Shown here one piece after another: positions 1-64,000 of a stretch of 64,000 nucleotides of DNA (positions within the stretch are counted from its first letter, which is position 1; each line of letters begins with the position of its first letter). The stretch lies in contig NZ_JBMNUS010000013.1 of assembly GCF_050946405.1 (NCBI RefSeq), forward strand, positions 71,443 to 135,442, written 5' to 3'. The DNA is from Pseudochelatococcus sp. GTDB lineage: Bacteria; Pseudomonadota; Alphaproteobacteria; Rhizobiales; Beijerinckiaceae. Both the position numbers and the translations under genes were made by a program. The notes under the pieces were generated by a model, which had not been told where the DNA came from, did not search any database, and saw only the letters and a list, made by a program, of their open reading frames with translations.

Positions 1-1
1 G

Positions 2-652
2 GCCGGCATGGCCGAATATGTCTGCGCCGGCGTCCTGCTCCTTCACCGCGATCTGATCGGCTACATCGCCGATCAGCGGAACGGGCGCTGGAACCCGCGG
101 CCGATCGTGCCGGCGGAGCAGCGGTGCGTCGGCGTCATGGGGCTCGGCGCGCTGGGCATGGCCGTCCTCGCGCCGCTGAAGGCGCTCGGCTTTCGGCTTG
201 CCGGATGGAACCGCTCGTCGCGCTCCATCGAGGGCGTCGAGACCTACGCGGGCGCGCAGGAGCGCGACGCCTTTCTCGCCCGGTGCGACATCCTGGTCTG
301 CCTGCTGCCGCTGACGCCCGAGACGCGCGGCTGCCTGAACGCCGATCTGTTCGCGAGACTGCCCGAGGGCGCCGGCATCGTGAACGTGGGGCGCGGCGGC
401 CATCTGGTCGAGGCGGATCTTCTGGCGGCGCTGGATCGCGGGCGGATCGGCGGCGCCGTTCTCGACGTCTTCGCGCAGGAGCCGCTGCCGCAGGAGCATC
501 GGTTCTGGCATCATCCGCGCGTGTTCCTGACCCCGCACATGGCCAGCATGACGCAGCCCGAGGGCGGCGCGCGCGCCGTCATCGCCAACATCCGCCGCCA
601 TCGCGCCGGCGAGCCGCTGCTCAACCGTGTCGACCGCTCGCGCGGCTATTGA
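2..652 (+). CDS. D-isomer-specific 2-hydroxyacid dehydrogenase (glyoxylate/hydroxypyruvate reductase-like), C-terminal part; the 5' end lies outside the window
   Basis: ORF 8..652 translation has an NAD-binding stretch VGVMGLGALG and a catalytic region GRGGHLVEADLLAAL..VLDVFAQEPLP..HPRVFLTPHMAS. The frame stays open to the window edge. Confidence 0.8.
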   Translation, partial: AGMAEYVCAGVLLLHRDLIGYIADQRNGRWNPRPIVPAEQRCVGVMGLGALGMAVLAPLKALGFRLAGWNRSSRSIEGVETYAGAQERDAFLARCDILVCLLPLTPETRGCLNADLFARLPEGAGIVNVGRGGHLVEADLLAALDRGRIGGAVLDVFAQEPLPQEHRFWHHPRVFLTPHMASMTQPEGGARAVIANIRRHRAGEPLLNRVDRSRGY

Positions 653-678
653 GGCGAGGCATGGGGAACGTCGCCAGC

Positions 679-1611
679 TCACGCCTTGCCGCCGACGATG
701 TTCCCCAGCTCCAGCTCGGGGTAGAGCGCATCGACGACGCTGACGTCGTGGCGCAGCTCGGCGATGATCCAGTCCTGCACGGCGGTGACGATGGGCCGCA
801 GCGGCTTGCGGCGCGAGCGGACGAACTGGCAGCGCCGCTGCGTCGTCGTCACGCGCGTGCCGGCCGGCACCAGCGCCCGCGTCCGCAGCCAGTGGGCGAC
901 GACATTGAGCCAGCCCAGCGCGACGCCCTGCCCGAGCAGCGCCGCCTGCACGACGATGGCGTAATCGAGGAAATTCATGGAATCGAAGCGCGTCGAATCG
1001 GCGCCCTCGCCGGCGAAGAACAGGCTCGACCACGCCGTGTGCCTGTCATCGGGGTCCGCCAGCATGTCGATGTCGCGGCTGTCGCCGCGATGCCGCAGAT
1101 GGTTTTCCCGATAATCGGCGTTGCTGATGGGAATCAGGATTTCCGGCATGATGTCGGCCGCTTCGTGCCGGGGATCGGGCGCGCTCACGAAGCGCATCCC
1201 GATGTCGACGTCGTGCACCTCGCCGGCCAGCTCGCCCATGACCAGTTGAAACCGCAGATCGACGGTCGGGAAAGTGCGTTTGAAATCCGCCATGCGCGGC
1301 ATCATCCAGTGCGTCGTGAAGCCCGTCGAGACGGACAACGTCACCGTCTCGATGCCGGTCTTGTGATCCTCGATCTCGCGCAGCGCATTCTCGATGCCGG
1401 AAAAACCGCGCGCGATGGCGTCGAACAGGATGCGCCCCGGCCCCGTCAGCGTCGCGCCGCCGGCCTGGCGCGCGAACAGCGCGACATCGAGATGTTCCTC
1501 CAGCCGCGAGACCATGCGGCTCACCGCGGCGGGGGTGACGTTCAGCTCCTCCGCCGCTTTCGAGAAGTTGCCGCAGCGCGCTGCGGCCTCGAAAGTGAAG
1601 AGGCTGTTCAT
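679..1611 (-). CDS. LysR-family transcriptional regulator
   Basis: N-terminal HTH MNSLFTFEAAARCGNFSKAAEELNVTPAAVSRMVSRLEEHL. It is divergent from the ABC ATPase gene. The start is taken at MNSLF (1611); the ORF extends to 1656. Confidence 0.85.
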   Translation of the reverse strand: MNSLFTFEAAARCGNFSKAAEELNVTPAAVSRMVSRLEEHLDVALFARQAGGATLTGPGRILFDAIARGFSGIENALREIEDHKTGIETVTLSVSTGFTTHWMMPRMADFKRTFPTVDLRFQLVMGELAGEVHDVDIGMRFVSAPDPRHEAADIMPEILIPISNADYRENHLRHRGDSRDIDMLADPDDRHTAWSSLFFAGEGADSTRFDSMNFLDYAIVVQAALLGQGVALGWLNVVAHWLRTRALVPAGTRVTTTQRRCQFVRSRRKPLRPIVTAVQDWIIAELRHDVSVVDALYPELELGNIVGGKA

Positions 1612-1874
1612 GGAAGGAAGGCGGCGTCTGAGTTTGTCCATTACATCATGTAACAACGGAGTGGATTATTTTTCAATTGCCTCGGTGACGGAACTTTGAT
1701 GAGGTAAGGACAACGAGGCGTTCAACGGCCTTAATTTATAACAAACAAGGGGAGCGCGGCAGCAGGCGACGACCGGAATATGGTCGAACATGCCGCTTGT
1801 TGTGCAGTTTCTTGCTCGTTCTGGTGTCAGTTGCATTTCAATGCTTCTGAACAGGCAATCTGTAGTGGGATAGC

Positions 1875-2963
1875 ATGGCGAAACTATCATTCCGGGAGCC
1901 CGTTGGCGTATCCGTGCGCTCGGCGACGAAATCTTACGGCGGCTTTCTCGCGCTGGACGACGTGAGCCTCGAAGTGGCTCCGGGCGAGTTCGTCTCCATT
2001 CTCGGGCCGTCGGGTTCCGGCAAGACGACGTTTCTCGGCATTCTGGGCGGTTTCGTGCAGCCGACGTCGGGGAGCATCCATCTGGGATCGGTGGATATTA
2101 CATTCGCGCCGCCGCACAAGCGGGACATCGGCATCGTGTTCCAGAACTACGCGCTGTTCCCGCACATGAGCGTGGCCGACAACATCACGTTTCCGCTGCG
2201 GGCGCGGCATCTGCCGAAGGCGCAATGGGCCGACAAGCTGGAGGCGGCGCTCGCCATGGTGGAGCTGTCGGGCTACGGCGGACGGCAGATCCACGAGCTT
2301 TCGGGCGGGCAGCGTCAGCGCGTGGCGCTGGCGCGGGCGATGATCTTCGAGCCGCGTCTGATCCTGATGGACGAACCGCTGTCGGCCCTCGACAAGCAGT
2401 TGCGCGAGACCATGCAGATCGAGCTGAAGCAGCTCCACAGGAAGCTCGACGCGACCATCATCTACGTCACCCACGACCAGCGCGAGGCGCTGACGATGAG
2501 CGACCGGATCGCGATCATGAACAAGGGCCGCATCGCCCAGATCGATACGCCCGAACGGCTGCACGACCGGCCGGCGGATTCCTTCGTCGCGAGCTTCATC
2601 GGCGAGGCGACGCTGCTGCCCGTAACCAGGGAGAGCGACGACACCGTCGTGCTCGGCGACACGCGCCTGCGTTCCGCGCAGCCCGTGCCGCGCGGCGATC
2701 GGCTGTTCCTCGCGGTGCATTCGGAAAAGCTCGTCGTCGCCGGCGAGGAGGGCGGCGAAACGCCCAACCTGCTGCGCGCGACCGTGACGGATACGCTTTA
2801 TCAGGGAGAAAGCATCCGTGTCTTCATCAGGCTCGGCAGCGGCGACCAGCTCAGTCTGCGGCTGCCGAGCAACCATTCCGGCCGGCGGCTTCTGAGGCAG
2901 CCCGGCGAATCCATTACGGTTGCGCTGCACCCGGACGACACCGTCGTGGTGCCGCAGGCGTAA
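1875..2963 (+). CDS. ABC transporter ATP-binding protein (PotA / spermidine-putrescine importer type)
   Basis: Walker A GPSGSGKTT, signature LSGGQRQRVALARA, Walker B LILMDEPLSALD, plus a C-terminal TOBE-like region. Confidence 0.9.
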   Translation: MAKLSFREPVGVSVRSATKSYGGFLALDDVSLEVAPGEFVSILGPSGSGKTTFLGILGGFVQPTSGSIHLGSVDITFAPPHKRDIGIVFQNYALFPHMSVADNITFPLRARHLPKAQWADKLEAALAMVELSGYGGRQIHELSGGQRQRVALARAMIFEPRLILMDEPLSALDKQLRETMQIELKQLHRKLDATIIYVTHDQREALTMSDRIAIMNKGRIAQIDTPERLHDRPADSFVASFIGEATLLPVTRESDDTVVLGDTRLRSAQPVPRGDRLFLAVHSEKLVVAGEEGGETPNLLRATVTDTLYQGESIRVFIRLGSGDQLSLRLPSNHSGRRLLRQPGESITVALHPDDTVVVPQA

Positions 2964-3096
2964 CGCGCTTCCGGGGAGGCGCCGCGCCGCCCTCCCGGAA
3001 CGACAATCGACGAAAGAAGACGAAACTCCGGGCGGGCGGGCGTTCGCCGGCGGCACGCGCGCATGCGCCCTCGTTCTTGCGGAAAGGCTATCGTAA

Positions 3097-3822
3097 ATGA
3101 AAATCACCGATTTCAAGGTCCTGACCTTCGACGTGGTCGGAACGCTGATCGACTTCGAGACGGGCGTGCTGGAAGCCGTGCGCGCGCTCGGGGGAGACAA
3201 GGCCCGGCAGGCGACGGACGACGAGATCTTCCAGCCGTATCTGCGCGGCCGGGCGAAGTTCTACGGCCGCTCGTCCTCGGCGATGAAGGATGTCTATCTG
3301 TCGCTGGCCGCCGAGACCGGATACCGCGCCGACGACGCCACCGCCGACGCCTTCCAGCTCGCCGTGCTGCGCTGGCCCGCCTTCGCGGATTCGGTCGCGG
3401 CGCTGGCCCGCCTGCGCCGCAATTTCCGCCTCGTCGCCATGACGAACGCCGACCGCACGGCCTTTTCCGCCTATGCCGAAACGCTCGGCAATCCGTTCCA
3501 CGACAGCGTGACCTGCGACGACACCGGCTATGCCAAGCCCGCGCCGGAGTTCTTCGCCTTCAACAAGGGCCGGCAATCGGCCGCCGGCTTCAGGCAGTCC
3601 GAGATCCTGCATGTGGCGCAGAGCCAGTATCACGATATCGGCATCGCCCGCGAGCTGGGCTATGCGACGTGCTGGATCGAGCGCCGGCAGGGCTTGCAGG
3701 GCTTCGGCGGCACGCCCGAGCCCAGGGAGGTGACGAAGCCCGACTTCCACTTCTCCAGCCTGAAGCAGCTCGCCGACGCCGTCGACGCCGAACACGCCCT
3801 CGACCGCAAAGTTGCGGCCTGA
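3097..3822 (+). CDS. HAD-superfamily hydrolase (haloacid dehalogenase type II-like)
   Basis: N-terminal HAD motif I FDVVGTLIDFE. Size of 241 aa fits. The overlapping 3063..5147 ORF is a frame shadow in this region. Confidence 0.7.
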   Translation: MKITDFKVLTFDVVGTLIDFETGVLEAVRALGGDKARQATDDEIFQPYLRGRAKFYGRSSSAMKDVYLSLAAETGYRADDATADAFQLAVLRWPAFADSVAALARLRRNFRLVAMTNADRTAFSAYAETLGNPFHDSVTCDDTGYAKPAPEFFAFNKGRQSAAGFRQSEILHVAQSQYHDIGIARELGYATCWIERRQGLQGFGGTPEPREVTKPDFHFSSLKQLADAVDAEHALDRKVAA

Positions 3823-3845
3823 AGGCCCGAAGCAGGGTGACGATC

Positions 3846-5147
3846 ATGGGCTCCCCACCGTTTCCGGATATCCGCTCGCTGTGGCAGGACACCGCCGCCG
3901 CCCGGCCCGCCTTCGGGCGGCTGGCGGGAGAGCATCGCTACGACGTGGCGATCGTCGGCGGCGGCTACACGGGGCTCAGCACCGCGCGCTATCTCGCCCT
4001 CGCCGGCTTGCGCCCGATCGTGCTGGAGGCAAGCCGCATCGGGTGGGGGGCGAGCGGCCGCAACGGCGGCGTCGTTTCCGGCAAGTTCCGCATCAGCTAC
4101 CCGGACATCGCCGCCCGTTTCGGCACGGAAACCGCGCGGCGGATGCACGACCTCGCGCTGGAGGCGATCGATCATGTGGGCGAGCTGACGCGGGTCTACG
4201 GCATCGCCGCCGCGGATTACCGGCCCAACGGCTCGCTGCGCTGCGCCCACAACGCCGTGAGCCTCGAGGCGCTGAAGCGCGAAACCCTGTGGCTGCGGCA
4301 GGAGCTGGGCGACACCGCCTGTTCCATCCTTTCCGCCGGGGCGGTGGCGGAAGAAACCGGCTCGCGCGATTTCGTCGGCGGCATGCTCAACACGCATGGC
4401 GGCATCGTTCACCCGCTGAATTTCGCCCTCGGACTGGCGGGCGGCCTCAAGGACGCGGGCGTCATCATCGCCGAGCAATCGCCCGTTACCGGCATTCGCC
4501 GCGATGAAAACGGCGTCGTCGTGGAAACGCCGGAAGGCGCGGTCAGGGCGCGCCAGGCCGTGATCGCCACGGACGGCTATTCCGATCTCACGGCGGCGAC
4601 GGCGGGCGTGCGCAAGGCGATCATCCCCTTCCGGTCGGCGATGATCGCCACGGAGCCCCTTGCCGGGACGCCCGGCGAGGGATTGTTGCGGACCGACCGC
4701 AGCTACACGGAGACGCGGCGCATGATGCGCTGGTTCCGCAAGTTCGACGGCCGGTTGCTGTATGGCGGCCGGGGCGCCTTCGGCAAGCAGGATTCGGAGA
4801 GCGCCTTCACCGCCCTGCGCAACGCGATGGTGCGCCAGTTCCCGGAGCTCGAATCCGTGCGGGTCACGCATCGCTGGTCCGGGCTGGTGGCGATGACGCT
4901 CGACAGCCTGCCCCATGCGGGCCGGCTCGACGACCGCATCGTGTATTGCCTCGGCTATAACGGCACGGGCGTCGCCATGGCCTCCAACATGGGCCGTTAC
5001 GTCGCGCGCATCGTCACCGGCGAGCGGCCGGATGTCGGCCTCGTGTCGGCGCTGCCGCTGAAGAACGTGCCGTTCTACACCCTGCGGGAGCCGGCCGTGA
5101 GGCTCGTGGCGGGATGGTATCAGTTCCTCGACGCCATCGGCCGCTAG
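3846..5147 (+). CDS. FAD-dependent oxidoreductase (DAO family; gamma-glutamylputrescine / amine oxidase-like)
   Basis: Dinucleotide fold YDVAIVGGGYTGLSTARYLA shortly after the ATG at 3846 (MGSPPFPDIRSLW). This is the downstream part of ORF 3063..5147. Confidence 0.85.
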   Translation: MGSPPFPDIRSLWQDTAAARPAFGRLAGEHRYDVAIVGGGYTGLSTARYLALAGLRPIVLEASRIGWGASGRNGGVVSGKFRISYPDIAARFGTETARRMHDLALEAIDHVGELTRVYGIAAADYRPNGSLRCAHNAVSLEALKRETLWLRQELGDTACSILSAGAVAEETGSRDFVGGMLNTHGGIVHPLNFALGLAGGLKDAGVIIAEQSPVTGIRRDENGVVVETPEGAVRARQAVIATDGYSDLTAATAGVRKAIIPFRSAMIATEPLAGTPGEGLLRTDRSYTETRRMMRWFRKFDGRLLYGGRGAFGKQDSESAFTALRNAMVRQFPELESVRVTHRWSGLVAMTLDSLPHAGRLDDRIVYCLGYNGTGVAMASNMGRYVARIVTGERPDVGLVSALPLKNVPFYTLREPAVRLVAGWYQFLDAIGR

Positions 5148-5277
5148 GGTGTGTTCCGGTTGGCGCGGGAGAAACATGGAGCGTTTCAGGGGAGGCTGCC
5201 GAACGAAAAAATATAAAGCGGCTGTCACGACCGTGCGGCCGGCAAATGCATCCGGAAAAGACCAGAGGAGAATAACG

Positions 5278-6318
5278 ATGATCGTGAAATTTACGCTGCT
5301 GACGATGCTGTCTTCCGTCGCCGCCCTCGCGGCCGGGACGGCGAGCGCGCAACAGATAACCTTCGTGTCGCAGGGGGGCGCCTATCAGGAGGCCCAGACC
5401 AGGGCGATTCTGGACCCCGTGGCGCAGTTGCTCGGCATCACCATCCGGCAGGACAGCTCGCCCGACGCCTGGCCCGTGATCCGCACCCAGGCGGCGACGG
5501 GAAAACCCATCTGGGACGTGATCGACACGCCGACGAAGGATTGCGTCCGGGGCGGCGAGCAGGGCTTCATCGAGAAGCTGGATTTTTCCCGGATTCCGAA
5601 TGCCGCCGACCTGCCGGAGCAGTACAAGAGCCCGTATTCCGTCGCTTATGAGTTCTATTCGAGCGTTCTCGCCTACAACAAGGACAAGTACGGCGATAAC
5701 CCGCCGCAGGGCTGGGCGGATTTCTGGAACGTGGAAAAGTTCCCCGGCACCCGCGCCCTGCGCAATCATCCGCTGGCGACGCTCGAGGCGGCGCTGATCG
5801 CCGATGGCGTTGCGCGCGACCAGCTCTATCCGCTGGATGTCGACCGCGCCTTCAGGAAGCTGGAGCAGATCAAGCCGCATGTCACCGTCTGGTGGACGTC
5901 CGGTGCGCAATCGGCCCAGCTTCTAGCCGACGGCGAGGCGGATCTGGTGATGGCGTGGAACGGCCGCGTGGCGGCCGTGCAGAAGGAAGGCGCGCCGGTG
6001 GGCTTCACCTTCGGCGACGGCCTGCTGCAATACACCTCGCTGTGCATCCTGAAGAACGCGCCGAATCTGGATACGGCGGTTCAATTCGTGAATGCCGCGC
6101 TGACGCCCGACATCCAGGCCAATTTCCCGACCTATATCGACTACGGCCCGGCCAATCCCGCCGCCTACGGCACCGGCAAGATCAGCCCGGAGCGCGCGGC
6201 GCAACTGCCGAGCTCTCCCGCGAACACAGCCGTGCAGGCGTTGATCTCCGAAGAATGGTGGAGCTCGCCGGCGGGCGAGGAGGCGCAGCGGCGCTGGGCC
6301 TCGTTCATCCAGCGCTGA
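5278..6318 (+). CDS. ABC transporter periplasmic substrate-binding protein (PotD/PotF polyamine-type)
   Basis: Signal peptide MIVKFTLLTMLSSVAALAAGTASAQ starts at the ATG at 5278, preceded by aggag. The length and context next to PotB/C-like permeases fit. Confidence 0.85.
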   Translation: MIVKFTLLTMLSSVAALAAGTASAQQITFVSQGGAYQEAQTRAILDPVAQLLGITIRQDSSPDAWPVIRTQAATGKPIWDVIDTPTKDCVRGGEQGFIEKLDFSRIPNAADLPEQYKSPYSVAYEFYSSVLAYNKDKYGDNPPQGWADFWNVEKFPGTRALRNHPLATLEAALIADGVARDQLYPLDVDRAFRKLEQIKPHVTVWWTSGAQSAQLLADGEADLVMAWNGRVAAVQKEGAPVGFTFGDGLLQYTSLCILKNAPNLDTAVQFVNAALTPDIQANFPTYIDYGPANPAAYGTGKISPERAAQLPSSPANTAVQALISEEWWSSPAGEEAQRRWASFIQR

Positions 6319-6382
6319 TCGTCGCCGACGCGGGGCGGCTTGCCGCCCCGCGCCTTTCGCTTCCATCGATGGAGGAATAACC

Positions 6383-7255
6383 ATGGCCGCCTGCCCTCCG
6401 GGTCCCGCAGTCCTTCATGAGCGGCGCGAACAGCGGCTGACGTTGCTGCTGCTCGCGCCGGCGCTCGCGGTCGTCGTCTGCCTGCTCGTGCTGCCGCTGC
6501 TCTGGCTGGCGTGGCAGTCGATCCGGGGCGACGGCGGCTTCACGCTGGTGAACTACCAGCGGTTTCTGACCGACGACATCTATCTGATCTCGTTTCTTCA
6601 GACCTTTCGGATCGCCGTGACGGTGACGGTCGCGACGCTGCTGCTCGGGTATCCGGTGGCCTATGCCGCCGCGCTGGCGCCGCGGCAATGGAGCCTGCTC
6701 ATCCTGGCGGCCGTGGTGCTGCCCTTCTGGACGAGCGTGCTGGTGCGCGCCTATGCCTGGCTCATCCTGCTGCAAAGGCGCGGCCTCGTGAATTCGGCAT
6801 TGACCGATCTCGGGTTGATCGACAGCCCGCTGCTGCTCGTCAACAACGAGTTCGGCACGGTGCTGGCGACGATACACATCCTGCTGCCGTTCATGGTGCT
6901 GCCGCTCTACGCCACCATGCAGAAGATCCCGCGCGAGCTGACGATGGCGGGCGCGAGTCTCGGCGGCAGCCCCTTCTTCGTCTTCACGCGCGTCTTCCTG
7001 CCGCTGTCCCTGCCGGGTGCGATCGCGGGCATGGTGCTGGTGTTCGTGCTGACGCTCGGTTTCTACATCACGCCGGAACTGCTCGGCGGCGGGCGCACCT
7101 TCATGGTGTCGATGCTGGTGTCGCGCAATATCGAACTCTATCACGAATGGGGCGCGGCCTCGTCCATCAGCATGGTGCTGCTCGCCAGCGTGTTCCTGAT
7201 CTTCCGTCTGTCGACAAGGCTCGTTCCCTTCGAGCGCATCATGGGTACGAGGTGA
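6383..7255 (+). CDS. ABC transporter permease (PotB-like)
   Basis: Multi-pass hydrophobic protein. It carries an EAA-like loop region MAGASLGGSPFFVFTRVFLPLSLPG. Confidence 0.85.
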   Translation: MAACPPGPAVLHERREQRLTLLLLAPALAVVVCLLVLPLLWLAWQSIRGDGGFTLVNYQRFLTDDIYLISFLQTFRIAVTVTVATLLLGYPVAYAAALAPRQWSLLILAAVVLPFWTSVLVRAYAWLILLQRRGLVNSALTDLGLIDSPLLLVNNEFGTVLATIHILLPFMVLPLYATMQKIPRELTMAGASLGGSPFFVFTRVFLPLSLPGAIAGMVLVFVLTLGFYITPELLGGGRTFMVSMLVSRNIELYHEWGAASSISMVLLASVFLIFRLSTRLVPFERIMGTR

Positions 7256-7258
7256 GCC

Positions 7259-8056
7259 ATGATACCCTCCCGTTTCTTCCTCTACGGCTTTGTCGCGCTG
7301 GTGCTCGTGTGGCTGATGGTCCCCGTCGTGATCATCGTGCCGATGTCGTTCTCGGATTCGCGCTTTCTCGCCTTTCCGCCGCCGGCGTGGTCGCTGCGCT
7401 GGTACGAGGCCTATCTGGGCAGCGCGGCGTGGATGCAGGCCACGCGCGTGAGCCTCATCGTCGCCTTCGCCAGCGCCGTCATCGCCACCGTCATGGGCAC
7501 CGCCGCCGCCTATGCGCTCAACATGACATCCTCCCGGCTGGTGCGTAACCTGCAAGTGATCCTGTTCCTGCCGCTCGTCGTGCCGATCGTCATCACGGCC
7601 GTGGGCATCTTCTTCATCTACGCCAACACCGGCCTGCTGGCGACGATGACGGGGCTCATCCTCGCCAACGTCATGCTGGGGCTGCCTTATGTGGTGACGT
7701 CGGTGCTGGTGGGCCTGCGCAAGTTCGATCCCGTGCAGGAAATGGTGTCGCGCAGCCTCGGCATGAACAGGTTCCGCACGTTCTTCATCGTGACCCTGCC
7801 GCAGATCCGGCCGAGCGTGATTTCCGGCATGCTGTTCGCCTTCATCTCCGCGCTCGACGAAACCGTCGTCGCGTTGTTCATCTCCGGCGGCGAATACCAG
7901 ACGCTGACCAAGCGCATGTTCACCGCCCTGCGGGACGAGATCGACCCGACCATCGCGGCCATCAGCTCCCTGCTGACGGCGACGTCCTTCATCATGGTGA
8001 TGCTGCTGTCGCTCAACGCGCGCAGCGCCGGGAACAGGCGGAACGAGGCGGCATGA
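7259..8056 (+). CDS. ABC transporter permease (PotC-like)
   Basis: Multi-pass hydrophobic protein with an EAA-like loop SRSLGMNRFRTFFIVTLPQIRPS. It starts 4 nt after the upstream permease. Confidence 0.85.
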   Translation: MIPSRFFLYGFVALVLVWLMVPVVIIVPMSFSDSRFLAFPPPAWSLRWYEAYLGSAAWMQATRVSLIVAFASAVIATVMGTAAAYALNMTSSRLVRNLQVILFLPLVVPIVITAVGIFFIYANTGLLATMTGLILANVMLGLPYVVTSVLVGLRKFDPVQEMVSRSLGMNRFRTFFIVTLPQIRPSVISGMLFAFISALDETVVALFISGGEYQTLTKRMFTALRDEIDPTIAAISSLLTATSFIMVMLLSLNARSAGNRRNEAA

Positions 8057-9741
8057 TGGCCGATCATCTCATTCTGGGCGGCGGGTCTGCGGGCTGCGTG
8101 CTGGCGGCGCGGCTTTCGGAGGATGCGCGGCGCGCCGTGATTCTGGTGGAGGCGGGCCGCAACATCGCCGCGGACGACGTTCCCGACGATATCCGCAGCC
8201 GCTATCCGGGCCGGGCCTATCTCGACACCTCCAACATATGGCAGGCGCTGCGGGCGCTGATGGGCGAGGCCATGCCGCGCCCGTCGCGGCGCTACGAGCA
8301 GGCGCGGCTGCTGGGCGGCGGCTCCGCCATCAACGCGCTGATGGCGAACCGGGGTGCGCCGGCGGATTACGACGAATGGGAGGCGCTCGGCGCCGCCGGC
8401 TGGAACTGGGACGCCTGCCTGCCCTTCTTCCTCGGCATCGAGGCCGACCGCGATTTCGACGGCCCGCTGCATGGCGCGAACGGCCCGCTCTCCATCCGCC
8501 GCATCGGCGACGACAGGATATCGCCATTCGTGGATGCGGTGCTGAAAACGCTCGACGCGCGCGGCCATCCGCAGCGTGCCGACCAGAACGGCGTCTGGCA
8601 GGACGGTGCGTTTCGCGGCGCCGTCGCCGTGAGCGACGCGGGCGAGCGGCTGCCCACGTCCATCGCCTATCTCACGCCGGAGGTCCGGCGCCGGCCCAAT
8701 CTCACGCTGCTCACCGGCCATCAGGCCGCCCGCATTCTCTTCGACGGCCGGCGGGCCGTGGGGGCGGAGATCGTCGGCCCGGACGGCGGTTCGCGCACGA
8801 TCCGCGCGCGCGAGGTCATCGTCGCGGCGGGCGCGATCCATACGCCGGCGCTGTTGCTGCGCTCGGGCGTCGGCCAGCCGGAGGCGCTGCGCGATATCGG
8901 CGTTCCGGTCGTGGCGTCCGCCGCGGGCGTGGGGCGCAACCTGATGGAGCATCCCTCCATCGCCGTCGCCGCCTATCTGCCGCCGGCGATGCGCGCGCCC
9001 GACCCGCGCGAGCACCATGAACAGGGCGTGTGGCGCTACTCCTCCGGCCTGCCGGAGACGCCGGCGGGCGACATGCACGCCGCCATCCTGTCGCGTTCCG
9101 GCTGGCATTCGGTGGGCGGGCGCATCGGCAGCCTGTTCTTCTGGGTCAACAAGTCGTACTCGCGCGGCTTTCTGAAGCTCGCGGACGCCGATCCCCGCGC
9201 CGAGCCCTTCGTCGATTTCCGCATGCTGTCCGACGCGCGCGATCTGGAGCGGCTGAAGACGGCGCTCCGGCTGGGCGCGGAAGTGCTCGCCGATCCGCGC
9301 CTTGCCGGCGGCATCGGCCCGGTCTTCCCGTCGAGCTATACGCCGCGCGTGGCGAAGATCGCGCTTCCCGGCCGCTGGAACGCCTTCCAGCGCGGCCTTC
9401 TCGCGGCGATGCTCGACGGGGCGGGGCCTCTGCGCGGCGCGCTCATCCATGCGCTCGTGACCCTCGGGACGACGATGGACGGCCTGCTGCGGGACGACGG
9501 GGCGCTGACGGATTTCGTGCGCCGCAACGTCGGCGGCACCTGGCACGCCTCCGGCACCTGCCGCATGGGCGCGGATGGCGATCCCGAAGCCGTCACCACG
9601 CCGCGGGGCAAGGTGCGGGGCGTCGAGGGCCTGCGCATCGCGGACGCCTCGCTCATGCCGTCGATTCCCCGTGCAAACACCAACATTCCGACGATCATGA
9701 TCGCGGAACGCATTGCCGATTTCGTCCGCAAGGGGTTTTAA
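8053..9741 (+). CDS. GMC-family FAD oxidoreductase (choline/alcohol dehydrogenase-like)
   Basis: N-terminal LILGGGSAGCVLAARLSED, and C-terminal GMC signature GTCRMG..VVD..GLRIADASLMPSIP. There is an ATGA start/stop overlap with the permease gene. Confidence 0.85.
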   Translation: MMADHLILGGGSAGCVLAARLSEDARRAVILVEAGRNIAADDVPDDIRSRYPGRAYLDTSNIWQALRALMGEAMPRPSRRYEQARLLGGGSAINALMANRGAPADYDEWEALGAAGWNWDACLPFFLGIEADRDFDGPLHGANGPLSIRRIGDDRISPFVDAVLKTLDARGHPQRADQNGVWQDGAFRGAVAVSDAGERLPTSIAYLTPEVRRRPNLTLLTGHQAARILFDGRRAVGAEIVGPDGGSRTIRAREVIVAAGAIHTPALLLRSGVGQPEALRDIGVPVVASAAGVGRNLMEHPSIAVAAYLPPAMRAPDPREHHEQGVWRYSSGLPETPAGDMHAAILSRSGWHSVGGRIGSLFFWVNKSYSRGFLKLADADPRAEPFVDFRMLSDARDLERLKTALRLGAEVLADPRLAGGIGPVFPSSYTPRVAKIALPGRWNAFQRGLLAAMLDGAGPLRGALIHALVTLGTTMDGLLRDDGALTDFVRRNVGGTWHASGTCRMGADGDPEAVTTPRGKVRGVEGLRIADASLMPSIPRANTNIPTIMIAERIADFVRKGF

Positions 9742-9774
9742 AAGGGTGTCATTCATCCACGGGGAGCAGACGAC

Positions 9775-11202
9775 ATGAAGAACGCACATCACTTCTACAT
9801 CGACGGCGCCTGGGTTGCCCCTCTGGGCGGGAGCGCGCTCGACGTCATCGATCCGGCCACGGAGCAGCCGTTCGCCTCGATCGCGCTCGGCACGGCGGCC
9901 GACGCCCGGCGTGCCGTCGCCGCCGCCCGCAAGGCGTTCCCAGCCTTCTCACAAAGCCCGCGCGCCGACAGGCTGGCGCTGCTCGAGCGCATCGCGGAAA
10001 TCCTCAAGCGGCGCAACGACGAGATCGGCGACATCATCTCGCGCGAGATGGGCGCTCCCCGGCAAATGGCGCGCGAGGAACAGGCGGGCAGCGGACGCTA
10101 CCATTTCAGGGAAACGATCCGCGCCTTCCGCGATTTCTCCTTCGAATACATGCAGGGTTCCACGCGCATCGTGCATGAGGCGGCCGGCGTCGTGGCCATG
10201 ATCACGCCGTGGAACTGGCCGCTCAACCAGATCGCCTGCAAGGTCGCGCCGGCGCTCGCCACCGGCTGCACGATGGTGCTGAAACCTTCCGAGATCGCAC
10301 CCCTCAACGCCGTGATCTTCGCGGAAGTGCTGGAAGAGGCGGGCGTGCCGCCGGGCGTGTTCAATCTCGTGCACGGCGACGGGCCGACCGTGGGCGCGGC
10401 GCTGTCGAGCGATCCCGACGTCGACATGGTGTCGTTCACCGGTTCCACCCGCGCCGGCATCGCCGTGGCGCACGCGGCGGCGCCCACGGTGAAGCGGGTG
10501 CATCAGGAACTGGGCGGCAAGTCGCCCAACATCGTCCTGCGAAGCGCGCCGTTCGAGGAGGCCGTGCGCGCGGGCGTTCTCAAGTGCTTCGACAATTCCG
10601 GCCAGTCGTGCAACGCGCCGACGCGCATGCTGGTGCCGCAGGAGCGCATGGACGACGCCGTCCGCATCGCCGCCGCCGCGGCGGACGCCCTGCGTGTCGG
10701 CCCGCCCGACGCGGCCGACACCGACCTCGGCCCGGTCGTCAGCCGCGCCCAGTTCGACCGCATCCAGGCGCTGATCGCCAGGGGCATCGAGGAAGGCGCG
10801 GAACTGGCCGCCGGCGGTCCCGGCCGGCCGGTGCACCTCAATGCGGGCTACTACGTCCGCCCGACGGTGTTCGGGCGCGTCACCAATGACATGACCATCG
10901 CGCGGGAGGAGATTTTCGGGCCGGTCCTCTCCATCATCGGCTACGGCGCCACGGAGGAGGCGGTGGCCATCGCCAACGATACGCCCTACGGTCTTGCCGC
11001 CTATGTGCAGGGCGCGCAGGAAGAGGCGCGCTCGCTTGCCCCGCTGCTGCGCGCCGGCGTGGTGCGGCTGAATGCCTCCGCCTGGGACGGCGCGGCGCCG
11101 TTCGGCGGCTACAAGCAATCCGGCAACGGGCGCGAATACGGCCGGTTCGGCCTGCACGAGTTCAGCGAGATCAAGGCCGTCGTCGGCTTCGACGAGGCGT
11201 GA
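9775..11202 (+). CDS. NAD(P)-dependent aldehyde dehydrogenase
   Basis: ALDH motifs FTGSTRAG, ELGGKSP, and a catalytic-Cys region NSGQSCNAPTR. Confidence 0.9.
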   Translation: MKNAHHFYIDGAWVAPLGGSALDVIDPATEQPFASIALGTAADARRAVAAARKAFPAFSQSPRADRLALLERIAEILKRRNDEIGDIISREMGAPRQMAREEQAGSGRYHFRETIRAFRDFSFEYMQGSTRIVHEAAGVVAMITPWNWPLNQIACKVAPALATGCTMVLKPSEIAPLNAVIFAEVLEEAGVPPGVFNLVHGDGPTVGAALSSDPDVDMVSFTGSTRAGIAVAHAAAPTVKRVHQELGGKSPNIVLRSAPFEEAVRAGVLKCFDNSGQSCNAPTRMLVPQERMDDAVRIAAAAADALRVGPPDAADTDLGPVVSRAQFDRIQALIARGIEEGAELAAGGPGRPVHLNAGYYVRPTVFGRVTNDMTIAREEIFGPVLSIIGYGATEEAVAIANDTPYGLAAYVQGAQEEARSLAPLLRAGVVRLNASAWDGAAPFGGYKQSGNGREYGRFGLHEFSEIKAVVGFDEA

Positions 11203-11240
11203 AAACGGCCGGCGACGGGCCATCATCAGGGGAAAGAACG

Positions 11241-12698
11241 ATGCTTGAGCTTCAGGATGCTTCGCTTCTCGTGTCCCGCTGCCTGATCGGCGGCGAATGG
11301 ATCGCGGGGGGCGGCGAGACGGTCGCGGTCGACGATCCGGCGACGGGCGGGATCGTCGGCCATGTGCCGGCCGCCGGGGAAGCGGAAACCGCGCAGGCGA
11401 TAGCCGCCGCCGCCACGGCGCTGAAGGAATGGCGCAAGCGCCCCGCCGCCGAGCGGGCGGCGCTGCTGGAACGCTGGCACGAACTCGTCCTCGCCAATGT
11501 CGAGGATCTCGCGCGCATCATGACGGCGGAGCAGGGCAAGCCGTTGCCGGAAGCGCGGGACGAGATCCGCTATGGCGCGTCCTTCATCAAGTGGTTCGCC
11601 GAGGAGGCGCGCCGCATCCACGGCGGCACGGTGCCCGCGCCCGCGAGCGACCGGCGCATCCTGACGCTGAAGGAGCCGGTCGGCGTCTGCGCCATCATCA
11701 CGCCGTGGAATTTTCCCAACGCCATGATCACCCGCAAGGTGGCGCCGGCGCTGGCGGCGGGCTGCACGGTGATCGTCAAGCCGTCCGAGTTCACGCCCTA
11801 TTCGGCGCTGGCGCTCGGCGTGCTGGCGGAGCGCGCGGGCATTCCCGGCGGCGTGATCAACATTCTCACCGGGCTGCCGCAGGCCATCGGCAAGACCCTG
11901 CTGGACAGCGACATCGTGCGCAAGGTGTCGTTCACCGGCTCCACGCGCGTGGGCTCGCTGCTGATGGCCGGCAGCGCGCCGACGGTCAAGCGGCTGTCGC
12001 TGGAACTGGGCGGCAACGCGCCCTTCATCGTCTTCGACGACGCCGATCTCGATGCCGCCGTCGAGGGCGCGCTGGCGTCGAAGTTCCGCAACGGCGGGCA
12101 GACCTGCGTCTGCGCCAACCGCCTGCTGGTGCACGAGCGCATCTACGACGCTTTCGCCGACAGGCTGGCGCAGCGGGTGAACGCGCTGAAGGTGGGGCCG
12201 GGCTTCGCCGAGGGCACGCAGATCGGCCCCATGATCAACGACGCCGCCGTGGAGAAGATCAACGACCACGTGGCGGACGCGCTGGCGCGGGGCGCCCGCA
12301 ACCTGACGCCGCGGACCGATCTGCCGCAGGGGCGCCGCTACGTCGCGCCCGTGGTGCTCGCCGATGCGGCCGCCGGCATGCGCCTCGCGGATGAGGAAAC
12401 CTTCGGCCCCGTGGCGCCGCTGTTCAGGTTCCGCACCGACGACGAGGCGATCGCCTTCGCCAACGGCACGCCCTTCGGCCTTGCCGCCTACTTCTTCACG
12501 CAGAACCTCAAGCGCGCCTTCACGGTGGGCGAGGCGCTGGAATTCGGCATGGTGGGGCTCAACACGGGCAGCATTTCCATGGCGGTCGCGCCGTTCGGCG
12601 GCGTGAAGCAATCGGGGCTCGGCCGGGAAGGCGGGCGCGAGGGCATCGAGGAATATCTTGAGACGAAGGCGTTCCACATCGGCGGCCTGAACGGCTGA
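11241..12698 (+). CDS. gabD: Succinate-semialdehyde dehydrogenase-like aldehyde dehydrogenase
   Basis: ITPWNFPNAMITRKVAPALAAGC, LELGGNAPFIVF and NGGQTCVCANR match the SSADH subfamily. The start is at MLELQD (11241), behind ggggaaag. Confidence 0.8.
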   Translation: MLELQDASLLVSRCLIGGEWIAGGGETVAVDDPATGGIVGHVPAAGEAETAQAIAAAATALKEWRKRPAAERAALLERWHELVLANVEDLARIMTAEQGKPLPEARDEIRYGASFIKWFAEEARRIHGGTVPAPASDRRILTLKEPVGVCAIITPWNFPNAMITRKVAPALAAGCTVIVKPSEFTPYSALALGVLAERAGIPGGVINILTGLPQAIGKTLLDSDIVRKVSFTGSTRVGSLLMAGSAPTVKRLSLELGGNAPFIVFDDADLDAAVEGALASKFRNGGQTCVCANRLLVHERIYDAFADRLAQRVNALKVGPGFAEGTQIGPMINDAAVEKINDHVADALARGARNLTPRTDLPQGRRYVAPVVLADAAAGMRLADEETFGPVAPLFRFRTDDEAIAFANGTPFGLAAYFFTQNLKRAFTVGEALEFGMVGLNTGSISMAVAPFGGVKQSGLGREGGREGIEEYLETKAFHIGGLNG

Positions 12699-12716
12699 AG
12701 CCTCCACGGAGTTGAG

Positions 12717-13793
12717 ATGAGCGACAGAACTTATGACATCGCGGTGATTCCCGGCGACGGCATCGGCAAGGAGGTGATGCCGGAGGGCGTGCGCGCGCTG
12801 GAAGCCGCCGCGCGCCGCTTCGGCTTCGGCATCAGGCAGACGTGGCACGATTTCGCCAGTTGCGATTACTACGCGAAGCACGGAAGCATGATGCCGGAGG
12901 ACTGGAAGGAGCGCCTGGGCCGCCCGTCCGCGTTGTTCTTCGGCGCGGTGGGCTGGCCGGATACGGTGCCCGATCATGTATCGCTGTGGGGATCGCTGCT
13001 GCAATTCCGCCGCGAATACGATCAATACGTCAACCTGCGGCCGGTACGCCTGATGGAGGGCGTGCCTTGCCCGCTCGCCGGTCGCAAGCCGGGCGACATC
13101 GATTTCTGGGTGGTGCGCGAGAACACGGAAGGCGAGTATTCGTCCGTCGGCGGGCGCATGTTCGCCGGCACGGAGCGCGAGATCGTGTTGCAGGAAACGG
13201 TGATGACGCGCCACGGCGTCGACCGCATCCTGCGCTTCGCCTTCGAGCTGGCCCGGAAGCGCCCGCGCCGGCAACTGACGTCGGCCACCAAATCGAACGG
13301 CATCGCCATCACCATGCCCTATTGGGACGAGCGGGTGGAGGCCATCGGCGCGGAATATCCCGAAGTGGCGCACAACAAGTTCCACATCGATATCCTCACC
13401 GCCAACTTCGTTCTCAAGCCGCAGATCTTCGATGTCGTCGTCGGCTCCAACCTGTTCGGCGACATCCTGTCCGATCTCGGCCCGGCGTGCGCCGGCACCA
13501 TCGGCATCGCGCCGTCCGGCAACATCAATCCCGAGGGCGATCATCCGTCGCTGTTCGAGCCCGTGCACGGCTCGGCGCCGGACATCGCCGGCCGGAACGT
13601 CGCCAACCCGATCGGACAGATATGGTCGGCGGCGATGATGCTCGACCATCTCGGCGAGGCGGAAGCCGCTGCGGCCATCGTGCAGGCCATCGAGGCGGTG
13701 CTGAAGGAGCCCGCCTTGCGCACCCGCGATCTCGGCGGCCGCGCCGATACCGTCACATGCGGCAAGGCGATCGCCGACGCCATCGGCGGATAG
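12717..13793 (+). CDS. Tartrate dehydrogenase/decarboxylase (D-malate dehydrogenase) family, isocitrate/isopropylmalate dehydrogenase fold
   Basis: YDIAVIPGDGIGKEVMPEG at the N-terminus, then NLFGDILSDLGPACAGTIGIAPSGNINP. Confidence 0.8.
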   Translation: MSDRTYDIAVIPGDGIGKEVMPEGVRALEAAARRFGFGIRQTWHDFASCDYYAKHGSMMPEDWKERLGRPSALFFGAVGWPDTVPDHVSLWGSLLQFRREYDQYVNLRPVRLMEGVPCPLAGRKPGDIDFWVVRENTEGEYSSVGGRMFAGTEREIVLQETVMTRHGVDRILRFAFELARKRPRRQLTSATKSNGIAITMPYWDERVEAIGAEYPEVAHNKFHIDILTANFVLKPQIFDVVVGSNLFGDILSDLGPACAGTIGIAPSGNINPEGDHPSLFEPVHGSAPDIAGRNVANPIGQIWSAAMMLDHLGEAEAAAAIVQAIEAVLKEPALRTRDLGGRADTVTCGKAIADAIGG

Positions 13794-13801
13794 AGCATCG
13801 T

Positions 13802-13833
13802 GCGTTCAAGCCGATCGATCGGCTTGAACGCAA
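13802..13833. repeat. Perfect 32-bp palindrome tgcgttcaagccgatc/gatcggcttgaacgca directly after the dehydrogenase stop codon
   Basis: Read directly. Each half is the exact reverse complement of the other. Confidence 0.9.
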
Positions 13834-13878
13834 ATTGCTCCGGTGTCGGTAAAATATATTTCAAATCAGCAGGATGCG

Positions 13879-13913
13879 GGACTTCCGCGTTTCGGGAAAA
13901 CGCGGAAGTCCCC
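13879..13913. repeat. Hairpin-forming inverted repeat: 15-bp arms gggacttccgcgttt / aaacgcggaagtccc with a 5-nt loop
   Basis: Read directly. It lies in the same intergenic space as the 32-bp palindrome and just upstream of the cupin ATG at 13931. Confidence 0.9.
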
Positions 13914-13930
13914 TGAACGGGAGAAGCTGG

Positions 13931-14284
13931 ATGAGCAACCTGATCGTGTTCGACCTTGAGAACCTCGGCGCGCCCGAGGAGAGCGAGGCCGCGCCGGAGC
14001 GCCTTGTCGAAGGCCGGCCGACCTACAAGACGTGGGAGAAGGATGTCGTCGACGACGGGCGCATCCGTTCCGGCGTGTGGGAAGCGACGCCCGGCGCCAC
14101 CCGCTCCGTGAAGGGCGAGACGTGGGAGTTCTGCACGATCCTCTCCGGCGTCGTCGAACTGGCGGAAGAGGGCGGCGAGACCCGCCGCCTTGCGGCGGGC
14201 GACACGTTCATCATGCGGCCGGGTTTCGTCGGCGTGTGGCGCACCATCGAGACGGTGCGCAAGCTGTGGGTGATCGTTTCCTGA
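13931..14284 (+). CDS. Small cupin-domain protein (DUF861 / EutQ-like cupin)
   Basis: The 117 aa protein has a cupin-like core GVWEATPGATRSVKGETWEFCTILSGVVELAEEGGETRRLAAGDTFIMRPGFVGVW. The start is moved to MSNLIV because the upstream ATG (13874) sits inside the hairpin repeat. Confidence 0.6.
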   Translation: MSNLIVFDLENLGAPEESEAAPERLVEGRPTYKTWEKDVVDDGRIRSGVWEATPGATRSVKGETWEFCTILSGVVELAEEGGETRRLAAGDTFIMRPGFVGVWRTIETVRKLWVIVS

Positions 14285-14344
14285 TACCCGCACGGCCGGG
14301 TTTGCGACCGCGCCGGCCCTGCTCAAGCCCGCGCGCAGGTCATC

Positions 14345-14377
14345 GGGCCGGATCGCGTCGATCCGGCCCTTTTTCTT
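14345..14377 (+). terminator. Rho-independent terminator candidate
   Basis: GC-rich stem gggccggatc / gatccggccc, a 5-nt loop gcgtc, then tttttctt. It lies between the convergent cupin and aminotransferase genes. Confidence 0.7.
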
Positions 14378-14388
14378 CGCCGCGTCGA

Positions 14389-15729
14389 TTACTGTGCGCG
14401 GTTGAGCGCATCGCCGAGGACGGACACGATCTCGCCGATCTGCTCGCGCTCCACGATCAGCGGCGGCGACAGCGCGATGATGTCGCCGGTGACGCGGATC
14501 AGCACGCCCCGGTTGAGGCAGTCGATGAACACGTCATACGCGCGCGCGCCGGCGGCGCCGGGGCGGGAGGAAAGCTCGATGCCCGCGACGAGGCCGAGGA
14601 CGCGGATGTCGATGACGTTCGCGGCGCTCTTCAGGCTGAAGATCGCCTCCTGCCATTCTTCCGCGAGGCTCGCGCCGCGCGTCAGCAGGCCCTCGTCGGC
14701 GTAGATGTCGAGCGTCGCGATGCCGGCGGCGCAGGCGGCGGGGTGGCCCGAATAGGTGTAGCCGTGGAAAAGCTCGATGGCCGCCTCGGGGCCGGTCATC
14801 AGCGCGTCGTGCACCTTCCGCTGCACGAACACGGCGCCCATCGGAATGGTGCCGTTGGTCAGGCCCTTGGCGGTCGTCACGATATCCGGCGTGACGCCGA
14901 AGTAGTCCGTGGCGAAGGGCGTGCCGAGACGCCCGAAGCCGGTGATCACCTCGTCGAAGATGAGCAGGATGCCGTGGCGCGTCGCGATTTCGCGCAGGCG
15001 CTCCAGATACCCCTTCGGCGGCGGCAGCACGCCCGCCGACCCCGCGAGCGGCTCCACGATGACGGCGGCGATGGTTTCCGCGCCGTGCAGCGCCACCAGC
15101 CGCTCGAGATCGTCGGCCAGTTCCGCGCCGTGCTCGGGCAGGCCCTTCGTGAAGGCGTTGCGGGCGGGGTCATGGGTGTGGCGCAGATGGTCGGCGCCCG
15201 GCAGCAGCGGAAACACGCGCCGGTTGTTGACCAGCCCGCCGACCGAAAGGCCGCCGAAGCCGACGCCGTGATACCCGCGCTCGCGGCCGATGACGCGCGT
15301 GCGCGTGCCCTGCCCGATGGCGCGCTGGTAGGCGATGGCGATCTTCAGCGCCGTGTCGACCGATTCCGAGCCCGAATTGGTGAAGAAGATGCGGTCGAGC
15401 TGCGCGTCCGCGCCGCCCGGCGCGACGGCGGCGAGGCGCTCGGCGAACTCGAAGGCGATCGGATGGCCCATCTGGAACGAGGGGGCGTAATCGAGCGTGG
15501 CGAGCTGGCGCTCCACCGCCGCCGTGATCTGCCGCCGCCCGTGACCGGCGTTGACGCACCACAGGCCGGCCGTGCCGTCCAGCACGCGGCGGCCGTCGAC
15601 CGTGGTGTAGTGCATGCCCTCCGCCGCGGCCAGCAGGCGCGGCGCCTTCTTGAATTGCCGATTGGCGGTGAAGGGCATCCAGTAGTTGTCGAGGGACGGC
15701 GTGTTCGGCCTGTCGGCGGCGGTCGTCAT
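14389..15729 (-). CDS. Class III (omega) aminotransferase, beta-alanine/omega-amino acid--pyruvate transaminase-like
   Basis: The translation from the ATG at 15729 reads MTTAADRPNTPSLDNYWMPFTANRQFKKAPRLL...GLWCVNAGHGRRQI. The rest of the 14389..16452 ORF is upstream read-through. Confidence 0.9.
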   Translation of the reverse strand: MTTAADRPNTPSLDNYWMPFTANRQFKKAPRLLAAAEGMHYTTVDGRRVLDGTAGLWCVNAGHGRRQITAAVERQLATLDYAPSFQMGHPIAFEFAERLAAVAPGGADAQLDRIFFTNSGSESVDTALKIAIAYQRAIGQGTRTRVIGRERGYHGVGFGGLSVGGLVNNRRVFPLLPGADHLRHTHDPARNAFTKGLPEHGAELADDLERLVALHGAETIAAVIVEPLAGSAGVLPPPKGYLERLREIATRHGILLIFDEVITGFGRLGTPFATDYFGVTPDIVTTAKGLTNGTIPMGAVFVQRKVHDALMTGPEAAIELFHGYTYSGHPAACAAGIATLDIYADEGLLTRGASLAEEWQEAIFSLKSAANVIDIRVLGLVAGIELSSRPGAAGARAYDVFIDCLNRGVLIRVTGDIIALSPPLIVEREQIGEIVSVLGDALNRAQ

Positions 15730-15966
15730 GATGAAAGCTCCTCTGGCGGTTTTTCCCGTGGCGGGTGCAGGCAGCGTAATCACGGTTATGATTTGCCAAC
15801 AAGTCCTTTTCTGATGACTGATAACACGTTGAAATATATGGTGGTGCGCGTGGCCGTGTTTCGGTTTTCGAAACGGCTGCAACGCCGGAGGCTTTTCGGT
15901 CTGACGCGTTTTTCTCGCGCGGAGCGGCATCCGCTTCGCTTGGAAACGCTTTATCGCGGGGAGGGA

Positions 15967-16518
15967 ATGTTGATCGACGATCTCGGCGGCCGGCTGCGCT
16001 ACGTCCGCACGCTTCACAATCTGTCGCAGCGGGAACTCGCCAAGCGGGTCGGCGTCACCAATTCCACCATCTCGCTGATCGAATCCAACACCAGCAACCC
16101 CTCGGTGGGCGCGCTGAAGCGCATTCTGGACGGCATCCCGATCAGCCTCGCGGACTTTTTCGGCCTTGAGCCGGCCGCGCCGAAGAAGGCGTTCTACCGC
16201 GAGGACGAGATGGTCGAGATCGGCAAGGGGCCGATATCCTACCGGCAGATCGGCGAGAACCTCGTGGGCCGCGCCATGCAGATTCTCAGGGAGCGTTACC
16301 AGCCCGGCGCGGATACAGGGGTGATTCCGCTGGTTCACGACGGCGAGGAAGGCGGCGTCGTTCTCAGCGGGCGGCTGGAGGTGACGGTGGACGGCGAGCG
16401 GCGCATTCTCGGCCCCGGCGACGCCTATTACTTCGAAAGTCGCCGCCCGCACCGCTTCCGCTGTCTCGGTCCCGTGCCGTGCGAGGTCGTGAGCGCCTGC
16501 ACGCCGCCTACATTCTAG
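15967..16518 (+). CDS. XRE-family HTH + cupin transcriptional regulator (PuuR-like)
   Basis: HTH LSQRELAKRVGVTNSTISLIESN, followed by a C-terminal cupin VVLSGRLEVTVDGERRILGPGDAYYFESRRPHRF. It is divergent from the aminotransferase gene. Confidence 0.85.
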   Translation: MLIDDLGGRLRYVRTLHNLSQRELAKRVGVTNSTISLIESNTSNPSVGALKRILDGIPISLADFFGLEPAAPKKAFYREDEMVEIGKGPISYRQIGENLVGRAMQILRERYQPGADTGVIPLVHDGEEGGVVLSGRLEVTVDGERRILGPGDAYYFESRRPHRFRCLGPVPCEVVSACTPPTF

Positions 16519-16566
16519 AGCGCGCTCCGTTCAAACGGAGAAGGAGTTTCCGGCGAGGCAGCCGGC

Positions 16567-17034
16567 TCATGTTCCGCGTCCGCGGGCGCGGGCGGCGAGC
16601 GCGTTGCGGATCGCGAAGCTCGAATGGATGCGCGACACGCCGGGCAGCGTCGACAGGATTTCGGTGTGAACGCGCTCGAACGCGGCGGCGTTCTCCACCT
16701 CCAAGCGCAGCAGGTAGTCGGCCGAACCCGTCATCAGATAGCACTCGCGAATCTCGGGATGCTTGCGCACCGCCGTCTCGAAACGGGCGAGATAATCTTC
16801 CGTCTGCCGCTCCAGCGTGATGTTGACGATGACGGCCATGGTGGCGTCCGGCAGCGCGTGGTCGATGATGGCCGTGTAGCCGCGAATCACGCCGCTGTGT
16901 TCGAGCTGCCTGATCCGCCGCAGGCAGGCGGAAGGCGACAGGCCGACTTCCCCGGCGAGTCTCGCGTTGCTCATGCGCGCGTCGAGACGCAGCAGGCGAA
17001 TGATGTTGCGGTCGACGGTGTCCAGGCCAGTCAT
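16567..17034 (-). CDS. Lrp/AsnC-family transcriptional regulator (DadR-like by context)
   Basis: MTGLDTVDRNIIRLLRLDARMSNARLAGEVGLSPSACLRRIRQLEHSGVIRGY. It is divergent from the alanine racemase gene. Confidence 0.85.
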   Translation of the reverse strand: MTGLDTVDRNIIRLLRLDARMSNARLAGEVGLSPSACLRRIRQLEHSGVIRGYTAIIDHALPDATMAVIVNITLERQTEDYLARFETAVRKHPEIRECYLMTGSADYLLRLEVENAAAFERVHTEILSTLPGVSRIHSSFAIRNALAARARGRGT

Positions 17035-17197
17035 GCAATAACCTTCCAATTCATCGTTTATTATTGCATGGAATTTCCATTGTTGAAACGATCGTGTGCA
17101 GTTTGCGCATCCATTGCGCGATCGTTGCGGTAGGCTCAATGCCGTTTCGCGGGGCTGCCCTTCGGGGTGGGCGCGGCCCTGCGCCGGGGGTGTTTTT

Positions 17198-18346
17198 ATG
17201 GTCGAAGACGTTTCTCCTGCCGTTGCGCGGCAGATATCCTGCGGCATCCTGACGGTCGATCTCGACGCGCTGGCGCGCAATTATCGCGCGCTGCGCGAGC
17301 GGCTCGCGGGCGTCGCCGCCGGGGCCGTCGTCAAGGCGGATGCCTATGGTCTCGGCGCGGAACAGGTCGCGCCCGTGCTCTATGATACCGGCTGCCGCGA
17401 CTTCTTCGTCGCCCATCTCGGCGAGGCGCTCGCGCTGCGGCCGGCACTGGATGATGACGCGCGGCTCTACGTATTGAACGGCCTGCTGCCGGGAGCGGAG
17501 AACCTGTGCGCCGACGCCGGTATCGTGCCCGTTCTCAACACGCCCGAGCAGGTGGCGAACTGGGCGGCGACGGCGCGGGCGCGCGGCCGGGAACTGCCGG
17601 CGGTGCTCCAGTTCGATACCGGCATGTCGCGGCTCGGGCTCTCCGGCGGCGAGGCGCAGGCGCTCGCGGCCGATCCCGCGCGGCTCGCCGGCGTGCGCGT
17701 CGCTTATCTGATGAGCCATCTCGCCTGCGCCGACGAGCCCGACAACCCGCAGAACGCCGATCAACTCGCGGCGATGCGCCGTTTCGCCGCCCTCTTTCCG
17801 GGGGTGCCGCCGTGCTTCGCCAATTCCGGCGGCATCTTTCTCGGCGCGGATTATCACGGCGCGCTGGCGCGCCCCGGCATCGCGCTCTACGGCGGCGCGC
17901 CGGCGGCGGGCGACGTCAACCCGATGGAACCGGTCGTGCGGCTCGACGTGCGCGTGATCCAGACCCGCACGGTGCCCGCCGGCGCCCGCGTCGGCTACGG
18001 CGGCGCCCACGTCACGGCGGGCGAAACGCGCCTCGCCACGATCGCGGCGGGTTATGCGGACGGCCTCTCCCGCCACCTCGGCGGTCGCGGCGCGGTTTAC
18101 GTCGACGGCGTGCGCCTGCCGATCGCCGGGCGCGTGTCGATGGACAGCATCACCGTCGACATATCGGCGCTGCCGCCGGGAACGTTGACGACCGGCAGCC
18201 TCGTGGAAGTGATCGGCCCGCATCAGACGCTGGAAGACGTCGCGGAAGCGGCCGGAACCATCGCCTACGAAATTCTGACCGCCCTCGGGTGGCGCTACCA
18301 TCGCGACTACGTTCGGACAGCGGAAAAAAACAGGGGAACCGCATGA
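17198..18346 (+). CDS. dadX: Alanine racemase (catabolic, DadX-type by context)
   Basis: PLP-Lys region [12 protein letters not shown], and a C-terminal region [21 protein letters not shown]. The start is the ATG at 17198 within ORF 17096..18346. Confidence 0.85.
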
Positions 18347-19602
18347 ACATCGTCATTCTCGGCGCGGGCGTGATCGGCGTCACCTCCGCCTATTATCTCG
18401 CCAGGGCGGGCCACAAGGTGACGGTGCTCGACCGCCAGCCCGGCCCGGCGCTCGAAACGAGCTTCGCCAACGCCGGCGAGATATCGCCCGGCTACGCCGC
18501 GCCATGGGCCGCGCCGGGCATTCCGCTCAAGGCGCTCAAGTGGCTGTTCATGACGCATGCGCCGCTGGTGATCCGCCCGCTGCCGGCCCTTGCCGCGTGG
18601 CGCTGGATGTTCGCCATGCTGCGCGAGTGCTCCGATGAGCGCTACAAGATCAACAAGGGGCGGATGGTGCGCCTGGCGGAATACAGCCGCGATTGCCTCA
18701 TCGTGCTGCGTGAGGAAACCGGCATCGCCTATGATCACCGCACGCAGGGCACCTTGCAGGTCTTCCGCACGCAAAAGCAGTTCGACGGCATCGCCAAGGA
18801 CATCGCGGTGCTGAAGGCGGACGGCGTGCCGTTCGAGGTGCTGGATGCGGCGGGCTGCGTCGCGGCGGAACCCGGCCTCGCGGGGGCGCGGGAGAAGATC
18901 GTCGGCGGCCTGCGCCTGCCCCACGACGAAACCGGCGATTGCTTCAAGTTCACCAACGAACTGCACCGGATCTGCGAGGGGCTCGGCGTCACGTTCCGCT
19001 TCGGCGTCGACATCCGCCGCCTGCGGGTGGCGGGCGGGCGCATCGCCGCCGTCGAAACGGCGGCCGGCGACGTCACCGCCGATGTTTTCGTCGCCGCGCT
19101 CGGCAGCTACGCGCCGGCGCTGCTCGCGCCGCTCGGCCTGCGCCTGCCGGTCTATCCGGTGAAGGGCTACTCGATCACGCTGCCCGTTGTCGACGAGGCC
19201 CGCGCGCCGGTTTCCACGGTGATGGACGAGACCTACAAGGTGGCGATCACGCGGCTCGGCGACCGCATCCGCGTGGGCGGCATGGCGGAGATCGCCGGCT
19301 TCAACCTCGATCTGCCGCCGGCGCGGCGCGCCACCCTCGAACATTCGGCCGAAGACCTTTTCGGCGGCGCGGGAGACCGGCAGCGGGCGACCTTCTGGAG
19401 CGGCCTGCGGCCGATGACGCCGGACGGCACGCCGGCCATCGGCCCGACGCGCTACGCGAATCTCTTCCTCAACGCCGGCCACGGCACGCTCGGCTGGACC
19501 ATGTCCTGCGGTTCGGGCCGCGTGTTGGCCGATCTCGTCGGGGGAACGAAGCCCGATATCGAAACGGCGGACCTCGCGCCCGGCCGCTACGAATCGCGCT
19601 GA
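18343..19602 (+). CDS. dadA: D-amino acid dehydrogenase small subunit
   Basis: [32 protein letters not shown] dinucleotide fold. There is an ATGA overlap with the racemase stop codon. C-terminal [19 protein letters not shown]. Confidence 0.9.
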
Positions 19603-19646
19603 CGCAGCCGGAATGTCCCTTCGTTACGATTGAAATGTAACGGCCG

Positions 19647-20207
19647 TTGCATTATAGGGGTGCCATGGTTTCCTTGGCATGGCTCCTCCTGACCTACAAG
19701 GTCCCCCCCGATCCCGCCGCGCGGCGGGTCGCGCTCTGGCGCAAGCTGAAGGGCATGGGCGCGGTCTATCTGCAAAACGGCGTCTGCCTGCTGCCGAAGA
19801 CCGACGATCACGCCCGCCGCCTGAAGATGATCGGGAACGACGTCGCCGAAATGGGCGGCGAGGCGGTCATTCTCGAAACCGTGGCGCTGGATCGCGGGCA
19901 GGAGGAAAAGGTCGTCGCGCGATTCAGGGCCGACCGCGACGAGCAATACCGGGAGTTCCTCGGGCGCTGCGCCGATTTCGAGGCGGAAATCGCCAAGGAA
20001 ATCGCCATCGGGAAATTCACCTACGCCGAGCTGGAGGAAGAGGACACCGACCTGAAGAAGCTTCAGGGGTGGCTGGAGAAGATCAGGAAGCTCGACTTCT
20101 ACGGCGCGCTGCTGGCGGAGGAAGCCGCCTCTCGCCTGCGAGCCTGCGAGGCGGTGCTCGAAAGCTATGCGCAGCGCGTCTTCGACGCCCATGACGAGAA
20201 CCGGTAG
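19647..20207 (+). CDS. ChrB N-terminal-domain protein (chromate-resistance regulator-like)
   Basis: WLLLTYKVPPDPAARRVALWRKLKGMGAVYLQNGVCLLPK matches my recollection of the ChrB_N family. An alternative start is the Met at 19665. Confidence 0.65.
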   Translation: MHYRGAMVSLAWLLLTYKVPPDPAARRVALWRKLKGMGAVYLQNGVCLLPKTDDHARRLKMIGNDVAEMGGEAVILETVALDRGQEEKVVARFRADRDEQYREFLGRCADFEAEIAKEIAIGKFTYAELEEEDTDLKKLQGWLEKIRKLDFYGALLAEEAASRLRACEAVLESYAQRVFDAHDENR

Positions 20208-20208
20208 T

Positions 20209-21429
20209 ATGGGCATTTTCAGGCGCGACGACGAGATGAAGGCATCGGCCGGCCGGCGCGGCATTCCCGCGGGCGTCTGGGCGCTCGGCTTTGTCTCCAT
20301 GCTGATGGATATCTCCTCCGAGATGATCCATGCGTTGCTGCCGGTCTACATGGTGGCGGTGCTCGGCACCTCCATGCTGACCGTCGGCATCATCGAAGGC
20401 ATCGCGGAGGCGACGGCCGCGATCACCAGGATCTTCTCCGGCGCGCTCAGCGACCGGCTCGGCCGGCGCAAGTTCCTCGCCGCGCTGGGCTACGGCCTCG
20501 CGGCCTTCACCAAGCCGATCTTTCCGCTGGCGCCGTCGATCGGCTGGCTCGTCGCCGCCCGTTTCATCGACCGCGTCGGCAAGGGCATTCGCGGGGCGCC
20601 GCGCGATGCGCTGGTCGCGGACATCGCGCCGCCCGAACTGCGCGGCGCGAGCTTCGGCCTGCGCCAGTCGCTCGACACGGTCGGCGCGTTCATCGGCCCG
20701 CTGCTCGCCATCGGCCTGATGTGGCTGACGGCGGATCATTTCCGGACGGTGTTCTGGATCGCGGTGATTCCGGCTTTCCTGTCGCTTGCCGTCATCCTCT
20801 TCGCGGTGAAGGAGCCGGAGCGGCCGCAGGAGCTGCGCCGCGTCCGCATGCCGCTGCGGCGCGAGGAACTGCGCCGCCTTGGCGCGGGCTACTGGCGGGT
20901 GGTCGCCGTCGCCGCCGTCTTCACGCTCGCCCGCTTCAGCGAGGCTTTCCTGATCCTGAAGGCGCAGTCCATCGGGCTGCCGCTGGCTCTCGTGCCGGTC
21001 GTTCTCGTCCTCATGAGCCTGGCCTATTCGTTGTCCGCCTATCCGGCGGGCGTGCTGTCGGACAGGATGGACCGGACGGCGATCCTGATCTGCGGCCTCG
21101 GCCTGCTCATCCTGGCCGATCTGGTGCTTGCCTTCGCCGGCGGGCTTGTCGGCCTGGGGATCGGCGTCGTGCTGTGGGGCCTGCACATGGGGCTGTCGCA
21201 GGGCATCCTGGCCACGCTCGTCGCGGATACGGCGCCGGCGGAACTGCGCGGGACGGCGTTCGGCATGTTCAATCTCGTGACCGGGTTCGCGCTGCTGGCC
21301 GCGAGCGTCATTGCGGGCGGTCTGTGGGATCTCGCCGGGCCGCGCGGCACGTTCCTCACCGGCGCGGCTTTCGCCACGCTGACGGTGGCGGGGCTGGCGA
21401 CATTGCGGCATCGGCGAGGCTCTCGCTGA
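20209..21429 (+). CDS. MFS transporter
   Basis: About 12 hydrophobic segments, and an MFS loop motif GALSDRLGRRKF. The ATG lies 1 nt after the ChrB-like stop codon. Confidence 0.8.
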   Translation: MGIFRRDDEMKASAGRRGIPAGVWALGFVSMLMDISSEMIHALLPVYMVAVLGTSMLTVGIIEGIAEATAAITRIFSGALSDRLGRRKFLAALGYGLAAFTKPIFPLAPSIGWLVAARFIDRVGKGIRGAPRDALVADIAPPELRGASFGLRQSLDTVGAFIGPLLAIGLMWLTADHFRTVFWIAVIPAFLSLAVILFAVKEPERPQELRRVRMPLRREELRRLGAGYWRVVAVAAVFTLARFSEAFLILKAQSIGLPLALVPVVLVLMSLAYSLSAYPAGVLSDRMDRTAILICGLGLLILADLVLAFAGGLVGLGIGVVLWGLHMGLSQGILATLVADTAPAELRGTAFGMFNLVTGFALLAASVIAGGLWDLAGPRGTFLTGAAFATLTVAGLATLRHRRGSR

Positions 21430-21557
21430 AGCCGTGCCGGGGCGCAAGAAATGTCGCATTCTGGCGGCGGCCGCCGCCGCCGACCGTGCGGATATCGGAT
21501 GGAATCGACACGGCCATGCCGTTCAGCGCCGGCACGGAGCGCGTTAACGCTCCTGAA

Positions 21558-21663
21558 ATTTCACGCATTTTCACGGATATTCAAGAGGTGCCTCATCAAT
21601 GGGCAGAGACTGCCTAATGGGTAGTCACATCGGCAAAAATTGCATGATAACGACAAAAATTGC
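21558..21663 (+). promoter_or_regulatory. Low-GC upstream region of the megasynthase gene with two pairs of direct repeats (candidate operator/promoter)
   Basis: ATTTCACG occurs at 21558 and 21568 (10-bp phasing). CAAAAATTGC occurs at 21634 and 21654 (20-bp phasing). This is the only AT-rich patch between the MFS gene and the FAAL domain. Confidence 0.3.
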
Positions 21664-21711
21664 GTCGCGGGGAGAGGCGGGCGCTTGCGTCGTCATCTCC
21701 CATATCGTTAC

Positions 21712-24700
21712 ATGTCGGCGACAATCAGGCAGACTTTCCCCTCCCGATCGGATCAGCCGTTCATGTGCTCGTTCAAAGCGCCGTCGACGCTCAATGACGC
21801 CCTTGTCTCAAATGCGGGCGTGTCGGAGATCGGAGTTGCGGGCATTGGCGATCCGCCGCGCGGCGTGACCTTTTTCGGGGCCGACCGCCAGCTCACGCAT
21901 GTTTCCTACGCGCAGTTGCTCGACCGCTCCCGCCGCTGGCTGTGGCATCTGACGCAGGGCGGCGTCCGCCCCGGCGACGAGGTGCTGATCGTCACCGACG
22001 ACCTGCCGCTGTTCACGACGGTTTTCTGGGCCTGCGTGCTCGGCGGCATCGTCGCCGTGCCGGTCTCGACACCCACGAACGACGAGGGGGCGCTCAAGAT
22101 CGCGCGTATCCGGGGCGTTCTGCGGCGTCCGTGGATCGTCTCGGACGCGCGGGTGCATGCTCGCCTCGCCGCCGTCGCGGACGGGATCGCGCCGGAACGC
22201 ACGGCGTGCGCCGGCGAGCGCTCGATCGCGGTTCCCGGCGTCGTGCTCGATTGTCCGGCGGCGCCGGTGGCATCCGTGGCGGCGTCGGATGTGGCCTTCA
22301 TCCAGTTTTCCTCCGGCTCGACGGGCGCGCCGAAGGGCGTGATCGTCACCCACGCCAACCTGATCGCCAATTGCACGGCCATTCTCAAGGGCATCCTTGC
22401 GAACGCGCCCGGTGAAAACGGAGAAGCCGCGCGCCTGTTGAGCTGGATGCCGCTGACGCATGACTTCGGCCTCATCTGGTTCCACATCCTGCCGACCGTC
22501 TTCGGGCTGGATCACGGCCTCGTCCCGACGAAGCTCTTCGTGCGCAACCCGCTGGTGTGGATGCAGGCGGCCTCCGACATGAAGGCGAGCGTGCTCGGCG
22601 GGCCGAATTTCTCTTACCGGCATTTCCTCAAGCATTTCGATGCCGGCAAGCCGCGCGACTGGGATCTGTCGCCGGTCCGCGTCATCGCCAACGGCGCGGA
22701 GCCCATCTCCTGCGAACTGGCGGAGGAGTTCACCGCGGCGCTCGCGCCTTGCGGACTCGATCGCGGGGCGATGACCGCCGCCTACGGGCTGGCGGAAGGC
22801 ACGCTGGTGGTGAGCATGGCGCAGCCCGGCGCGGGGCTCGGCCGGATTTCCGTCGACCGCAACCGCGTCAATCCCGGCGAGCGCGTCGCGCCGCTGGATG
22901 AAGGCGATGACGCCGCGGTGAGTTTCGCGGATGTCGGGACGCCGCTGGATTGCGTGTCGCTGCGCGTTGTCGACGAGGCGGGGCTGCCCTGCGCCGACGA
23001 TGTGGTCGGCCGCTTGCAGATAACCGGCGCGAGCGTGACCGCCGGTTACTACAACGACGACGAGGCGACGCGCGCCGCCTTCACGGCGGACGGCTGGCTG
23101 GATACGGGCGATCTGGGCTTCATGCGCGCCGGGCGTCTCGTCGTCACGGGCCGCCGCAAGGACGTGATCATCGTCAACGGGGTGAACTACTATCCGCAGG
23201 ACATCGAGCGCGTGGCCGGCGAGGCGGAAGGGCTCGACCTCAACATGGTGGTCGCCGGCGCGATCCCGCGCGGGGTTCTCGGCGAGGATCGGGAAGGCGT
23301 CGTGCTGTTCGTGCTGTTCCGGCGCGAGGTGGAGCGGTTCCTCCCGCTCGCCCGCGAGGTGCGCGACCGCGTGCTGCGCGAGATCGGCATTCCCGTCGAT
23401 CGCGTCATTCCGGTGGCCCGCATCGCCAAGACGACGAGCGGCAAGGTGCAGCGCTTTCAGATGGTGGGGCAGTTCGTCGCCGGTGCGTTCGATGAAGCGT
23501 TGCGCGCGCTCGATGCGGCGGATGCGGCCGAGGGCGCCGCGCTGCGCCGGGCGTGGGAGCGGGGCGACGAGGCCGCGCTGGTGGCGGAACTGGCGGCGTG
23601 GGGCGCGCGCATCGTGCCGGGCGGCGCGCTCGATCCGGGCCGGCCGCTCATGGAAAGCGGCTTCACGTCGCTGCGTCTCGTCGAACTGATGCGGCGCATC
23701 GGCCGCGCGCTCTCGCTGGACCTGCCGGTCACGCTCGCCTTCGAACAGCCGACGCTGGCGGCGCTCGCCGGCGCGCTCGTGCGCCTGCGCAGCGCCGATG
23801 CCGCGCCTGCGGAAGCGCCGCGCGCCGCGCCGGCGGCGGAGCGGGCGCGGATCGGCATCACCGGGCTGGCCTGCCGCCTGCCCGGCGGCGTTGAAAGCCC
23901 GGCCGGCTTCTGGCGGCTGCTTGAAGGCGGCGTCGATGCGACGGCGCCGGTCGCGCCCGGCCGCTGGCCGGCTTACGACGCCAGCCTGACCGTGACCGAT
24001 CGCGGCGGCTATCTGGCGGATATCGAAACCTTTCCGGCCCGGTTCTTCAATCTGACGCAGGTGGAGGCCGATGCCGTCGACCCGCAGCAACGGCTGCTGC
24101 TCATGACGGCCTGGGAGGCGCTGGAGCACGCGGGGATCGATCCGCTGTCGCTGAAGGGATCGCGCACCGGCGTGTTCGTGGGCATCAGCCCCGGCGATTA
24201 CGTGCAGGCGCAGGCGCGCGCCGGCCGGCTCGACGCCATCGGCCCGCATGCGTTTCTCGGCAGCGCAACGAGCGTCGCGGCCGGGCGCATCGCCTATGTG
24301 CTGGGGCTGGAGGGGCCGGCGCTGGCCGTCGACACGGCCTGTTCGTCGGCGCTCGCGGCGCTCCATCTCGCGGTGCGGGCGCTGCGGGCCGGCGAGTGCG
24401 ACCGCGCGCTGGTGGCGGGCGTCAATCTCATCCTCGGCCCCGAGATGCATGTGGGCCTCAGCCGCATGAACGCGCTGTCGCCCGCGGGGCGCTGCCGGGC
24501 TTTCGACGCGGCGGCGGACGGCTACGCGCGCGGCGAGGGCTGCGTCACGCTCGTGCTGGAGCGTCTCGATGCCGGAGATGCGCCACGTCCGCTCGCCCTT
24601 GTGCGCGGCACGGGCCTCAACCACGACGGCGCGTCGAACGGGCTCACCGCGCCCAACGGCGCGGCCCAGCGGGCGGTGATCGCCGCCGCGCTCGCGGATG

Positions 24701-27700
24701 CGGGCCTTGCGCCGGCCGATGTCGACTATGTGGAGGCGCACGGCACCGGCACGCCGCTCGGCGACCCGATCGAGGCGATGGCGCTGGCGGAAGCCTACGG
24801 CGCGGGGCGCGACGGCGAGCTGCGCGTCGGCTCCGTCAAGACCAACATCGGCCATCTGGAGGCCGCCGCCGGTCTTGCCGGCCTCGCCAAGGCGGTGCTC
24901 GCGCTCCGGCATGGCAGCCTGCCGGCCTCGCTGCATTTCGAGACGCCCAATCCGCTGATTCCGTGGCCGCAACTGCCCCTGCGCGTCGTCGACCGCGCCG
25001 AGCCGTGGCCGGCCGTGGCCGGGCGGGTGCGCCGGGCCGGCGTCAGCGCCTTCGGCATGAGCGGCACCAACGCGCATGTCATCATCGAGGAAGCACCGCC
25101 GGCGCCCGTGCCCGCGCATGACGACGCGCGGGCGACGGTGCTGCCGGTTTCCGCGCGCACGCCGGAGGAATGCGCCGCGCTGGCGGAGCGTTACGCGGCC
25201 GCGCTGGAGCGCGCCGACAGCGGCCGCATGCACGATCTGGCCCGCACGGCAGCGTGCGGCCGGGCGGCGATGGCGCATCGGCTGGCGGTGACGGGACGCG
25301 ATCCGGCGGAACTCGCCGCGAAGTTGCGGGCGAAGGCCGCCGCCGGGGCTGGCAGGCCCGATGCCGGCGCGCCCGTCGTCTTCCTGCTGCCGGGGCAGGG
25401 GGCGCATGCGCCGGAGGCGGTGCGCGCGCTCCATGCGCGCGAGCGCGTGTTCCGTGAGACGCTGGATGCGGCCGATGCGGCGCTTGAGGGCTTTCTGGAC
25501 CGGCGCCTGACCGATCTCCTGCTGTCGCCGGAGGGCGCGCCGCTTCTGGGGCGCACGGCCTACAACCAGCCGGCGACGGTGGCGGTGTCGCTGGCGGTGG
25601 CGGCGATGCTGCGGGCGTTCGGCGTGCGGCCCGATGCGGTCATCGGGCATTCGGCCGGCGAGATCGCGGCGGCGGCGCTCGCGGGCATGCTGGATCTGCC
25701 CACGGCGGTGCGGTTCGCGGCGGCGCGCGGCGCGGCCATGCAGGCGCTCGACGGCGGCGCGATGATCGCGGTGCGCGCGCCGGCGCAGACGATCAACGAC
25801 GTGATTGCGCAGACCCTGGCGCGGGTCGAGGGCGTGGGCGTCGCCGCCTGGAACGCGCCGGCGCGCGTCACGCTGTCGGGGCCGCGCGAGGCGGTGGCGC
25901 GGGCGGCCGCCGTCCTGCGCGAGGCAGGCGCGCGCGTGGCAGAGCTGCGCGTGGCGGAGCTGGACGTGTCGCACGCCTTCCACTCGCCGATGATGGACGG
26001 CGCGCTCGCCCCCATCCGCGAACTTGCCGCCGGCCTCACGGTGAGCGCGGCGACGGGGCGCATGATTTCCACGCTGACGGGCGGGCCGGTCGATGCCGGG
26101 GCGCTGCGCGATCCCGCCTATTGGGCGCGGCAGGCGCGCGAGCCGGTGGCCTTTGCCGCCGCCGTGTCGGCGGTGGGGGGCGATGCGCCCGACCGCGTCG
26201 ATCCGGTTCTGATCGATCTTGGCGCGCGGCCGGTGCTGGCGCCGCTCGCGGCGGAGGTGCTGCCGCAGGCGCGCTGCCTCGCCGTCTGCGACGCGCGCCG
26301 GCCCGACGAGCGGCTCATCGAGACGCTGGGCGAACTGTTCGAAGCCGGCCGGCCCGTGGCATGGCCCGCCGTCTTCGCGGAGCGTCCCGGCCGGCTCGCG
26401 GAAGCGCCGACCTATCCCTTCATCGGCAAGACGCGCGTGCTGCCGACGGCCGGTGCGGATTCCCGCGCCGGCGAAGCGCAGGCGGCCGGCCGGGCGGAAG
26501 CGCTGCCCGTGCCCGCGGCGACAGCCCCGGTGGCGGGGCGCGAGGCGGTTGCGCACGTCATCCGCAGCGTCCTGCGCGGCGTCGCCGGGCTCCAGCCGGA
26601 GGAGGTGGCGGGCGATGCGACATGGTTCAGCCTCGGCCTCGATTCGCTGCTGATCGTCCAGCTCCAGCAGGCGCTGGCGCGCGAATACGCCATCGACCTG
26701 CCGCTCGCCGCCGTCATGGAGAACGGCGATACGCTCGACCGGCTCGTGACCCTCGTGGTGGAGCGCCTGCCCCGCGTGGCGCAAGCGCCGGTGGAAGCGC
26801 CCGTTATGGAGACGCCCGCTGCGGCGGCGGCTGGCGGCGAAGGCGTCGAGGGGCTTCTCGCCCGGCAGATCGACGCCATGAGCGCGCTGTTCAGCCAGCA
26901 ACTCGCGTTGCTTCAGGGCGGAGTCCGGCCGGCGGTTTCGACGCCCGCCGCTATCCCGGACGTCGCAGTCGCCGGGCCGGCCCCGGCCGCGCCGAAACGC
27001 GAGATCAAGGGCCTGTTCAAGGCGCTGCCGGCGCGCAGGGAGCAGGCGAATCCGGCGCAGGAGGCGCATGTGCGCCGCCTTGCCGCCGCCTTCAACGCCC
27101 GCACGCGCTCCTCGAAGGAGCATACGGCTGCCTATCGTGGCGTCTACGCCAACCCGCGCGCCGTGATCGGCTTCCGCCCCGAGTGGAAGGAGCTGAACTA
27201 CCCCCTGCATGTGGAGCGGGCGGAAGGGCCGTATGTGTGGGATATCGACGGCCATCGTTATGTCGACATCACCATGGGTTTCGGCGTGACGCTGTTTGGC
27301 CACAACCCGCCCTTCGTGCGCGAGGCGCTGGCGGCGGAGCTTGCCGCCGGCTTTCCCGTCGGCCCGCAGAGCGCGCGGGCCGGGCGGGTCGCCGCCATGA
27401 TCAGCGCCATGACCGGCGTGGAGCGGGTGGCGCTGTTCACCACCGGCAGCGAGGCCGTCATGGTCGCGCTGCGGCTGGCGCGCGCGAAAACCGGCCGGCG
27501 CAAGATCGTGACCTTCGTCAATTCCTATCACGGCACGTTCGACGGCGTGCTGGCGGTGGGCTGGACCGAGGGCGCGCGCGTGACGACCATGCCCGTGAGC
27601 GAAGGTACGCCGCAAGGCATGGTCGATGACGTGATCGTGCTGCGCTACGGCGATCCGGCCGCGCTCGACGTCATCCGCCAGCACCTCGCCGAACTGGCGG

Positions 27701-30700
27701 CCGTGGTGGTGGAGCCGGTGCAGAGCCGCGACCCGGCGGTGCAGCCGCGCGCCTTCCTGCACGAGTTGCGGGCGCTGACGGCGCAGGCGGGCGTCGCGCT
27801 CGTTTTCGACGAGACGATCACCGGCTTTCGCGTGCATCCCGGCGGGGCGCAACGCCATTTCGGCATCGAGGCCGATATCGTCACCTACGGCAAGGTCGTC
27901 GGCGGCGGCATGCCGATCGGCGTCGTCTCGGGAAGGCGGCATTATCTCGACGGCGTCGACGGCGGCGACTGGCAGTATGGCGACGATTCCGTTCCTTCCG
28001 CCCGCACCGCCTTCGTGGCCGGCACCTTCAACAACCATCCCCTGACGGCGGCGGCGGCGGAGGCGGTGCTGAAGCACCTCGCCGCCGAGGGGCCGCAGTT
28101 GCAGGAGCGGCTGAACGCCCGCACCGCCGCGATGTGCGCCGAGCTAGACGCCCTGTTCGCGGCCGAGGACGTGCCCGTCCGCATGGCGCATTTCAGCTCG
28201 CTGTTCCGTTTCGAGTTCGCCGGCGACACCGAGATCCTCAACTATCACCTGCTCAACAACGGCGTTTTCGTCTGGGAGGGGCGCAACTGCTTCCTCTCCA
28301 CCGCCCACAGCGACGACGACATCCGCTTCATCGTCGAGGCGGTGCGCAAGGGCATCGCGGAGATGCGGGCCGGCGGATGGCTGCCGCCGTCGCCGGGCCG
28401 CGCCGCGCCCGAGGCGCGCCAAGAGCATGGTGCGCGCGAGGAGGCAGGACCGGCGCCGCTCGGCCGGGGGCAGGGCGAGATGCTGGCGCTGCTCGAAGCG
28501 CGGCCGGAGGCGACGCTCGCCTATAACGAGATGGTGGCCTTCGCGCTCGACGGCCCGCTCGACCGGGAGGCGCTGCGCCGCGCCTTCGCCGGGCTCGTGC
28601 GGCGCCACGAGGCGCTGCGTTGCGCGGGCATCGACGAGACCGGCTGGCGCGCGGCGGCTCTTCCGCCCGCCGACCTGCCGGCGGAAGAGCCGGCCGAAGA
28701 AGGAGCGGTGATGGCGCGCCTGGCGCGCGAACTCGAAACGCCGTTCGATCTGCAACGCGGGCCGCTCATGCGCGCGCTGCTGCTGCGCCTTGCGCCGCAG
28801 CGGCATGTGGTGGCTTTCACCGTGCATCACATCGTCGCCGACGGCTGGTCGCTCGGCCTGATGGCGGGCGAACTCGCGGCGCTTTACGCCGCCGAACGGG
28901 CCGGCGTGGCGGCGGCGCTGCCGCCGGCCGAATCGTTCCGCGCCTTCGTCGCCTGGACGCAGGGCTTGGACGGCGGCGCGTCTCCGATGGCGGAAGACAG
29001 CGCGCCCGTCGTCCTGCCGGCCGCCGATTTCCCGCATCGCGCGTCCTTCCGCGGCGGGCGCGTCCACCGCCGCCTGTCGGCGGGCGGGCGGGAAGGCGAA
29101 GGCGTGTTCGATGCCGCGAGGCGTTTCGCGCGCGCGCATGACACAAGCCCGTTCACGGTGCTGCTCGCGGCCTATGCGCTGCTGCTCGGCCGCCTGTCGG
29201 ACCAGCGCCGGCTGACCATCGGCATTCCCGTCGCCGGCCATACGGAGGCCGGCTTGCCGGTGATGGTGGGGCAGGCGTCGGCGGTGCTGCCGCTGACGCT
29301 GGAACTCGATCCGCAAGCGGATTTCGCAGCCCTCGTTGCCCATGTGAAGGCGGCGCTGGCCGATGCCCGGCACGGCGTCGGCGGGCTCTTCACCGCGCAG
29401 GGCGGGCGGGGCACCGATGTCAACGTGCTGTTCAACCTCGACCGCGGTTTCCGGCTCGATTTCGAGGGATTGGGGCTGACGTGGATATCGCCTCCGGTCA
29501 GCCGGCCGAAAAAGGACCTGTTCCTCAACGTGCTGGAGCTGAACGGCGAAGCGCTGCTCGATCTCGATCATGACGGTGCGCTGGGCGATTCCGCCACGGC
29601 GGAGCGCTGGCTCGATTCCTTCCTGTCGCTGCTCGCCGAGGGGCTGCGCGCGCCCGCGACGCCGATCGCGCGCCTGCCGCTCTCCGCCGCTGACCGGGCG
29701 GCACAGGCGGATGATGTGCGCACGCGCGACGGCTTCGGCGCGCCGGCCGCCATCGGCACGGTCGCGCCGGTGGAGGCGCGCGACGATGCGGGGCTTTGGG
29801 CCGACACGGGGCGGCTCGGCCGGCTGCGGGCGGATGGCGGCGTCGAGGTGCTGGGCGAGGCGCGGCGTTTCCTGCGCACGCGCGGCGGCTGGCTCGATCT
29901 CGACCTTCCGGCGCGGGTGCTGCGGGAACACCCGGCGCTGGCCGATGCCGCCGTGATCGCGGAATCCGGCGGGCTGACCGCCTTCGTGACGCCGCGCGCG
30001 GGCGGGCAGGTCGACGGGCAGGCGCTCGCCGCCTATGCGGCGCTGCGGCTGCCGCCCGAGGCGCGGCCGGCCGCCTTCGTCGTGACGGATATCGCGCGCG
30101 ATGCCGGGGGGCGCGCCCTCCTGCGCGCCGATCACGGCGAGCGTCTCGCCACGCGCGCCCTCACGCCCGCCCGCACCGATGCGGAGAAGGCGGTCGCGGC
30201 GATCTGGGCCGAGGTTCTCGGGCTGGAGGAAGTCGGCGTCCTCGACAGCTTCTTCGACCTCGGCGGTCACAGCCTCAAGGCGCTCGCCATCCTCGCGCGC
30301 GTCGAGGCGCGGCTCGGGCGCACCGTGCGGCTGCGCGCCTTCTTCGAGGAGCCGACCGTGGCGGGGCTCGCGTCACGTCTGGGCGCGGGCGAGGCGCATG
30401 CCGTCATTCCGACCGCGGCACCGGCGGCGCATTATCCGGCGTCGAACGCGCAGGCGCGGCTGTGGATGCTCGACCGGATCGATCCCGGCCTTGCCGCCTA
30501 CAACATCGGCTTTTCGCTGCGCAGCGCCGCGCCTCTCGACGAAACCGCGCTGCGGATCGCGCTGGCGGGCCTCGCCGGGCGGCACGAGAGCCTGCGCACG
30601 GCGCTCATCGACCATGACGGCCTGCCGCGCCAGACGATCCTGCCCGCGTTGCAGCCCGAGCTGCGCATCGAGGATGCGGTGGGCGCGGACGCGGCGGCGC

Positions 30701-33700
30701 TCGTCGCGCGGGAGCGGGCCATCGCCGCCGAGCCCTTCGCGCTGGAGCGCGCGCCGCTCTGGCGGGCGGTGCTGCTGCGCGGGGGGCAAGGGGATATCGA
30801 GCCGGCGGGCGACCGTCTGGTGTTCGTGCTGCATCATGCCATTGCCGATGTGTGGTCGGTCGGCGTTTTCGTGCGGGATTTTCTGGCGTTGTACGCAGAG
30901 GCCGGCGGCGCACGGCTGCCGGCGCTGGCGCTGCAATACCGGGATTATGCGGTCTGGCAGGTGGGGCGGCCGGAGCCGCATCTTGACTGGTGGGTCGCGG
31001 CGCTGGCGGATGCGCCCCGGCTGGAGCTGCGGCCCGACCGGCCGCGCCCGCCGCTCAAGACCTTCAACGGCGATCATGTCGTTCTCGATGTGCCGGGGCC
31101 GGTCGCGGCGGCCCTCAAGGCGCTTGCCGCCGTCAACGGCGCGAGCGCGTTCACGGCGGTGGTCGCGGCGCTCTGCAACCTGCTGTGGGAAGAGACGGAG
31201 GCGCGCGACATCGTCATCGGCACGGTGACGGCGGGGCGCGACCATCCGGCGCTCGCGGACCAGATCGGTTTCTTCGTCAACACGCTGGCGCTGCGCGCGC
31301 GGGTGGCGCCGGAGGCGGGCTTCCTGCCGCTGCTCGCGGGCGTGCGCGATGCGCTGCTGGCGGCGGCCGAACATGGCGATACGCCGCTCGACCGGGTGGT
31401 CGAGGCGTTGAACCGCCCGCGCGATCCGGCGCGCAATCCGCTGTTCGAGGTCGTCGTGGTCATGGACGACCGCGAGGAGATCGACCGGCTGCTCGCCGGC
31501 ACCGGCTTCGCGCTCGCGGAAATCGACACGGCGACGGCGCAGTTCGACCTCACGCTTTATGTCACCGACGGCGCGGACGGCATCCGCATCAAGGCGACCT
31601 ACAATACCGACCTGTTCGACCGCGCCCGCATCGAGGGACTGATGGCGCGGCTGGCGGGGCTGATGGCGGGGGCGGCCGCCGATCCGGCGCGCGCGCTCGC
31701 CGCGCGGGCGCAGGGGGGCAGGGCGGCGCATGGTTCCGCGCCTGGCCAACGGCAAGGCTACGCGCCGTCGCGCCATCAGGAGCGGCTGTGGTTCGTGGAT
31801 CACTTCGAGCGCGGCGTGCTCTATCCGTCCGGGCCGACCTATTACAACATGCCGTTCGTGGTGCGCGTCGACGGCGCGGTCGATGCCGCGCGGCTCGCGG
31901 CTGCCGCTGCGGCGCTTGCGGCGCGGCATGAGGCGCTGCGCGCGGCGCTCGTCACGCAGGGCGACCGTCCGGCCGTCGAGGTCGCGGCGGCTGCGGCGCT
32001 GCCGGTTGCGGAGATTGCGGCGCCGGCGGGGGCGGGGCTTGCCGCAGTCGAGGAGGCGAGCCGCGCGGCCTTCGACCTCGATACGCCGCCGCTCGCCCGT
32101 CTGACGCTCTGCCGCGAGGCGGGGAGCGGCGCCTGCTGGCTCGCCCTGACGGTTCATCACGCCATGGGCGACCGGGCGGCGCTGCGCACGCTGGCGGAGG
32201 AACTCGCCCGCCTTTATGCCGACCCGGCCGCCGCCCTGCCGGAAATCCGCCCCTTCGGCGCGGCCCATGCGCTGCCGGAGCGGGCGGTGGAGGCCGGCCA
32301 TGAGGCGGATGCCGCCTATTGGCGCGAGGCGCTGGCGGGCGTTTCCGCGCTCGTGCTGCCGACGGACCGGCCCCGCCCCGCGATCCACACCTTCACGGCG
32401 GGCCGCGTCGCGGGGCGGCTCGACGCGGCGCTGCGCGGGCGGATCGACGCGCTGGCGGCGGCGCTCGGCGTGAGCCGGGCGGATGTGCTGCGCGCCGGTT
32501 ATCAGGCGTTGCTGCATCGTCTTTCCGGCCAGCGGGATGTCGTCATCGGCGAGACCGTGCAGCCGCCGCAACCGGCGCGGACGGTCGGGCCGCTCGCCAA
32601 TCTCCTGCCCTTGCGGCTCGACGTGGAGGCCGGCGAGGGCTTTGCCGCGCTGGTGCGGCGCGCGGCGGCGCGGCGGCAGGCGGATGCGGCGCATGGCGCG
32701 ATCCCCTTCGATCTGCTGGTGCTGGCGGTGAAGCCGCGCAACGACATGAGCCGCACGGCGCTGTTCGATGTGCTGTTCCACCATGAGAATGCGACCGCCG
32801 CCCTGCCGGCCGGGTGGGCGGCGGTCGACACCGGGCTCGGCTGGGGCAAGTACGATTTCGTGCTGTCCGTGGTGCCGGATGGCGACGGGCTGGCGGTGAG
32901 CCTCGTCTACAACCGCGACCTTTTCGACGCCGCCAGCGCGCAGGCCGTCCACGCGCGCTACGGGCAACTGCTGGCGGCGGCGCTGGCGCAGCCGGAGCGG
33001 CCGCTGTCTGCGCTCGACATCATGCTGCCGGGAGAGCGCGCGGCGCTGCTGGCCGAAGCCGGCGAGGTGGCCGATTACCCGCGCGGCCTCACGCTCACGG
33101 CGCGTTTCGAGGAGATGGCGGCGCGCCACGGGGCGCGCATCGCCGTCACCGACACCGACGGGGAACTGACCTATGCGGCGCTCGACGCGCGCGCCAACCG
33201 GCTGGCGCATCGCCTGCGCGCGCTCGGCGCGGGACCGGAGGCGCTGGTCGGGCTGTTCGTGGGGCGCACCTGGCGCATTCCCGCTGGCATTCTCGGCATT
33301 CTCAAGGCGGGCGCGGGCTATGTGCCGATCGATCCCGCCTATCCCGACGAGCGCATCCGCTTCATGGTGGCGGATTCGGGCATGCGGCTCATCGTCACCG
33401 ACGCTGAAAACGCGGCGGCGGCGCACCGCCTCGGCATTGCTACGGTGGTGATCGATGATCTGGCGGAGGACCTGCCCGTCGCGGCGACACCCGAAAATGC
33501 CGCGCCCGAAAATGCTGCGCCCGAGAACGTCGCTTACGTCATCTACACGTCCGGTTCCACCGGCATGCCCAAGGGCTGCGTCATCGAGCACCGCAACGTC
33601 ATCCAGCTCTTCTTCCACGAGGGGCGGCCGTTCGCCTTCGGGCCGGATGACGTGTGGAGCCTGTTCCACTCCGCCTGTTTCGACTTCTCGACGTGGGAGA

Positions 33701-36354
33701 TCTACGGCGCGCTGCTCTTCGGCGGCCGGCTCGTCGTCGTGCCGCAGGCGCTGACGCGTGAGCCCGCCGCCTTTCTGGAACTCGTCGCCCGCGAGGGGGT
33801 GACGGTGCTGAGCCAGACGCCGACCGCCTTTTACGGGCTGATCGAGGCGGCCCGGCAGCGCCCCGGCCTGCATCTTGCGCTGCGCGAGATCGTCTTCGGC
33901 GGGGAAGCGCTGGCGCCGGCCCGGCTTGCCCCGTGGCGGGCGCTCCACCCGGCCGCGCGCCTCGTCAACATGTACGGCATCACCGAAACGACGGTGCATG
34001 TGACGTTCAGGGAGATCGGCGACGCCGAGATCGCGGAGGGCCGCAGCGTCATCGGCCGGCCGCTGCCGTCCTGCGGCGTGTTGCTCGTCGGCCCCGATCT
34101 CGCGCCCTGCCCGCGGGGCGTGGCCGGCGAGATCGTGGTCGCGGGCCACGGCGTCGCCCGCCGCTACCTGAACCGGCCGGAACTCACGGCGGAGCGCTTC
34201 ATCGCGCACCCGGACCTGCCCGGCGGGCGCGTCTACCGCTCCGGCGATCTCGGCCGGATCGGGCTTGACGGCGAGCTGGTCTATCTCGGCCGCATGGACG
34301 ATCAGGTCAAGATACGCGGCTTTCGCATCGAGCCTGGCGAGATCGAGCGCCGGCTGGTCGCGCATCCCGCGATCCGCGATGCGGCCGTTCTCGCCGAGGG
34401 CGGCGAGGGCGGCGAGGGCGCGGCGGGCGAGAGCCTCTGCGCCTGTGTCGTCACCGATGCGCCGCCCGGCCGCGAGGAGCTGTTTCACTATCTGGCGGAC
34501 AAGCTGCCCGACTACATGATTCCGTCGCGCTTCCTGCGCGTGGCGCGCATCCCGCTCACGGCCAACGGCAAGGCGGACCGCCGGCGGCTCGCGGCGGAGG
34601 GCGGCGAGGCGATCGGCGCGGGGGGCGGCGCGGAGGAAGGCCGGGCGCCGCGAACGCCACTGCAAAAGGCGGTGGCGCGCATCTGGTGCGAGGTGCTGGG
34701 CGTGCCGCAGGTGGGGCTCGACGACAATTTCTTCGCGCTCGGCGGCCATAGCCTCAAGGCCAATCAGGTCGTGGTGCGCATCCGCCAGCGCCTCGGCGGC
34801 AGTCTCGACCTGCGCGATTTCTTCAGCGCGCAGACGCTCGCCGTGCTGGTCGAGCTGATCGAGCGGCGCGGGCTCGGCGCGGCGGGCACTATTGCCCCGG
34901 CGCCGTCCGCGCCCGACTATCCGCTCTCCTTCGCGCAGCGCCGGCTGTGGCTGGTGCAGAACATGAACCCCGATAGGGTGGCCTACAACATGGCCGGCGC
35001 CTTCGTCGTGGAGGGGGCCGTCGACCGGGAGCGGCTGGCGGCGGCGTTCCGGGCGCTGGCGGTGCGCCACGAGATCCTGCGCACGCGCTTCGTCTCGCGC
35101 CACGGCGAGCCCCGGCAGGTGGTGGATGCCGGCATCGACGGGCATATGGCGGTGTTCGAGGCCGGCCATGACGCGGGAAGCGGCGGGATGGCGGCCGTGG
35201 AGCGGCTGCTCGCGGCGGAGCTTCGCCATGTCTTCGATCTCGCGCGCGGGCCGCTGGCGCGGGTGCATCTGGCGGAGCTGCCCGTCAAAGGGCACGGCGG
35301 CTGCGCCATCATCATCAACCTGCATCATATCGTCTCCGACGGCTGGTCGGTGACGGTCATGCTGCGCGAGCTGGAGGCGCTCTACCGCGCGGCGCTGGCT
35401 GCGCCGCAGGCGACGCCGGCGGAGATCGCGGCGCGGGCCGGGCTGCCGGCGCTGCCGGTCCAGTACCGGGACTATGCCTTGTGGCAGCACGGCGAGGCGG
35501 CGGGCGAAGGGTTGCGGGCGGCCCGCTCCTACTGGCTCGCCCGCTTCGAGGACGAGGCGCCGGCGCTGGAACTGCCGGCCGACCGGCCGCGTCCGCATAC
35601 GCCCGGCGGGGCCGGCGCCATCGTGCATGCCGTGCTCGACGAGGAACTGACGCAGGCGCTGAGGGACCTCGCGCGCCGCCACGACATGAGCCTGTTCGGC
35701 GTGCTCGCCGCGCTCGTGCGGGTGCAGCTCGCGCTCCTGTCGGGGCAGGACGACATCACCATCGGCACGCCGGTCGCCGGCCGCAACCTGCTGGAGCTGG
35801 AGGGGCAGATCGGCTTCTACCTCAACCTGCTGGCGCTGCGCGGCCGCATCGGGCCGCAGGATGCCTTCGGCGATGTCCTGAAGGCGGAGCGCACCCTGGT
35901 GCTCGACGCCTTCGCCCATGAAGCCTGTCCGTTCGACCTCCTGGTCGGGGAGCTGGGCGTCACGCCGGAGCGCGGCCGCCATCCGCTTTTCGACGTGCTG
36001 ATCATTCTCCAGAACAACGAGCCCGTGCGCCTCGACCTTGCCGGGAGCCGGGGCGCGCCGCTGCGCGATACCAGCATCAGCGCCAAATACGATCTCAACT
36101 ATATGTTCGAGGACCGGCCGGCGCTCGAACTGCTGCTGGAATACGCGGCGGATCTTTTCGATGCGGACACGGCCCGCCGCATCGCCGGGGATTTCGTCGC
36201 CCTCGCGCGGGCGGTCGCCGCCGATCCCTCCATCGGCGTCGACAGCCTGCGGGATCGCATGCAGCGGGCCGTGCCGCCGCCGGATGCGCCAGCGGCGGAT
36301 GTGCTGGCGCATGACGCGGCGCATGGTGCGGCTTTTGCCGATGACGGGTGGTGA
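21712..36354 (+). CDS. Hybrid FAAL-PKS-aminotransferase-NRPS megasynthase: FAAL-ACP-KS-AT-ACP-AMT-C-(A remnant)-PCP-C-C-A-PCP-C
   Basis: A single ORF (21640..36354; the 21640 codon is TTG) carries all the motifs listed in the domain features below. The most likely ATG starts are 21712 (MSATIRQ) or 21763 ([14 protein letters not shown]). Confidence 0.95.
   Translation: [4880 protein letters not shown]
21850..23490 (+). other. Domain: fatty acyl-AMP ligase / acyl ligase (FAAL-like adenylation domain)
   Basis: [22 protein letters not shown] (about 22290-22350), [37 protein letters not shown], and a terminal SGKVQRF. Confidence 0.85.
23560..23790 (+). other. Domain: ACP1
   Basis: [19 protein letters not shown]; the candidate Ppant Ser codon is at 23668..23670. 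Confidence 0.7.
23845..25110 (+). other. Domain: ketosynthase (KS)
   Basis: VDTACSS with Cys at 24340..24342, [27 protein letters not shown], and it ends at [10 protein letters not shown]. Confidence 0.9.
25370..26290 (+). other. Domain: acyltransferase (cis-AT, malonyl-type signature)
   Basis: [16 protein letters not shown] with Ser at 25651..25653, and SHAFHSP (the HAFH motif is associated with malonyl-CoA selection). Confidence 0.85.
26530..26770 (+). other. Domain: ACP2
   Basis: [18 protein letters not shown]; Ser codon at 26644..26646. Confidence 0.85.
27080..28390 (+). other. Domain: PLP-dependent class III aminotransferase (AMT, glutamate-1-semialdehyde aminomutase-like)
   Basis: [42 protein letters not shown], and [13 protein letters not shown] with the candidate PLP Lys at 27892..27894. 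Confidence 0.85.
28450..29690 (+). other. Domain: condensation C1
   Basis: HHIVADGWS at 28825. Confidence 0.85.
29700..30150 (+). other. Vestigial adenylation-domain remnant (C-terminal subdomain only, motifs decayed)
   Basis: There are only about 190 codons between the end of C1 and the PCP1 serine. WADTGRL stands in place of A7, [22 protein letters not shown] in place of A8, and DAGGRALLR in place of A10. No A1-A6 motifs are present. Confidence 0.7.
30170..30390 (+). other. Domain: PCP1
   Basis: [11 protein letters not shown]; Ser codon at 30271..30273. Confidence 0.9.
30420..31700 (+). other. Domain: condensation C2
   Basis: [16 protein letters not shown] at the start; HHAIADVWS at 30832. 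Confidence 0.85.
31760..33010 (+). other. Domain: condensation-like C3 (tandem to C2, atypical active-site context HHAMGDRAA)
   Basis: It starts [30 protein letters not shown], with HHAMGD at 32155. No carrier domain lies between C2 and C3. Confidence 0.75.
33070..34600 (+). other. Domain: adenylation A2 (by-eye code DFWSVGMVHK, Thr-like)
   Basis: [14 protein letters not shown] (about 33540), [51 protein letters not shown]. Confidence 0.85.
33490..33534 (+). repeat. In-frame 15-bp tandem repeat x3 ([15 protein letters not shown]) inside A2
   Basis: cccgaaaatgccgcg / cccgaaaatgctgcg / cccgagaacgtcgct, read directly. Confidence 0.9.
34650..34870 (+). other. Domain: PCP2
   Basis: [11 protein letters not shown]; Ser codon at 34750..34752. 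Confidence 0.9.
34915..36354 (+). other. Domain: C-terminal condensation C4
   Basis: [16 protein letters not shown] at the start; HHIVSDGWS at 35323. The protein ends about 340 codons later with no carrier or TE domain. Confidence 0.85.
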
Positions 36355-36357
36355 GCC

Positions 36358-38247
36358 ATGTGCGGCATCGTGGGATTTCTCGACCGGGATGGCGCGCCGC
36401 GCCCGCACGATCTGCTGCGCCGCATGGCGGAGGCCGTGCGCCACCGGGGGCCGGATGACGAGGGCTTCTTCACCGGCGACGATATCGGTCTCGGGTTCCG
36501 CCGTCTGTCGATCGTCGATCTGGAAGGCGGGCGGCAGCCGATGTTCGCCGGCGACGGGCGTGTGGCGGCCATCTGCAACGGCGAGATCTACAACCACGCC
36601 GAGCTGCGGGCCGATCTCACGGCGCGCGGCCACCGCTTCCGCACGCGCTGCGACACGGAGGTGATTCCGGCGCTGTTCCTCGAATACGGGCTCGACTTTC
36701 CGCGCCGCATCAATGGCCAGTTCGCCTTTGCCGTCTACGATCGGGAGACGCGCCGGCTGGTGCTGGGGCGCGACCATGTGGGCATCGCGCCGCTGTTTCA
36801 TGCCGAGGTCGGCGGGCTGCTGTTGTTCGGCTCGGAAATCCGGGCGCTGCTGTGCCATCCGGGCCTTGCCCGCGATGTCGACCTGACGGCGCTCGACCAG
36901 ATCCTGACCTTTCCGGGGCTGGTGAGCCCGCGCACGATCCTGGCGAACGTGCGCGCGCTGCCGCCGGGGCATCTGCTGGTGGCCGATCCCGGCCGGCCGC
37001 CGCGCCTCGATCGCTTCTGGGATCTCGATTTTCCGCGCCATGATGAGTTTCCGCGCCATGACGAGATCGGCCCGCCCGGCCGGGCGGACGATTACGTCGA
37101 CGAGCTGGACGCCGCGTTGCGGCAGGCGGTGCGCTACCGGTTGCAGGCCGATGTGCCGGTCGCCGGCTATCTGAGCGGCGGCCTCGACAGTTCGCTCGTC
37201 GCCGCCATCGTCGCCGATCTGGAGCCGGGGGCCACGCGGCATACGTTCTCCATCACCTTTCCCGACAGGGCGATCGACGAGCGCGAGCCGCAGCGCCTCG
37301 TCGCGGCGAGGCTCGGCACCGCCCATCACGAGCGGGAGATCGATCCCGCGCGACTCGCCGCCGGGCTCGACCGCATCGTGGGCTGTGCCGAAGCGCCGCT
37401 GCGCGAATCCTATAACGTATGCTCGCTGCATCTGTCGGGCATGGTGCGCGAGGCCGGGCTCAAGGTGGTGCTCACCGGCGAGGGCGCGGACGAGCTTTTC
37501 GGCGGCTATGTGGGCTACAGGCTCGATGCGGAGCGCGCGCCTGACGCGGACGACCCTTACGATCTCGACGCGCTGATCGAGGGCGAGTGGCGCGAGCGCC
37601 TGTGGGGAGACAGCCGTTTCTTCTACGAGAAGGATTATGGCGCGAGCCGCGACATCCGCCGCGAACTCTACGCGCCGGCGCTGGCCGAGCGCTTCGAGGC
37701 GTTCGACTGCCTCGCCCATCCGCTTGTCGACCGCGCGCAGATCGAGGGCCGGCATCCGTTTCATATCCGCTCGTATCTCGATTTCAAGCTGCGCCTGGCC
37801 GATCATCTGCTGGCGGATCACGGCGACAGGGTGAGCTTCGCCAATTCCGTCGAGGCGCGCTATCCGTTTCTGGACATCGGCGTCATCGACGTGGCGCGCC
37901 GCATCCCGCCCGCCCTCATGGTGCATCAGGGCGAGGAAAAGCATATCCTCAAGCGTCTCGCCCGGCGCTACCTGCCGGCGCAGATCGTGGAGCGCAAGAA
38001 GTTCAGCTTCGTCGCCCAGAGCAGCGCCACGCTGCTGCGCGAGGGCGTGCCGCGCGTGCGCGAGGTGCTCGACGAGGCACGCGTCGCGGCGGACGGCTAC
38101 TTCAGCCCGGAGGCGGTCGCGCATCTCAAGCAGCGGCACGCCGCGCCGGGCGCGGAACTCAACCAGACCTTCGAAGACGACTTCCTGATGGTCGCACTGA
38201 CCTTCGGGATCCTGCGCGAACAATTCGATCTGCCGAAACTCTCATGA
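36358..38247 (+). CDS. Asparagine synthetase B-type glutamine-dependent amidotransferase
   Basis: N-terminal nucleophile MCGIVG, the PP-loop SGGLDSS, and a length of 629 aa. It starts 4 nt after the megasynthase stop codon, and its stop overlaps the next NRPS start (ATGA). Confidence 0.9.
   Translation: MCGIVGFLDRDGAPRPHDLLRRMAEAVRHRGPDDEGFFTGDDIGLGFRRLSIVDLEGGRQPMFAGDGRVAAICNGEIYNHAELRADLTARGHRFRTRCDTEVIPALFLEYGLDFPRRINGQFAFAVYDRETRRLVLGRDHVGIAPLFHAEVGGLLLFGSEIRALLCHPGLARDVDLTALDQILTFPGLVSPRTILANVRALPPGHLLVADPGRPPRLDRFWDLDFPRHDEFPRHDEIGPPGRADDYVDELDAALRQAVRYRLQADVPVAGYLSGGLDSSLVAAIVADLEPGATRHTFSITFPDRAIDEREPQRLVAARLGTAHHEREIDPARLAAGLDRIVGCAEAPLRESYNVCSLHLSGMVREAGLKVVLTGEGADELFGGYVGYRLDAERAPDADDPYDLDALIEGEWRERLWGDSRFFYEKDYGASRDIRRELYAPALAERFEAFDCLAHPLVDRAQIEGRHPFHIRSYLDFKLRLADHLLADHGDRVSFANSVEARYPFLDIGVIDVARRIPPALMVHQGEEKHILKRLARRYLPAQIVERKKFSFVAQSSATLLREGVPRVREVLDEARVAADGYFSPEAVAHLKQRHAAPGAELNQTFEDDFLMVALTFGILREQFDLPKLS
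37030..37065 (+). repeat. In-frame 18-bp tandem duplication (FPRHDE FPRHDE) in the AsnB-like gene
   Basis: tttccgcgccatgatgag / tttccgcgccatgacgag, with one synonymous difference. Confidence 0.9.
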
Positions 38248-41200
38248 CAGGACAAGGCCCCGTGCACTCCACCATGCAGCCTCCCGTGCAGCGTCCCATG
38301 CAGCGTAGCTCCTACGTCGACCGGTTCGAGGAGAATGCACGGGCGCGCCCCGCCGCCGCCGCGCTGGCGACGGCGGCGGGTGAAGTGTCCTACGGCGCGC
38401 TCGACGCGCGGGCGCAGCGCCTCGCCCGGCGGCTCGCGCGGCTGGGGGCGGGGAAGGGCGTCATCGTCGGCCTGTTTCTGGACGCCGACGAAACCTATGT
38501 CGCGGCGCTGCTCGGCGCCGGCAAGACGGGCGGCGCCTTCCTGCCGCTGCCGCCGGACCTGCCGCCGCTGCGCGTCGCCGCCTGCCTCGCCAAAGCGGAA
38601 TGCGGGATCGTCGTGACGCTGGGCCGCCACCGCGCCGCGCTGGATGCGGCGCTGGCTGAAGCCGGCCGATCGGTCGCGGTCATCGAGGCGGATGCGCCGG
38701 ACGATGCCGGCGACGCCGCGCCGGTGGCGCGCGCCATCGGCCCTCACGATCCCTGCTACGTCATGTTCACGTCGGGCTCCACCGGCGCGCCGAAGGCCAT
38801 TCTGGGGCCGCATCGCAGCCTCTCCCACTTCCTGCGCTGGGAGGTCGGCGAGTTCGGGCTGGATGAGACGGTGCGCGGCTCGTGGCTCGCGCCCGTCACC
38901 TTCGATGTCAGCCTGCGCGACATCCTCGTGCCGCTCATGGCCGGGGGCACGCTCTGCATTCCCGATGCCGAGACGCGGATGGTGCCGCGCAAGCTGGTCG
39001 ACTGGCTGGCGCGCGAAAAGGTGACGCTGGTGCATTGCGTGCCGACGGTGCTGCGCCTGATCACGCGCGAGCTGGCCGACCGCGGCGGCGATGCCGGCCT
39101 TGCGGTGCGTCATCTGCTGGTGGCGGGCGAGCCGCTGCTCGGCGCGGATGTCGCGGCCTGGCGGGCGGCGGCAGGCGGGCGCGCCGAGGTCGTGAACCTC
39201 TATGGCCCGTCGGAAACCACGCTGGCGAAGGTGTTCCACCGCATCGGCGAATTGCCCGCCGATCCGCGGCGGGTGCTGCCCATCGGCCGGCCGCTGCCCG
39301 ACACATCGGTGCTCGTTCTTTCCAACGGCCGGCTTTGCGGCCCGCAGCAGATCGGCGAGATCCACATCCGCACCGCCTATCCCTCGCTCGGCTACCTGAA
39401 CGACGCGGCGCTGACGGCGGCGAGCTTCATCCGCAATCCGCTCGGCAACGACGATGCCGACATCGTCTACAAGACCGGCGATCTGGGGCGCTACCTGCCG
39501 GACGGCACCGTCGAATGCCTCGGCCGGCAGGACAATCAGGTCAAGGTCAATGGCGTGCGCATCGAGCTTGCCGAGATCGAGGTCGCGCTGCGCGCCGTCG
39601 CGGGCATCGCCAAAGCGGCGGCGGCGGTGCATGCGGGCGGCGGGGCCGATCCCGTGCTCGTGGGTTATTATGTGCCGGATGCCGGCGCGGCGCCGTCGGC
39701 GGAGGCGATCAAGGCGCAGCTCGGGCGCATCCTGCCGGCGGCCATGCTGCCGCACGTGCTGGTGCGTCTCGACGACCTGCCGCGCACCATCAGCGGCAAG
39801 CTCAATCGCAAGGCGTTGCCGCGCCCGGAGGAGCTGTTCTACGCCGAGCATGCCTATGTGGCGCCGCAGGGCGAGACGGAAGACAAGCTCGCGGCCATCT
39901 GGCGCGAGATCTTCGGCCTGACGCGCGTCGGCGTCGAGACCGCCTTTCACGATTTCGGCGGCGACAGCCTGCGGGCGATCCGCGCCGTGCAGAAGATCTT
40001 CCAGACATTCTCCGTCGAGATCAGCCTGAAGGATTTTCTCGCCGCCGCGACGATCCGGGAACTGGCGCGCCTCGTCGCGGCCGCAGTCCCCGCGCCGGTG
40101 AGCGCCATTGCGCGCGCGGCCGATGCGGCAAGCTATCCCGCCACCCCGGCCCAGAACCGGCTGTGGCGTCTCGACCGGCTCGGCATCGCCCCCACCGCCT
40201 ACAATCTGACGGAAGCGTGCGAGCTGCTGGGGCCGGTGAACGAGGCGGCGCTGGAGCGCGCCTTTCGCGACCTGATCGGCCGCCACGAATCGCTGCGCAC
40301 CACATTCGAGGAGGATGCGGACGGCAACGCGCGCCAGATCGTGCACCATGACACGCCCTGGCGGCTCGAACGCGTCGACCTGCGCCGCCATGCGGAGCCG
40401 GACCGCGCCGCCGCGCTGCTGGCGCGGGACAATGCCGGGCATCGCTTCGACCTGCATCGCGGCCCGCTGCTGCGCGTCGTGCTCGCCCGCCTGCCGGATG
40501 CGGAGGGCGCGGCGCGGCATGTGCTGCTGTTCAACATTCATCACATCGTCGCCGACGTGTGGTCGCTCGGCGTGCTGGTGCGCGAGGTGGCGGCGCTCTA
40601 TGCGGCGGCACTCGCCGGCCGCGACGCCGGCCTTGCGCCGCCGGCGCTGCAATTGCGGGATGTGGCCGTGTGGCAGGCCGGGCGGGCGGCCGCCGGCGCG
40701 CTGGACGGCGACCGCGCCTATTGGCTGGAGCGCTTCTCCGCGCTGCCCGCGCCGCTCGACCTGCCGGCCGACCGGCCGCGCCCGCCGGTGCAGACCTTCA
40801 ACGGCACCACGCGGCGCTTCCGCCTGCCGGCGGACCTGACCGGGCAGCTCGACGGCCTCGCGCGCCGGCACGGCACGACGCGCTTCGCCGTGGTCACGGC
40901 GCTGACGAAGGCGCTGCTGCACCGTTATACCGGACAGACGGATATCGTCGTCGGCAGCCCCGTCGCCGGCCGCACGGATGCGGCGCTGGCGGACCAGATC
41001 GGCTATTACGTCAACACGCTCGCGCTGCGCGACACTGCGGAGGCGGGAGCGCGCTTCGCCGACCTGCTCGCGCGCGTGGCGGCGACGGTGCGCGAGGGGC
41101 TCGCGCATCAGGATTACCCGTTCGACGCGCTGGTGCAGGAACTGCCGCTCGAACGCGACATGAGCCGCTCGCCGCTGTTCGACGTCATGGTCGTCGACCA

Positions 41201-44200
41201 CGCCTTCGAGGATGGCGACCTGCGGCTGGAGGGCGTGCGCGTCATGCCCTTCGGCGACCGGAACGCCTGGAACTTCAGCCGTTTCGATCTCGTCTTCCAT
41301 TTTCAGGACGAGGCGGACGAGCTGGTGCTCGATCTCAACTACAACACCGACCTGTTCGACGATGCGCGCATCCTGCGCATGGGCGCGCATTTTGCGGAGC
41401 TGGCGCGCGCCGCAGCCGGCGACGAGTCGCAGGCTGTCGGGGAACTTAACCTGCTGCCGGCGGACGAAAGCCGGGAACTGGCCGCTTTCACGCACGGGCC
41501 GGTCGTGGCGCGCGATGCGGCGGCGACCATCGTCTCGACCTTCGTGGCGGCGGCGCGCCGTCACGCCGGGCGCCCCGCCGTCATCGATGCCGGAGGGCGC
41601 GTGCTCTCCTATGGCGCGCTCGACGGGGCGACGGACCGGCTGGCGCACGATCTCATCGCGGCGCATGGCGTCGCCCCCGGCGAGCGCGTGGCGGTGTTCG
41701 CGAGGCGCACGCCGGAATCGGTCGCCGCCATGCTCGCGGTGATGAAGGCCGGCGGCGTCTATGTGCCGATCGATCCCGACTATCCGGCCGCGCGGATACG
41801 GTTCATGCTGCGCCAGGCCGGCTGCCGGCTGGCGCTCGCCGACAGCGGGGCGGCCCCGGTCGCGGATGTGCAGGTCGTCGCCGTCGCGCCCCGGCTCGCG
41901 GCCGGCGACGCGGCGCAGCCCGTCGACCGCAGCGGCGCGGGCGAGGCGGCCTATGTGATCTTCACCTCCGGGTCGTCGGGCGAGCCGAAGGGGGTGGCGG
42001 TCGCCCACGGCGGTTTCGTCAACATGTCGTCGGGGCAGATCGCCCTTTTCGGACTCACGCCCGAGGACCGGGTGTTGCAGTTCGCCTCGCCGTCCTTCGA
42101 CGCCTCGCTCGCCAACATGTTCATGGCGCTGTTCAGCGGCGCGGCGGTGGTGCTGCCGTCTGCCGGCGACATCAAGAACACGGCCGATTTCCTGGCGCTG
42201 CTGGCGCGGAGCGGCACCACGGCGCTCACCCTGCCGCCGACCTATCTGCGCGCGCTGCGGCGGGCGGAACTGGCCGGGGTGAGGGTGCTCATCACGGCGG
42301 GCGAGGAAGCGCCGGCCGCCGACCTGCTCCATTACGCGCAGCGGCTCGCCGCCTTCAACGCCTACGGCCCGACGGAGTTTTCGGTCTGCGCCACGGTGCA
42401 TGAGGTCAGCGAGCGAGACCGCGACCGCCTGCGCCTGCCCATCGGCCGGCCGTTGCCGAATACGAGCGTGCATGTTCTCGATGCCGCGCTCAAGCCCGTC
42501 CCGGTCGGGATCGCGGGGGAAATCTGGCTCGGCGGCAGCGGGCTCGCGCTCGGCTACGAGGGCGATGCGGCGCAGACCGCCGCGCGCTTCGTCACGCATC
42601 CGCACACGGGCGAGCGCCTCTACCGCACCGGCGATCGCGGCGCGTGGCGCGAGGACGGCGCGGTCGATTTCCTCGGCCGCGCCGACGATCAGGTGAAGGT
42701 GGCGGGCCACCGCATCGAGCCGGGCGAGATCGAGGCGGCGATGCGCGCGGTGCCGGGCGTGCGCGACGCCCATGTCGCCACAGTGGCGCGGGCCGACGGC
42801 TCCGCCGCGCTCGCCGCCTGGTACTGCGCGGACGAGCGCGTGGAGCTGTGGCCTTCGGTGGCGGAGTTCTACGTCTACGACGACATCGCCTATGGCAGCA
42901 TGGCCGCCGACGAGGGGCGCAACCGGCGCTACCGCGAGGCTTTCGCGCGCCACCTGCCCGGCAGGACGGTGGTGGATATCGGCACCGGGCCGGTGGCTAT
43001 CCTCGCGCGCCTCGCCATCGAGGCCGGCGCGCGCAAGGTCTACGCCATCGACAGGCTGGAGGCGACGGCGCGCAAGGCGCGGGAGACCGTGGCGGCGCTC
43101 GGCCTCGACGACCGCATCACGGTGATCCACGGCGACGCCCTGACCCTGGAGCTGCCCGAGACGGTGGATTTCTGCATCTCCGAGATCGTCGGCGCCATCG
43201 GCGGGGCGGAGGGCGCGGCGCGCATCATCAACGGCGCGCGCCGCTACCTGAAGGACCCGGCGGCCATGCTGCCGCAGTTCAGCGACACGCGCATCGCGGC
43301 GCTGGCGCTGCCTCACGACCGGCTCGCGCCGGGCTTTTCGGACATCGCGGCGCATTACGTCGACAAGATCTTCGCGGAGGTCGGCCAGCCGTTCGACCTG
43401 CGCCTGTGCCTCAAGAACCTGCCGCGCGAGGCCATCGTCTCCACCGACGCGCCGTTCGAATATCTGGACTACACGCGCGAGGTGCCGGTCGAGGCGACGC
43501 ACACGGTCGAACTCGTCGTCACGCGGGACAGCGAGATCACCGGCTTCCTCGTCTGGCTGCGGCTCGGCGTCGATGCGGATGCGGTGGTGGATATTCTCGA
43601 CAACCCCGGAAGCTGGCTGCCGGTGTGGCTGCCGGCCTTCGCCGTGCCGGTCGCGGTGGCGGCGGGCGACCGCATCGCCATCACCATCGCGCGGCGGCTT
43701 TGCGGCAACGGTTTCAACGTCGACTTCTTCCTCGACGGCACGGTGACGCGGGCGGCCGGCGAGGCGGTGCCGTTCGCCTGCCGCAGCGCGCATTTCGGCG
43801 ACGGCTTCCGCCGCACGCCCTTCCATGCGGGGCTGTTCGCGGGGGAAGGGGTGCCGCGCTTCGAGGCGCCGACGCCGGCCGTGGTGCGCCGTCACCTGCT
43901 GGGCGCGGTGCCGGCGCATGCCGTTCCGTCCTTCCTCGTGCCGCTCGACAGGCTGCCGGTGACGATCAACGGCAAGATCGATCGCGCCGCCCTGCCGGCC
44001 CCCGGCGATGTCGCGGAAGGAGCGCGCCGGGGAGAGGCGCTTGCGCCGCAGACGCCGCTGGAGCGGCAGGTGCTGGATGTGTGGCGCGAGATCATGAGCC
44101 GGCCGGACATGACGGCGGGCGATGATTTTTTCAGCATGGGCGGCGATTCCATCCGCGCCATCCAGATCGTCTCGCGCCTGCGCCAGCTCGGCTGGAAAGC

Positions 44201-45683
44201 CGAAATCCGCGACGTGTTCCAGAATCCGACCGTCGCGCAGTTTGCGGGCGTTCTCGCGCCGGTACGCGCGCGGGCCGATCAGGGCGCGGTTGTCGGCCCC
44301 GCGCCGCTGACGCCGGTGCAGCGCTGGTTTCTCGAAACGAGCGTGCGGCCGGACCATTTCAACCAGGCGGTGGTGTTGCATGCGGAGGCGATCGACGCGG
44401 CCGCGGCCCAGGCGGCGCTCGAAGCCGTCTGGCGTCATCACGACGCCCTGCGCGCGGTCTTCACCCATGATGGCGGCGGCTGGTCGCAGTCCCTGCTCCC
44501 GCCCGGCGAGCCGCCCCGCGTGGTGGAGATCGCAGCCGATGATCCGGCCGCCTTCGCGGAGGCGGCGCGCGCCGTACAGGCGGGTTTCCGCATCGACCGG
44601 GGGCCGCTGCTCGTGGCGGCGCTGCTGGCGCGCGGCGCGGCGACGACGGAGGATGCAGGGGGAAGCCGGCTGCTGCTCTGCGCGCACCATCTCGTGATGG
44701 ATATCGTGTCGTGGGGCATCCTGATCGAGGACTTCACGGCGGCCTACCTGGCTCATCAGGACGGCACGACGCCGCGCCTGCCGGACAAGACGGATTCCTG
44801 CCGCGACCATGCGCGGGCGCTGGAATCGATCGCGGCGCGGGTGGACTGGACCGGCCGGCTCGGCTACTGGCGCGCGCTGGAGCGGGATGCGCCGCTGCTG
44901 CCGGGCTTCGCCGGCCCGTTCCGCGTCGCGGATGCGTTCACCCTCCAGGGTGTGCTGGCCGCCGGGGTGACGGCGGCGCTGCTCGGCCCGGCCAATCACG
45001 CCTATACGACGGGAACGGAAGACCTGCTGCTCGCCGCTCTTGCTCTCGCGATCGAGCGGCATTTCAGCCGCGCCGGGGCGCTGGTGACGGTCGAGAGCCA
45101 CGGCCGCGAATACCCGCTGGCCGATCTTCTCGGCGATGGCGAGGCGCCCGACGTCACCCGCACGGTCGGCTGGTTCACGGCCTTCCATCCGTTCCGGCTG
45201 GAGGCGGCGTCCGGGATCGGCGAGACCGTGCGCGGCGTCAAGGAGGCGCTGCGCCGCGTGCCGGATCGCGGCTGGAGCCATCTCCTGATGCGGACGCTGC
45301 CGGCGGAATGGGTGGTGCCGGACCTGCGGCCGCAGATCGGCTTCAACTATCTCGGTCAGATGCGTTCGGCCCCCGCCGGCGTCGGCCCCTTCGCCGTCGA
45401 CTGGGACGCGCCCGGCGGCGCGGTGGCGGCGGATGCGCACCGTCCGCATGCGATCGACGTGCTGGCCATGGCGGTGGACGGGGAGCTGCGCGTCAGCCTC
45501 GACGTCGACGAGGCGGCGATCGGACGGGAGGCGGGCGAGGTGCTGCTGCGCCGCTTCCTCGCGGCGATCGAGGAAGTCGTCGCCCATTGCCTCGCGCGGG
45601 AAACCGCCGAGCTTACCCCGTCCGACATGACCTACGACAAGCTGTCGCTGGACGATCTCGATCGTCTGCTGCTGGCCGAATGA
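38244..45683 (+). CDS. NRPS: A-PCP-C-A(embedded methyltransferase)-PCP-E
   Basis: The start is the ATG at 38244 ([12 protein letters not shown]...), within ORF 37587..45683. Motifs are listed in the domain features below. Confidence 0.95.
   Translation: [2479 protein letters not shown]
38300..39830 (+). other. Domain: adenylation A3 (by-eye code DVRHLALLAK, not assignable)
   Basis: [67 protein letters not shown]. Confidence 0.85.
39870..40080 (+). other. Domain: PCP3
   Basis: [11 protein letters not shown]; Ser codon at 39966..39968. Confidence 0.9.
40130..41440 (+). other. Domain: condensation C5
   Basis: [16 protein letters not shown] at the start; HHIVADVWS at 40539. Confidence 0.85.
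41520..42830 (+). other. Domain: adenylation A4, N-terminal part through motif A8 (by-eye code DAATIAAVCK, Phe/Tyr-like)
   Basis: [69 protein letters not shown]. Confidence 0.85.
42831..43880 (+). other. Embedded class I SAM-methyltransferase domain with protein-arginine-methyltransferase (PRMT)-like motifs, inserted between A8 and A9 of A4
   Basis: [81 protein letters not shown]. The A domain resumes with [21 protein letters not shown]. Confidence 0.7.
43881..44000 (+). other. Domain: adenylation A4, C-terminal part (A9-A10)
   Basis: [30 protein letters not shown]. Confidence 0.8.
44050..44260 (+). other. Domain: PCP4
   Basis: [11 protein letters not shown]; Ser codon at 44148..44150. The GGDSI form is the one usually seen upstream of E domains. 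Confidence 0.9.
44290..45683 (+). other. Domain: epimerization (E), C-terminal, with a COM-donor-like tail
   Basis: E motifs [18 protein letters not shown] (44685), [38 protein letters not shown]. The tail reads [22 protein letters not shown]. Confidence 0.85.
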
Positions 45684-45723
45684 GGAGCGGAACGATGCGC
45701 GCCGGGCGGCTCGGGAGGGAGCC

Positions 45724-47364
45724 ATGAAGCTTCTGGATCTGCTGCGCAAGGAAGCGGGCATCGGCGGGCCGCGCTTCATCGGTTTCGCTGCCCTGTCGGG
45801 CCTGTCCAACGCCGCCATTCTGGCCATCATCAACCTTGCCGCCAGCAATGCGAGCGACAAGGGGGAGAATTTTCACAATCTGATCCTGTTCGGTCTCGCC
45901 ATCGCCGTCTTCGTCGTCACGCAGCGCGCGCTGATGATCGAGGTCTGCGAGAAGGTGGAGTTGCTGATCGACCGCATCCGGGTGCGGCTGATCGAGCGGG
46001 CGCGGCGGGCGGAGTTTCTGGAGCTGGAGGAGATCGGCCGTTCGGAGATCTACGCCTGCCTCACCCGCGAGACGCAGATCCTGTCGCAGGCGGCGCCCAA
46101 TGTCGTGATCGGGTTGCAGTCGGCTATCCTCGTGGTGTTCACGCTGCTTTACATGGCCTTTCTGTCGCAGACGGCCTTCTGGCTGTCGGTCGGCTTCACC
46201 GTCGTCGGCGCGATGATCCATCTGTCGCGCTCGGCGGAGGTCAAGCGCGAGCTGCGCGCCGCCTTCGAATGCGAGAACGCGCTGATCGAAAGCCTCGGCG
46301 ACATGCTCGACGGCTTCAAGGAAGTGAAGATGAGCACCGGCCGCTCCGCCGACATCGCGCACAGGATCGCGGAGATTTCGGCGCGGGTCGGCCGGATGCG
46401 AATCAGGACGCAGACGCTCTACGCGACGGATTTCGTGATGTCGCAGGTCACGTTCTTCATCATGACCGGCATCATGGTGTTCGTCGTGCCGACCATCAGC
46501 GACGCCTATATCGAGGTGGTGGTGATGACGACCACCGCGAGCCTGTTCCTGATCGGCCCGGTGTCGAACGTGGTCGGCAGCCTGCCCATCTTCTCCAACG
46601 CCAACGCCGCGGCGGAGAACGTGATGGCGCTGGAGGAGCGGCTCGGGCGCGTCAACGGCGAGGTGCGGGACGCCGGCGGCGGCTTCCCCGACTTCCGGCG
46701 GATCGCGCTCCAGGGAGCGAGTTTTTCGCACCGGCCTTCCGGCGGCGACAAGGGGTTCGCGGTCGGTCCGGTCGATTTCACGGTGGAGCGGGGAAAGACG
46801 ATCTTCCTCACCGGCGGCAACGGCTCCGGCAAGACCACGTTCATCCGCCTGCTGGTGGGGCTCTATCCGCCGGGCGGCGGCGTCATCCGCGTGGACGGCG
46901 CGCCCGTCGGCCCGGCCAATGCCGCCGATTACCGCAACCTGTTCTCCGTGATCTTCTCGGACAACCATCTGTTCACGGAGCTTTACGGCATCCCCTCCAT
47001 TGATGCCGATCAGGCGGCGGAATTGTTCGCGCTGCTCGAAATGCAGCACAAATCGCAGATCGCCGGCCGTCGCTTCACCACGGTGCGGCTTTCCGGCGGA
47101 CAGCGCAAGCGGCTCGCCCTCATCGCCGCCCTGCTGGAGAAACGGCCCGTCTGCGTGTTCGACGAATGGGCGGCGGATCAGGACCCGTATTTCCGCGAGA
47201 AATTCTACAGGATTATACTTCCGCGCCTGAAGGAAAAAGGCGTCACCGTCATCGCGATTACTCACGATGACGCCTATTTTGACATGGCCGATGTCCACAT
47301 CCACATGGACAATGGGCATCTGACCGTCGTGAAGGACGAATCCGTTCTTGAGGGAACCACCTGA
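45724..47364 (+). CDS. Cyclic-peptide export ABC transporter (SyrD/PvdE-type fused permease-ATPase)
   Basis: N-terminal MKLLDLLRKEAG..FIGFAALSGLSNAAILAIINLAA, Walker A GGNGSGKTT, LSGGQRKRLAL, and Walker B VCVFDEWAADQD. Confidence 0.9.
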   Translation: MKLLDLLRKEAGIGGPRFIGFAALSGLSNAAILAIINLAASNASDKGENFHNLILFGLAIAVFVVTQRALMIEVCEKVELLIDRIRVRLIERARRAEFLELEEIGRSEIYACLTRETQILSQAAPNVVIGLQSAILVVFTLLYMAFLSQTAFWLSVGFTVVGAMIHLSRSAEVKRELRAAFECENALIESLGDMLDGFKEVKMSTGRSADIAHRIAEISARVGRMRIRTQTLYATDFVMSQVTFFIMTGIMVFVVPTISDAYIEVVVMTTTASLFLIGPVSNVVGSLPIFSNANAAAENVMALEERLGRVNGEVRDAGGGFPDFRRIALQGASFSHRPSGGDKGFAVGPVDFTVERGKTIFLTGGNGSGKTTFIRLLVGLYPPGGGVIRVDGAPVGPANAADYRNLFSVIFSDNHLFTELYGIPSIDADQAAELFALLEMQHKSQIAGRRFTTVRLSGGQRKRLALIAALLEKRPVCVFDEWAADQDPYFREKFYRIILPRLKEKGVTVIAITHDDAYFDMADVHIHMDNGHLTVVKDESVLEGTT

Positions 47365-47401
47365 ACAGGCGGTTGCGTTTTGACGAGAGGCATGCAGGGG
47401 A

Positions 47402-50400
47402 ATGACGATCATGCTCGGGACATCGCAATGGCGTGAGGGCGGCGGAAGGTGGCTGCGCCGGTTCGCGCTCGGATCGGCCGCCGCGGCGGCGGTGACGGGA
47501 ACGGCGCTGGCCGCCGATGTTTCGCAGGTGGGGCCGGTCTTGCAGGGGTTTCTCGATGCGACGGCCTCGCAAGGCACGCTTCAGGGGGTCGCGATCGGCG
47601 TCGACCTGCCGGGTGGCGAAGGGAGCTGGTTCGGCGGGGGCGGCTATCGCGACATCGCCCGCACCGAGCCGCTCGGCGCCGACCTGCAATTCCGCATCGG
47701 CAGCGCGTCGAAGACCTTCACCGGCACGGCGGTGTTGCAGCAGGTGGATCAGGGGCTGATCGGGCTCGGCGATTCGATCGACAAATGGGTGCCCGATCTC
47801 AACGTGCCCGGCGGCGACCGGATCACCGTCGAGAACCTGCTCAGCATGACGAGCGGCATTCCCGACTATCTGGGCGCGGAGTCGATCCATAGCCCCGGTA
47901 ATACGATATTGCAGGAATGGGCCAACTTCCACGGCCCGGCCGGTTCCCACGGCAACGCCGACTACACGCCCGAGCAGCTCGTGGGCGCGGTGGTCGACAG
48001 TCTCGGGGCCAGCTTCGGGCCGGTCGGCGAGATGTTCTATTCCAACACCAATTTCGCCCTGCTCGGCATCATCGCGCAACGCGCGTCGTGCCTCGGAGCC
48101 TCCGGTTGCCGGACGATCGACGAAATGGTCAACGGCATCGCCGCTTCCATGGGGCTTGCCGACACGGTCTTTCCCGCTTCGTCCGCCTTCACGGCGCCTT
48201 ATGCGGAAACGGCGCAGGTCGTCATCGGCGACGCTTCCTATTACGGCGTTCCGCCCGGCAGCAGCTTCGACATGACCTTCCTCGATCCGCGCGTGCCGTG
48301 GGCGGCGGGCGCGGTGTTGTCGACGCCGGCGGATGAACTGAAATGGGTGCGCCAGCTCGCGACCAACAGCGACGGGCTGCTGTCGGCGCAGACGCAGGCC
48401 GAGCGTGTCGGCGTGGCGGAGCCCGGCGAGGTGAGCGGCGTGCCGGTGTTCTACGGCCTCGCCCTCTATGCCATGCCCGGCGTGGGGAGCGGCACCTATC
48501 TGACCGGCCACAGCGGGCTGATCGGCGGCGACACGGCGTCGCTGTTCTACAATCCGGCGCTGGACGTGGCCTATGCCGTCAATTTTCTCGGCTATCAGGC
48601 CAATGCATTGCCATGGTTTCCGCTCTACGGCGCCTCCGACGCCCTGGGCCGTTACGTTTATGCGGGAAGGGAAGGGGGCAATTACAGCTCCGTCATGATC
48701 CTGTGGGCGCTCGACCGCAACGTCACGCTGGCGCTCACCGCGCAGGGCTCGTGCAGCTACGGGGCCGGCCCGCAGGGCGCGGGCGGCGACAGGACCTGTG
48801 CGGGCGACAGCGTGCGCACGACGCCGATCGCCGTCACTGATGGCACGCTGACCATCGCCCCGTCCCACCTGACCATGGGCAATTACTACATCGATCCCGT
48901 CACCGGCGCCGTTTCGCTGGCGCAGGTGGCGCGGCCGAGCCTTGCGATGTTCGGCAGCCATTCCGCCGCGGTGGCGTTGCAGGGCGGGGCCTCGCTCGTG
49001 CTGCCGCAAGGGGCGACGGCCGAGCTGTGGGGCACGAACTCCGCCACCGTCAGCATGACCGGCGCGGACAATGCCGCGCACATCGGCGGCACGCTTCTCA
49101 CCTACGGCGTGGATTCGGTGGCGGTGCGGATTATGGGCGACCGCAACCGGGTGAACGTGCTGCCGACCGGCGCTGTGGTCGGCGCCAGCGCGCCCGCCAT
49201 CGCCATGAGCGGCCGCGACAACGCCGCCGTCATCGGCGGCAGCGTGACGACCTACGGCCACGGCATCGAGCGGATCGCCATCGCGGGCGAAGGCGGCGGC
49301 AATCGCGTGGAGGTGGAGCCCACCGGCTATGTCGGCGGCGACATCGCGCTCGCCGGCGACGGCAACCGGGTGAGGGTCGACGGCATCGTCTCGGGCCATG
49401 TGCCGATGGCGGGAGGCGACGCGGTGCTGAGCGGCGAGGGCGTGATCACCGGCGTCGTGGGCGGCGGCGGCACGGTGGCGCCGGGCAATGGCATCGGCAC
49501 GCTTACCGTCGGCGGCTATGCCGGGCGCGATACCCGGCTGATGATCGAGACCGGGCCGGGCGGCGCGAGCGACCTGCTCGCGGTGGCTGGCCCCGCTTCC
49601 CTGACCGGCGGCAGCCTGCATGTCACGCCGCCGCCGGCGGCGGCGAGCGGCATCTACAATGTCCTCTCCGCCGGCGCGGTGGAAGGGGCGTTCGCCGCCG
49701 CCACCACCGGCGGCCGCGTGGGCCTTGGCGTGCAATACACGCCGACGGCGGTCAATGTCGCGGCGGTCAACCCCTTCCTGTTCGATGCGGCGGTGCGCAC
49801 CGGCGCGGCCGATACCCTGCGCAATCTCGACCTGTTCGAGGAGCGGGCGGCGGCGTTCGCCGCTTCAGCTACTTCCGCCGCGCCGGCCGGTGCGGCACGT
49901 GGGCCTGCCGCCGGCGCGCAGGCCGAAAACCTGAAGGAATGGTTCTCGCGGCGCGGCGCGTCGGCGGCGGGTTCCCGCGCGGCGGGGGCGGCGGTCTGGG
50001 CTTCGGCCTACGGCGCCTTCGACCGCCATGCCGCGGATGGGCCGGTGCCGACCATCGCGTCGGAGGGCGGCGGCGTCGCGGTGGGCGCCGATGCCGAACC
50101 CCTGCCCGGCCTGCTTGTGGGCGCGATGGGCGCCTACAGCCGCACCCAGGCGACGACGCCGGCGAATCCGGGAATGAAGTTCTCCTCCGACGCCTACAAG
50201 GCCGGCGTCTACGGCGCTTACGAGGCCGGGCGCGTGCTGTTCAGCGCCTCGCTGCTCGCCGGCCGGGGCGACGACACCACCACGCGCGCGGTGGAATCGG
50301 GAGCGCTCGCCGGTGTGGCGCAGGGCAGCTTCGACGATTTCCGCCTCGCCGCCCGCGTGGGGGCGCGCGCGACCTTCGATGTGGGCGCGGGCGTGCGCCT

Positions 50401-50836
50401 GACGCCGCGCGCCGCCGTCACGCTGCTGCGGATCGAGCAGGACGCCCATCGCGAGATCGGCGGCATTCCGGGCTACGGCTTCGGCATCGGCATCGGGGCA
50501 AGCACGTATGAACAGGTGCGGTCCGAGGCATCCCTTGCGGTTGCGAAGACTTTCGACGTTTCCCTGGGCGGCTGGAGCGGCCGGCTCACGGGCGAGCTTC
50601 GCGCCGGCCTCGCGCGCGACATCGTGCTGAAGAGCGCGAACGGATGGGTCGACGTGCCCGGTTTCAGCCCCGTCGTCACCGGCGGCTTCAAGCGGAACGC
50701 CTGGGTGATGCCGGTCGGCGGCCGGCTGGAGCTGGCGGCGAGCGACTCGCTCTCCGTCTTCGCCGCCTACGATGGCGCGTTCTCCAGCCTCGGTGGCGTC
50801 AATACGGTGCGCGGCGGCTTACACTGGCGTTTCTGA
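47402..50836 (+). CDS. Autotransporter with a beta-lactamase-fold (S12 / class C / family VIII esterase-like) serine hydrolase passenger
   Basis: Signal peptide ...AAAVTGTALAADV. SxxK = SASK (Ser at 47702), YSN (48038), HSG (48509). Passenger repeats such as GNGIGTLTVGGYAG lie near 49490. The C-terminal beta-barrel (about 49990-50836) ends in GGLHWRF. Confidence 0.85.
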   Translation: MTIMLGTSQWREGGGRWLRRFALGSAAAAAVTGTALAADVSQVGPVLQGFLDATASQGTLQGVAIGVDLPGGEGSWFGGGGYRDIARTEPLGADLQFRIGSASKTFTGTAVLQQVDQGLIGLGDSIDKWVPDLNVPGGDRITVENLLSMTSGIPDYLGAESIHSPGNTILQEWANFHGPAGSHGNADYTPEQLVGAVVDSLGASFGPVGEMFYSNTNFALLGIIAQRASCLGASGCRTIDEMVNGIAASMGLADTVFPASSAFTAPYAETAQVVIGDASYYGVPPGSSFDMTFLDPRVPWAAGAVLSTPADELKWVRQLATNSDGLLSAQTQAERVGVAEPGEVSGVPVFYGLALYAMPGVGSGTYLTGHSGLIGGDTASLFYNPALDVAYAVNFLGYQANALPWFPLYGASDALGRYVYAGREGGNYSSVMILWALDRNVTLALTAQGSCSYGAGPQGAGGDRTCAGDSVRTTPIAVTDGTLTIAPSHLTMGNYYIDPVTGAVSLAQVARPSLAMFGSHSAAVALQGGASLVLPQGATAELWGTNSATVSMTGADNAAHIGGTLLTYGVDSVAVRIMGDRNRVNVLPTGAVVGASAPAIAMSGRDNAAVIGGSVTTYGHGIERIAIAGEGGGNRVEVEPTGYVGGDIALAGDGNRVRVDGIVSGHVPMAGGDAVLSGEGVITGVVGGGGTVAPGNGIGTLTVGGYAGRDTRLMIETGPGGASDLLAVAGPASLTGGSLHVTPPPAAASGIYNVLSAGAVEGAFAAATTGGRVGLGVQYTPTAVNVAAVNPFLFDAAVRTGAADTLRNLDLFEERAAAFAASATSAAPAGAARGPAAGAQAENLKEWFSRRGASAAGSRAAGAAVWASAYGAFDRHAADGPVPTIASEGGGVAVGADAEPLPGLLVGAMGAYSRTQATTPANPGMKFSSDAYKAGVYGAYEAGRVLFSASLLAGRGDDTTTRAVESGALAGVAQGSFDDFRLAARVGARATFDVGAGVRLTPRAAVTLLRIEQDAHREIGGIPGYGFGIGIGASTYEQVRSEASLAVAKTFDVSLGGWSGRLTGELRAGLARDIVLKSANGWVDVPGFSPVVTGGFKRNAWVMPVGGRLELAASDSLSVFAAYDGAFSSLGGVNTVRGGLHWRF

Positions 50837-51586
50837 CCGGGTGTTTCCGAGCCGCATATGCGCGAGGACTTGCGCGTGAAACTCGTCCGCGTTCTCGCGC
50901 AGGAAGAAGTGCCCGCCCGCGATCGTCACCAGCTCGAAACCATCGCCCGCGACCGCCGCCCAGCCGGCGATCTCGCGCGGCGAGACGAGCGGATCGTCCG
51001 CGCCGGCGAAGGCGACGACCGGACAGGTCAGGCGCTCGACCGGAAAGGGCAGGGACGTTTCCGCCAGGGCGAAATCCGCCCTGAGCGTGCGCTCGAACAA
51101 TTCTCGGAACTCCGCGTTGCGCACGATTTCCTCCGGCGTGCCGTTGTAGGAGGACAGCCGGCGCCAGAATTCTTCGGAAGGCAGGTCATGCAGCGGCGGC
51201 ATGCGGGGCGGGGCGCCGGGAGGGCGATGCGCGGCGACCATGACGCAGGCGGGCGCGGGAAGACCGAGACGATCCGCCGCCCGCGCGAGACAATAGGCGA
51301 CGCGCGCGCCAAGCGAGTAGCCGAGCAGGACGTAGGGACGATCGAGCAGCGGCGTGAGCGCCTCGATGAGGCGCGCCAGCAGGAGGGGCATCGAGGCAAT
51401 GGGGGTCTCCGAAAAGCGGCTTTCGCGGCCGGGGAACTGCGCGGGCAGGACTTCGAGCCGCTCATGAGCGCGCGCATGCGCCCGCAATCCGGCGAAGGCG
51501 GATACGCCGCCACCCGCGAAGGGCAGACAGATCAGCCGCATGGCAGGGCGACCCGTACCCCCGGCGGCGGGAAACCAACGGCGCAT
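50819..51586 (-). CDS. Type II thioesterase (GrsT/TEII family alpha/beta hydrolase)
   Basis: RLICLPFAGGG, GYSLGARVAYCLA (GxSxG), and a C-terminal GGHFFL. The start is uncertain (ORF extends to 51703; the Met at 51586 gives a typical length of about 255 aa). Confidence 0.85.
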   Translation of the reverse strand: MRRWFPAAGGTGRPAMRLICLPFAGGGVSAFAGLRAHARAHERLEVLPAQFPGRESRFSETPIASMPLLLARLIEALTPLLDRPYVLLGYSLGARVAYCLARAADRLGLPAPACVMVAAHRPPGAPPRMPPLHDLPSEEFWRRLSSYNGTPEEIVRNAEFRELFERTLRADFALAETSLPFPVERLTCPVVAFAGADDPLVSPREIAGWAAVAGDGFELVTIAGGHFFLRENADEFHAQVLAHMRLGNTRSETPV

Positions 51587-51882
51587 GGCCGCAGCAGAGA
51601 CGGACGGTTCCGCTCCTTCTTCGCCAGCAGCGGTAATGTCTCTCTCCATTGCCATCATGTCTTCGGGGTATCGGATCGTGCGCATTATTATAGCAGGCGA
51701 CAAAGGTATAGCTCTCGACTCCGATGGTCAACTATGATAGGTGTAGGATATTACTTTCATGAAATAGAAAGTGTTCTGGACAGTGTGCGCCGGTTGCGTC
51801 GGGGCGGGGCCTGAAAGCGGTGGGCGGTGGACTGTCACGGTTGCGAATTCCATCTCGTTTCATACTCCCGGAGGAGAGCATC

Positions 51883-52512
51883 ATGGTTGCCGAGGCGCAG
51901 AACAGTGTCGGGGAAGAAGTCGCGGCAGCCGAGCCTGCCAGCCGCCAGAAGGCCGAGCAGATCATTCGCAAATATACGCTGTGGGCGACGGGCGCGGGCC
52001 TCATTCCGGTTCCCGTGCTGGACGCCGTCGGCGTGGCGGGCGTGCAATATGCGCTGGTCAACGATCTGGCGTCGCTCTACGGCGTGCCGTTCTCGAAGGA
52101 GCGCGTGCGCGCGCTCGTCGCCGGCCTGGTCGGCGGCGGCGTTCCGGCGCTGCTGACCACCGGCGGGCTCGCCAGCGCGGCGAAGGCCGTTCCGTTCGTG
52201 GGCTCGCTGCTCGGCGCGGCGGTGTTTCCCGCGCTTTCGGCCGCCGCGACCGTGGCGCTCGGCCGGGTGTTCACGCAGCACTTCGAGGCCGGCGGCACGC
52301 TGCTTGACTTCGACGCCGAGAAGACGCGCGCTTTCTTCGCGGAAGAGTTCGAGAACGCCCGCAAGGAAGTGGGCGAGACGCTGGCAAGCGCGGGTGTCGG
52401 CGTGGCCGGAAAAGCCAAGGCGGCAGATGCCCCGGCTGCTCCCGTTCCTGCCGCCGCTGCTCCTGCTTCGGCGGCGAAGAAGGAAACGGCTGCCGCGCCC
52501 GCCGCCGTGTGA
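51883..52512 (+). CDS. DUF697-family membrane-associated protein
   Basis: IIRKYTLWATGAGLIPVPVLDAVGVAGVQYALVNDLASLYGVPFSKE. The ATG at 51883 is preceded by ggaggagag. The C-terminal tail is Ala/Pro-rich. Confidence 0.65.
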   Translation: MVAEAQNSVGEEVAAAEPASRQKAEQIIRKYTLWATGAGLIPVPVLDAVGVAGVQYALVNDLASLYGVPFSKERVRALVAGLVGGGVPALLTTGGLASAAKAVPFVGSLLGAAVFPALSAAATVALGRVFTQHFEAGGTLLDFDAEKTRAFFAEEFENARKEVGETLASAGVGVAGKAKAADAPAAPVPAAAAPASAAKKETAAAPAAV

Positions 52513-52625
52513 GGCTGCGAGCGCGTCGGCATCGTGCCGGCGCGCCTTGCCGGAATGGGCGCCTTCCGATCGTAACGGGTGGGAGACACGCTGACGCCGG
52601 GGCGGGTTGACGAGAAAGAACGCGA

Positions 52626-52817
52626 ATGGCTGTCGTCATTTACTTTATGCTGTGCGTGCTTGTCGGGATACTCGGCCTCGGTTATTGGGGCGGCTTTCTT
52701 CTGTACTTCATTCTCGCGCTCGCCATGACGCCGCTTGTCGCCTTGCTGGTGCTCATCATCGTGGGATCGAGCGAGGGGCGGCGCGGCTTCGCGCGGTTCA
52801 GGAAGCCGGAGCCCTGA
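52626..52817 (+). CDS. Hypothetical small membrane protein (63 aa, two predicted TM helices)
   Basis: ORF MAVVIYFMLCVLVGILGLGYWGGFLLYFILALAMTPLVALLVLIIVGSSEGRRG.. is strongly hydrophobic. No family was recognised. Confidence 0.35.
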   Translation: MAVVIYFMLCVLVGILGLGYWGGFLLYFILALAMTPLVALLVLIIVGSSEGRRGFARFRKPEP

Positions 52818-52914
52818 CGATATCCCTGCCCGCATGGCCGGGCGCGGCCGGGTTGCGCCGCGCATTCGATGAACGTTCATGGCCGGCCTTGCCGCCGGTG
52901 CGTCACGGAAGACG

Positions 52915-54318
52915 ATGACACAACAAGATCTTTTCACCCCGGATGCCGGTGTCGCGCCTGCGCGGCACTGGCGCCGGTTTCGTCTGCCGCGCCGCCGCGA
53001 TCTTATGCTGTGCGTGCTTGTCGTGCTGCTTTGCGTGACGTTTCTCGCGCCCTACATGGTCGTCAATATTCCGGCCGGGTCCGCCGGCGTGATATGGCGT
53101 CGCTTCGGCGGAGGCACCGATACGGAGATGGTGCTGCACGAGGGCATCGCGCTGATCTGGCCGTGGAACCGCGTGCAGCTCTATGACCTGCGTCTCCAGA
53201 GCGAAAGCATCGATATCGTCGCGATTTCCCAGGACGGGCTGAACATCACCATCGGCCTGACCTTCCGCTGGTTCGTCAACCCCAAGTTCGTCGGCTGGTT
53301 GCACAAGATCGCGGGCCCCCAATACATGCAAAGAATTCTCCTGCCGGAACTGAACTCATCGACAAGACAGGAGTTTTCGAAGTTCAGGATGGTGGATTAT
53401 TATGGCCCGAACCGGGAAGAAATGCTTTCCCGCGTTTACAGCACCGTCGTCGATCGCGGATTTCCCAACTTCATTTTCGCGCCGAAGGATCTCGATACGG
53501 TCAATGCCGGTCTCAAGGTCAACGACGGCCTGATCATGCTGACCGATGTCCTGATTCGCGAAGTGGTGATGCCGCCCCGCGTCGTTGCCGCGGTGCAGGC
53601 GAAAATCGAGCAGCAGCAACTCGTTCAGGAAATGCAGCACCGGGTGGAGCGCGAGCGCTTCGAGAACCAGCGCAAGGAAATCGAGGCGGAAGGGATTCGC
53701 AAGTTTCAGCAGATCGTGCAGACGGGGATTTCCGAAGCCTATCTCAAGTGGCGCGGCATCGAGGCGACGGTCCTGCTGGCGAACTCGCCCAATGCCAAGA
53801 CGATCGTTCTCGGCGGCAACGGCGGCCTGCCTCTCATTCTGAACACCGGCGACGCGGGGACGCCGGCGGCGGTTGCGGCCGCGCCGTCCGCGCCTCCCGC
53901 CCCCGAGGGCAAGAACGGCGCGGCCAGATATCTCGGTTCCGTCGACATCTCGCGGCCGGACATGCGCAATCGGGAATCGAAGGGATTGGGCCTCGGCGCG
54001 ACGCTGCATCCGGCGCAGGGCGCGTGGTCCCGCGATGTCGCCGCCATCGGGCCTACCGCGACCTCCGGCATCGCCGGTTCCGCGAACGCGGCCGGCCCTG
54101 ACGCGAGCCGGGTTCCCGGCGTTTCTCCCGCCGGCCCCGGCAATGTGGAGGCCGGCGCGCTGTCGATGCCCGCGCCGCGTCCGCCGGGCGTGCTGCCGAT
54201 CATGTCGCCGTTCATCGGCGTCGGCGGCACGGTTTCGTTCTGGCAGAAGCTTTCCAGCCTCTTCGGTATCGCGGACCCGCCCGGCGGGCAGGCCGAGACC
54301 GGGCCGCCCACGCCCTGA
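52915..54318 (+). CDS. SPFH/band-7 (prohibitin/flotillin-like) membrane protein with a C-terminal Pro/Ala/Gly-rich tail of about 160 aa
   Basis: The N-terminal TM segment LMLCVLVVLLCVTFLAPYMVV is followed by an SPFH core: GSAGVIWRRFGGGTDTEMVLHEGIALIWPWNRVQLYDLRLQSESIDIVAISQDGLNITIGLTFRW, then a coiled region QAKIEQQQLVQEMQHRVERERFENQRKEIEAEGIRKFQ. Confidence 0.75.
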   Translation: MTQQDLFTPDAGVAPARHWRRFRLPRRRDLMLCVLVVLLCVTFLAPYMVVNIPAGSAGVIWRRFGGGTDTEMVLHEGIALIWPWNRVQLYDLRLQSESIDIVAISQDGLNITIGLTFRWFVNPKFVGWLHKIAGPQYMQRILLPELNSSTRQEFSKFRMVDYYGPNREEMLSRVYSTVVDRGFPNFIFAPKDLDTVNAGLKVNDGLIMLTDVLIREVVMPPRVVAAVQAKIEQQQLVQEMQHRVERERFENQRKEIEAEGIRKFQQIVQTGISEAYLKWRGIEATVLLANSPNAKTIVLGGNGGLPLILNTGDAGTPAAVAAAPSAPPAPEGKNGAARYLGSVDISRPDMRNRESKGLGLGATLHPAQGAWSRDVAAIGPTATSGIAGSANAAGPDASRVPGVSPAGPGNVEAGALSMPAPRPPGVLPIMSPFIGVGGTVSFWQKLSSLFGIADPPGGQAETGPPTP

Positions 54319-54331
54319 TCCGGCCGGGCAC

Positions 54332-57300
54332 ATGTCCGCGGCGGGCCGGCAGCGGGCAGGACGTCACCAGCAACTTCCAAACCGTAATGGCGAAACCGTG
54401 CTCTCCCGCGACAACATCAAGGACATCTATCCGCTGACGCCTTTTCAGGAAGGGGTCGTCTTTCACGATCTCATGGAGCGCGAGGCGGCGCACGAGGGCC
54501 AGCGCGCCTACTTTCAGCAGATGAGCTTCACCGTGCGCGGGCCGCTGGATATCGCGGCCTTCCGGCGCGCCTGGCAATTCCTGGTGGACCGGCATGACGT
54601 GCTGCGCACCGTCTTCCGGCCGACAGGCGCGGAGCGGCCGTTGCAAATCGTGCTGAAGGCGCGTGAACTCGTGCCGGATGTCGTCGACTGCCGCGCTCTC
54701 GGCCCGGATGCCGCCGGCGCGACCTGCGAGCGCTACGAGGCGGAGCAGCGGCAGCGCCCGTTCGATCTGCGGCGCGACCTGCTGGTGCGGCTCGGCCTGC
54801 TGCTGATCGCCCCGGAGGAGACCCGCGTCGTGTTCGGCTTCCATCATGTGCTGATGGACGGCTGGTGCATCGGCATCTTGCAGGACGACCTGACGCGCGC
54901 CTATCAGGCTTTTACGCGCGGCGATGCGCCGCGTCTGCCCGCCGCCGTTCAGTTCGGCGGTTTCGTCAAGGCGAGCGAGCGGCGGCGCACGGCGCGGGCG
55001 CTGGATTTCTGGCGCGATTATCTCGCGGATTACGAGACCGCCGTGGCGCTCCCCGGCCGCCGCCCCGTCGCCCTCGACGGGCCGCGGGACAGCCTCACGC
55101 ACGAGGCGGCGCTGGGCGAGGCGCTGACGGCGCAACTCGATGCGCGGGCGCGCGCGCTCGGGGTGACGCCGGGCACGCTGGCGCAGGCGCTCTGGGGCGT
55201 GCTGCTGGCGAAGATGGAGAATCGGCGGGATGTCGTCTTCGGCACCATGGCCTCGACGCGCCTGCCCGATCTTCCGGGCGGCGAGGCCGTGCTGGGGCCG
55301 TGCATCGGCATGCTGCCGCTGCGCATCCGCTACGCGCCATCCGAAACCTTCGCGGAACTCGTGGCGCAGGTCCATGCGCAACGGCCCGGCTGGCTCGGGC
55401 ACGTGCATTGCGCGCTGGCCGACATCCAGCAGGCGAGCGCGCCGCGCGGCGCGTTGATCGGACATTATTTCGTCTATGAGAACTACCCGCTCGACGCGCG
55501 TTTCCGGGGCGAGGCGCAGGTGCTCGCGCCCGGCGTGACGATCCATGACGTGCGGATGTTCCAGACCGGCAATTACGATTTCGGGGCGCTCATGCTGCCG
55601 GGCGAAAGCGCGCGCCTCGTGTTGACCTTCAACAGCCGGGCGGTCGATCCGGCGGCCGTGGCGCGCATCGGGCGCTGGTTCGTGCGGCTGGCGCGGCAGG
55701 CCGCCGGGGAGCCGGACTGCGCCATCGATGCCATGACCCTGCTCGATGACGAAGAGGCGGCGCGAATCGAGGCGTGGGGCCGGGGGGCGGAGCCCGGCGT
55801 GCTTGCGCCCGACATCGCGGCGCTGCGGCGCGATGTCGTGGCCCGTAGGGGCGAGGCCCCGGCTGTGCGGGCCGGCGGGCGCACGCTCTCGCACGCGGAA
55901 CTGGAAGCGCGGGCGCGCGGGCTCGCGGCCTGGTTTCGCCGCGCGCACGGGATCGGGCCGGGCGATCCGGTCGCGCTGCATCTGCCTGCCGGAGAGGGGC
56001 TGGTGACGGCGATGCTGGCCTGCCTGCTGCTCGGCGCGCCGTTCGTGCCGCTCGACCCCGGCAATCCGGCGCTGCGCACGGCCCATATCCTGAAGGACAG
56101 CGGGGCGCGGCTCGTGCTGGCGCAGGGCGCGCTGCCGGAAGAGGCGGCGGCCGGCGTGCCGGTGGCGCAATCGCCGGCCGATCCCGGCGCGCTCGACGGG
56201 GAAGCGCTGCCGGCCGTCGACGCCGACGCGACGGCCTACATCATCTATACTTCCGGCACGACGGGCGTGCCGAAGGGGGTGCGCGTCGGCCAGTCCGCGC
56301 TCATCAATTATGTCGGCTGGTTCGGCACGCTGTCCGGCGCCGGGCCTGACATGCGCACGGCGCTCGTGACCTCGGCGGCCTTCGATCTCGGCTATACCGG
56401 CCTGTTCGGCGCGCTGCTCGGCGGCGGCTGCGTGTCGCTTCCCGACGAGGACGAGCGCCGCGATCCGGCCCATGTGCTCGCCCTGCTGGCCGACCACGGC
56501 ATCATGGTGCTCAAGACGACGCCCTCCTATCTGTCGATGCTCCTCGCGACGCCGGGCGGGGAGGCGCGTCTTGCCGGGGCGGGCGCGCTGCGCCTGCTGC
56601 TGCTCGGCGGCGAGCCGCAGAATTTCGCCGAGCTGCGGCGTCTGCGGCAACGGCTTCCGGGCCTGCGCATCTACAATCATTACGGGCCGACCGAGGCCAC
56701 CATCGGCTGCGCCGCCGGCCCGCTCGACGATCTGGCGGATCGCGGCGAGGGGCCGCAACGTCTCGGCCGGCCGATCGCGGGCGTGCGCCTTTTCGTGTGT
56801 GACGCCGCGCTGCGGCCCGTGCCGCCCGGCGTGCCGGGCGAACTGCTCGTGGCCGGGCGCGGCCTCGCGCAGGGATATGTGAACGCCTCGCCCGCCGACG
56901 CCGCCCGCTTCGCCGTCCTGCCATGGTGCGGCGGGCTGCGCGTCTACCGCACCGGCGACCGCGTGCGCTGGGCCGATGACGGCACGCTGGAGTTTCTCGG
57001 GCGCGTCGACGATCAGGTGAAGGTGCGCGGCTATCGCGTCTCGCTGAAGGAGGTCGAGGCGGCGCTGACGGCGCTTGAGTGCGTGCGTGACGCGGCGGTG
57101 GTGACGGATGCGCGCGGCGGCGCGACCGAGCTTGTCGCCTATGTCGTCCCGGAAGGGGAAAGGCCGGAAGGGGAAACGACGCCGGCCGCCATCCGCGCCG
57201 CTCTGGCGCGGCGTCTGCCGCCGCCGATGATACCGGCGCGCTTCATCGCCGTGTCGCGCTTCCCGCTGACCGCCAACGGCAAGACCGACCGCAAGGCGCT

Positions 57301-58387
57301 GACCGAACACCGGCGGCCGCAGGCTCCCGCGCCCGGAGCGCCGGAGGCGGGAAACGAGACGGAGGAGAAACTGCGCGCGATCTGGCGCGAGGTGCTGTTT
57401 CTCGACCATGTGGGCCTCGACGACGATTTCTTCGCGCTCGGCGGCCACAGCCTGAAGGCGATCCTCGTCGCCTCGAAGGCGCGGGCGGTGTTCGAACGCC
57501 CGCTCACGCTGCGCAGCCTGTTCGATCACCCCACCGTGCGCCGACTCGCCGTGCATATTGTCGGCGGCGCCACGCCCACGCCTGTCGGCGGCGATCGGGT
57601 GCTGCCGCTGCGCGCGGGATCGTCCGACGCGCCGCTCGCCGTCTTTTTCCCGCCGGCGCTCGGCACGTCGACCCCCTACCGCGATCTGGTCGAGCCTCTC
57701 GCGGGCGATGTCGCCTGCATCGGGATGCAGGCGCCGGGTTTCGACCGCGACGAGCCGTTCGCGGAAAATGTGGCGGACTGCGCCGGACATTTCGTGCGGG
57801 CCTTGCGGCCGCTGATCGGACAGGGGCGGAGACTTCGACTGGTCGGCTGGTCCATGGGTGCGCATTTCGCACTGGAGACGGCGTTGCAGTTGGAGGCGGA
57901 AAACGGAGGGCATCGGAGCCCGGCGCTCGAACTGATCCTGCTGGACAGCGCCCCGCCGGCGGCGGACGACGGAACGAACGATGCGTCGGACGGCTTGCCG
58001 GGCTTCGCGGCGTTACGCACGCGCCCTTATTGGGGCCGCGTGCTGGCGATCATGGATGCGATGCCCCCGGCCGATCTCGCGCGCATCGAGCGTCTCGCCC
58101 GGCACAATCATGCCGCGGTGCGGCGACATCGCTTCACCGGCGTCGTTCACAGCCCCGTCACCTGCCTGGAGGCCGCCGATGCGCTTCCCCGCGCGGGCAT
58201 GGAAGGCTTCCGCCGATTCGCGGCCGGGCGATTCGCCGTGCATGAGGTCGGTGGCGATCATTACTCGATGTTCCATCCGCCGCATCTGAACACGGTGCTG
58301 TCGTGGCTTGAACAACTGCTGACGGCCAGCGGCAGCGGCGCGGGCGCGACACCGGCCGCCAGCGCACCGGGATCGCTGACGGCATAG
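54332..58387 (+). CDS. NRPS termination module: C-A-PCP-TE
   Basis: This is the in-frame part of ORF 53873..58387. The ATG at 54332 lies 13 nt after the SPFH stop codon. An alternative start is the GTG at 54398, immediately before LSRDNIKDIYPLTPFQEGVVFH. Confidence 0.95.
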   Translation: MSAAGRQRAGRHQQLPNRNGETVLSRDNIKDIYPLTPFQEGVVFHDLMEREAAHEGQRAYFQQMSFTVRGPLDIAAFRRAWQFLVDRHDVLRTVFRPTGAERPLQIVLKARELVPDVVDCRALGPDAAGATCERYEAEQRQRPFDLRRDLLVRLGLLLIAPEETRVVFGFHHVLMDGWCIGILQDDLTRAYQAFTRGDAPRLPAAVQFGGFVKASERRRTARALDFWRDYLADYETAVALPGRRPVALDGPRDSLTHEAALGEALTAQLDARARALGVTPGTLAQALWGVLLAKMENRRDVVFGTMASTRLPDLPGGEAVLGPCIGMLPLRIRYAPSETFAELVAQVHAQRPGWLGHVHCALADIQQASAPRGALIGHYFVYENYPLDARFRGEAQVLAPGVTIHDVRMFQTGNYDFGALMLPGESARLVLTFNSRAVDPAAVARIGRWFVRLARQAAGEPDCAIDAMTLLDDEEAARIEAWGRGAEPGVLAPDIAALRRDVVARRGEAPAVRAGGRTLSHAELEARARGLAAWFRRAHGIGPGDPVALHLPAGEGLVTAMLACLLLGAPFVPLDPGNPALRTAHILKDSGARLVLAQGALPEEAAAGVPVAQSPADPGALDGEALPAVDADATAYIIYTSGTTGVPKGVRVGQSALINYVGWFGTLSGAGPDMRTALVTSAAFDLGYTGLFGALLGGGCVSLPDEDERRDPAHVLALLADHGIMVLKTTPSYLSMLLATPGGEARLAGAGALRLLLLGGEPQNFAELRRLRQRLPGLRIYNHYGPTEATIGCAAGPLDDLADRGEGPQRLGRPIAGVRLFVCDAALRPVPPGVPGELLVAGRGLAQGYVNASPADAARFAVLPWCGGLRVYRTGDRVRWADDGTLEFLGRVDDQVKVRGYRVSLKEVEAALTALECVRDAAVVTDARGGATELVAYVVPEGERPEGETTPAAIRAALARRLPPPMIPARFIAVSRFPLTANGKTDRKALTEHRRPQAPAPGAPEAGNETEEKLRAIWREVLFLDHVGLDDDFFALGGHSLKAILVASKARAVFERPLTLRSLFDHPTVRRLAVHIVGGATPTPVGGDRVLPLRAGSSDAPLAVFFPPALGTSTPYRDLVEPLAGDVACIGMQAPGFDRDEPFAENVADCAGHFVRALRPLIGQGRRLRLVGWSMGAHFALETALQLEAENGGHRSPALELILLDSAPPAADDGTNDASDGLPGFAALRTRPYWGRVLAIMDAMPPADLARIERLARHNHAAVRRHRFTGVVHSPVTCLEAADALPRAGMEGFRRFAAGRFAVHEVGGDHYSMFHPPHLNTVLSWLEQLLTASGSGAGATPAASAPGSLTA
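54400..55720 (+). other. Domain: condensation C6 (follows an E domain in the assembly order)
   Basis: IKDIYPLTPFQEGVVFH; HHVLMDGWC at 54842. Confidence 0.85.
55790..57310 (+). other. Domain: adenylation A5 (by-eye code DLTKLGHIGK, 9/10 to the canonical Asp code DLTKVGHIGK)
   Basis: YIIYTSGTTGVPKG, AFDLGYTG, VLKTTPSY, NHYGPTEATIGCA, YRTGDRV, GRVDDQVKVRGYRVSLKEVE, NGKTDRKAL. Confidence 0.85.
57149..57178 (+). repeat. In-frame 15-bp tandem duplication (PEGER PEGET) inside A5
   Basis: ccggaaggggaaagg / ccggaaggggaaacg, read directly. Confidence 0.85.
57350..57560 (+). other. Domain: PCP5
   Basis: FFALGGHSLKA; Ser codon at 57449..57451. Confidence 0.9.
57590..58387 (+). other. Domain: thioesterase (TE)
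   Basis: GWSMG with Ser at 57851..57853, and a C-terminal His context VGGDHYSMF. Confidence 0.85.
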
Positions 58388-59166
58388 GCGGTGAGGCGCG
58401 GCCGCTCGCCGGCGCGCAGGAGCATGGTGAGCGCGAAGGCGTGGCCCGAAGCGAGCAGACCGCTCTGGACGTGCCAGACGCCCGCGCGGCGCAGGTCTTC
58501 GTCGAGATGGGCGAAGCCGAGACGGGTGAAGCCGAGACTGGCGAAGGTTGGCTGATCGAGCGAGAAACCGGCGCAGGTCAGCGGGCGGGAAAGGCCCTGG
58601 CCAAGGCCCTTCACCACGCTTTCCTTCAGCGTCCACAGCCTGAAGAAGCGCTCCGCCATCGGTGTCGGGCAGTCGCCGTGAGCGGAATCCGGCTGGATGG
58701 GAGAGCGTTCCAGCGCGGCAAGGCCGGCCAGTTCCGCCGCCGTGCAGAAGCTTTGCGCCAGTTCGATCGTCGCCGTCGCCGGCGTCACGCGCTCGACATC
58801 GACGCCGGTCTCGCGGCCCTCGCACAACGCGACCGCCACGCAGCCCGCCGTGTGCGACAGGCTGAAGCGCACGTCAGGCATCCCCGGCGCGCGCACGATG
58901 CACGGCTTGCCGAGGGGCGAGGCGGTAAAGCGCCATGCCGCCGGCCCCGTTCCGGCGATATGGCGGGACAGCGCCCCCCGCAGCAGGCCGTGCGCGGCGA
59001 CGAATGTCTCGCGATCGCGCTCGAAACGGAAACGGCCCGCCCGCGCGGTCTCCTGCGCGTCGAGCCACGCTGCCGCCCGCCCGCCGGCGATCCCGGCCGG
59101 AGCCGCGATGTAAACCGATACCGGAATGTCCCGTATGGACGCCGGACTGTCGTGCATTATATCCAT
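58261..59166 (-). CDS. 4'-phosphopantetheinyl transferase (Sfp/EntD type)
   Basis: RFRFERDRETFVAAHGLLR, FSLSHTAGCVAVA, GVDVE, FRLWTLKESVVKGLG. Its 3' end overlaps the NRPS TE-coding region. Confidence 0.85.
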   Translation of the reverse strand: MDIMHDSPASIRDIPVSVYIAAPAGIAGGRAAAWLDAQETARAGRFRFERDRETFVAAHGLLRGALSRHIAGTGPAAWRFTASPLGKPCIVRAPGMPDVRFSLSHTAGCVAVALCEGRETGVDVERVTPATATIELAQSFCTAAELAGLAALERSPIQPDSAHGDCPTPMAERFFRLWTLKESVVKGLGQGLSRPLTCAGFSLDQPTFASLGFTRLGFAHLDEDLRRAGVWHVQSGLLASGHAFALTMLLRAGERPRLTAYAVSDPGALAAGVAPAPLPLAVSSCSSHDSTVFRCGGWNIE

Positions 59167-59348
59167 ACCCGTTATCGCTTCGACGGAAAAACCACCGGAA
59201 AACCCTTATGCCGGCGGATGGCGGGACGCATCCTATCATGCGCGGCCGGGCGGGCGCGACGGCGCAGGAATGCTCTTGACCGACGCAAGCGTTGACGCGA
59301 CGTTATCGCCGATGGTCGCCGCAATCTATGGCGCGGTGCGGTGATAGT

Positions 59349-60407
59349 ATGACATTTATGCGGAGCGGTCGGATGAAAATATGGTCGGGCTTTCCGGCGC
59401 TCGCGGCAGCGGCTTTCATGACGGGCTTGCCGGCAAATCCGCCGGCATGGGGAGCGGATGCGGCGCCGTTCGACCAGTCGCCCTATGAGCGGCCGGCGTC
59501 GCTCGTCGAGGTGGGCGATGGGCAACGGCTCAATCTCGTCTGCCGGGGCGAAGGTTTTCCGACGGTTCTTCTCGAAGCGGGTTTCGGCGAAAGCGCGGTG
59601 ACGTGGCGCGACGTTCAGCCGGAAATCGCCAAAGTGACGCGCGTCTGCGCCTATGACCGGGCCGGGCTCGGTTTCAGCGATCCCGCCAGGGCGGCGCAGG
59701 ATGTGGCGGGCATGGCCGCGCGGCTGCGGGCTCTTGTCGACGCGGGCGGTATCGGCCGCCCGTTCGTTTTGGTGGCGCATTCGATGGGCGGGTTGATCGC
59801 GGCCCGGTATGCCGACGAGAATCCGCGCGATCTGGCGGGGCTGGTGCTCGTCGATCCCGCCGTGGCGCATCAGGAGCGGCACATGGCCGCCGTCACCCGC
59901 TCCTATTTCATCGCGAACGCGCAGCAACGCGCCGTGATTCTCGCCTGTCTGGATGCCGCGAAAGCCGGCGATATGACGCCGGGCAGTTCTCTGCCGGCCG
60001 AATGCGGCAACCCGACACCCGGTGCCGGCCCGGTGCTGGCGGCGGCGGAAAGCGCGCGGATGAAGAAGGTTTCCTATTGGGAGGCGCTGCTTTCCGAACA
60101 TGAAAACATGTTCTCCATGCAGGAGGACAGCTCGACCGTGGATGACATCCAGCTCACCGGCTCCACCCGGCGATATGGAACCTTGCCGCTGATCGTTCTC
60201 ACCGCCGGGAATGCGTTGCCCGATATGCCGGAGGCCGAAAAAGACCCCGCCAATACATTGTGGATGAAGCTGCATGACGAACTGGCGGCGCGCTCCGACC
60301 GGGGCGTGAATCGCCTGGCCCCGCAATCGGGGCATTATATCCAGAACGACGCGCCGCAGGAGGTGATCGCGGCCGTGCTCGAAGTCGTCACCGCCACGCG
60401 GCGGTGA
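59349..60407 (+). CDS. Secreted alpha/beta-fold hydrolase
   Basis: Signal-like N-terminus MKIWSGFPALAAAAFMTGLPANPPAWG, then LLEAGFGES and the nucleophile elbow VAHSMGG. The start could be 59349 or 59373. Confidence 0.7.
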   Translation: MTFMRSGRMKIWSGFPALAAAAFMTGLPANPPAWGADAAPFDQSPYERPASLVEVGDGQRLNLVCRGEGFPTVLLEAGFGESAVTWRDVQPEIAKVTRVCAYDRAGLGFSDPARAAQDVAGMAARLRALVDAGGIGRPFVLVAHSMGGLIAARYADENPRDLAGLVLVDPAVAHQERHMAAVTRSYFIANAQQRAVILACLDAAKAGDMTPGSSLPAECGNPTPGAGPVLAAAESARMKKVSYWEALLSEHENMFSMQEDSSTVDDIQLTGSTRRYGTLPLIVLTAGNALPDMPEAEKDPANTLWMKLHDELAARSDRGVNRLAPQSGHYIQNDAPQEVIAAVLEVVTATRR

Positions 60408-60432
60408 CAGTTCGCGGACAGCGCGCGAGCCC

Positions 60433-61446
60433 TTACCTGACCGGGCAGGAATTGCCGTTGGCGCTGTAATTGATGACCTTGATCTTGCCGCCGATGATGT
60501 CGTCTCGTATGGCGACGATCTTCTTTTCCATATCGGCTGTCACGAGCTTGCGGTTGTTGTCGTCCAGCGCCCAGTCGACGCCGCCTTCCTTCAGGCCGAG
60601 GGAGATGGTGCCCGGTTTCCAGGTGCCGTTCTTCGCATCCTGAAACGCACCGTAAACCGCGTTGTCGACGCGCTTGAGCATGGAGGTCAGCACCGTGCCG
60701 GGCTGTATGTGATTCTGGTTGCTGTCCACGCCGATGGCCAGTTTGCCCTTGTCCTTCGCCGCCTGCATCACGCCGATTCCGGTGCCGCCGGCGGCGGCGA
60801 AAATGACATCCACGCCGCGGCCGAACTGCGCGTCGGCAAGATCCGCGCCCTTCGCCGGGTCGCGCCACACGGAAGGGGTGGTGCCGACCATGTCCGCGAT
60901 ATATTCGATCTGCGGATTGATATATTTTCCTCCCTGGGCGTAACCGCAGCCGAAAGCTTGTATCGGCGGAATATCCATGCCGCCGATGAAGCCCAGCTTG
61001 CCGCTTTTCGAGGCCATCGCGGCCAGCGCACCCACGAGGAAGGAGCCTTCCTCGTCCTTGAACACGATCGACTGAACGTTCGGCGCCTCGATCACGGAAT
61101 CGATGATGACGAACTTCACGTCGGGAAACCGCGGCGCGACCTTTTCAAGCGCGGGCTTCTGCGCGGAGCCGACCGAGACCACCACGCTCACGCCGCGCCG
61201 GGCGAGATTGGTCAGCGCCTGTTCGCGCTGGTTCTCGCCGGTGATCTCGAATTCGCGATAAGCGGCGCCGGTTTCCTTCCTGAACCGCTCCGCGCCATTA
61301 TATGCGGCTTCGTTGAAGCTCTTGTCGAACTTGCCGCCCATGTCGAACACGATGGCCGGGCCGGAACTCTGGGCCGGAGCGGAGACGCTCGTCATCATTA
61401 AAGCAATTCCGGCAAAAGCCGATGCCGCAATTCCGATATGGCGCAT
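60433..61446 (-). CDS. BMP-family (Med / basic membrane protein) ABC-transporter substrate-binding protein
   Basis: Signal peptide MRHIGIAASAFAGIALMMTSVSAPAQS, then VFDMGGKFDKSFNEAAYNG and FIGGMDIPPI. Confidence 0.85.
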   Translation of the reverse strand: MRHIGIAASAFAGIALMMTSVSAPAQSSGPAIVFDMGGKFDKSFNEAAYNGAERFRKETGAAYREFEITGENQREQALTNLARRGVSVVVSVGSAQKPALEKVAPRFPDVKFVIIDSVIEAPNVQSIVFKDEEGSFLVGALAAMASKSGKLGFIGGMDIPPIQAFGCGYAQGGKYINPQIEYIADMVGTTPSVWRDPAKGADLADAQFGRGVDVIFAAAGGTGIGVMQAAKDKGKLAIGVDSNQNHIQPGTVLTSMLKRVDNAVYGAFQDAKNGTWKPGTISLGLKEGGVDWALDDNNRKLVTADMEKKIVAIRDDIIGGKIKVINYSANGNSCPVR

Positions 61447-61834
61447 GATCAATTCCTTTCGCTGACGGCCTCCGGCCGGAGCGCGGGTTCGCTCTTGTGA
61501 TGTCGGAGCGATTTCCCGATCAACGAAAGAGATCGAGAAATCGCTGAAAATCAAAGGCTTGTGTGTAGTTTGACCCGATATCCCGAAACGGTCGCGCTCC
61601 CGGAGTCTGGCCGATGAGACAAATATGGCGCGCTTACGTGGCCCTTTTACGAAACCGCCCGCAAGTTATGGGAGAAAATGTCCAGAGCAGCGCTAAAACG
61701 TTTAAAATGCATCGTAAATGTCAGATATGACATGAGAGATCACGGCGTGTATGGCGCAAATCGGTCATTATTATCACAAAACCGCAATGCTTCATGGCTA
61801 CTGTTTTTCGAGCAGTAGCGGAGAGGGTTCGGTT

Positions 61835-63853
61835 ATGGCGTTTTCTGGTCCCGCCATCGGCATTCGCGGCCGTTTGTGGTTGGCATTCGGCGTCATTTCG
61901 ACATTGCCGATTCTGGCGGCGCTGGTTGCGTGGCTGGCTTTCAACGATGTGGCCGAACGCATGGATCAGGTCGCCCAGCGGCGATTGCCGCAGATCGAGG
62001 CTGCGCTGCGGCTGGCCGCGACGGCGGAGCGGCTGGTCGGTTATGGTCCGCAGATCGTGGCGGCGCCGGGCGCCGATGCGCGCGAGGCCATCTGGCGGCG
62101 TGTCGATCCCATCCGGGATGAAGGCCGCAGCCTGATCGAAGCCCTGCGCGGCACGACGGATGCGGTGGAGATCACCGATTACATCTCGTATATCGACGAC
62201 ATGAGCCGGATGTTGACCGATATTCATAATCTGGTGAACGCCATTGGCGAAAACAGAGCCGAATTTGTCCGGCTGATGCAGAAGGTCGAGCCGGCGGCCG
62301 GTGATTTCGACCGGGTGGCGGAGCAACTGGACGATATCGAAGCCGGCGCCTTGCTCGGACAACTGAATGTAAAGCTGGTGGGCGCCTTGCTGGGCTTGCC
62401 GGTTCTGACCGATCTGGATGCGGTCGACCGCGCCAGAGCCGGCGTGGAGGAGCATCGGGCGGAGCTCGTGCGTCTGGTCGGGGGGCTGGAGGCGGCCGAT
62501 GCGGAGCGAATCGCGCCGGTTCGCGATGCGTGGCTGGCAGTTCTGGATGCCCAGCCGTTTCAGATGCAGAGCGATTTTCTGCTCGACGGGGAAGATCGCG
62601 ATCTGCTGCTCGTTTCAAACGCCACCGTTGCGGAGCGCCTGCGAGAGCGGACGGCCGGTCTGGTGGCGGACGCCAGCAACGGCGCGCGGGCGGCGGCCGC
62701 GGATGTGCGCACGGTCATTGCCGATGGCGTATGGAAGCTCTTCGGCGTCGCGATCGGCGCCGTGGTGCTGGCGATTGCAATCGGCTGGCTGTATGTCAAC
62801 CGCCTGCTCATCCGCAGCCTGACACGCCTCATCGATATCATGCGCCGGTTGTCGCAAGGCGAGCGCGAGATCGCGATTCCCGATCTGCACCGGCGCGACG
62901 AAATCGGCGCCATGGCCGCCGCGCTGGAGGTGTTCAAGCAAAATGCCATCGAGCGCCATCATCTGGAAGAGAATCAGCGCCATGCAAGCGAGGCCCAGGC
63001 GCAACGCGTTGATGCCGTCGAGGCGCTGATTCGCGATTTCGACGATGAGATGGTCAACGTGCTCGCCCTGATCAGGGCCTCGTCCGAATCGCTCGAGAGC
63101 ACCGCCCGATCCCTCAATACGACCGCGGACGCAAGCTCCGGCAATGTCGTCAATGTTTCGACGGCTGCCGAGCAGGCATCGGCAAACGTGCAGAATGTCG
63201 CATCGGCCTCTGAACAACTCGCCGCCTCGATCAACGAGATTTCCCGTCAGATCAGTGATTCGCGTCAGATCGCCGATCAGGCGCTCGCGTCCGTGCGCGA
63301 AACGGACGGCACGGCCCGTCAGCTTCTGAGCGCGAGCGAGCGAATCAACGAGATCGTGGCGCTGATCAGCACCATCGCCCAGCAAACGAATCTGCTGGCG
63401 CTTAACGCCACGATCGAGGCGGCCCGTGCGGGCAACGCCGGCAAGGGCTTCGCCGTGGTGGCGTCGGAGGTCAAGTCCCTGGCTGATCAGACCGAACGCG
63501 CGACGGGCGACATATCCGAGCATCTCAGAGCGATTCAGACGGTTTCGCAAACGGCCGTTTCCGCCATTCATGGCGTCGGCGAGATCATCGAGCGAATCAA
63601 CGTGATCTTTTCGGAGATCTCTCAGGCGGTATCGCAGCAAGGAGCTGCGACTCGCGAAATCGCCGAAAGCGTTCAGCAGGCGGCTACGGGCACGCAACAG
63701 GTTTCGGTGAAGATGCGGGATATTTCCCAGGGTGTGAGCGACACCCGCCAGCATGCCGCCGATGTGCTCGGTTCCGCCTCCGGGCTGGCGAAGGAAGCCC
63801 AGGGCGTGCGCCATACGGTCGAGCGATTTTTCGACGAAATCCGTGCTGCGTAA
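61835..63853 (+). CDS. Methyl-accepting chemotaxis protein
   Basis: Two TM segments flank a periplasmic region. A HAMP region ([27 protein letters not shown]) follows, then the conserved signalling hairpin [37 protein letters not shown]. Confidence 0.85.
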
Positions 63854-63904
63854 GGCGTTGTGGGGATCGGACGTTCCTTTCGTCAAGAAAGTTTCATTTT
63901 TGGA

Positions 63905-63933
63905 TTGACATGGATATTTGTGTGATCTAGATA
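63905..63933 (+). promoter_or_regulatory. Sigma-70-like promoter candidate (TTGACA-N17-TAGATA) with no ORF behind it inside the window
   Basis: ttgaca at 63905..63910, a 17-nt spacer, then tagata at 63928..63933. It lies in the AT-richer tail after the MCP gene. Confidence 0.35.
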
Positions 63934-64000
63934 GGGGTCACACCGGCGCTGCGGCTTACGAGTTTTGCGGCGACGGACTGGTTTTTCTTTAGGTTGCGTC

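Follow-up and report, generated by a model that had tools for sequence, protein, structure and literature searches.

An autotransporter with a predicted S12 D-peptidase passenger in a lipopeptide biosynthetic cluster of Pseudochelatococcus sp.

Closest described systems

TriF and BogQ cleave non-ribosomal peptides after D-aromatic and D-cationic residues, respectively, and a role in protecting the producer has been proposed for both (PMC8127968). The S12 enzyme Lip3, a DL-carboxypeptidase, trims lipopeptides by a single C-terminal residue (PMC12903863). In the 64,000-nucleotide stretch of Pseudochelatococcus sp. DNA analysed here (the window), we found a gene for a predicted autotransporter with an S12 passenger. 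As with TriF and BogQ (Paenibacillus/Brevibacillus; prototype ADP, the alkaline D-peptidase of Bacillus cereus), an exported S12 peptidase is encoded in an NRPS cluster that introduces a D-residue, and the sole predicted D-residue here is aromatic, as is the one after which TriF cuts. The present protein is Gram-negative, with a barrel or lipid anchor and a beta-helix stalk of ~330 residues, whereas TriF and BogQ, with which we compare it by description, are to our knowledge Firmicute proteins lacking a barrel or lipid anchor and such a stalk. The secreted S12 enzymes Lip3 and Lip7 of Paenibacillus attack the D-L amide bonds of lipopeptides by hydrolysis; our protein differs from them in its third motif, HSG.

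The ClbP-type prodrug-activating peptidases (colibactin, xenocoumacin, zwittermicin and similar) share the S12 Ser/Lys/Tyr set, membrane anchorage outside the cytoplasm, a location in an NRPS(-PKS) cluster that also encodes an exporter, and cleavage adjoining a D-residue, which here would hold by prediction. Similarity to ClbP itself is weak. ClbP has an inner-membrane anchor and recognises an N-acyl-D-Asn from a C-A(Asn)-T-E starter, whereas we found an outer-membrane barrel, a different starter and a first module that is not followed by an epimerase. The PBP-type offloading cyclases SurE and Ulm16 likewise share the fold, the SxxK/YxN/HxG motifs and the location in an NRPS cluster, and they favour acyl donors with a D-residue; they work in the cytoplasm in place of an absent cis thioesterase (TE), whereas here a signal peptide and barrel are present, the terminal NRPS has its own TE, and a type II TE is encoded as well. 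The autotransporters EstA (GDSL esterase), AaaA (aminopeptidase), NalP/SphB1 (subtilisins) and the SPATE proteases have in common with our protein the signal peptide, catalytic passenger, helical linker and 12-strand barrel, and its barrel matches those of EstA, AaaA, NalP, AIDA-I, Hbp and EspP. SPATE and subtilisin autotransporters likewise mount their catalytic head on a beta-helix stalk. Unlike these enzyme-bearing autotransporters, the passenger here has the S12 fold and the locus belongs to secondary metabolism, not virulence. In the literature we found no description of an S12 or beta-lactamase-fold autotransporter passenger, and the pairing of a displayed S12 peptidase with a lipopeptide cluster, shared by about 20 related clusters, is undescribed.

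Gene and protein architecture

The autotransporter gene (47402..50836, forward strand; 1144 aa) comes last in a run of genes that share its direction: NRPS-PKS, AsnB, NRPS, ABC transporter, autotransporter. A public Pseudochelatococcus MAG protein annotated as 'serine hydrolase' is 100% identical to the product, and the public annotation gives 1141 aa, i.e. a start at ATG 47411. This is probably the true start rather than ATG 47402, because the Shine-Dalgarno-like AGGGGA (47396-47401) leaves no gap to ATG 47402 but a distance of 9 nt to ATG 47411. Pfam searches with the antisense and alternative-frame ORFs across 47402..50836 gave no match. The upstream exporter gene (45724..47364, forward; PF00005/PF00664) ends 37 nt before 47402, the distance given in the original prediction, and its SyrD-like assignment agreed with a match to the cyclic-peptide-export ABC transporter model TIGR01194 (SyrD/PvdE type; 313.8 bits, cut-off 286.2). 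Downstream, a type II thioesterase gene (50819..51703, reverse; ORF with GYSLG motif, PF00975, E = 1.3e-30) is convergent with the autotransporter gene and overlaps its 3' end by 18 nt. The original prediction did not list this gene, and the two Methylobacterium loci have it at the matching position, also on the matching strand.

The sequence-based prediction of an S12-passenger autotransporter adjoining an exporter in an NRPS cluster was borne out by Pfam, AlphaFold and TIGR01194. Both Pfam families proposed for checking were matched, PF00144 (Beta-lactamase) between residues 58 and 393 with E = 5.6e-40, PF03797 (Autotransporter beta-domain) between residues 865 and 1124 with E = 8.3e-29, and the translated features show the layout expected of a type Va autotransporter with an S12 serine peptidase passenger on a beta-helix stalk (all parts on the forward strand). 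The Sec-type signal peptide (aa 1-38, 47402..47515), assigned by inspection, fits the earlier claim as judged by eye: its n-region is rich in Arg, its core is hydrophobic, and it is probably cleaved between ALA and AD; residues 1-37 are disordered in the AlphaFold model (pLDDT <50), and every homologue starts with either a hydrophobic stretch or a lipobox. The catalytic domain (aa 40-446, 47519..48739) has its motifs exactly where they had been located, S101-A-S-K104 at 47702, Y213-S-N215 at 48038 and H370-S-G372 at 48509. S101, K104, Y213, N215, H370 and G372 are invariant in an alignment of 22 homologues, and the SxxK, YSN and HSG motifs are retained in 37/37 family members and outgroups examined. 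Two cysteines at the junction with the stalk (C451/C466, 48752..48799) occupy invariant alignment columns and are likely to form a disulphide, consistent with an exported protein. The AlphaFold model then gives a beta-helix stalk (aa 464-789, 48791..49768; pLDDT mostly >90) as a regular series of short strands, including the coil with the previously noted Gly-rich repeat GNGIGTLTVGGYAG, which was recovered in the translation, followed by an alpha-helical linker (aa 792-820) and a low-confidence Ala-rich segment (aa 822-861; together 49775..49990). The type Va beta-barrel (aa 864-1144, 49991..50833) has 12 strands and ends in HWRF, as had been read from the sequence.

Three methods place the catalytic domain in the D-stereospecific peptidase/amidase group (alkaline D-peptidase, R61 DD-peptidase, DaaA). 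ADP was the best sequence match in a single-sequence PDB comparison (3.9e-22, full domain) and also led the HMM profile comparison with the PDB (ADP 4.8e-53, D-stereospecific amidohydrolase 3wwx 5e-45, dHy1 5e-41, R61 2e-38, DaaA 1e-31). The Foldseek search that had been suggested returned the DD-peptidase R61 among the best matches (TM ~0.8 for R61, DaaA, dHy1 and ADP) and ClbP far lower (rank 44, TM 0.56); the nearest structural relatives of the S12 domain include amidases and DD-carboxypeptidases. EstB, AmpC, SurE and ClbP gave profile values of 1e-15 to 5e-12 over the N-terminal third only, and the catalytic domain is of none of these types. The comparison with ClbP and SurE made in the original prediction stood as regards the S12 fold and did not stand as regards close kinship, these being distant from a domain that groups with ADP, R61 and DaaA.

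Assembly line and related clusters

The assembly line starts with a hybrid synthetase (21640..36354, forward) that Pfam, a phmmer domain map, motifs and code resolve as FAAL-ACP-KS-AT-ACP-aminotransferase-C-(A remnant)-T-C-C-A(Thr-like)-T-C, in which the first NRPS module has only a remnant in place of its own A domain and the Thr-like module has the code DFWSVGMVHK. A glutamine-dependent asparagine synthase of AsnB type (36358..38247, forward; Pfam, TIGR01536 with 434.7 bits, cut-off 267.1) follows, and its stop is overlapped by the start, ATG 38244, of the second NRPS, A-T-C-A(inserted methyltransferase)-T-E (38244..45683, forward; Pfam, domain map, start candidates). The C-terminus of this NRPS is an epimerisation domain (44274..45680, forward) with E-type motifs in the alignment and a TIGR01720 match of 95 bits (cut-off 74.2), and no other C-like domain in the assembly line matches this model. 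The epimerase is placed after the N-methylating aromatic module. Next in line is the terminal NRPS, C-A(Asp code DLTKLGHIGK)-T-TE (54332..58387, forward; Pfam, code, start candidate), which contributes the Asp module and, ahead of it, a C domain of post-epimerase type that aligns with its counterpart in reference model PRK05691. The Stachelhaus specificity codes were extracted by hand, and their assignments (Thr-like, aromatic, Asp) are tentative readings against code tables. We predict a product composed of a beta-amino fatty acid and five residues ending in ...D-(N-methyl-aromatic)-L-Asp, which would hold one D-L amide bond because a single epimerase stands ahead of the Asp module.

Between the autotransporter and the terminal NRPS, the forward strand also encodes a DUF697 membrane protein (51820..52512; PF05128, E = 2e-10), which is the immediate neighbour of the hydrolase in most related loci, a small hydrophobic protein (ORF of 63 aa, 52626..52817) found in related loci L002, L003, L006 and L008 (tblastn 51-65%), and an SPFH / Band 7 protein (52879..54318; PF01145, E = 7.3e-17, synteny). 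A 4'-phosphopantetheinyl transferase gene (58261..59166, reverse; PF01648, PF22624), at the same position in L002, probably marks where the cluster ends on the right.

The original prediction had regarded relatives without NRPS genes as a sign of a chance neighbour; within the cluster-linked lineage its linkage stood, the hydrolase lying in a homologous cluster in each further relative with NRPS genes visible in its neighbourhood (18/18; 19 loci with the window). These belong to Methylobacterium, Xanthobacter, Pseudochelatococcus, Azospirillum, Bradyrhizobium and Sphaerotilus (alpha- and betaproteobacteria), their hydrolase identity goes down to 29%, their gene order is shuffled, and in an NJ tree they are scattered across the entire hydrolase family. 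The hydrolase is a constant, dedicated member of one FAAL-PKS-aminotransferase/NRPS lipopeptide cluster family. Moreover, the last three A-domain codes are identical or near-identical in the readable hydrolase-bearing loci (DVRHLALLAK, DAATIAAVCK, DLTK[L/F]GHIGK), and the hydrolase is absent from 80 metagenomic loci that have the ABC/DUF697/SPFH accessory genes but other NRPS codes. As judged by these codes, it tracks one chemotype and not the accessory genes. Some relatives have an N-terminal lipobox in place of the barrel and retain the stalk; envelope anchoring, as read from the sequences, is thus conserved by two routes, autotransporter barrel or lipoprotein anchor. The conserved synteny shows that the hydrolase is functionally linked to the cluster; that the cluster product is its substrate is a separate proposal.

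Proposed role and alternative readings

We favour, at a probability of roughly 0.55, the reading that a D-peptidase anchored in the envelope hydrolyses the lipopeptide made and exported by its own cluster, cutting after the D-residue, which narrows the originally proposed options of maturing, linearising, detoxifying or activating the product to a presumed hydrolysis adjoining the single D-residue. The protein would be exported by Sec, its barrel would insert in the outer membrane and the passenger would be displayed on the cell surface. The lipopeptide would be synthesised in the cytoplasm and exported by the adjacent cyclic-peptide ABC transporter, and the S12 domain (Ser101/Lys104/Tyr213) would hydrolyse the amide on the carboxyl side of the D-residue at the envelope; cleavage would remove the C-terminal Asp from a linear product, or open the ring of a macrolactam. 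Producer self-protection, as a local shield on its own surface of the kind proposed for TriF and BogQ, is a tentative reading of the purpose, and post-export maturation or activation of the lipopeptide is a similarly tentative, somewhat less likely one. We slightly prefer self-protection because a surface enzyme is poorly sited to process every exported molecule. The barrel-less lipoprotein homologues might face the periplasm, which, if true, would favour maturation over a surface shield.

Several other activities have to be weighed against hydrolysis of the cluster's own lipopeptide. A cell-wall or beta-lactam function unrelated to the lipopeptide (peptidoglycan DD-carboxypeptidase/endopeptidase, or beta-lactamase) is suggested by the high rank of R61 among the structural matches and by weak NCBIfam matches to class C beta-lactamases and AmpH, but these lie far under their cut-offs (e.g. 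class C, 31.8 against 415), the third motif is HSG and not KTG, the strict cluster linkage would be unexplained, and a type Va passenger lands outside the outer membrane, away from its own peptidoglycan, so that we hold it to be highly improbable. Only a little less remote is an extracellular transpeptidase or cyclase that, in the manner of DD-transpeptidases and of the PBP-type cyclases SurE and Ulm16, forms an acyl-enzyme at the D-residue, releases L-Asp and lets the beta-amino group close a macrolactam: the next-to-last position of the D-residue resembles the geometry of an acyl-D-Ala-D-Ala donor, and the aminotransferase would supply a free nucleophile in the beta-amino group, yet the TE of the terminal NRPS could itself cyclise, hydrolysis is the default outcome for water-exposed surface enzymes, and we know of no extracellular NRPS cyclase. 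Prodrug activation of the ClbP type, stripping an N-terminal acyl-D-amino-acid cap from an exported precursor, would suit an S12 peptidase gene that directly follows the exporter gene in an NRPS cluster with AsnB and a first module without its own A domain. We consider it very unlikely, as the two C-like domains after the first T domain fail TIGR01720, leaving no epimerase there, the starter is FAAL-PKS-aminotransferase and not C-A(Asn)-T-E, and the AlphaFold model has no C-terminal transmembrane helices; this start, devoid of an N-acyl-D-Asn starter module, and the cis TE leave both ClbP-like and SurE-like roles unsupported. An esterase resembling family VIII, opening a Thr-O-lactone or removing another ester of a cyclic depsipeptide, is conceivable given the Thr-like module and TE, but the profile scores D-peptidases/amidases at 1e-53 to 1e-31 against 1e-15 to 1e-17 for esterases and the HxG third motif is shared with R61 and ADP, which makes it marginally less improbable than a ClbP-like role at most.

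The cluster might instead hold the gene for co-regulation only, the enzyme acting on foreign substrates, by degrading competitors' D-peptides or scavenging nutrients, as Lip3 and Lip7 are S12 peptidases that attack lipopeptides of other organisms. We regard this as unlikely, although more plausible than the preceding activities, since 19 loci retain the gene in one cluster family despite rearrangement and it follows one chemotype, being missing from other NRPS clusters with the same accessory genes; both points agree with hydrolysis of the cluster's own lipopeptide. Occurrence without NRPS genes, the case named in the original prediction as speaking against the link, was found for a nested clade (P0021 and P0030) that has moved out of the cluster. 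Both members lie outside NRPS clusters beside Opp-type peptide-importer genes, which speaks for foreign substrates, and the neighbourhood of P0021 (one of the two clade examples) also has a D-amino-acid-dehydrogenase-like gene. These neighbours suggest a hydrolase family that handles D-peptides.

Anatomy and enzymatic affiliation of the autotransporter

The open reading frame at 47402-50836 (+) was recovered as the original prediction had described it, with the three S12 motifs at exactly the positions named there (SASK at 47702, YSN at 48038 and HSG at 48509) and with HWRF at the C-terminus of the translation. Pfam placed a Beta-lactamase/PBP-fold domain (PF00144) at aa 58-393 (E 5.6e-40), and at aa 865-1124 (E 8.3e-29) of the same protein an entire autotransporter beta-domain (PF03797), which bears out the autotransporter architecture, and inspection of the N-terminus by eye agreed with a signal peptide (positive n-region, hydrophobic core, ALA/AD). 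A 1141-aa "serine hydrolase" of a Pseudochelatococcus MAG (Alphaproteobacteria, Hyphomicrobiales) is 100% identical to the hydrolase and has its annotated start at ATG 47411, which we consider the better start because AGGGGA (47396-47401) abuts ATG 47402 and sits 9 nt before 47411. A promoter and terminator scan gave no signal above shuffled background, and none of the long ORFs in antisense or alternative frames across the gene matched Pfam; such shadow ORFs are usual in DNA of about 70% GC.

An AlphaFold2 model built with 22 homologues as input (mean pLDDT 83.9, pTM 0.72) resolved a disordered signal peptide (aa 1-37), a globular alpha/beta catalytic domain (aa 40-446), a regular beta-helix stalk (aa 464-789), a long alpha-helix linker (aa 792-820) followed by a low-confidence Ala-rich segment, and a beta-barrel (aa 864-1143). 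The 12-strand C-terminal barrel translocator (PF03797) with an aromatic last residue, and the stalk joined to the barrel through an alpha-helical linker in the model, are both features of type Va autotransporters. Ser101, Lys104, Tyr213, Asn215, His370 and Gly372 were invariant among the 22 homologues, the motifs SASK (101-104), YSN (213-215) and HSG (370-372) were retained in the 37 sequences checked, and a cysteine pair between head and stalk (C451, C466) was also invariant in the family; such conservation is what would be expected for an exported, catalytically active protein. The hydrolase qualifies by definition as a type Va autotransporter and, within S12, as an enzyme of the D-stereospecific branch, and we infer that its passenger is displayed on the cell surface.

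The assignment to this branch is based on three independent comparisons that agree. When the family profile was run against all PDB sequences, full-domain matches were obtained with the alkaline D-peptidase ADP of Bacillus cereus (4y7p, 4.8e-53), the D-stereospecific amidohydrolase 3wwx (5e-45), dHy1 (9s7k, 5e-41), the R61 DD-peptidase (2e-38) and the D-amino-acid amidase DaaA (1e-31), whereas EstB, AmpC, SurE and ClbP reached just 1e-15 to 5e-12 over the N-terminal third alone. Foldseek ranked R61, DaaA, dHy1, 3wwx and ADP at the top with TM of about 0.8 (R61 0.81) and ClbP at rank 44 (TM 0.56), and the NCBIfam class C beta-lactamase models gave at best 34.5 bits against cut-offs of 415-887, with the N-terminal third covered alone. 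In sequence as in structure, the hydrolase is therefore nearest to D-stereospecific enzymes, and it shares the HxG form of their third motif. The relation to TriF and BogQ, the resistance D-peptidases of Firmicute NRPS clusters, was set by description, the direct comparison being made with their prototype ADP alone. The original prediction had read the motifs as an S12/class C/family VIII triad; the S12 part of this reading stands, and the class C part falls with a third motif of HSG rather than KTG and with scores far below the cut-offs. The ClbP and SurE types named in the same prediction proved not to be the group of the hydrolase, in the profile search for both and in Foldseek for ClbP. 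SurE-like offloading was also rejected on other grounds, since the hydrolase has a signal peptide and a barrel, and the terminal NRPS has a cis thioesterase (PF00975, E 5.2e-18) beside a type II thioesterase in the cluster.

In some of the related clusters, homologues of about 700 aa lack the barrel, retain head and stalk, and begin with a lipobox (loci L005 and L013-L015; proteins P0011-P0013, P0016-P0020 and P0035). The same head-stalk passenger thus carries either a barrel or a lipobox, that is, two ways of tethering to the envelope. The Sphaerotilus-type forms have a Cys-Gly-Gly-Gly tether, which we presume, as a lead only, to resemble that of neisserial surface lipoproteins. The proteins of the Xanthobacter and Pseudochelatococcus B33 group (about 1320 aa; L002, L009-L012) have an insertion of ~180 residues made of extra stalk coils.

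The lipopeptide cluster and its distribution

The cluster spans about 20.1 kb to about 60 kb of the window. An MFS transporter gene (20167-21429) is followed by a hybrid synthetase of 4904 aa (21640-36354), a glutamine-dependent asparagine synthase (AsnB-type, 36358-38247; TIGR01536 above cut-off), a second NRPS (38244-45683) and a cyclic-peptide-export ABC transporter (45724-47364; TIGR01194, 313.8 bits vs 286.2). Beyond the autotransporter gene are a minus-strand gene for a type II thioesterase (50819-51703), convergent with it and overlapping it by 18 nt, and genes for a DUF697 protein (51820-52512), a hydrophobic protein of 63 aa (52626-52817), an SPFH/Band 7 protein (52879-54318), a third NRPS with a thioesterase (54332-58387) and, convergent on the minus strand, a phosphopantetheinyl transferase (58261-59166). 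The convergent, overlapping thioesterase arrangement was also found in both Methylobacterium loci. The '+' ORF 50858-51814 was rejected as a gene, as it has no Pfam match and is the shadow of the minus-strand thioesterase gene. As called, the phosphopantetheinyl transferase ORF shares about 127 nt (58261-58387) with the 3' end of the terminal NRPS. The same two genes do not overlap in the Xanthobacter/B33-group locus L002, so in the window one or the other may have been called too long at this end.

By domain mapping, the first synthetase reads FAAL-ACP-KS-AT-ACP-aminotransferase-C-(A-domain remnant)-T-C-C-A-T-C, the second NRPS A-T-C-A(methyltransferase inserted)-T-E and the third C-A-T-TE. 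Iturins start from a beta-amino fatty acid by a comparable logic. The start of the line also matches that of other beta-amino fatty acid lipopeptides such as the puwainaphycins (PMC4219810). When we searched the literature for a characterised cluster of this type from alphaproteobacteria, making a beta-amino-fatty-acid lipopeptide, only cyanobacterial and Bacillus analogues came up. In the first NRPS module (28432-33069; synthetase aa 2265-3810), the C and T domains are accompanied by only ~100 residues of the A-domain C-terminal subdomain, and the module must therefore be loaded in trans; after its T domain, two C-type domains follow in tandem (variant motifs HHAIADVWS, then HHAMGDR) with no T between them. 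The epimerase model TIGR01720 was passed only by the C-terminal domain of the second NRPS (95 bits vs 74.2), and the C domain of the third NRPS aligns with the post-epimerase C of the reference model PRK05691, so that the cluster around the hydrolase would yield a D-residue through one epimerase domain. The A-domain codes, read by hand, are DFWSVGMVHK, DVRHLALLAK, DAATIAAVCK and DLTKLGHIGK, of which we take the first to be Thr-like, the third Phe/Tyr-like and the fourth Asp; the DAATIAAVCK module carries the inserted methyltransferase and is N-methylating. The predicted product is a beta-amino-acyl pentapeptide ending ...D-(N-Me-aromatic)-L-Asp, with a single D-L junction.

The hydrolase family is rare, with 49 cluster representatives at E <= 1e-30 among 1.84 billion and 11 loci of head-plus-stalk proteins among 185,579 species genomes. 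The original prediction had held that relatives carrying the gene without NRPS genes would argue for a chance neighbour; on the contrary, a homologous cluster was present at every relative whose neighbourhood shows NRPS genes (18/18 loci besides the window, several of these being metagenomic contigs with one-sided context, and the contig of homologue P0032 being too short to inform). The carriers are Azospirillum sp. TSH100, A. agricola, Pseudochelatococcus sp. B33, two Methylobacterium and three Xanthobacter genomes, a Rhizobiales MAG, a Bradyrhizobium MAG, three contigs of Sphaerotilus MAGs (Betaproteobacteria), assembly GCA_977010415 and four further metagenomic contigs. Hydrolase identity among the cluster-linked members is as low as 29% (P0036), and gene order also varies: the hydrolase of Azospirillum has the hybrid synthetase immediately upstream in divergent orientation, and in other loci the terminal NRPS precedes it. 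In Xanthobacter-type loci the upstream cluster genes were seen, with no DUF697, SPFH or terminal NRPS gene within 10 kb downstream. As the linkage persists despite divergence and rearrangement, we regard it as the signature of a functional partnership. Two contigs of one Sphaerotilus MAG (L014, L015) each carry a hydrolase copy adjoining a terminal NRPS, a DUF697 and a FAAL-PKS gene, which may represent two paralogous clusters in one genome or a mixed-strain bin.

The hydrolase follows one product type. In all readable hydrolase-bearing loci the last three A-domain codes were identical or 1-2 positions apart (DVRHLALLAK; DAATIAAVCK, once DAITLAAVCK; DLTK[L/F]GHIGK), and the tie of the hydrolase to a single lipopeptide chemotype is strict in alphaproteobacteria and betaproteobacteria alike. 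The subfamily of the DUF697 neighbour, by comparison, has at least 484 relatives in metagenomes, and in the best 80 of these loci the ABC exporter, SPFH, small protein, type II thioesterase and NRPS/FAAL-PKS genes recur; the hydrolase was found in 0 of these best 80 (L094-L173), where the A-domain codes differ. The ABC/DUF697/SPFH genes are thus general accessories shared by many NRPS clusters of proteobacteria. The S12 autotransporter is an add-on peculiar to a single product type, as DUF697 loci with other codes lack it. Such an add-on is expected if the product, or a feature of the product, is the substrate. The accessory cassette looks like a widespread and undescribed one, perhaps with a role in export or envelope protection, and our search found no paper on DUF697 or SPFH in NRPS clusters. 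Additional envelope genes vary among the loci, with a BBP2_2 outer-membrane beta-barrel in L002, L003 and L008, a ShlB/POTRA_2 Omp85-type transporter and SBP_bac_3 in L093 and L002, and a TauD-type hydroxylase in Azospirillum; none of the BBP2_2, TauD, SBP_bac_3 and ShlB-type genes was present in the window, and they are therefore not constant partners of the hydrolase.

Putative function of the passenger

We propose that the passenger would hydrolyse the exported lipopeptide at the bond following the D-residue. Either the terminal Asp would be trimmed, with the DD/DL-carboxypeptidase geometry of R61 and of Lip3, for which a DL-carboxypeptidase geometry is described (PMC12903863), or a macrolactam would be opened by endopeptidase action like that of ADP and TriF, the latter cleaving after D-Trp (PMC8127968). 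We put the probability that the hydrolase cleaves the product of its own cluster next to the D-residue at about 0.55. Among S12 peptidases that cut next to D-residues, the ClbP type activates NRPS products and the TriF/BogQ type protects the producers. For the hydrolase, a role in producer self-protection is tentative, and a role in post-export maturation slightly less likely; we lean to the former because exported molecules cannot all be caught by an enzyme that sits beyond the outer membrane, and because tethering to the surface keeps the activity with the producer. Periplasmic ClbP and PvdQ, by contrast, can intercept every exported molecule, and the balance between self-protection and maturation would shift if the lipoprotein forms face the periplasm.

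Action on foreign or nutritional D-peptides is an unlikely alternative given the cluster linkage of the family, and it draws its interest from a clade nested inside the family in a simple NJ tree (P0021, P0022 and P0030). The two members with readable context, P0021 and P0030 (loci L086/L087, 10001-13114 in L086, and L092; about 33-36% identity), both lie outside any NRPS cluster and adjoin Opp-type peptide-importer genes. P0021 is accompanied by a full importer operon, an MBL-fold hydrolase gene and a gene that among known families fits D-amino acid dehydrogenase best (E 1.6e-50, with a score under the curated cut-off), and for P0030 two permease genes are visible on a short contig. This context suggests surface digestion and uptake of D-amino-acid-containing peptides, and it supports D-peptide hydrolysis as the chemistry of the family. 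That the hydrolase is instead an esterase acting on a lactone form of the product seems quite improbable, and we give less credence again to N-terminal decapping of the ClbP kind. The latter would involve an N-acyl-D-Asn starter, and the line here begins with FAAL-ACP-KS-AT-ACP-aminotransferase and then C-(A remnant)-T, an architecture that speaks against ClbP-like prodrug activation; the C-A(Asn)-T-E starter is absent, the domains after the first T being C-type and not E. In addition, the C-terminus is an outer-membrane beta-barrel rather than the C-terminal transmembrane helices that anchor ClbP, and the similarity to ClbP by sequence or structure is weak.

Extracellular transpeptidation or cyclisation with Asp as the leaving group is a speculative reading that we rate lower still. 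The last biosynthetic step would then occur outside the cell: an acyl-enzyme would form at the penultimate D-residue, the C-terminal L-Asp would be expelled, much as DD-transpeptidases expel D-Ala, and the peptide would be moved to an amine, which could be its own free beta-amino group (extracellular macrocyclisation) or an envelope acceptor (covalent surface attachment). A cell-wall or beta-lactam role is the least probable of all.

If it cleaves its own product, the hydrolase would work like the cluster-encoded D-stereospecific peptidases TriF and BogQ or, with lower probability, like the activators of the ClbP type; its build is that of enzyme-bearing autotransporters such as EstA, AaaA, NalP and the SPATEs, and it lacks the defining features that we tested for ClbP-type, SurE-type and class C enzymes. 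To our knowledge, S12 peptidases of this kind have so far been seen only as inner-membrane proteins or as secreted Gram-positive ones, and our literature search, of incomplete coverage, found no paper on an S12 passenger on an autotransporter or on an autotransporter constant in an NRPS cluster. A D-residue S12 peptidase on the Gram-negative envelope, placed there through type V secretion or a lipid anchor, would therefore appear to be new. If confirmed, it would represent a new passenger class for autotransporters, make the cell surface a new compartment for tailoring of, or immunity to, non-ribosomal peptides, and offer a genome-mining handle for an uncharacterised lipopeptide family. Further, the passenger may turn out to be a D-L peptidase with natural surface display, of use in biocatalysis, and, if it is a resistance enzyme, a transferable means of lipopeptide inactivation.

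Flanks and possible origin of the cluster

The 20 kb upstream of the cluster contain an SBP_bac_8-type ABC importer, a GMC oxidoreductase, two aldehyde dehydrogenases, an isocitrate/isopropylmalate dehydrogenase and an HTH-cupin regulator, and these genes (primary metabolism, importer) seem unrelated to the cluster. Two ORFs, 3063-5147 and 17506-19602, encode DAO-family FAD oxidoreductase domains with N-terminal extensions of about 280 aa; as these extensions match nothing, the starts are probably over-called. The GC content of the cluster is 3-6 points above that of its flanks. Moreover, the hydrolase and NRPS of the window are 57% and 67% identical to those of Methylobacterium, vs 47-48% and 63% to those of the other Pseudochelatococcus genome. 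The GC excess and the Methylobacterium-like identity hint that the cluster was transferred horizontally, or that the genome bin is in error.

Follow-up and report, generated by a model that had tools for sequence, protein, structure and literature searches.

The NRPS cluster in the 64,000-nucleotide stretch of Pseudochelatococcus sp. DNA analysed here (the window) is predicted to make a lipopeptide, and its loading region is arranged as FAAL-ACP-KS-AT-ACP-aminotransferase. Between its type II thioesterase (TEII) gene and the gene for its C-A-PCP-TE termination module stand a DUF697 gene, a 63-aa ORF and an SPFH gene, here called the trio, and the question raised by this locus is what these three genes do in such a cluster. 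A sequence-only reading had proposed that they could tether the release module, the exporter or a hydrolase at the membrane, protect the producer membrane from its own lipopeptide, or represent an unrelated insertion that split the cluster.

Layout and junctions of the locus

The three genes lie on the + strand as that reading had placed them, with TEII itself divergent on the − strand (Table 1). TEII is counted in the same accessory-gene island as the trio, and it also adjoins the trio in loci L001, L003, L005, L009-L011, L019, L021-L023, L038, and L089. The gene for a putative peptide exporter, an ABC half-transporter, is found 4.5 kb upstream of the trio in the preceding operon and does not adjoin the trio in the window. 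The termination-module gene matches the Pfam families Condensation, AMP-binding, AMP-binding_C, PP-binding, and Thioesterase.

Table 1. Features of the locus and their coordinates in the window
Feature	Position	Strand	Basis
ABC half-transporter, cyclic-peptide type, TMD-NBD, 546 aa	45724..47364	+	TIGR01194
TEII (type II thioesterase)	50819..51703	-	PF00975, E 1.3e-30
TEII/DUF697 divergent intergenic region, likely promoter	51640..51882	.	GC dip
DUF697/YcjF-family inner-membrane protein, 209 aa	51883..52512	+	PF05128
63-aa two-TM microprotein ORF	52626..52817	+	hydropathy, tblastn
SPFH protein, prohibitin/HflC-like, 467 aa	52915..54318	+	PF01145, AF2, Foldseek
Hydrophobic core, SPFH N-terminal TM anchor	53008..53064	+	Kyte-Doolittle
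SPFH Pro/Ala/Gly low-complexity tail, 157 aa	53845..54315	+	composition, pLDDT
SPFH stop to NRPS start gap	54319..54397	+	sequence
NRPS termination module C-A-PCP-TE	54332..58387	+	Pfam

The stop codon of the SPFH gene (TGA, 54316-54318) is separated by only 13 nt from an in-frame ATG of the NRPS gene at 54332, as had been noted, while the alternative NRPS start GTG at 54398 would widen the gap to 79 nt. A scan of this gap for a terminator-like site found none and its predicted fold was no more stable than those of shuffled sequences (z +0.72), in agreement with the earlier remark that no terminator-like hairpin is visible. The gap has a GC content of 68.4%, and the three gaps inside the DUF697-led unit, this one included, range from 68 to 71%. 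The sole AT-rich, promoter-like stretch of this unit lies upstream of DUF697, where GC falls to 45.7% at 51640-51790 compared with about 70% in the surroundings, and a Shine-Dalgarno sequence, GGAGGAG, is present 8 nt upstream of the DUF697 ATG. The TEII/DUF697 intergenic region is therefore likely to be the promoter of a unit that runs from DUF697 through the small ORF and SPFH to the NRPS3 gene, although this is a promoter that we only infer, since a sigma-70 consensus search of the region gave no match. The same-strand order from the trio to the termination module is kept in at least seven other genomes (L001, L003, L004, L006, L009, L010, and L012). This conserved order, together with the tight, GC-rich, and terminator-free gaps, is indirect evidence that makes the co-transcription of the trio with the termination-module gene that had been suspected plausible.

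The coding GC content is 60% in the small ORF, 65% in the SPFH gene, and 72-73% in the NRPS genes; a similarly low value, 63.5%, is found in the ABC gene, a clear member of the cluster. The GC3 values are 0.80-0.81 for the trio and 0.86-0.88 for its neighbours.

The SPFH protein and its small membrane partners

The SPFH protein matches PF01145 (Band_7; E 7e-17, 62.4 bits against a cutoff of 23.6) over residues 63-259 of a 479-aa form. Because a 99%-identical database protein (P0001) has 467 aa, the start codon is more likely the ATG at 52915, which gives 467 aa, than that at 52879. In the AF2 model, which has a pLDDT above 90 across residues 30-270, a TM anchor (about 17-48) is followed by the SPFH domain (49-218, with strands within 49-121), a coiled-coil helix (221-269), a further helix (274-290), a conserved GGxGGLPLILN strand, and a disordered tail. 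Foldseek ranked PHB2 and PHB1 at the top (E 4.6e-19 to 1e-15), with HflC/K at 1e-12 to 1e-14, and a profile search against PDB sequences returned PHB2 (6e-18) and HflC (2e-10). By sequence and predicted fold, the protein thus resembles prohibitin and HflC and not flotillin, and the earlier label "flotillin-like" was imprecise in view of this closest similarity to prohibitin-1/2 and HflC/K. A flotillin identity was rejected, as Band_7 was the only Pfam match with no Flot domain and flotillin structures ranked 33rd or lower (E 2e-9); it is also opposed by the reversed predicted orientation and by the absence of an NfeD gene from the window and from L001-L007. The cage-forming elements are present, namely the coiled coil and the GGxGGLPLILN strand, the latter invariant or nearly so among 73 sequences.

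The Pro/Ala/Gly-rich tail, which had been estimated at about 160 aa, comprises 17% A, 16% G, and 15% P, and contains a GSVDIS motif and a short amphipathic helix, FWQKLSSLFG, at residues 440-449. Its pLDDT is about 40 but reaches 69 at this helix. All 70 family members with a conserved core have such a tail, never shorter than 85 aa (median 101, maximum 204), and 16 of the 70 possess the motif G[ST]xDx[ST].

The N-terminal TM segment that had been recognised is strongly hydrophobic (Kyte-Doolittle 2.74 over residues 32-50), and its hydrophobic core is preceded by RHWRRFRLPRRR. Seven K/R residues are located ahead of the TM and two behind it; across 73 family members the means are 4.05 ahead and 0.82 behind, with more ahead than behind in 63 of the 73. 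Because of this family-wide positive-inside bias, an N-in topology is predicted that would place the SPFH domain and the 157-aa tail in the periplasm. Prohibitin and HflC/K, the nearest relatives of solved structure, form cages on the non-cytoplasmic face of the membrane.

The identification of the first gene as DUF697 is borne out by a PF05128 match (E 1.5e-10, 41.4 bits against a gathering cutoff of 27.7), and NCBI names its relatives "YcjF family protein". The protein is all-helical, with hydrophobic helices at about 33-60, 78-100, and 105-127, then a charged helix and the Ala/Pro-rich C-terminus that had been described. Its N-terminal segment, predicted to be cytoplasmic, could dock a partner. 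DUF697 proteins tend to adjoin a P-loop NTPase. A YcjX-type (DUF463) NTPase gene is absent from the window and from the inspected loci; besides the ABC NBDs, the NTPases near DUF697 are a CbiA/ParA-like protein in L007 and an IcmF-related_N protein in L014. One DUF697 protein of L089 carries a fused OmpA-like peptidoglycan-binding domain. The sigma-32/psp-linked YcjX-YcjF pair of E. coli likewise includes a YcjF-family DUF697 membrane protein, but the trio lacks YcjX and its DUF697 protein is shorter and carries the Ala/Pro tail. YcjF-family genes show a link to psp operons, and in E. coli membrane damage induces them; the E. coli YcjX-YcjF pair has also been connected with envelope stress (PMC3041696, PMC8125068).

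The 63-aa ORF carries two hydrophobic segments (residues 1-19 and 28-46), consistent with the double-TM description, and has a basic C-terminus. It matches no Pfam or NCBIfam profile, including NfeD/OB-fold (PF01957), and is too short for an OB fold. However, it is regarded as a real gene because of its conservation in 51 related loci (tblastn E<1e-5), where the motif GxRGGFxLYF...TP is conserved and the match invariably lies between DUF697 and the SPFH or ABC gene.

Recurrence of the trio and its linkage to ABC exporters

The recurrence of DUF697 and SPFH genes beside homologous NRPS genes, proposed earlier as a check, was found in several genera. In all six relatives first inspected (from Methylobacterium, Xanthobacter, Azospirillum, Hyphomicrobium, the gammaproteobacterium Endothiovibrio, and a metagenome contig) the trio stands beside NRPS/PKS genes, in four of them in the order of the window. 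We then used the SPFH protein to collect 80 genome loci at species level, a set in which Azospirillum (about 30 species) and Pseudoalteromonas (8) predominate. In these loci, which are the best 80 of 548 relatives, DUF697 is located upstream of SPFH on the same strand in 72, NRPS/PKS genes occur within 10 kb in 38, and a full-length homologue of the window ABC transporter is present in 64. A search from the DUF697 side returned the same set of partners. The synteny of the trio spans alpha- and gammaproteobacteria and Bacteroidota at 35-55% protein identity, and none of 41 generic NRPS loci used as a control contained SPFH, DUF697, or the small ORF.

The composition of the surroundings varies. 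L088 encodes Band_7, the small ORF, DUF697, two ABC genes, and PKS, and L089 (Bacteroidota) encodes ABC, Band_7, two DUF697 genes, the small ORF, PPTase, and TEII. Some loci are PKS/HMGS-type clusters with no C-A-PCP-TE gene nearby, and loci of the Azospirillum-type clade have no NRPS gene within 10 kb yet keep two ABC half-transporters. In L059, L062, and L066 the SPFH relatives stand alone without partners. Within the window-type clade, the constant downstream neighbour of the trio is the termination-module gene, and this includes L117, the closest metagenomic relative, in which the trio is flipped to a divergent orientation but still adjoins the NRPS gene. In L090 and L092 (C-domain identity 41-48%, short contigs), the gene immediately upstream of the NRPS gene is TEII or a beta-lactamase, and the trio does not lie in between.

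In the 80-locus survey, the most constant neighbour of SPFH is the ABC exporter rather than the NRPS gene. The ABC protein of the window scores 313.8 bits against the NCBIfam model TIGR01194, "cyclic peptide export ABC transporter" (cutoff 286.2), matches ABC_membrane and ABC_tran in Pfam, and is also similar to PRK10522. Of the 64 loci with a homologue, 28 have the ABC gene between the small ORF and SPFH, 30 have it immediately downstream, and 6 have it at another position. Of 31 loci examined at this junction, 23 have an ABC stop codon that overlaps the SPFH start; the overlap is 4 nt long in 15 of them and 1 nt in the other 8, a junction type that is typical of translational coupling. No ABC homologue was found within 10 kb in the window-type loci L009-L012, whose clusters continue past the fetched flanks. 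No HlyD/MFP or TolC-family Pfam match was obtained among the scanned ORFs of the 20-60 kb cluster, so the pairing of an HlyD-family MFP with an outer-membrane factor that marks tripartite ABC efflux (MacAB-TolC/PvdRT-OpmQ) is not seen here. A BBP2_2 beta-barrel gene is located exactly between SPFH and NRPS in Methylobacterium, Xanthobacter, and Azospirillum agricola and is absent from the window.

SyrD/PvdE/YojI-type cyclic-peptide exporters lie inside NRPS clusters, as does the TIGR01194-type ABC transporter of the window. We know of no description of SPFH, DUF697, or microprotein partners for the characterised exporters of this type, whereas such partners are the rule beside the ABC homologues surveyed here. 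Our literature search found a single passing mention of the arrangement, in the 95-kb NRPS/PKS cluster of Thalassobaculum sp. OXR-137, where ABC is followed by SPFH as in 28 of the surveyed loci; the remark concerns one genome, includes neither DUF697 nor the microprotein, makes no comparison, and says of function only that the proteins "may interact" (PMC12016528).

Possible roles of the cassette

The cassette recurs beside peptide-export pumps and peptide or polyketide clusters, and for this reason it probably aids export of the product or protection of the producer membrane. With moderate confidence, and by guilt by association, we favour an HflK/C-like membrane cage or microdomain module that acts alongside the ABC exporter of the lipopeptide in export, self-protection, or both. 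Its subunits would be the periplasm-facing SPFH protein (domain, coiled coil, and tail), the YcjF-family DUF697 protein, and the two-TM microprotein of about 60 aa, and its partner would be the TIGR01194-type exporter (45724-47364) instead of the cytoplasmic release module. SPFH oligomers, modelled on HflK/C-FtsH and on prohibitin with m-AAA proteases, may form a periplasm-facing cage or microdomain that encloses the exporter together with DUF697 and the microprotein. Such a structure could help to export the beta-amino-fatty-acid lipopeptide and/or keep it off the inner membrane of the producer. In the lineage of the window, the cassette would stand at the head of an operon that ends in the C-A-PCP-TE gene, so that expression of the last assembly step would always bring the cassette with it. 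Export aid and self-protection are computationally indistinguishable. Counting against the exporter model are the separation of ABC and trio in the window and the loci L009-L012; the constant termination-module neighbour in the window-type clade also allows for a specific connection with that enzyme.

Several known systems share features with this proposal. Like HflK/HflC-FtsH and prohibitin-1/2-m-AAA, the SPFH protein has one N-terminal TM with a predicted N-in orientation and an SPFH domain that leads into a long coiled coil and, at the C-terminal side, a conserved strand; the proposed non-cytoplasmic SPFH cage around a membrane ATPase machine follows the same concept. Unlike in HflK/C-FtsH, the recurrent ATPase partner is an ABC half-transporter, and no FtsH/AAA-protease gene was found among the scanned window ORFs or the called genes of L001-L007, L088, and L089, although the product of a distant ftsH gene could still interact with the module. 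The trio also differs from the HflK/C and PHB1/2 pairs in its single SPFH gene, in the disordered Pro/Ala/Gly tail of 85-204 aa, and in the addition of DUF697 and a microprotein within secondary-metabolite clusters. SPFH-NfeD operons (QmcA-YbbJ, FloT/YuaG-YuaF, FloA/YqfA-YqeZ, and archaeal stomatin-NfeD) similarly combine an SPFH gene with a small membrane partner, and the QmcA-YbbJ complex is among the fold matches (8z5g, E 8e-10); however, the 63-aa partner lacks the NfeD/OB-fold domain, and QmcA and the flotillins face the cytoplasm, whereas a periplasmic position is predicted for the SPFH protein of the trio. Regulation of ASIC, GLUT1, and AQP1 by stomatin is another case of an SPFH oligomer with a transporter or channel client, and the aquaporin-1-stomatin structure 9zd2 is among the fold matches, but that system is eukaryotic, cytoplasm-facing, and without operon logic, so that the likeness is conceptual only.

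Of the membrane roles suggested earlier, exporter help or producer protection is better supported than tethering of the release module. If the trio were a scaffold that anchors the termination module, or all of the assembly line, at the inner membrane and couples release to export, the direct and probably co-transcribed adjacency to the C-A-PCP-TE gene in the window would be accounted for, as would the same adjacency in Methylobacterium, Xanthobacter, a Rhizobiales MAG, two Azospirillum species, and Endothiovibrio. The termination-module-adjacent loci form one SPFH clade, L117 retains the adjacency despite its inversion, and the N-terminal DUF697 segment could provide the docking site. We nevertheless consider such a scaffold improbable. 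The predicted periplasmic position of the SPFH domain and tail leaves only about 30 residues in the cytoplasm, which argues against direct tethering of a cytoplasmic module; beyond the window-type clade the SPFH gene abuts the ABC exporter instead of an NRPS gene; the module also accompanies PKS/HMGS-type clusters without a nearby C-A-PCP-TE gene and occurs in NRPS-less loci; in L117 the trio diverges from the NRPS gene; and L090 and L092, both short contigs, have no trio before the NRPS gene. Slightly less doubtful, but still rather unlikely, is an exporter-independent envelope-stress or self-resistance device, resembling Psp/Lia or a flotillin microdomain, that stabilises or repairs the membrane against the producer's own lipopeptide. 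SPFH proteins are known to organise membrane domains, and this possibility would also suit the predicted lipopeptide product, the psp and membrane-damage connection of YcjF-family genes, and the non-adjacency of trio and ABC gene in the window. A device of this kind has much in common with the exporter model, from which sequence analysis does not separate it, but it leaves unexplained the almost universal, often overlapping ABC-to-SPFH junction and the presence of the module in cluster-less loci that keep two ABC half-transporters.

An unrelated insertion without a role in the pathway has almost no probability. The GC content of the small ORF and SPFH gene is indeed somewhat below that of the NRPS genes, but their GC3 is near that of the neighbours, and the earlier suggestion is contradicted by the recurrent synteny and by the absence of the trio from the generic NRPS loci. 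Judged from its recurrence in several genera and this control, the trio is a conserved cassette tied functionally to the cluster and not a chance insertion. The synteny survey effectively refutes the insertion, and the 35-55% identities exclude recent spread of one mobile element. It is also conceivable, if doubtful, that the trio forms the central part of a trans-envelope apparatus for lipopeptide secretion that has so far gone unrecognised. Here, the periplasm-facing SPFH cage would cover the ABC exporter, DUF697 and the microprotein would serve as subunits in the membrane, and the bundled tails (85-204 aa per subunit) would span the periplasm to an outer-membrane beta-barrel, which may be BBP2_2 in Methylobacterium, Xanthobacter, and Azospirillum agricola and the autotransporter-anchored beta-lactamase-fold hydrolase in the window. 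Cage and tails would then replace the HlyD-type membrane-fusion protein of tripartite pumps. Such an apparatus, if true, would assign a function to the DUF697/YcjF family for the first time.

The current view of prohibitin, HflK/C, stomatin, and flotillin is that they are membrane cages and, to our knowledge, few bacterial SPFH clients are known, chiefly FtsH and NfeD. An SPFH clade coupled genetically to a peptide-export ABC transporter would, if true, add a new class of SPFH client and a tractable bacterial model, and DUF697/YcjF, a widespread family annotated without function, would gain a concrete functional setting. The cassette, which is conserved, recurs in many bacteria, and is so far uncharacterised, may serve as a practical marker for clusters that make membrane-active lipopeptides and is likely required for their heterologous expression and yield. 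It also bears on how producers safely export membrane-active lipopeptides.

The trio within a putative lipopeptide cluster

The window carries a hybrid cluster, as judged from a Pfam-based gene survey, and this cluster is organized as two plus-strand arrays, the second of which is headed by the DUF697, 63-aa and SPFH genes. The first synthetase starts with FAAL-ACP-KS-AT-ACP-aminotransferase-C, a loading region in the style of iturin and mycosubtilin, and its domain order therefore predicts a beta-amino-fatty-acid lipopeptide as the product. Pfam shows four C and four PCP stretches in this synthetase with two AMP-binding stretches only, one of which is the FAAL according to the loading-region reading, so that some modules may lack an A domain of their own. 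The ABC half-transporter scores 313.8 bits with the NCBIfam model 'cyclic peptide export ABC transporter', above its cutoff of 286.2, and a Pfam search of the cluster ORFs returned no HlyD-type gene. A megablast of 45-60 kb against plasmids returned short NRPS fragments only.

Several neighbouring genes recur elsewhere. AsnB-like homologues are also found in the trio-carrying Hyphomicrobium-type clusters (L005, L019, L021-L023 and L038). The 1144-aa protein joins a serine hydrolase domain of beta-lactamase/PBP fold to a C-terminal autotransporter beta-domain, by virtue of which it is presumably surface-displayed; related clusters have either this fusion (L001, L004 and L012) or a stand-alone beta-lactamase-fold gene (L003, L006, L009-L011 and Pseudoalteromonas clusters). 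This hydrolase could be a peptidase or esterase for lipopeptide maturation or self-resistance. The C-A-PCP-TE and PPTase genes overlap convergently at their 3' ends by 127 nt (58261-58387), an arrangement conserved in Xanthobacter with about 115 nt (L003, 16796-16910). The 828-aa ORF matches a family (HTH_3 plus Cupin_2 regulator) in its last ~180 residues only and is probably over-extended in high-GC sequence; a similar HTH-cupin gene is called at 221 aa in L005.

Features of the window discussed in the text
Feature	Position	Strand	Remarks
828-aa ORF	14032-16518	+	HTH_3 + Cupin_2 match at C-terminus
MFS transporter	20167-21429		
Synthetase, 4904 aa	21640-36354	+	
AsnB-like glutamine-dependent asparagine synthase	36358-38247	+	between the two large synthetase genes
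Second NRPS	about 38250-45683		
ABC half-transporter	45724-47364		TIGR01194
Beta-lactamase-fold protein fused to autotransporter beta-domain, 1144 aa	47402-50836	+	
TEII (type II thioesterase)	50819-51703	-	
DUF697 protein, 209 aa	51883-52512	+	ATG to stop; PF05128, E 1.5e-10, above Pfam cutoff
Hairpin	52521-52545	+	11 bp, GC-rich
63-aa ORF	52626-52817	+	two hydrophobic segments
SPFH/Band_7 protein	52915-54318	+	likelier ATG; PF01145, E 7e-17
C-A-PCP-TE gene	to 58387	+	
PPTase	58261-59166	-	
Alpha/beta hydrolase	59292-60407		

Sequence, Pfam and hydropathy confirm the three plus-strand genes that the sequence-only reading had placed before the C-A-PCP-TE gene, namely those for a DUF697 protein, a 63-aa double-TM protein and an SPFH protein. 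The TEII gene does adjoin DUF697 as had been described, with the correction that it is encoded on the minus strand, divergently from DUF697. The DUF697 start is preceded by a GGAGGAG Shine-Dalgarno sequence. The 63-aa protein is conserved, with the motif GxRGGFxLYF...TP, and had no match in Pfam or NCBIfam searches. For the SPFH protein, the ATG at 52915 is the likelier start because a 99%-identical database protein (P0001) is 467 aa long. It has a single N-terminal TM segment and a tail rich in Ala (17%), Gly (16%) and Pro (15%), whose length of 157 aa agrees with the earlier estimate of about 160. Its TGA stop (54316-54318) is followed after 13 nt by an in-frame NRPS ATG at 54332 and after 79 nt by a GTG at 54398. 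The claim that this short gap contains no terminator-like hairpin also held, as the terminator scan found no such site there and the predicted fold was not stabler than shuffles (z +0.72).

The region upstream of DUF697 (51640-51790) is 45.7% GC, compared with ~70%, and is the sole AT-rich stretch in the second array, whose three internal gaps are 68-71% GC. This pattern indirectly fits a single putative transcription unit running from DUF697 through the small ORF and SPFH to the NRPS gene. A scan for sigma-70-like sites returned none in 50700-55000, a result of no diagnostic value in an alphaproteobacterium-like genome of ~70% GC. Just past the DUF697 stop lies a hairpin (GCGCGUCGGCA-UCG-UGCCGGCGCGC); reading it as a terminator was rejected, since it has no U-tract and the fold of the region is not stabler than shuffles (z -0.40). 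The hairpin may have a part in mRNA stability or processing, or no function at all.

Recurrence of the trio and its linkage to the ABC exporter

Relatives of the SPFH protein number in the hundreds, the nearest named ones being 45-55% identical. The protein's best match among 185,579 species-representative genomes is 51-53% identical (Methylobacterium and a Rhizobiales MAG), and proteins of 99-100% identity (P0001 and P0121) occur only in Logan read assemblies. Recurrence of DUF697 and SPFH neighbours beside homologous NRPS genes, a point raised by the sequence-only reading, was borne out in all six of the relative contexts first inspected, where DUF697, an ORF of 59-70 aa and Band_7 stand together beside NRPS/PKS genes. 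The trio lies immediately 5' of C-A-PCP-TE in Azospirillum sp. TSH100 (L004) and the gammaproteobacterium Endothiovibrio (L006). In Methylobacterium frigidaeris (L001) the layout of the window is extended by a gene for a BBP2_2 outer-membrane barrel, placed between SPFH and NRPS, and Xanthobacter (L003) is arranged likewise. The Hyphomicrobium locus (L005) is a PKS/HMGS-type cluster with TEII and PPTase, and in a metagenome contig (L007) an ABC gene separates the small ORF from SPFH.

With each species represented by a single genome, a scan gave 548 SPFH relatives, and the best 80 loci, which are heavy in Azospirillum and Pseudoalteromonas, were surveyed by tblastn with the window proteins. 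In 72 of these best 80, SPFH is preceded within 4.5 kb by a DUF697 gene on its own strand; the other eight comprise two truncated contigs, three loci with DUF697 on the other strand and three in which SPFH truly stands alone, in an unrelated setting (L059, L062 and L066). Of the best 80 loci, 64 carry a full-length homologue of the window ABC exporter and 38 have NRPS/PKS domains within 10 kb, both counts being lower bounds because the flanks were 10 kb and the clusters exceed 35 kb. In 28 of the 64 the ABC gene separates the small ORF from SPFH, in 30 it lies directly downstream of SPFH and in six it is elsewhere. Where it is directly upstream of SPFH (31 loci), the SPFH start overlaps the ABC stop in 23, by 4 nt in 15 loci and by 1 nt in eight, although the SPFH start nearest the ABC stop was chosen and junction distances are thereby biased small. 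Exact overlaps of this kind are unlikely to be artefacts of that choice, and such predicted stop/start overlaps are a hallmark of translational coupling.

A neighbour-joining tree of SPFH cores groups the window with L003, L009, L010, L004, L012 and L006 in one clade with the order SPFH, (BBP2_2), C-A-PCP-TE. PKS-type loci of Hyphomicrobium and Azorhizobium form a separate clade, loci with ABC directly before SPFH, mostly with NRPS, form several, and a large Azospirillum-centred clade is without NRPS in the 10-kb flanks. In the last type, L014 (3087-14133, Pfam) encodes IcmF-related_N, DUF697, the small ORF, SBP_bac_3, ABC, SPFH, ABC, an NAD_binding_4 reductase and a porin, so the module keeps ABC partners even without a synthetase. 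The IcmF-related_N P-loop protein of this type is 1077 aa long; the locus is conserved in Azospirillum species and relatives (L013-L045) without NRPS within 10 kb, and Azospirillum agricola has both this type (L040) and the NRPS type (L012). The BBP2_2 gene (PF10082) lies exactly between SPFH and C-A-PCP-TE in L001 (11406-12728), L003 (11602-12882), L009, L010 and L012, from Methylobacterium, Xanthobacter, a Rhizobiales MAG and Azospirillum agricola; it was not found in the window (best tblastn E 0.23), L004 or L006.

A metagenome search anchored on the C domain of the termination module returned mostly generic C domains of ~30% identity, usable only as a negative control, and none of 41 such NRPS loci (at most 36% identity) carried SPFH, DUF697 or the small ORF. 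Reasonably close loci numbered three, all on short contigs. The trio adjoins the NRPS gene divergently in L117 (55% C-domain identity), and with no intervening trio TEII lies directly upstream of NRPS in L090 and a beta-lactamase gene does so in L092. A DUF697-anchored search recovered the same partner set in more distant lineages: L088 has Band_7, the small ORF, DUF697, two ABC genes and PKS, and L089, from Bacteroidota, has ABC, Band_7, two DUF697 genes, the small ORF, PPTase, TEII and a DUF697-OmpA fusion. The latter encodes DUF697-DUF748-OmpA (12497-13738), and in L007 (3236-4464) a CbiA/ParA-like ATPase lies directly upstream of a second DUF697 gene. These cases hint at a pairing of DUF697 proteins with NTPases and at an ability to extend as far as the peptidoglycan.

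Fold and predicted topology

The AF2 model of the SPFH protein (pLDDT >90 over residues 30-270) comprises a TM helix (17-48), an SPFH alpha/beta domain that extends to 218, a helix of 49 residues (221-269), a further helix (274-290) and a disordered tail with one short helix (440-449). Foldseek ranked human prohibitin-2 and -1 at the top (E 4.6e-19 to 1e-15), followed by HflC/HflK, erlin and stomatin, and a profile search of PDB sequences agreed (PHB2 6e-18, HflC 2e-10). The protein is thus a Band_7 superfamily member closest to the prohibitin/HflC group and not flotillin-like as had been proposed, flotillin appearing only at ~2e-9. After the helices, a GGxGGLPLILN segment is nearly invariant in 73 sequences, and a long low-complexity tail characterizes the family, with 85 aa or more in 70 of 70 members that have the conserved core (median 101). 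The DUF697 model has six helices (pLDDT 76.5) and no significant relative among solved structures.

The SPFH protein has seven Lys/Arg before the TM segment and two after it; the corresponding means for 73 family members are 4.05 and 0.82, and in 63 of them the larger number precedes the segment. By the positive-inside rule, this excess predicts an N-in topology with a periplasmic SPFH domain and tail. The SPFH domains of HflK/C and prohibitins face the periplasm or intermembrane space, which matches the predicted orientation. The window system differs from the prohibitin/HflC group in its partners, with no protease among its scanned ORFs but an ABC exporter, a DUF697 protein and a microprotein, and also in the long, predicted periplasmic tail and a secondary-metabolism context. 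It likewise lacks the NfeD partner of QmcA/flotillin operons and the YcjX partner of E. coli YcjF. Full-text literature on DUF697 or SPFH/Band 7/flotillin/HflC with NRPS clusters yielded one passing remark (PMC12016528); none of the papers on DUF697 dealt with gene clusters, and nothing relevant was found on flotillin and NRPS localisation.

Possible roles of the trio

The recurrent synteny excludes a chance insertion that split the cluster, one of the explanations offered by the sequence-only reading. The closest ties of the trio are to the cyclic-peptide-type ABC exporter; those to NRPS/PKS clusters in general are looser, and the one to the termination-module gene holds within one clade only. 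Of the membrane roles originally suggested, aid to the exporter or membrane protection is favoured over tethering of the release module by the ABC linkage, taken with the predicted periplasmic orientation. It is quite unlikely that the trio anchors the NRPS at the membrane, for which the clade-specific adjacency to the termination-module gene speaks. We also consider improbable a trans-envelope secretion apparatus, with SPFH tails forming the bridge to an outer-membrane barrel, a reading that fits the BBP2_2 gene between SPFH and NRPS in five loci, the DUF697-OmpA fusion and the lack of an HlyD-type gene in the cluster. A stress device independent of the exporter is somewhat less improbable than these, still unlikely, and computationally inseparable from the reading we prefer.

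The ABC linkage and the predicted periplasmic orientation point to a module that, like HflK/C, would surround the lipopeptide exporter as a cage or microdomain and serve export and/or self-protection, which we regard as probable, if narrowly so. The YcjF family is loosely associated with psp operons and induced on membrane damage (PMC3041696, PMC8125068), which fits an envelope-protection flavour. In such a module, the SPFH cage or microdomain would surround the lipopeptide ABC exporter, with the DUF697 protein and the microprotein as putative membrane subunits, and would aid export and/or keep the membrane-active product off the producer's inner membrane. With the cassette at the head of the putative termination-module operon, its synthesis would be coupled to product release.
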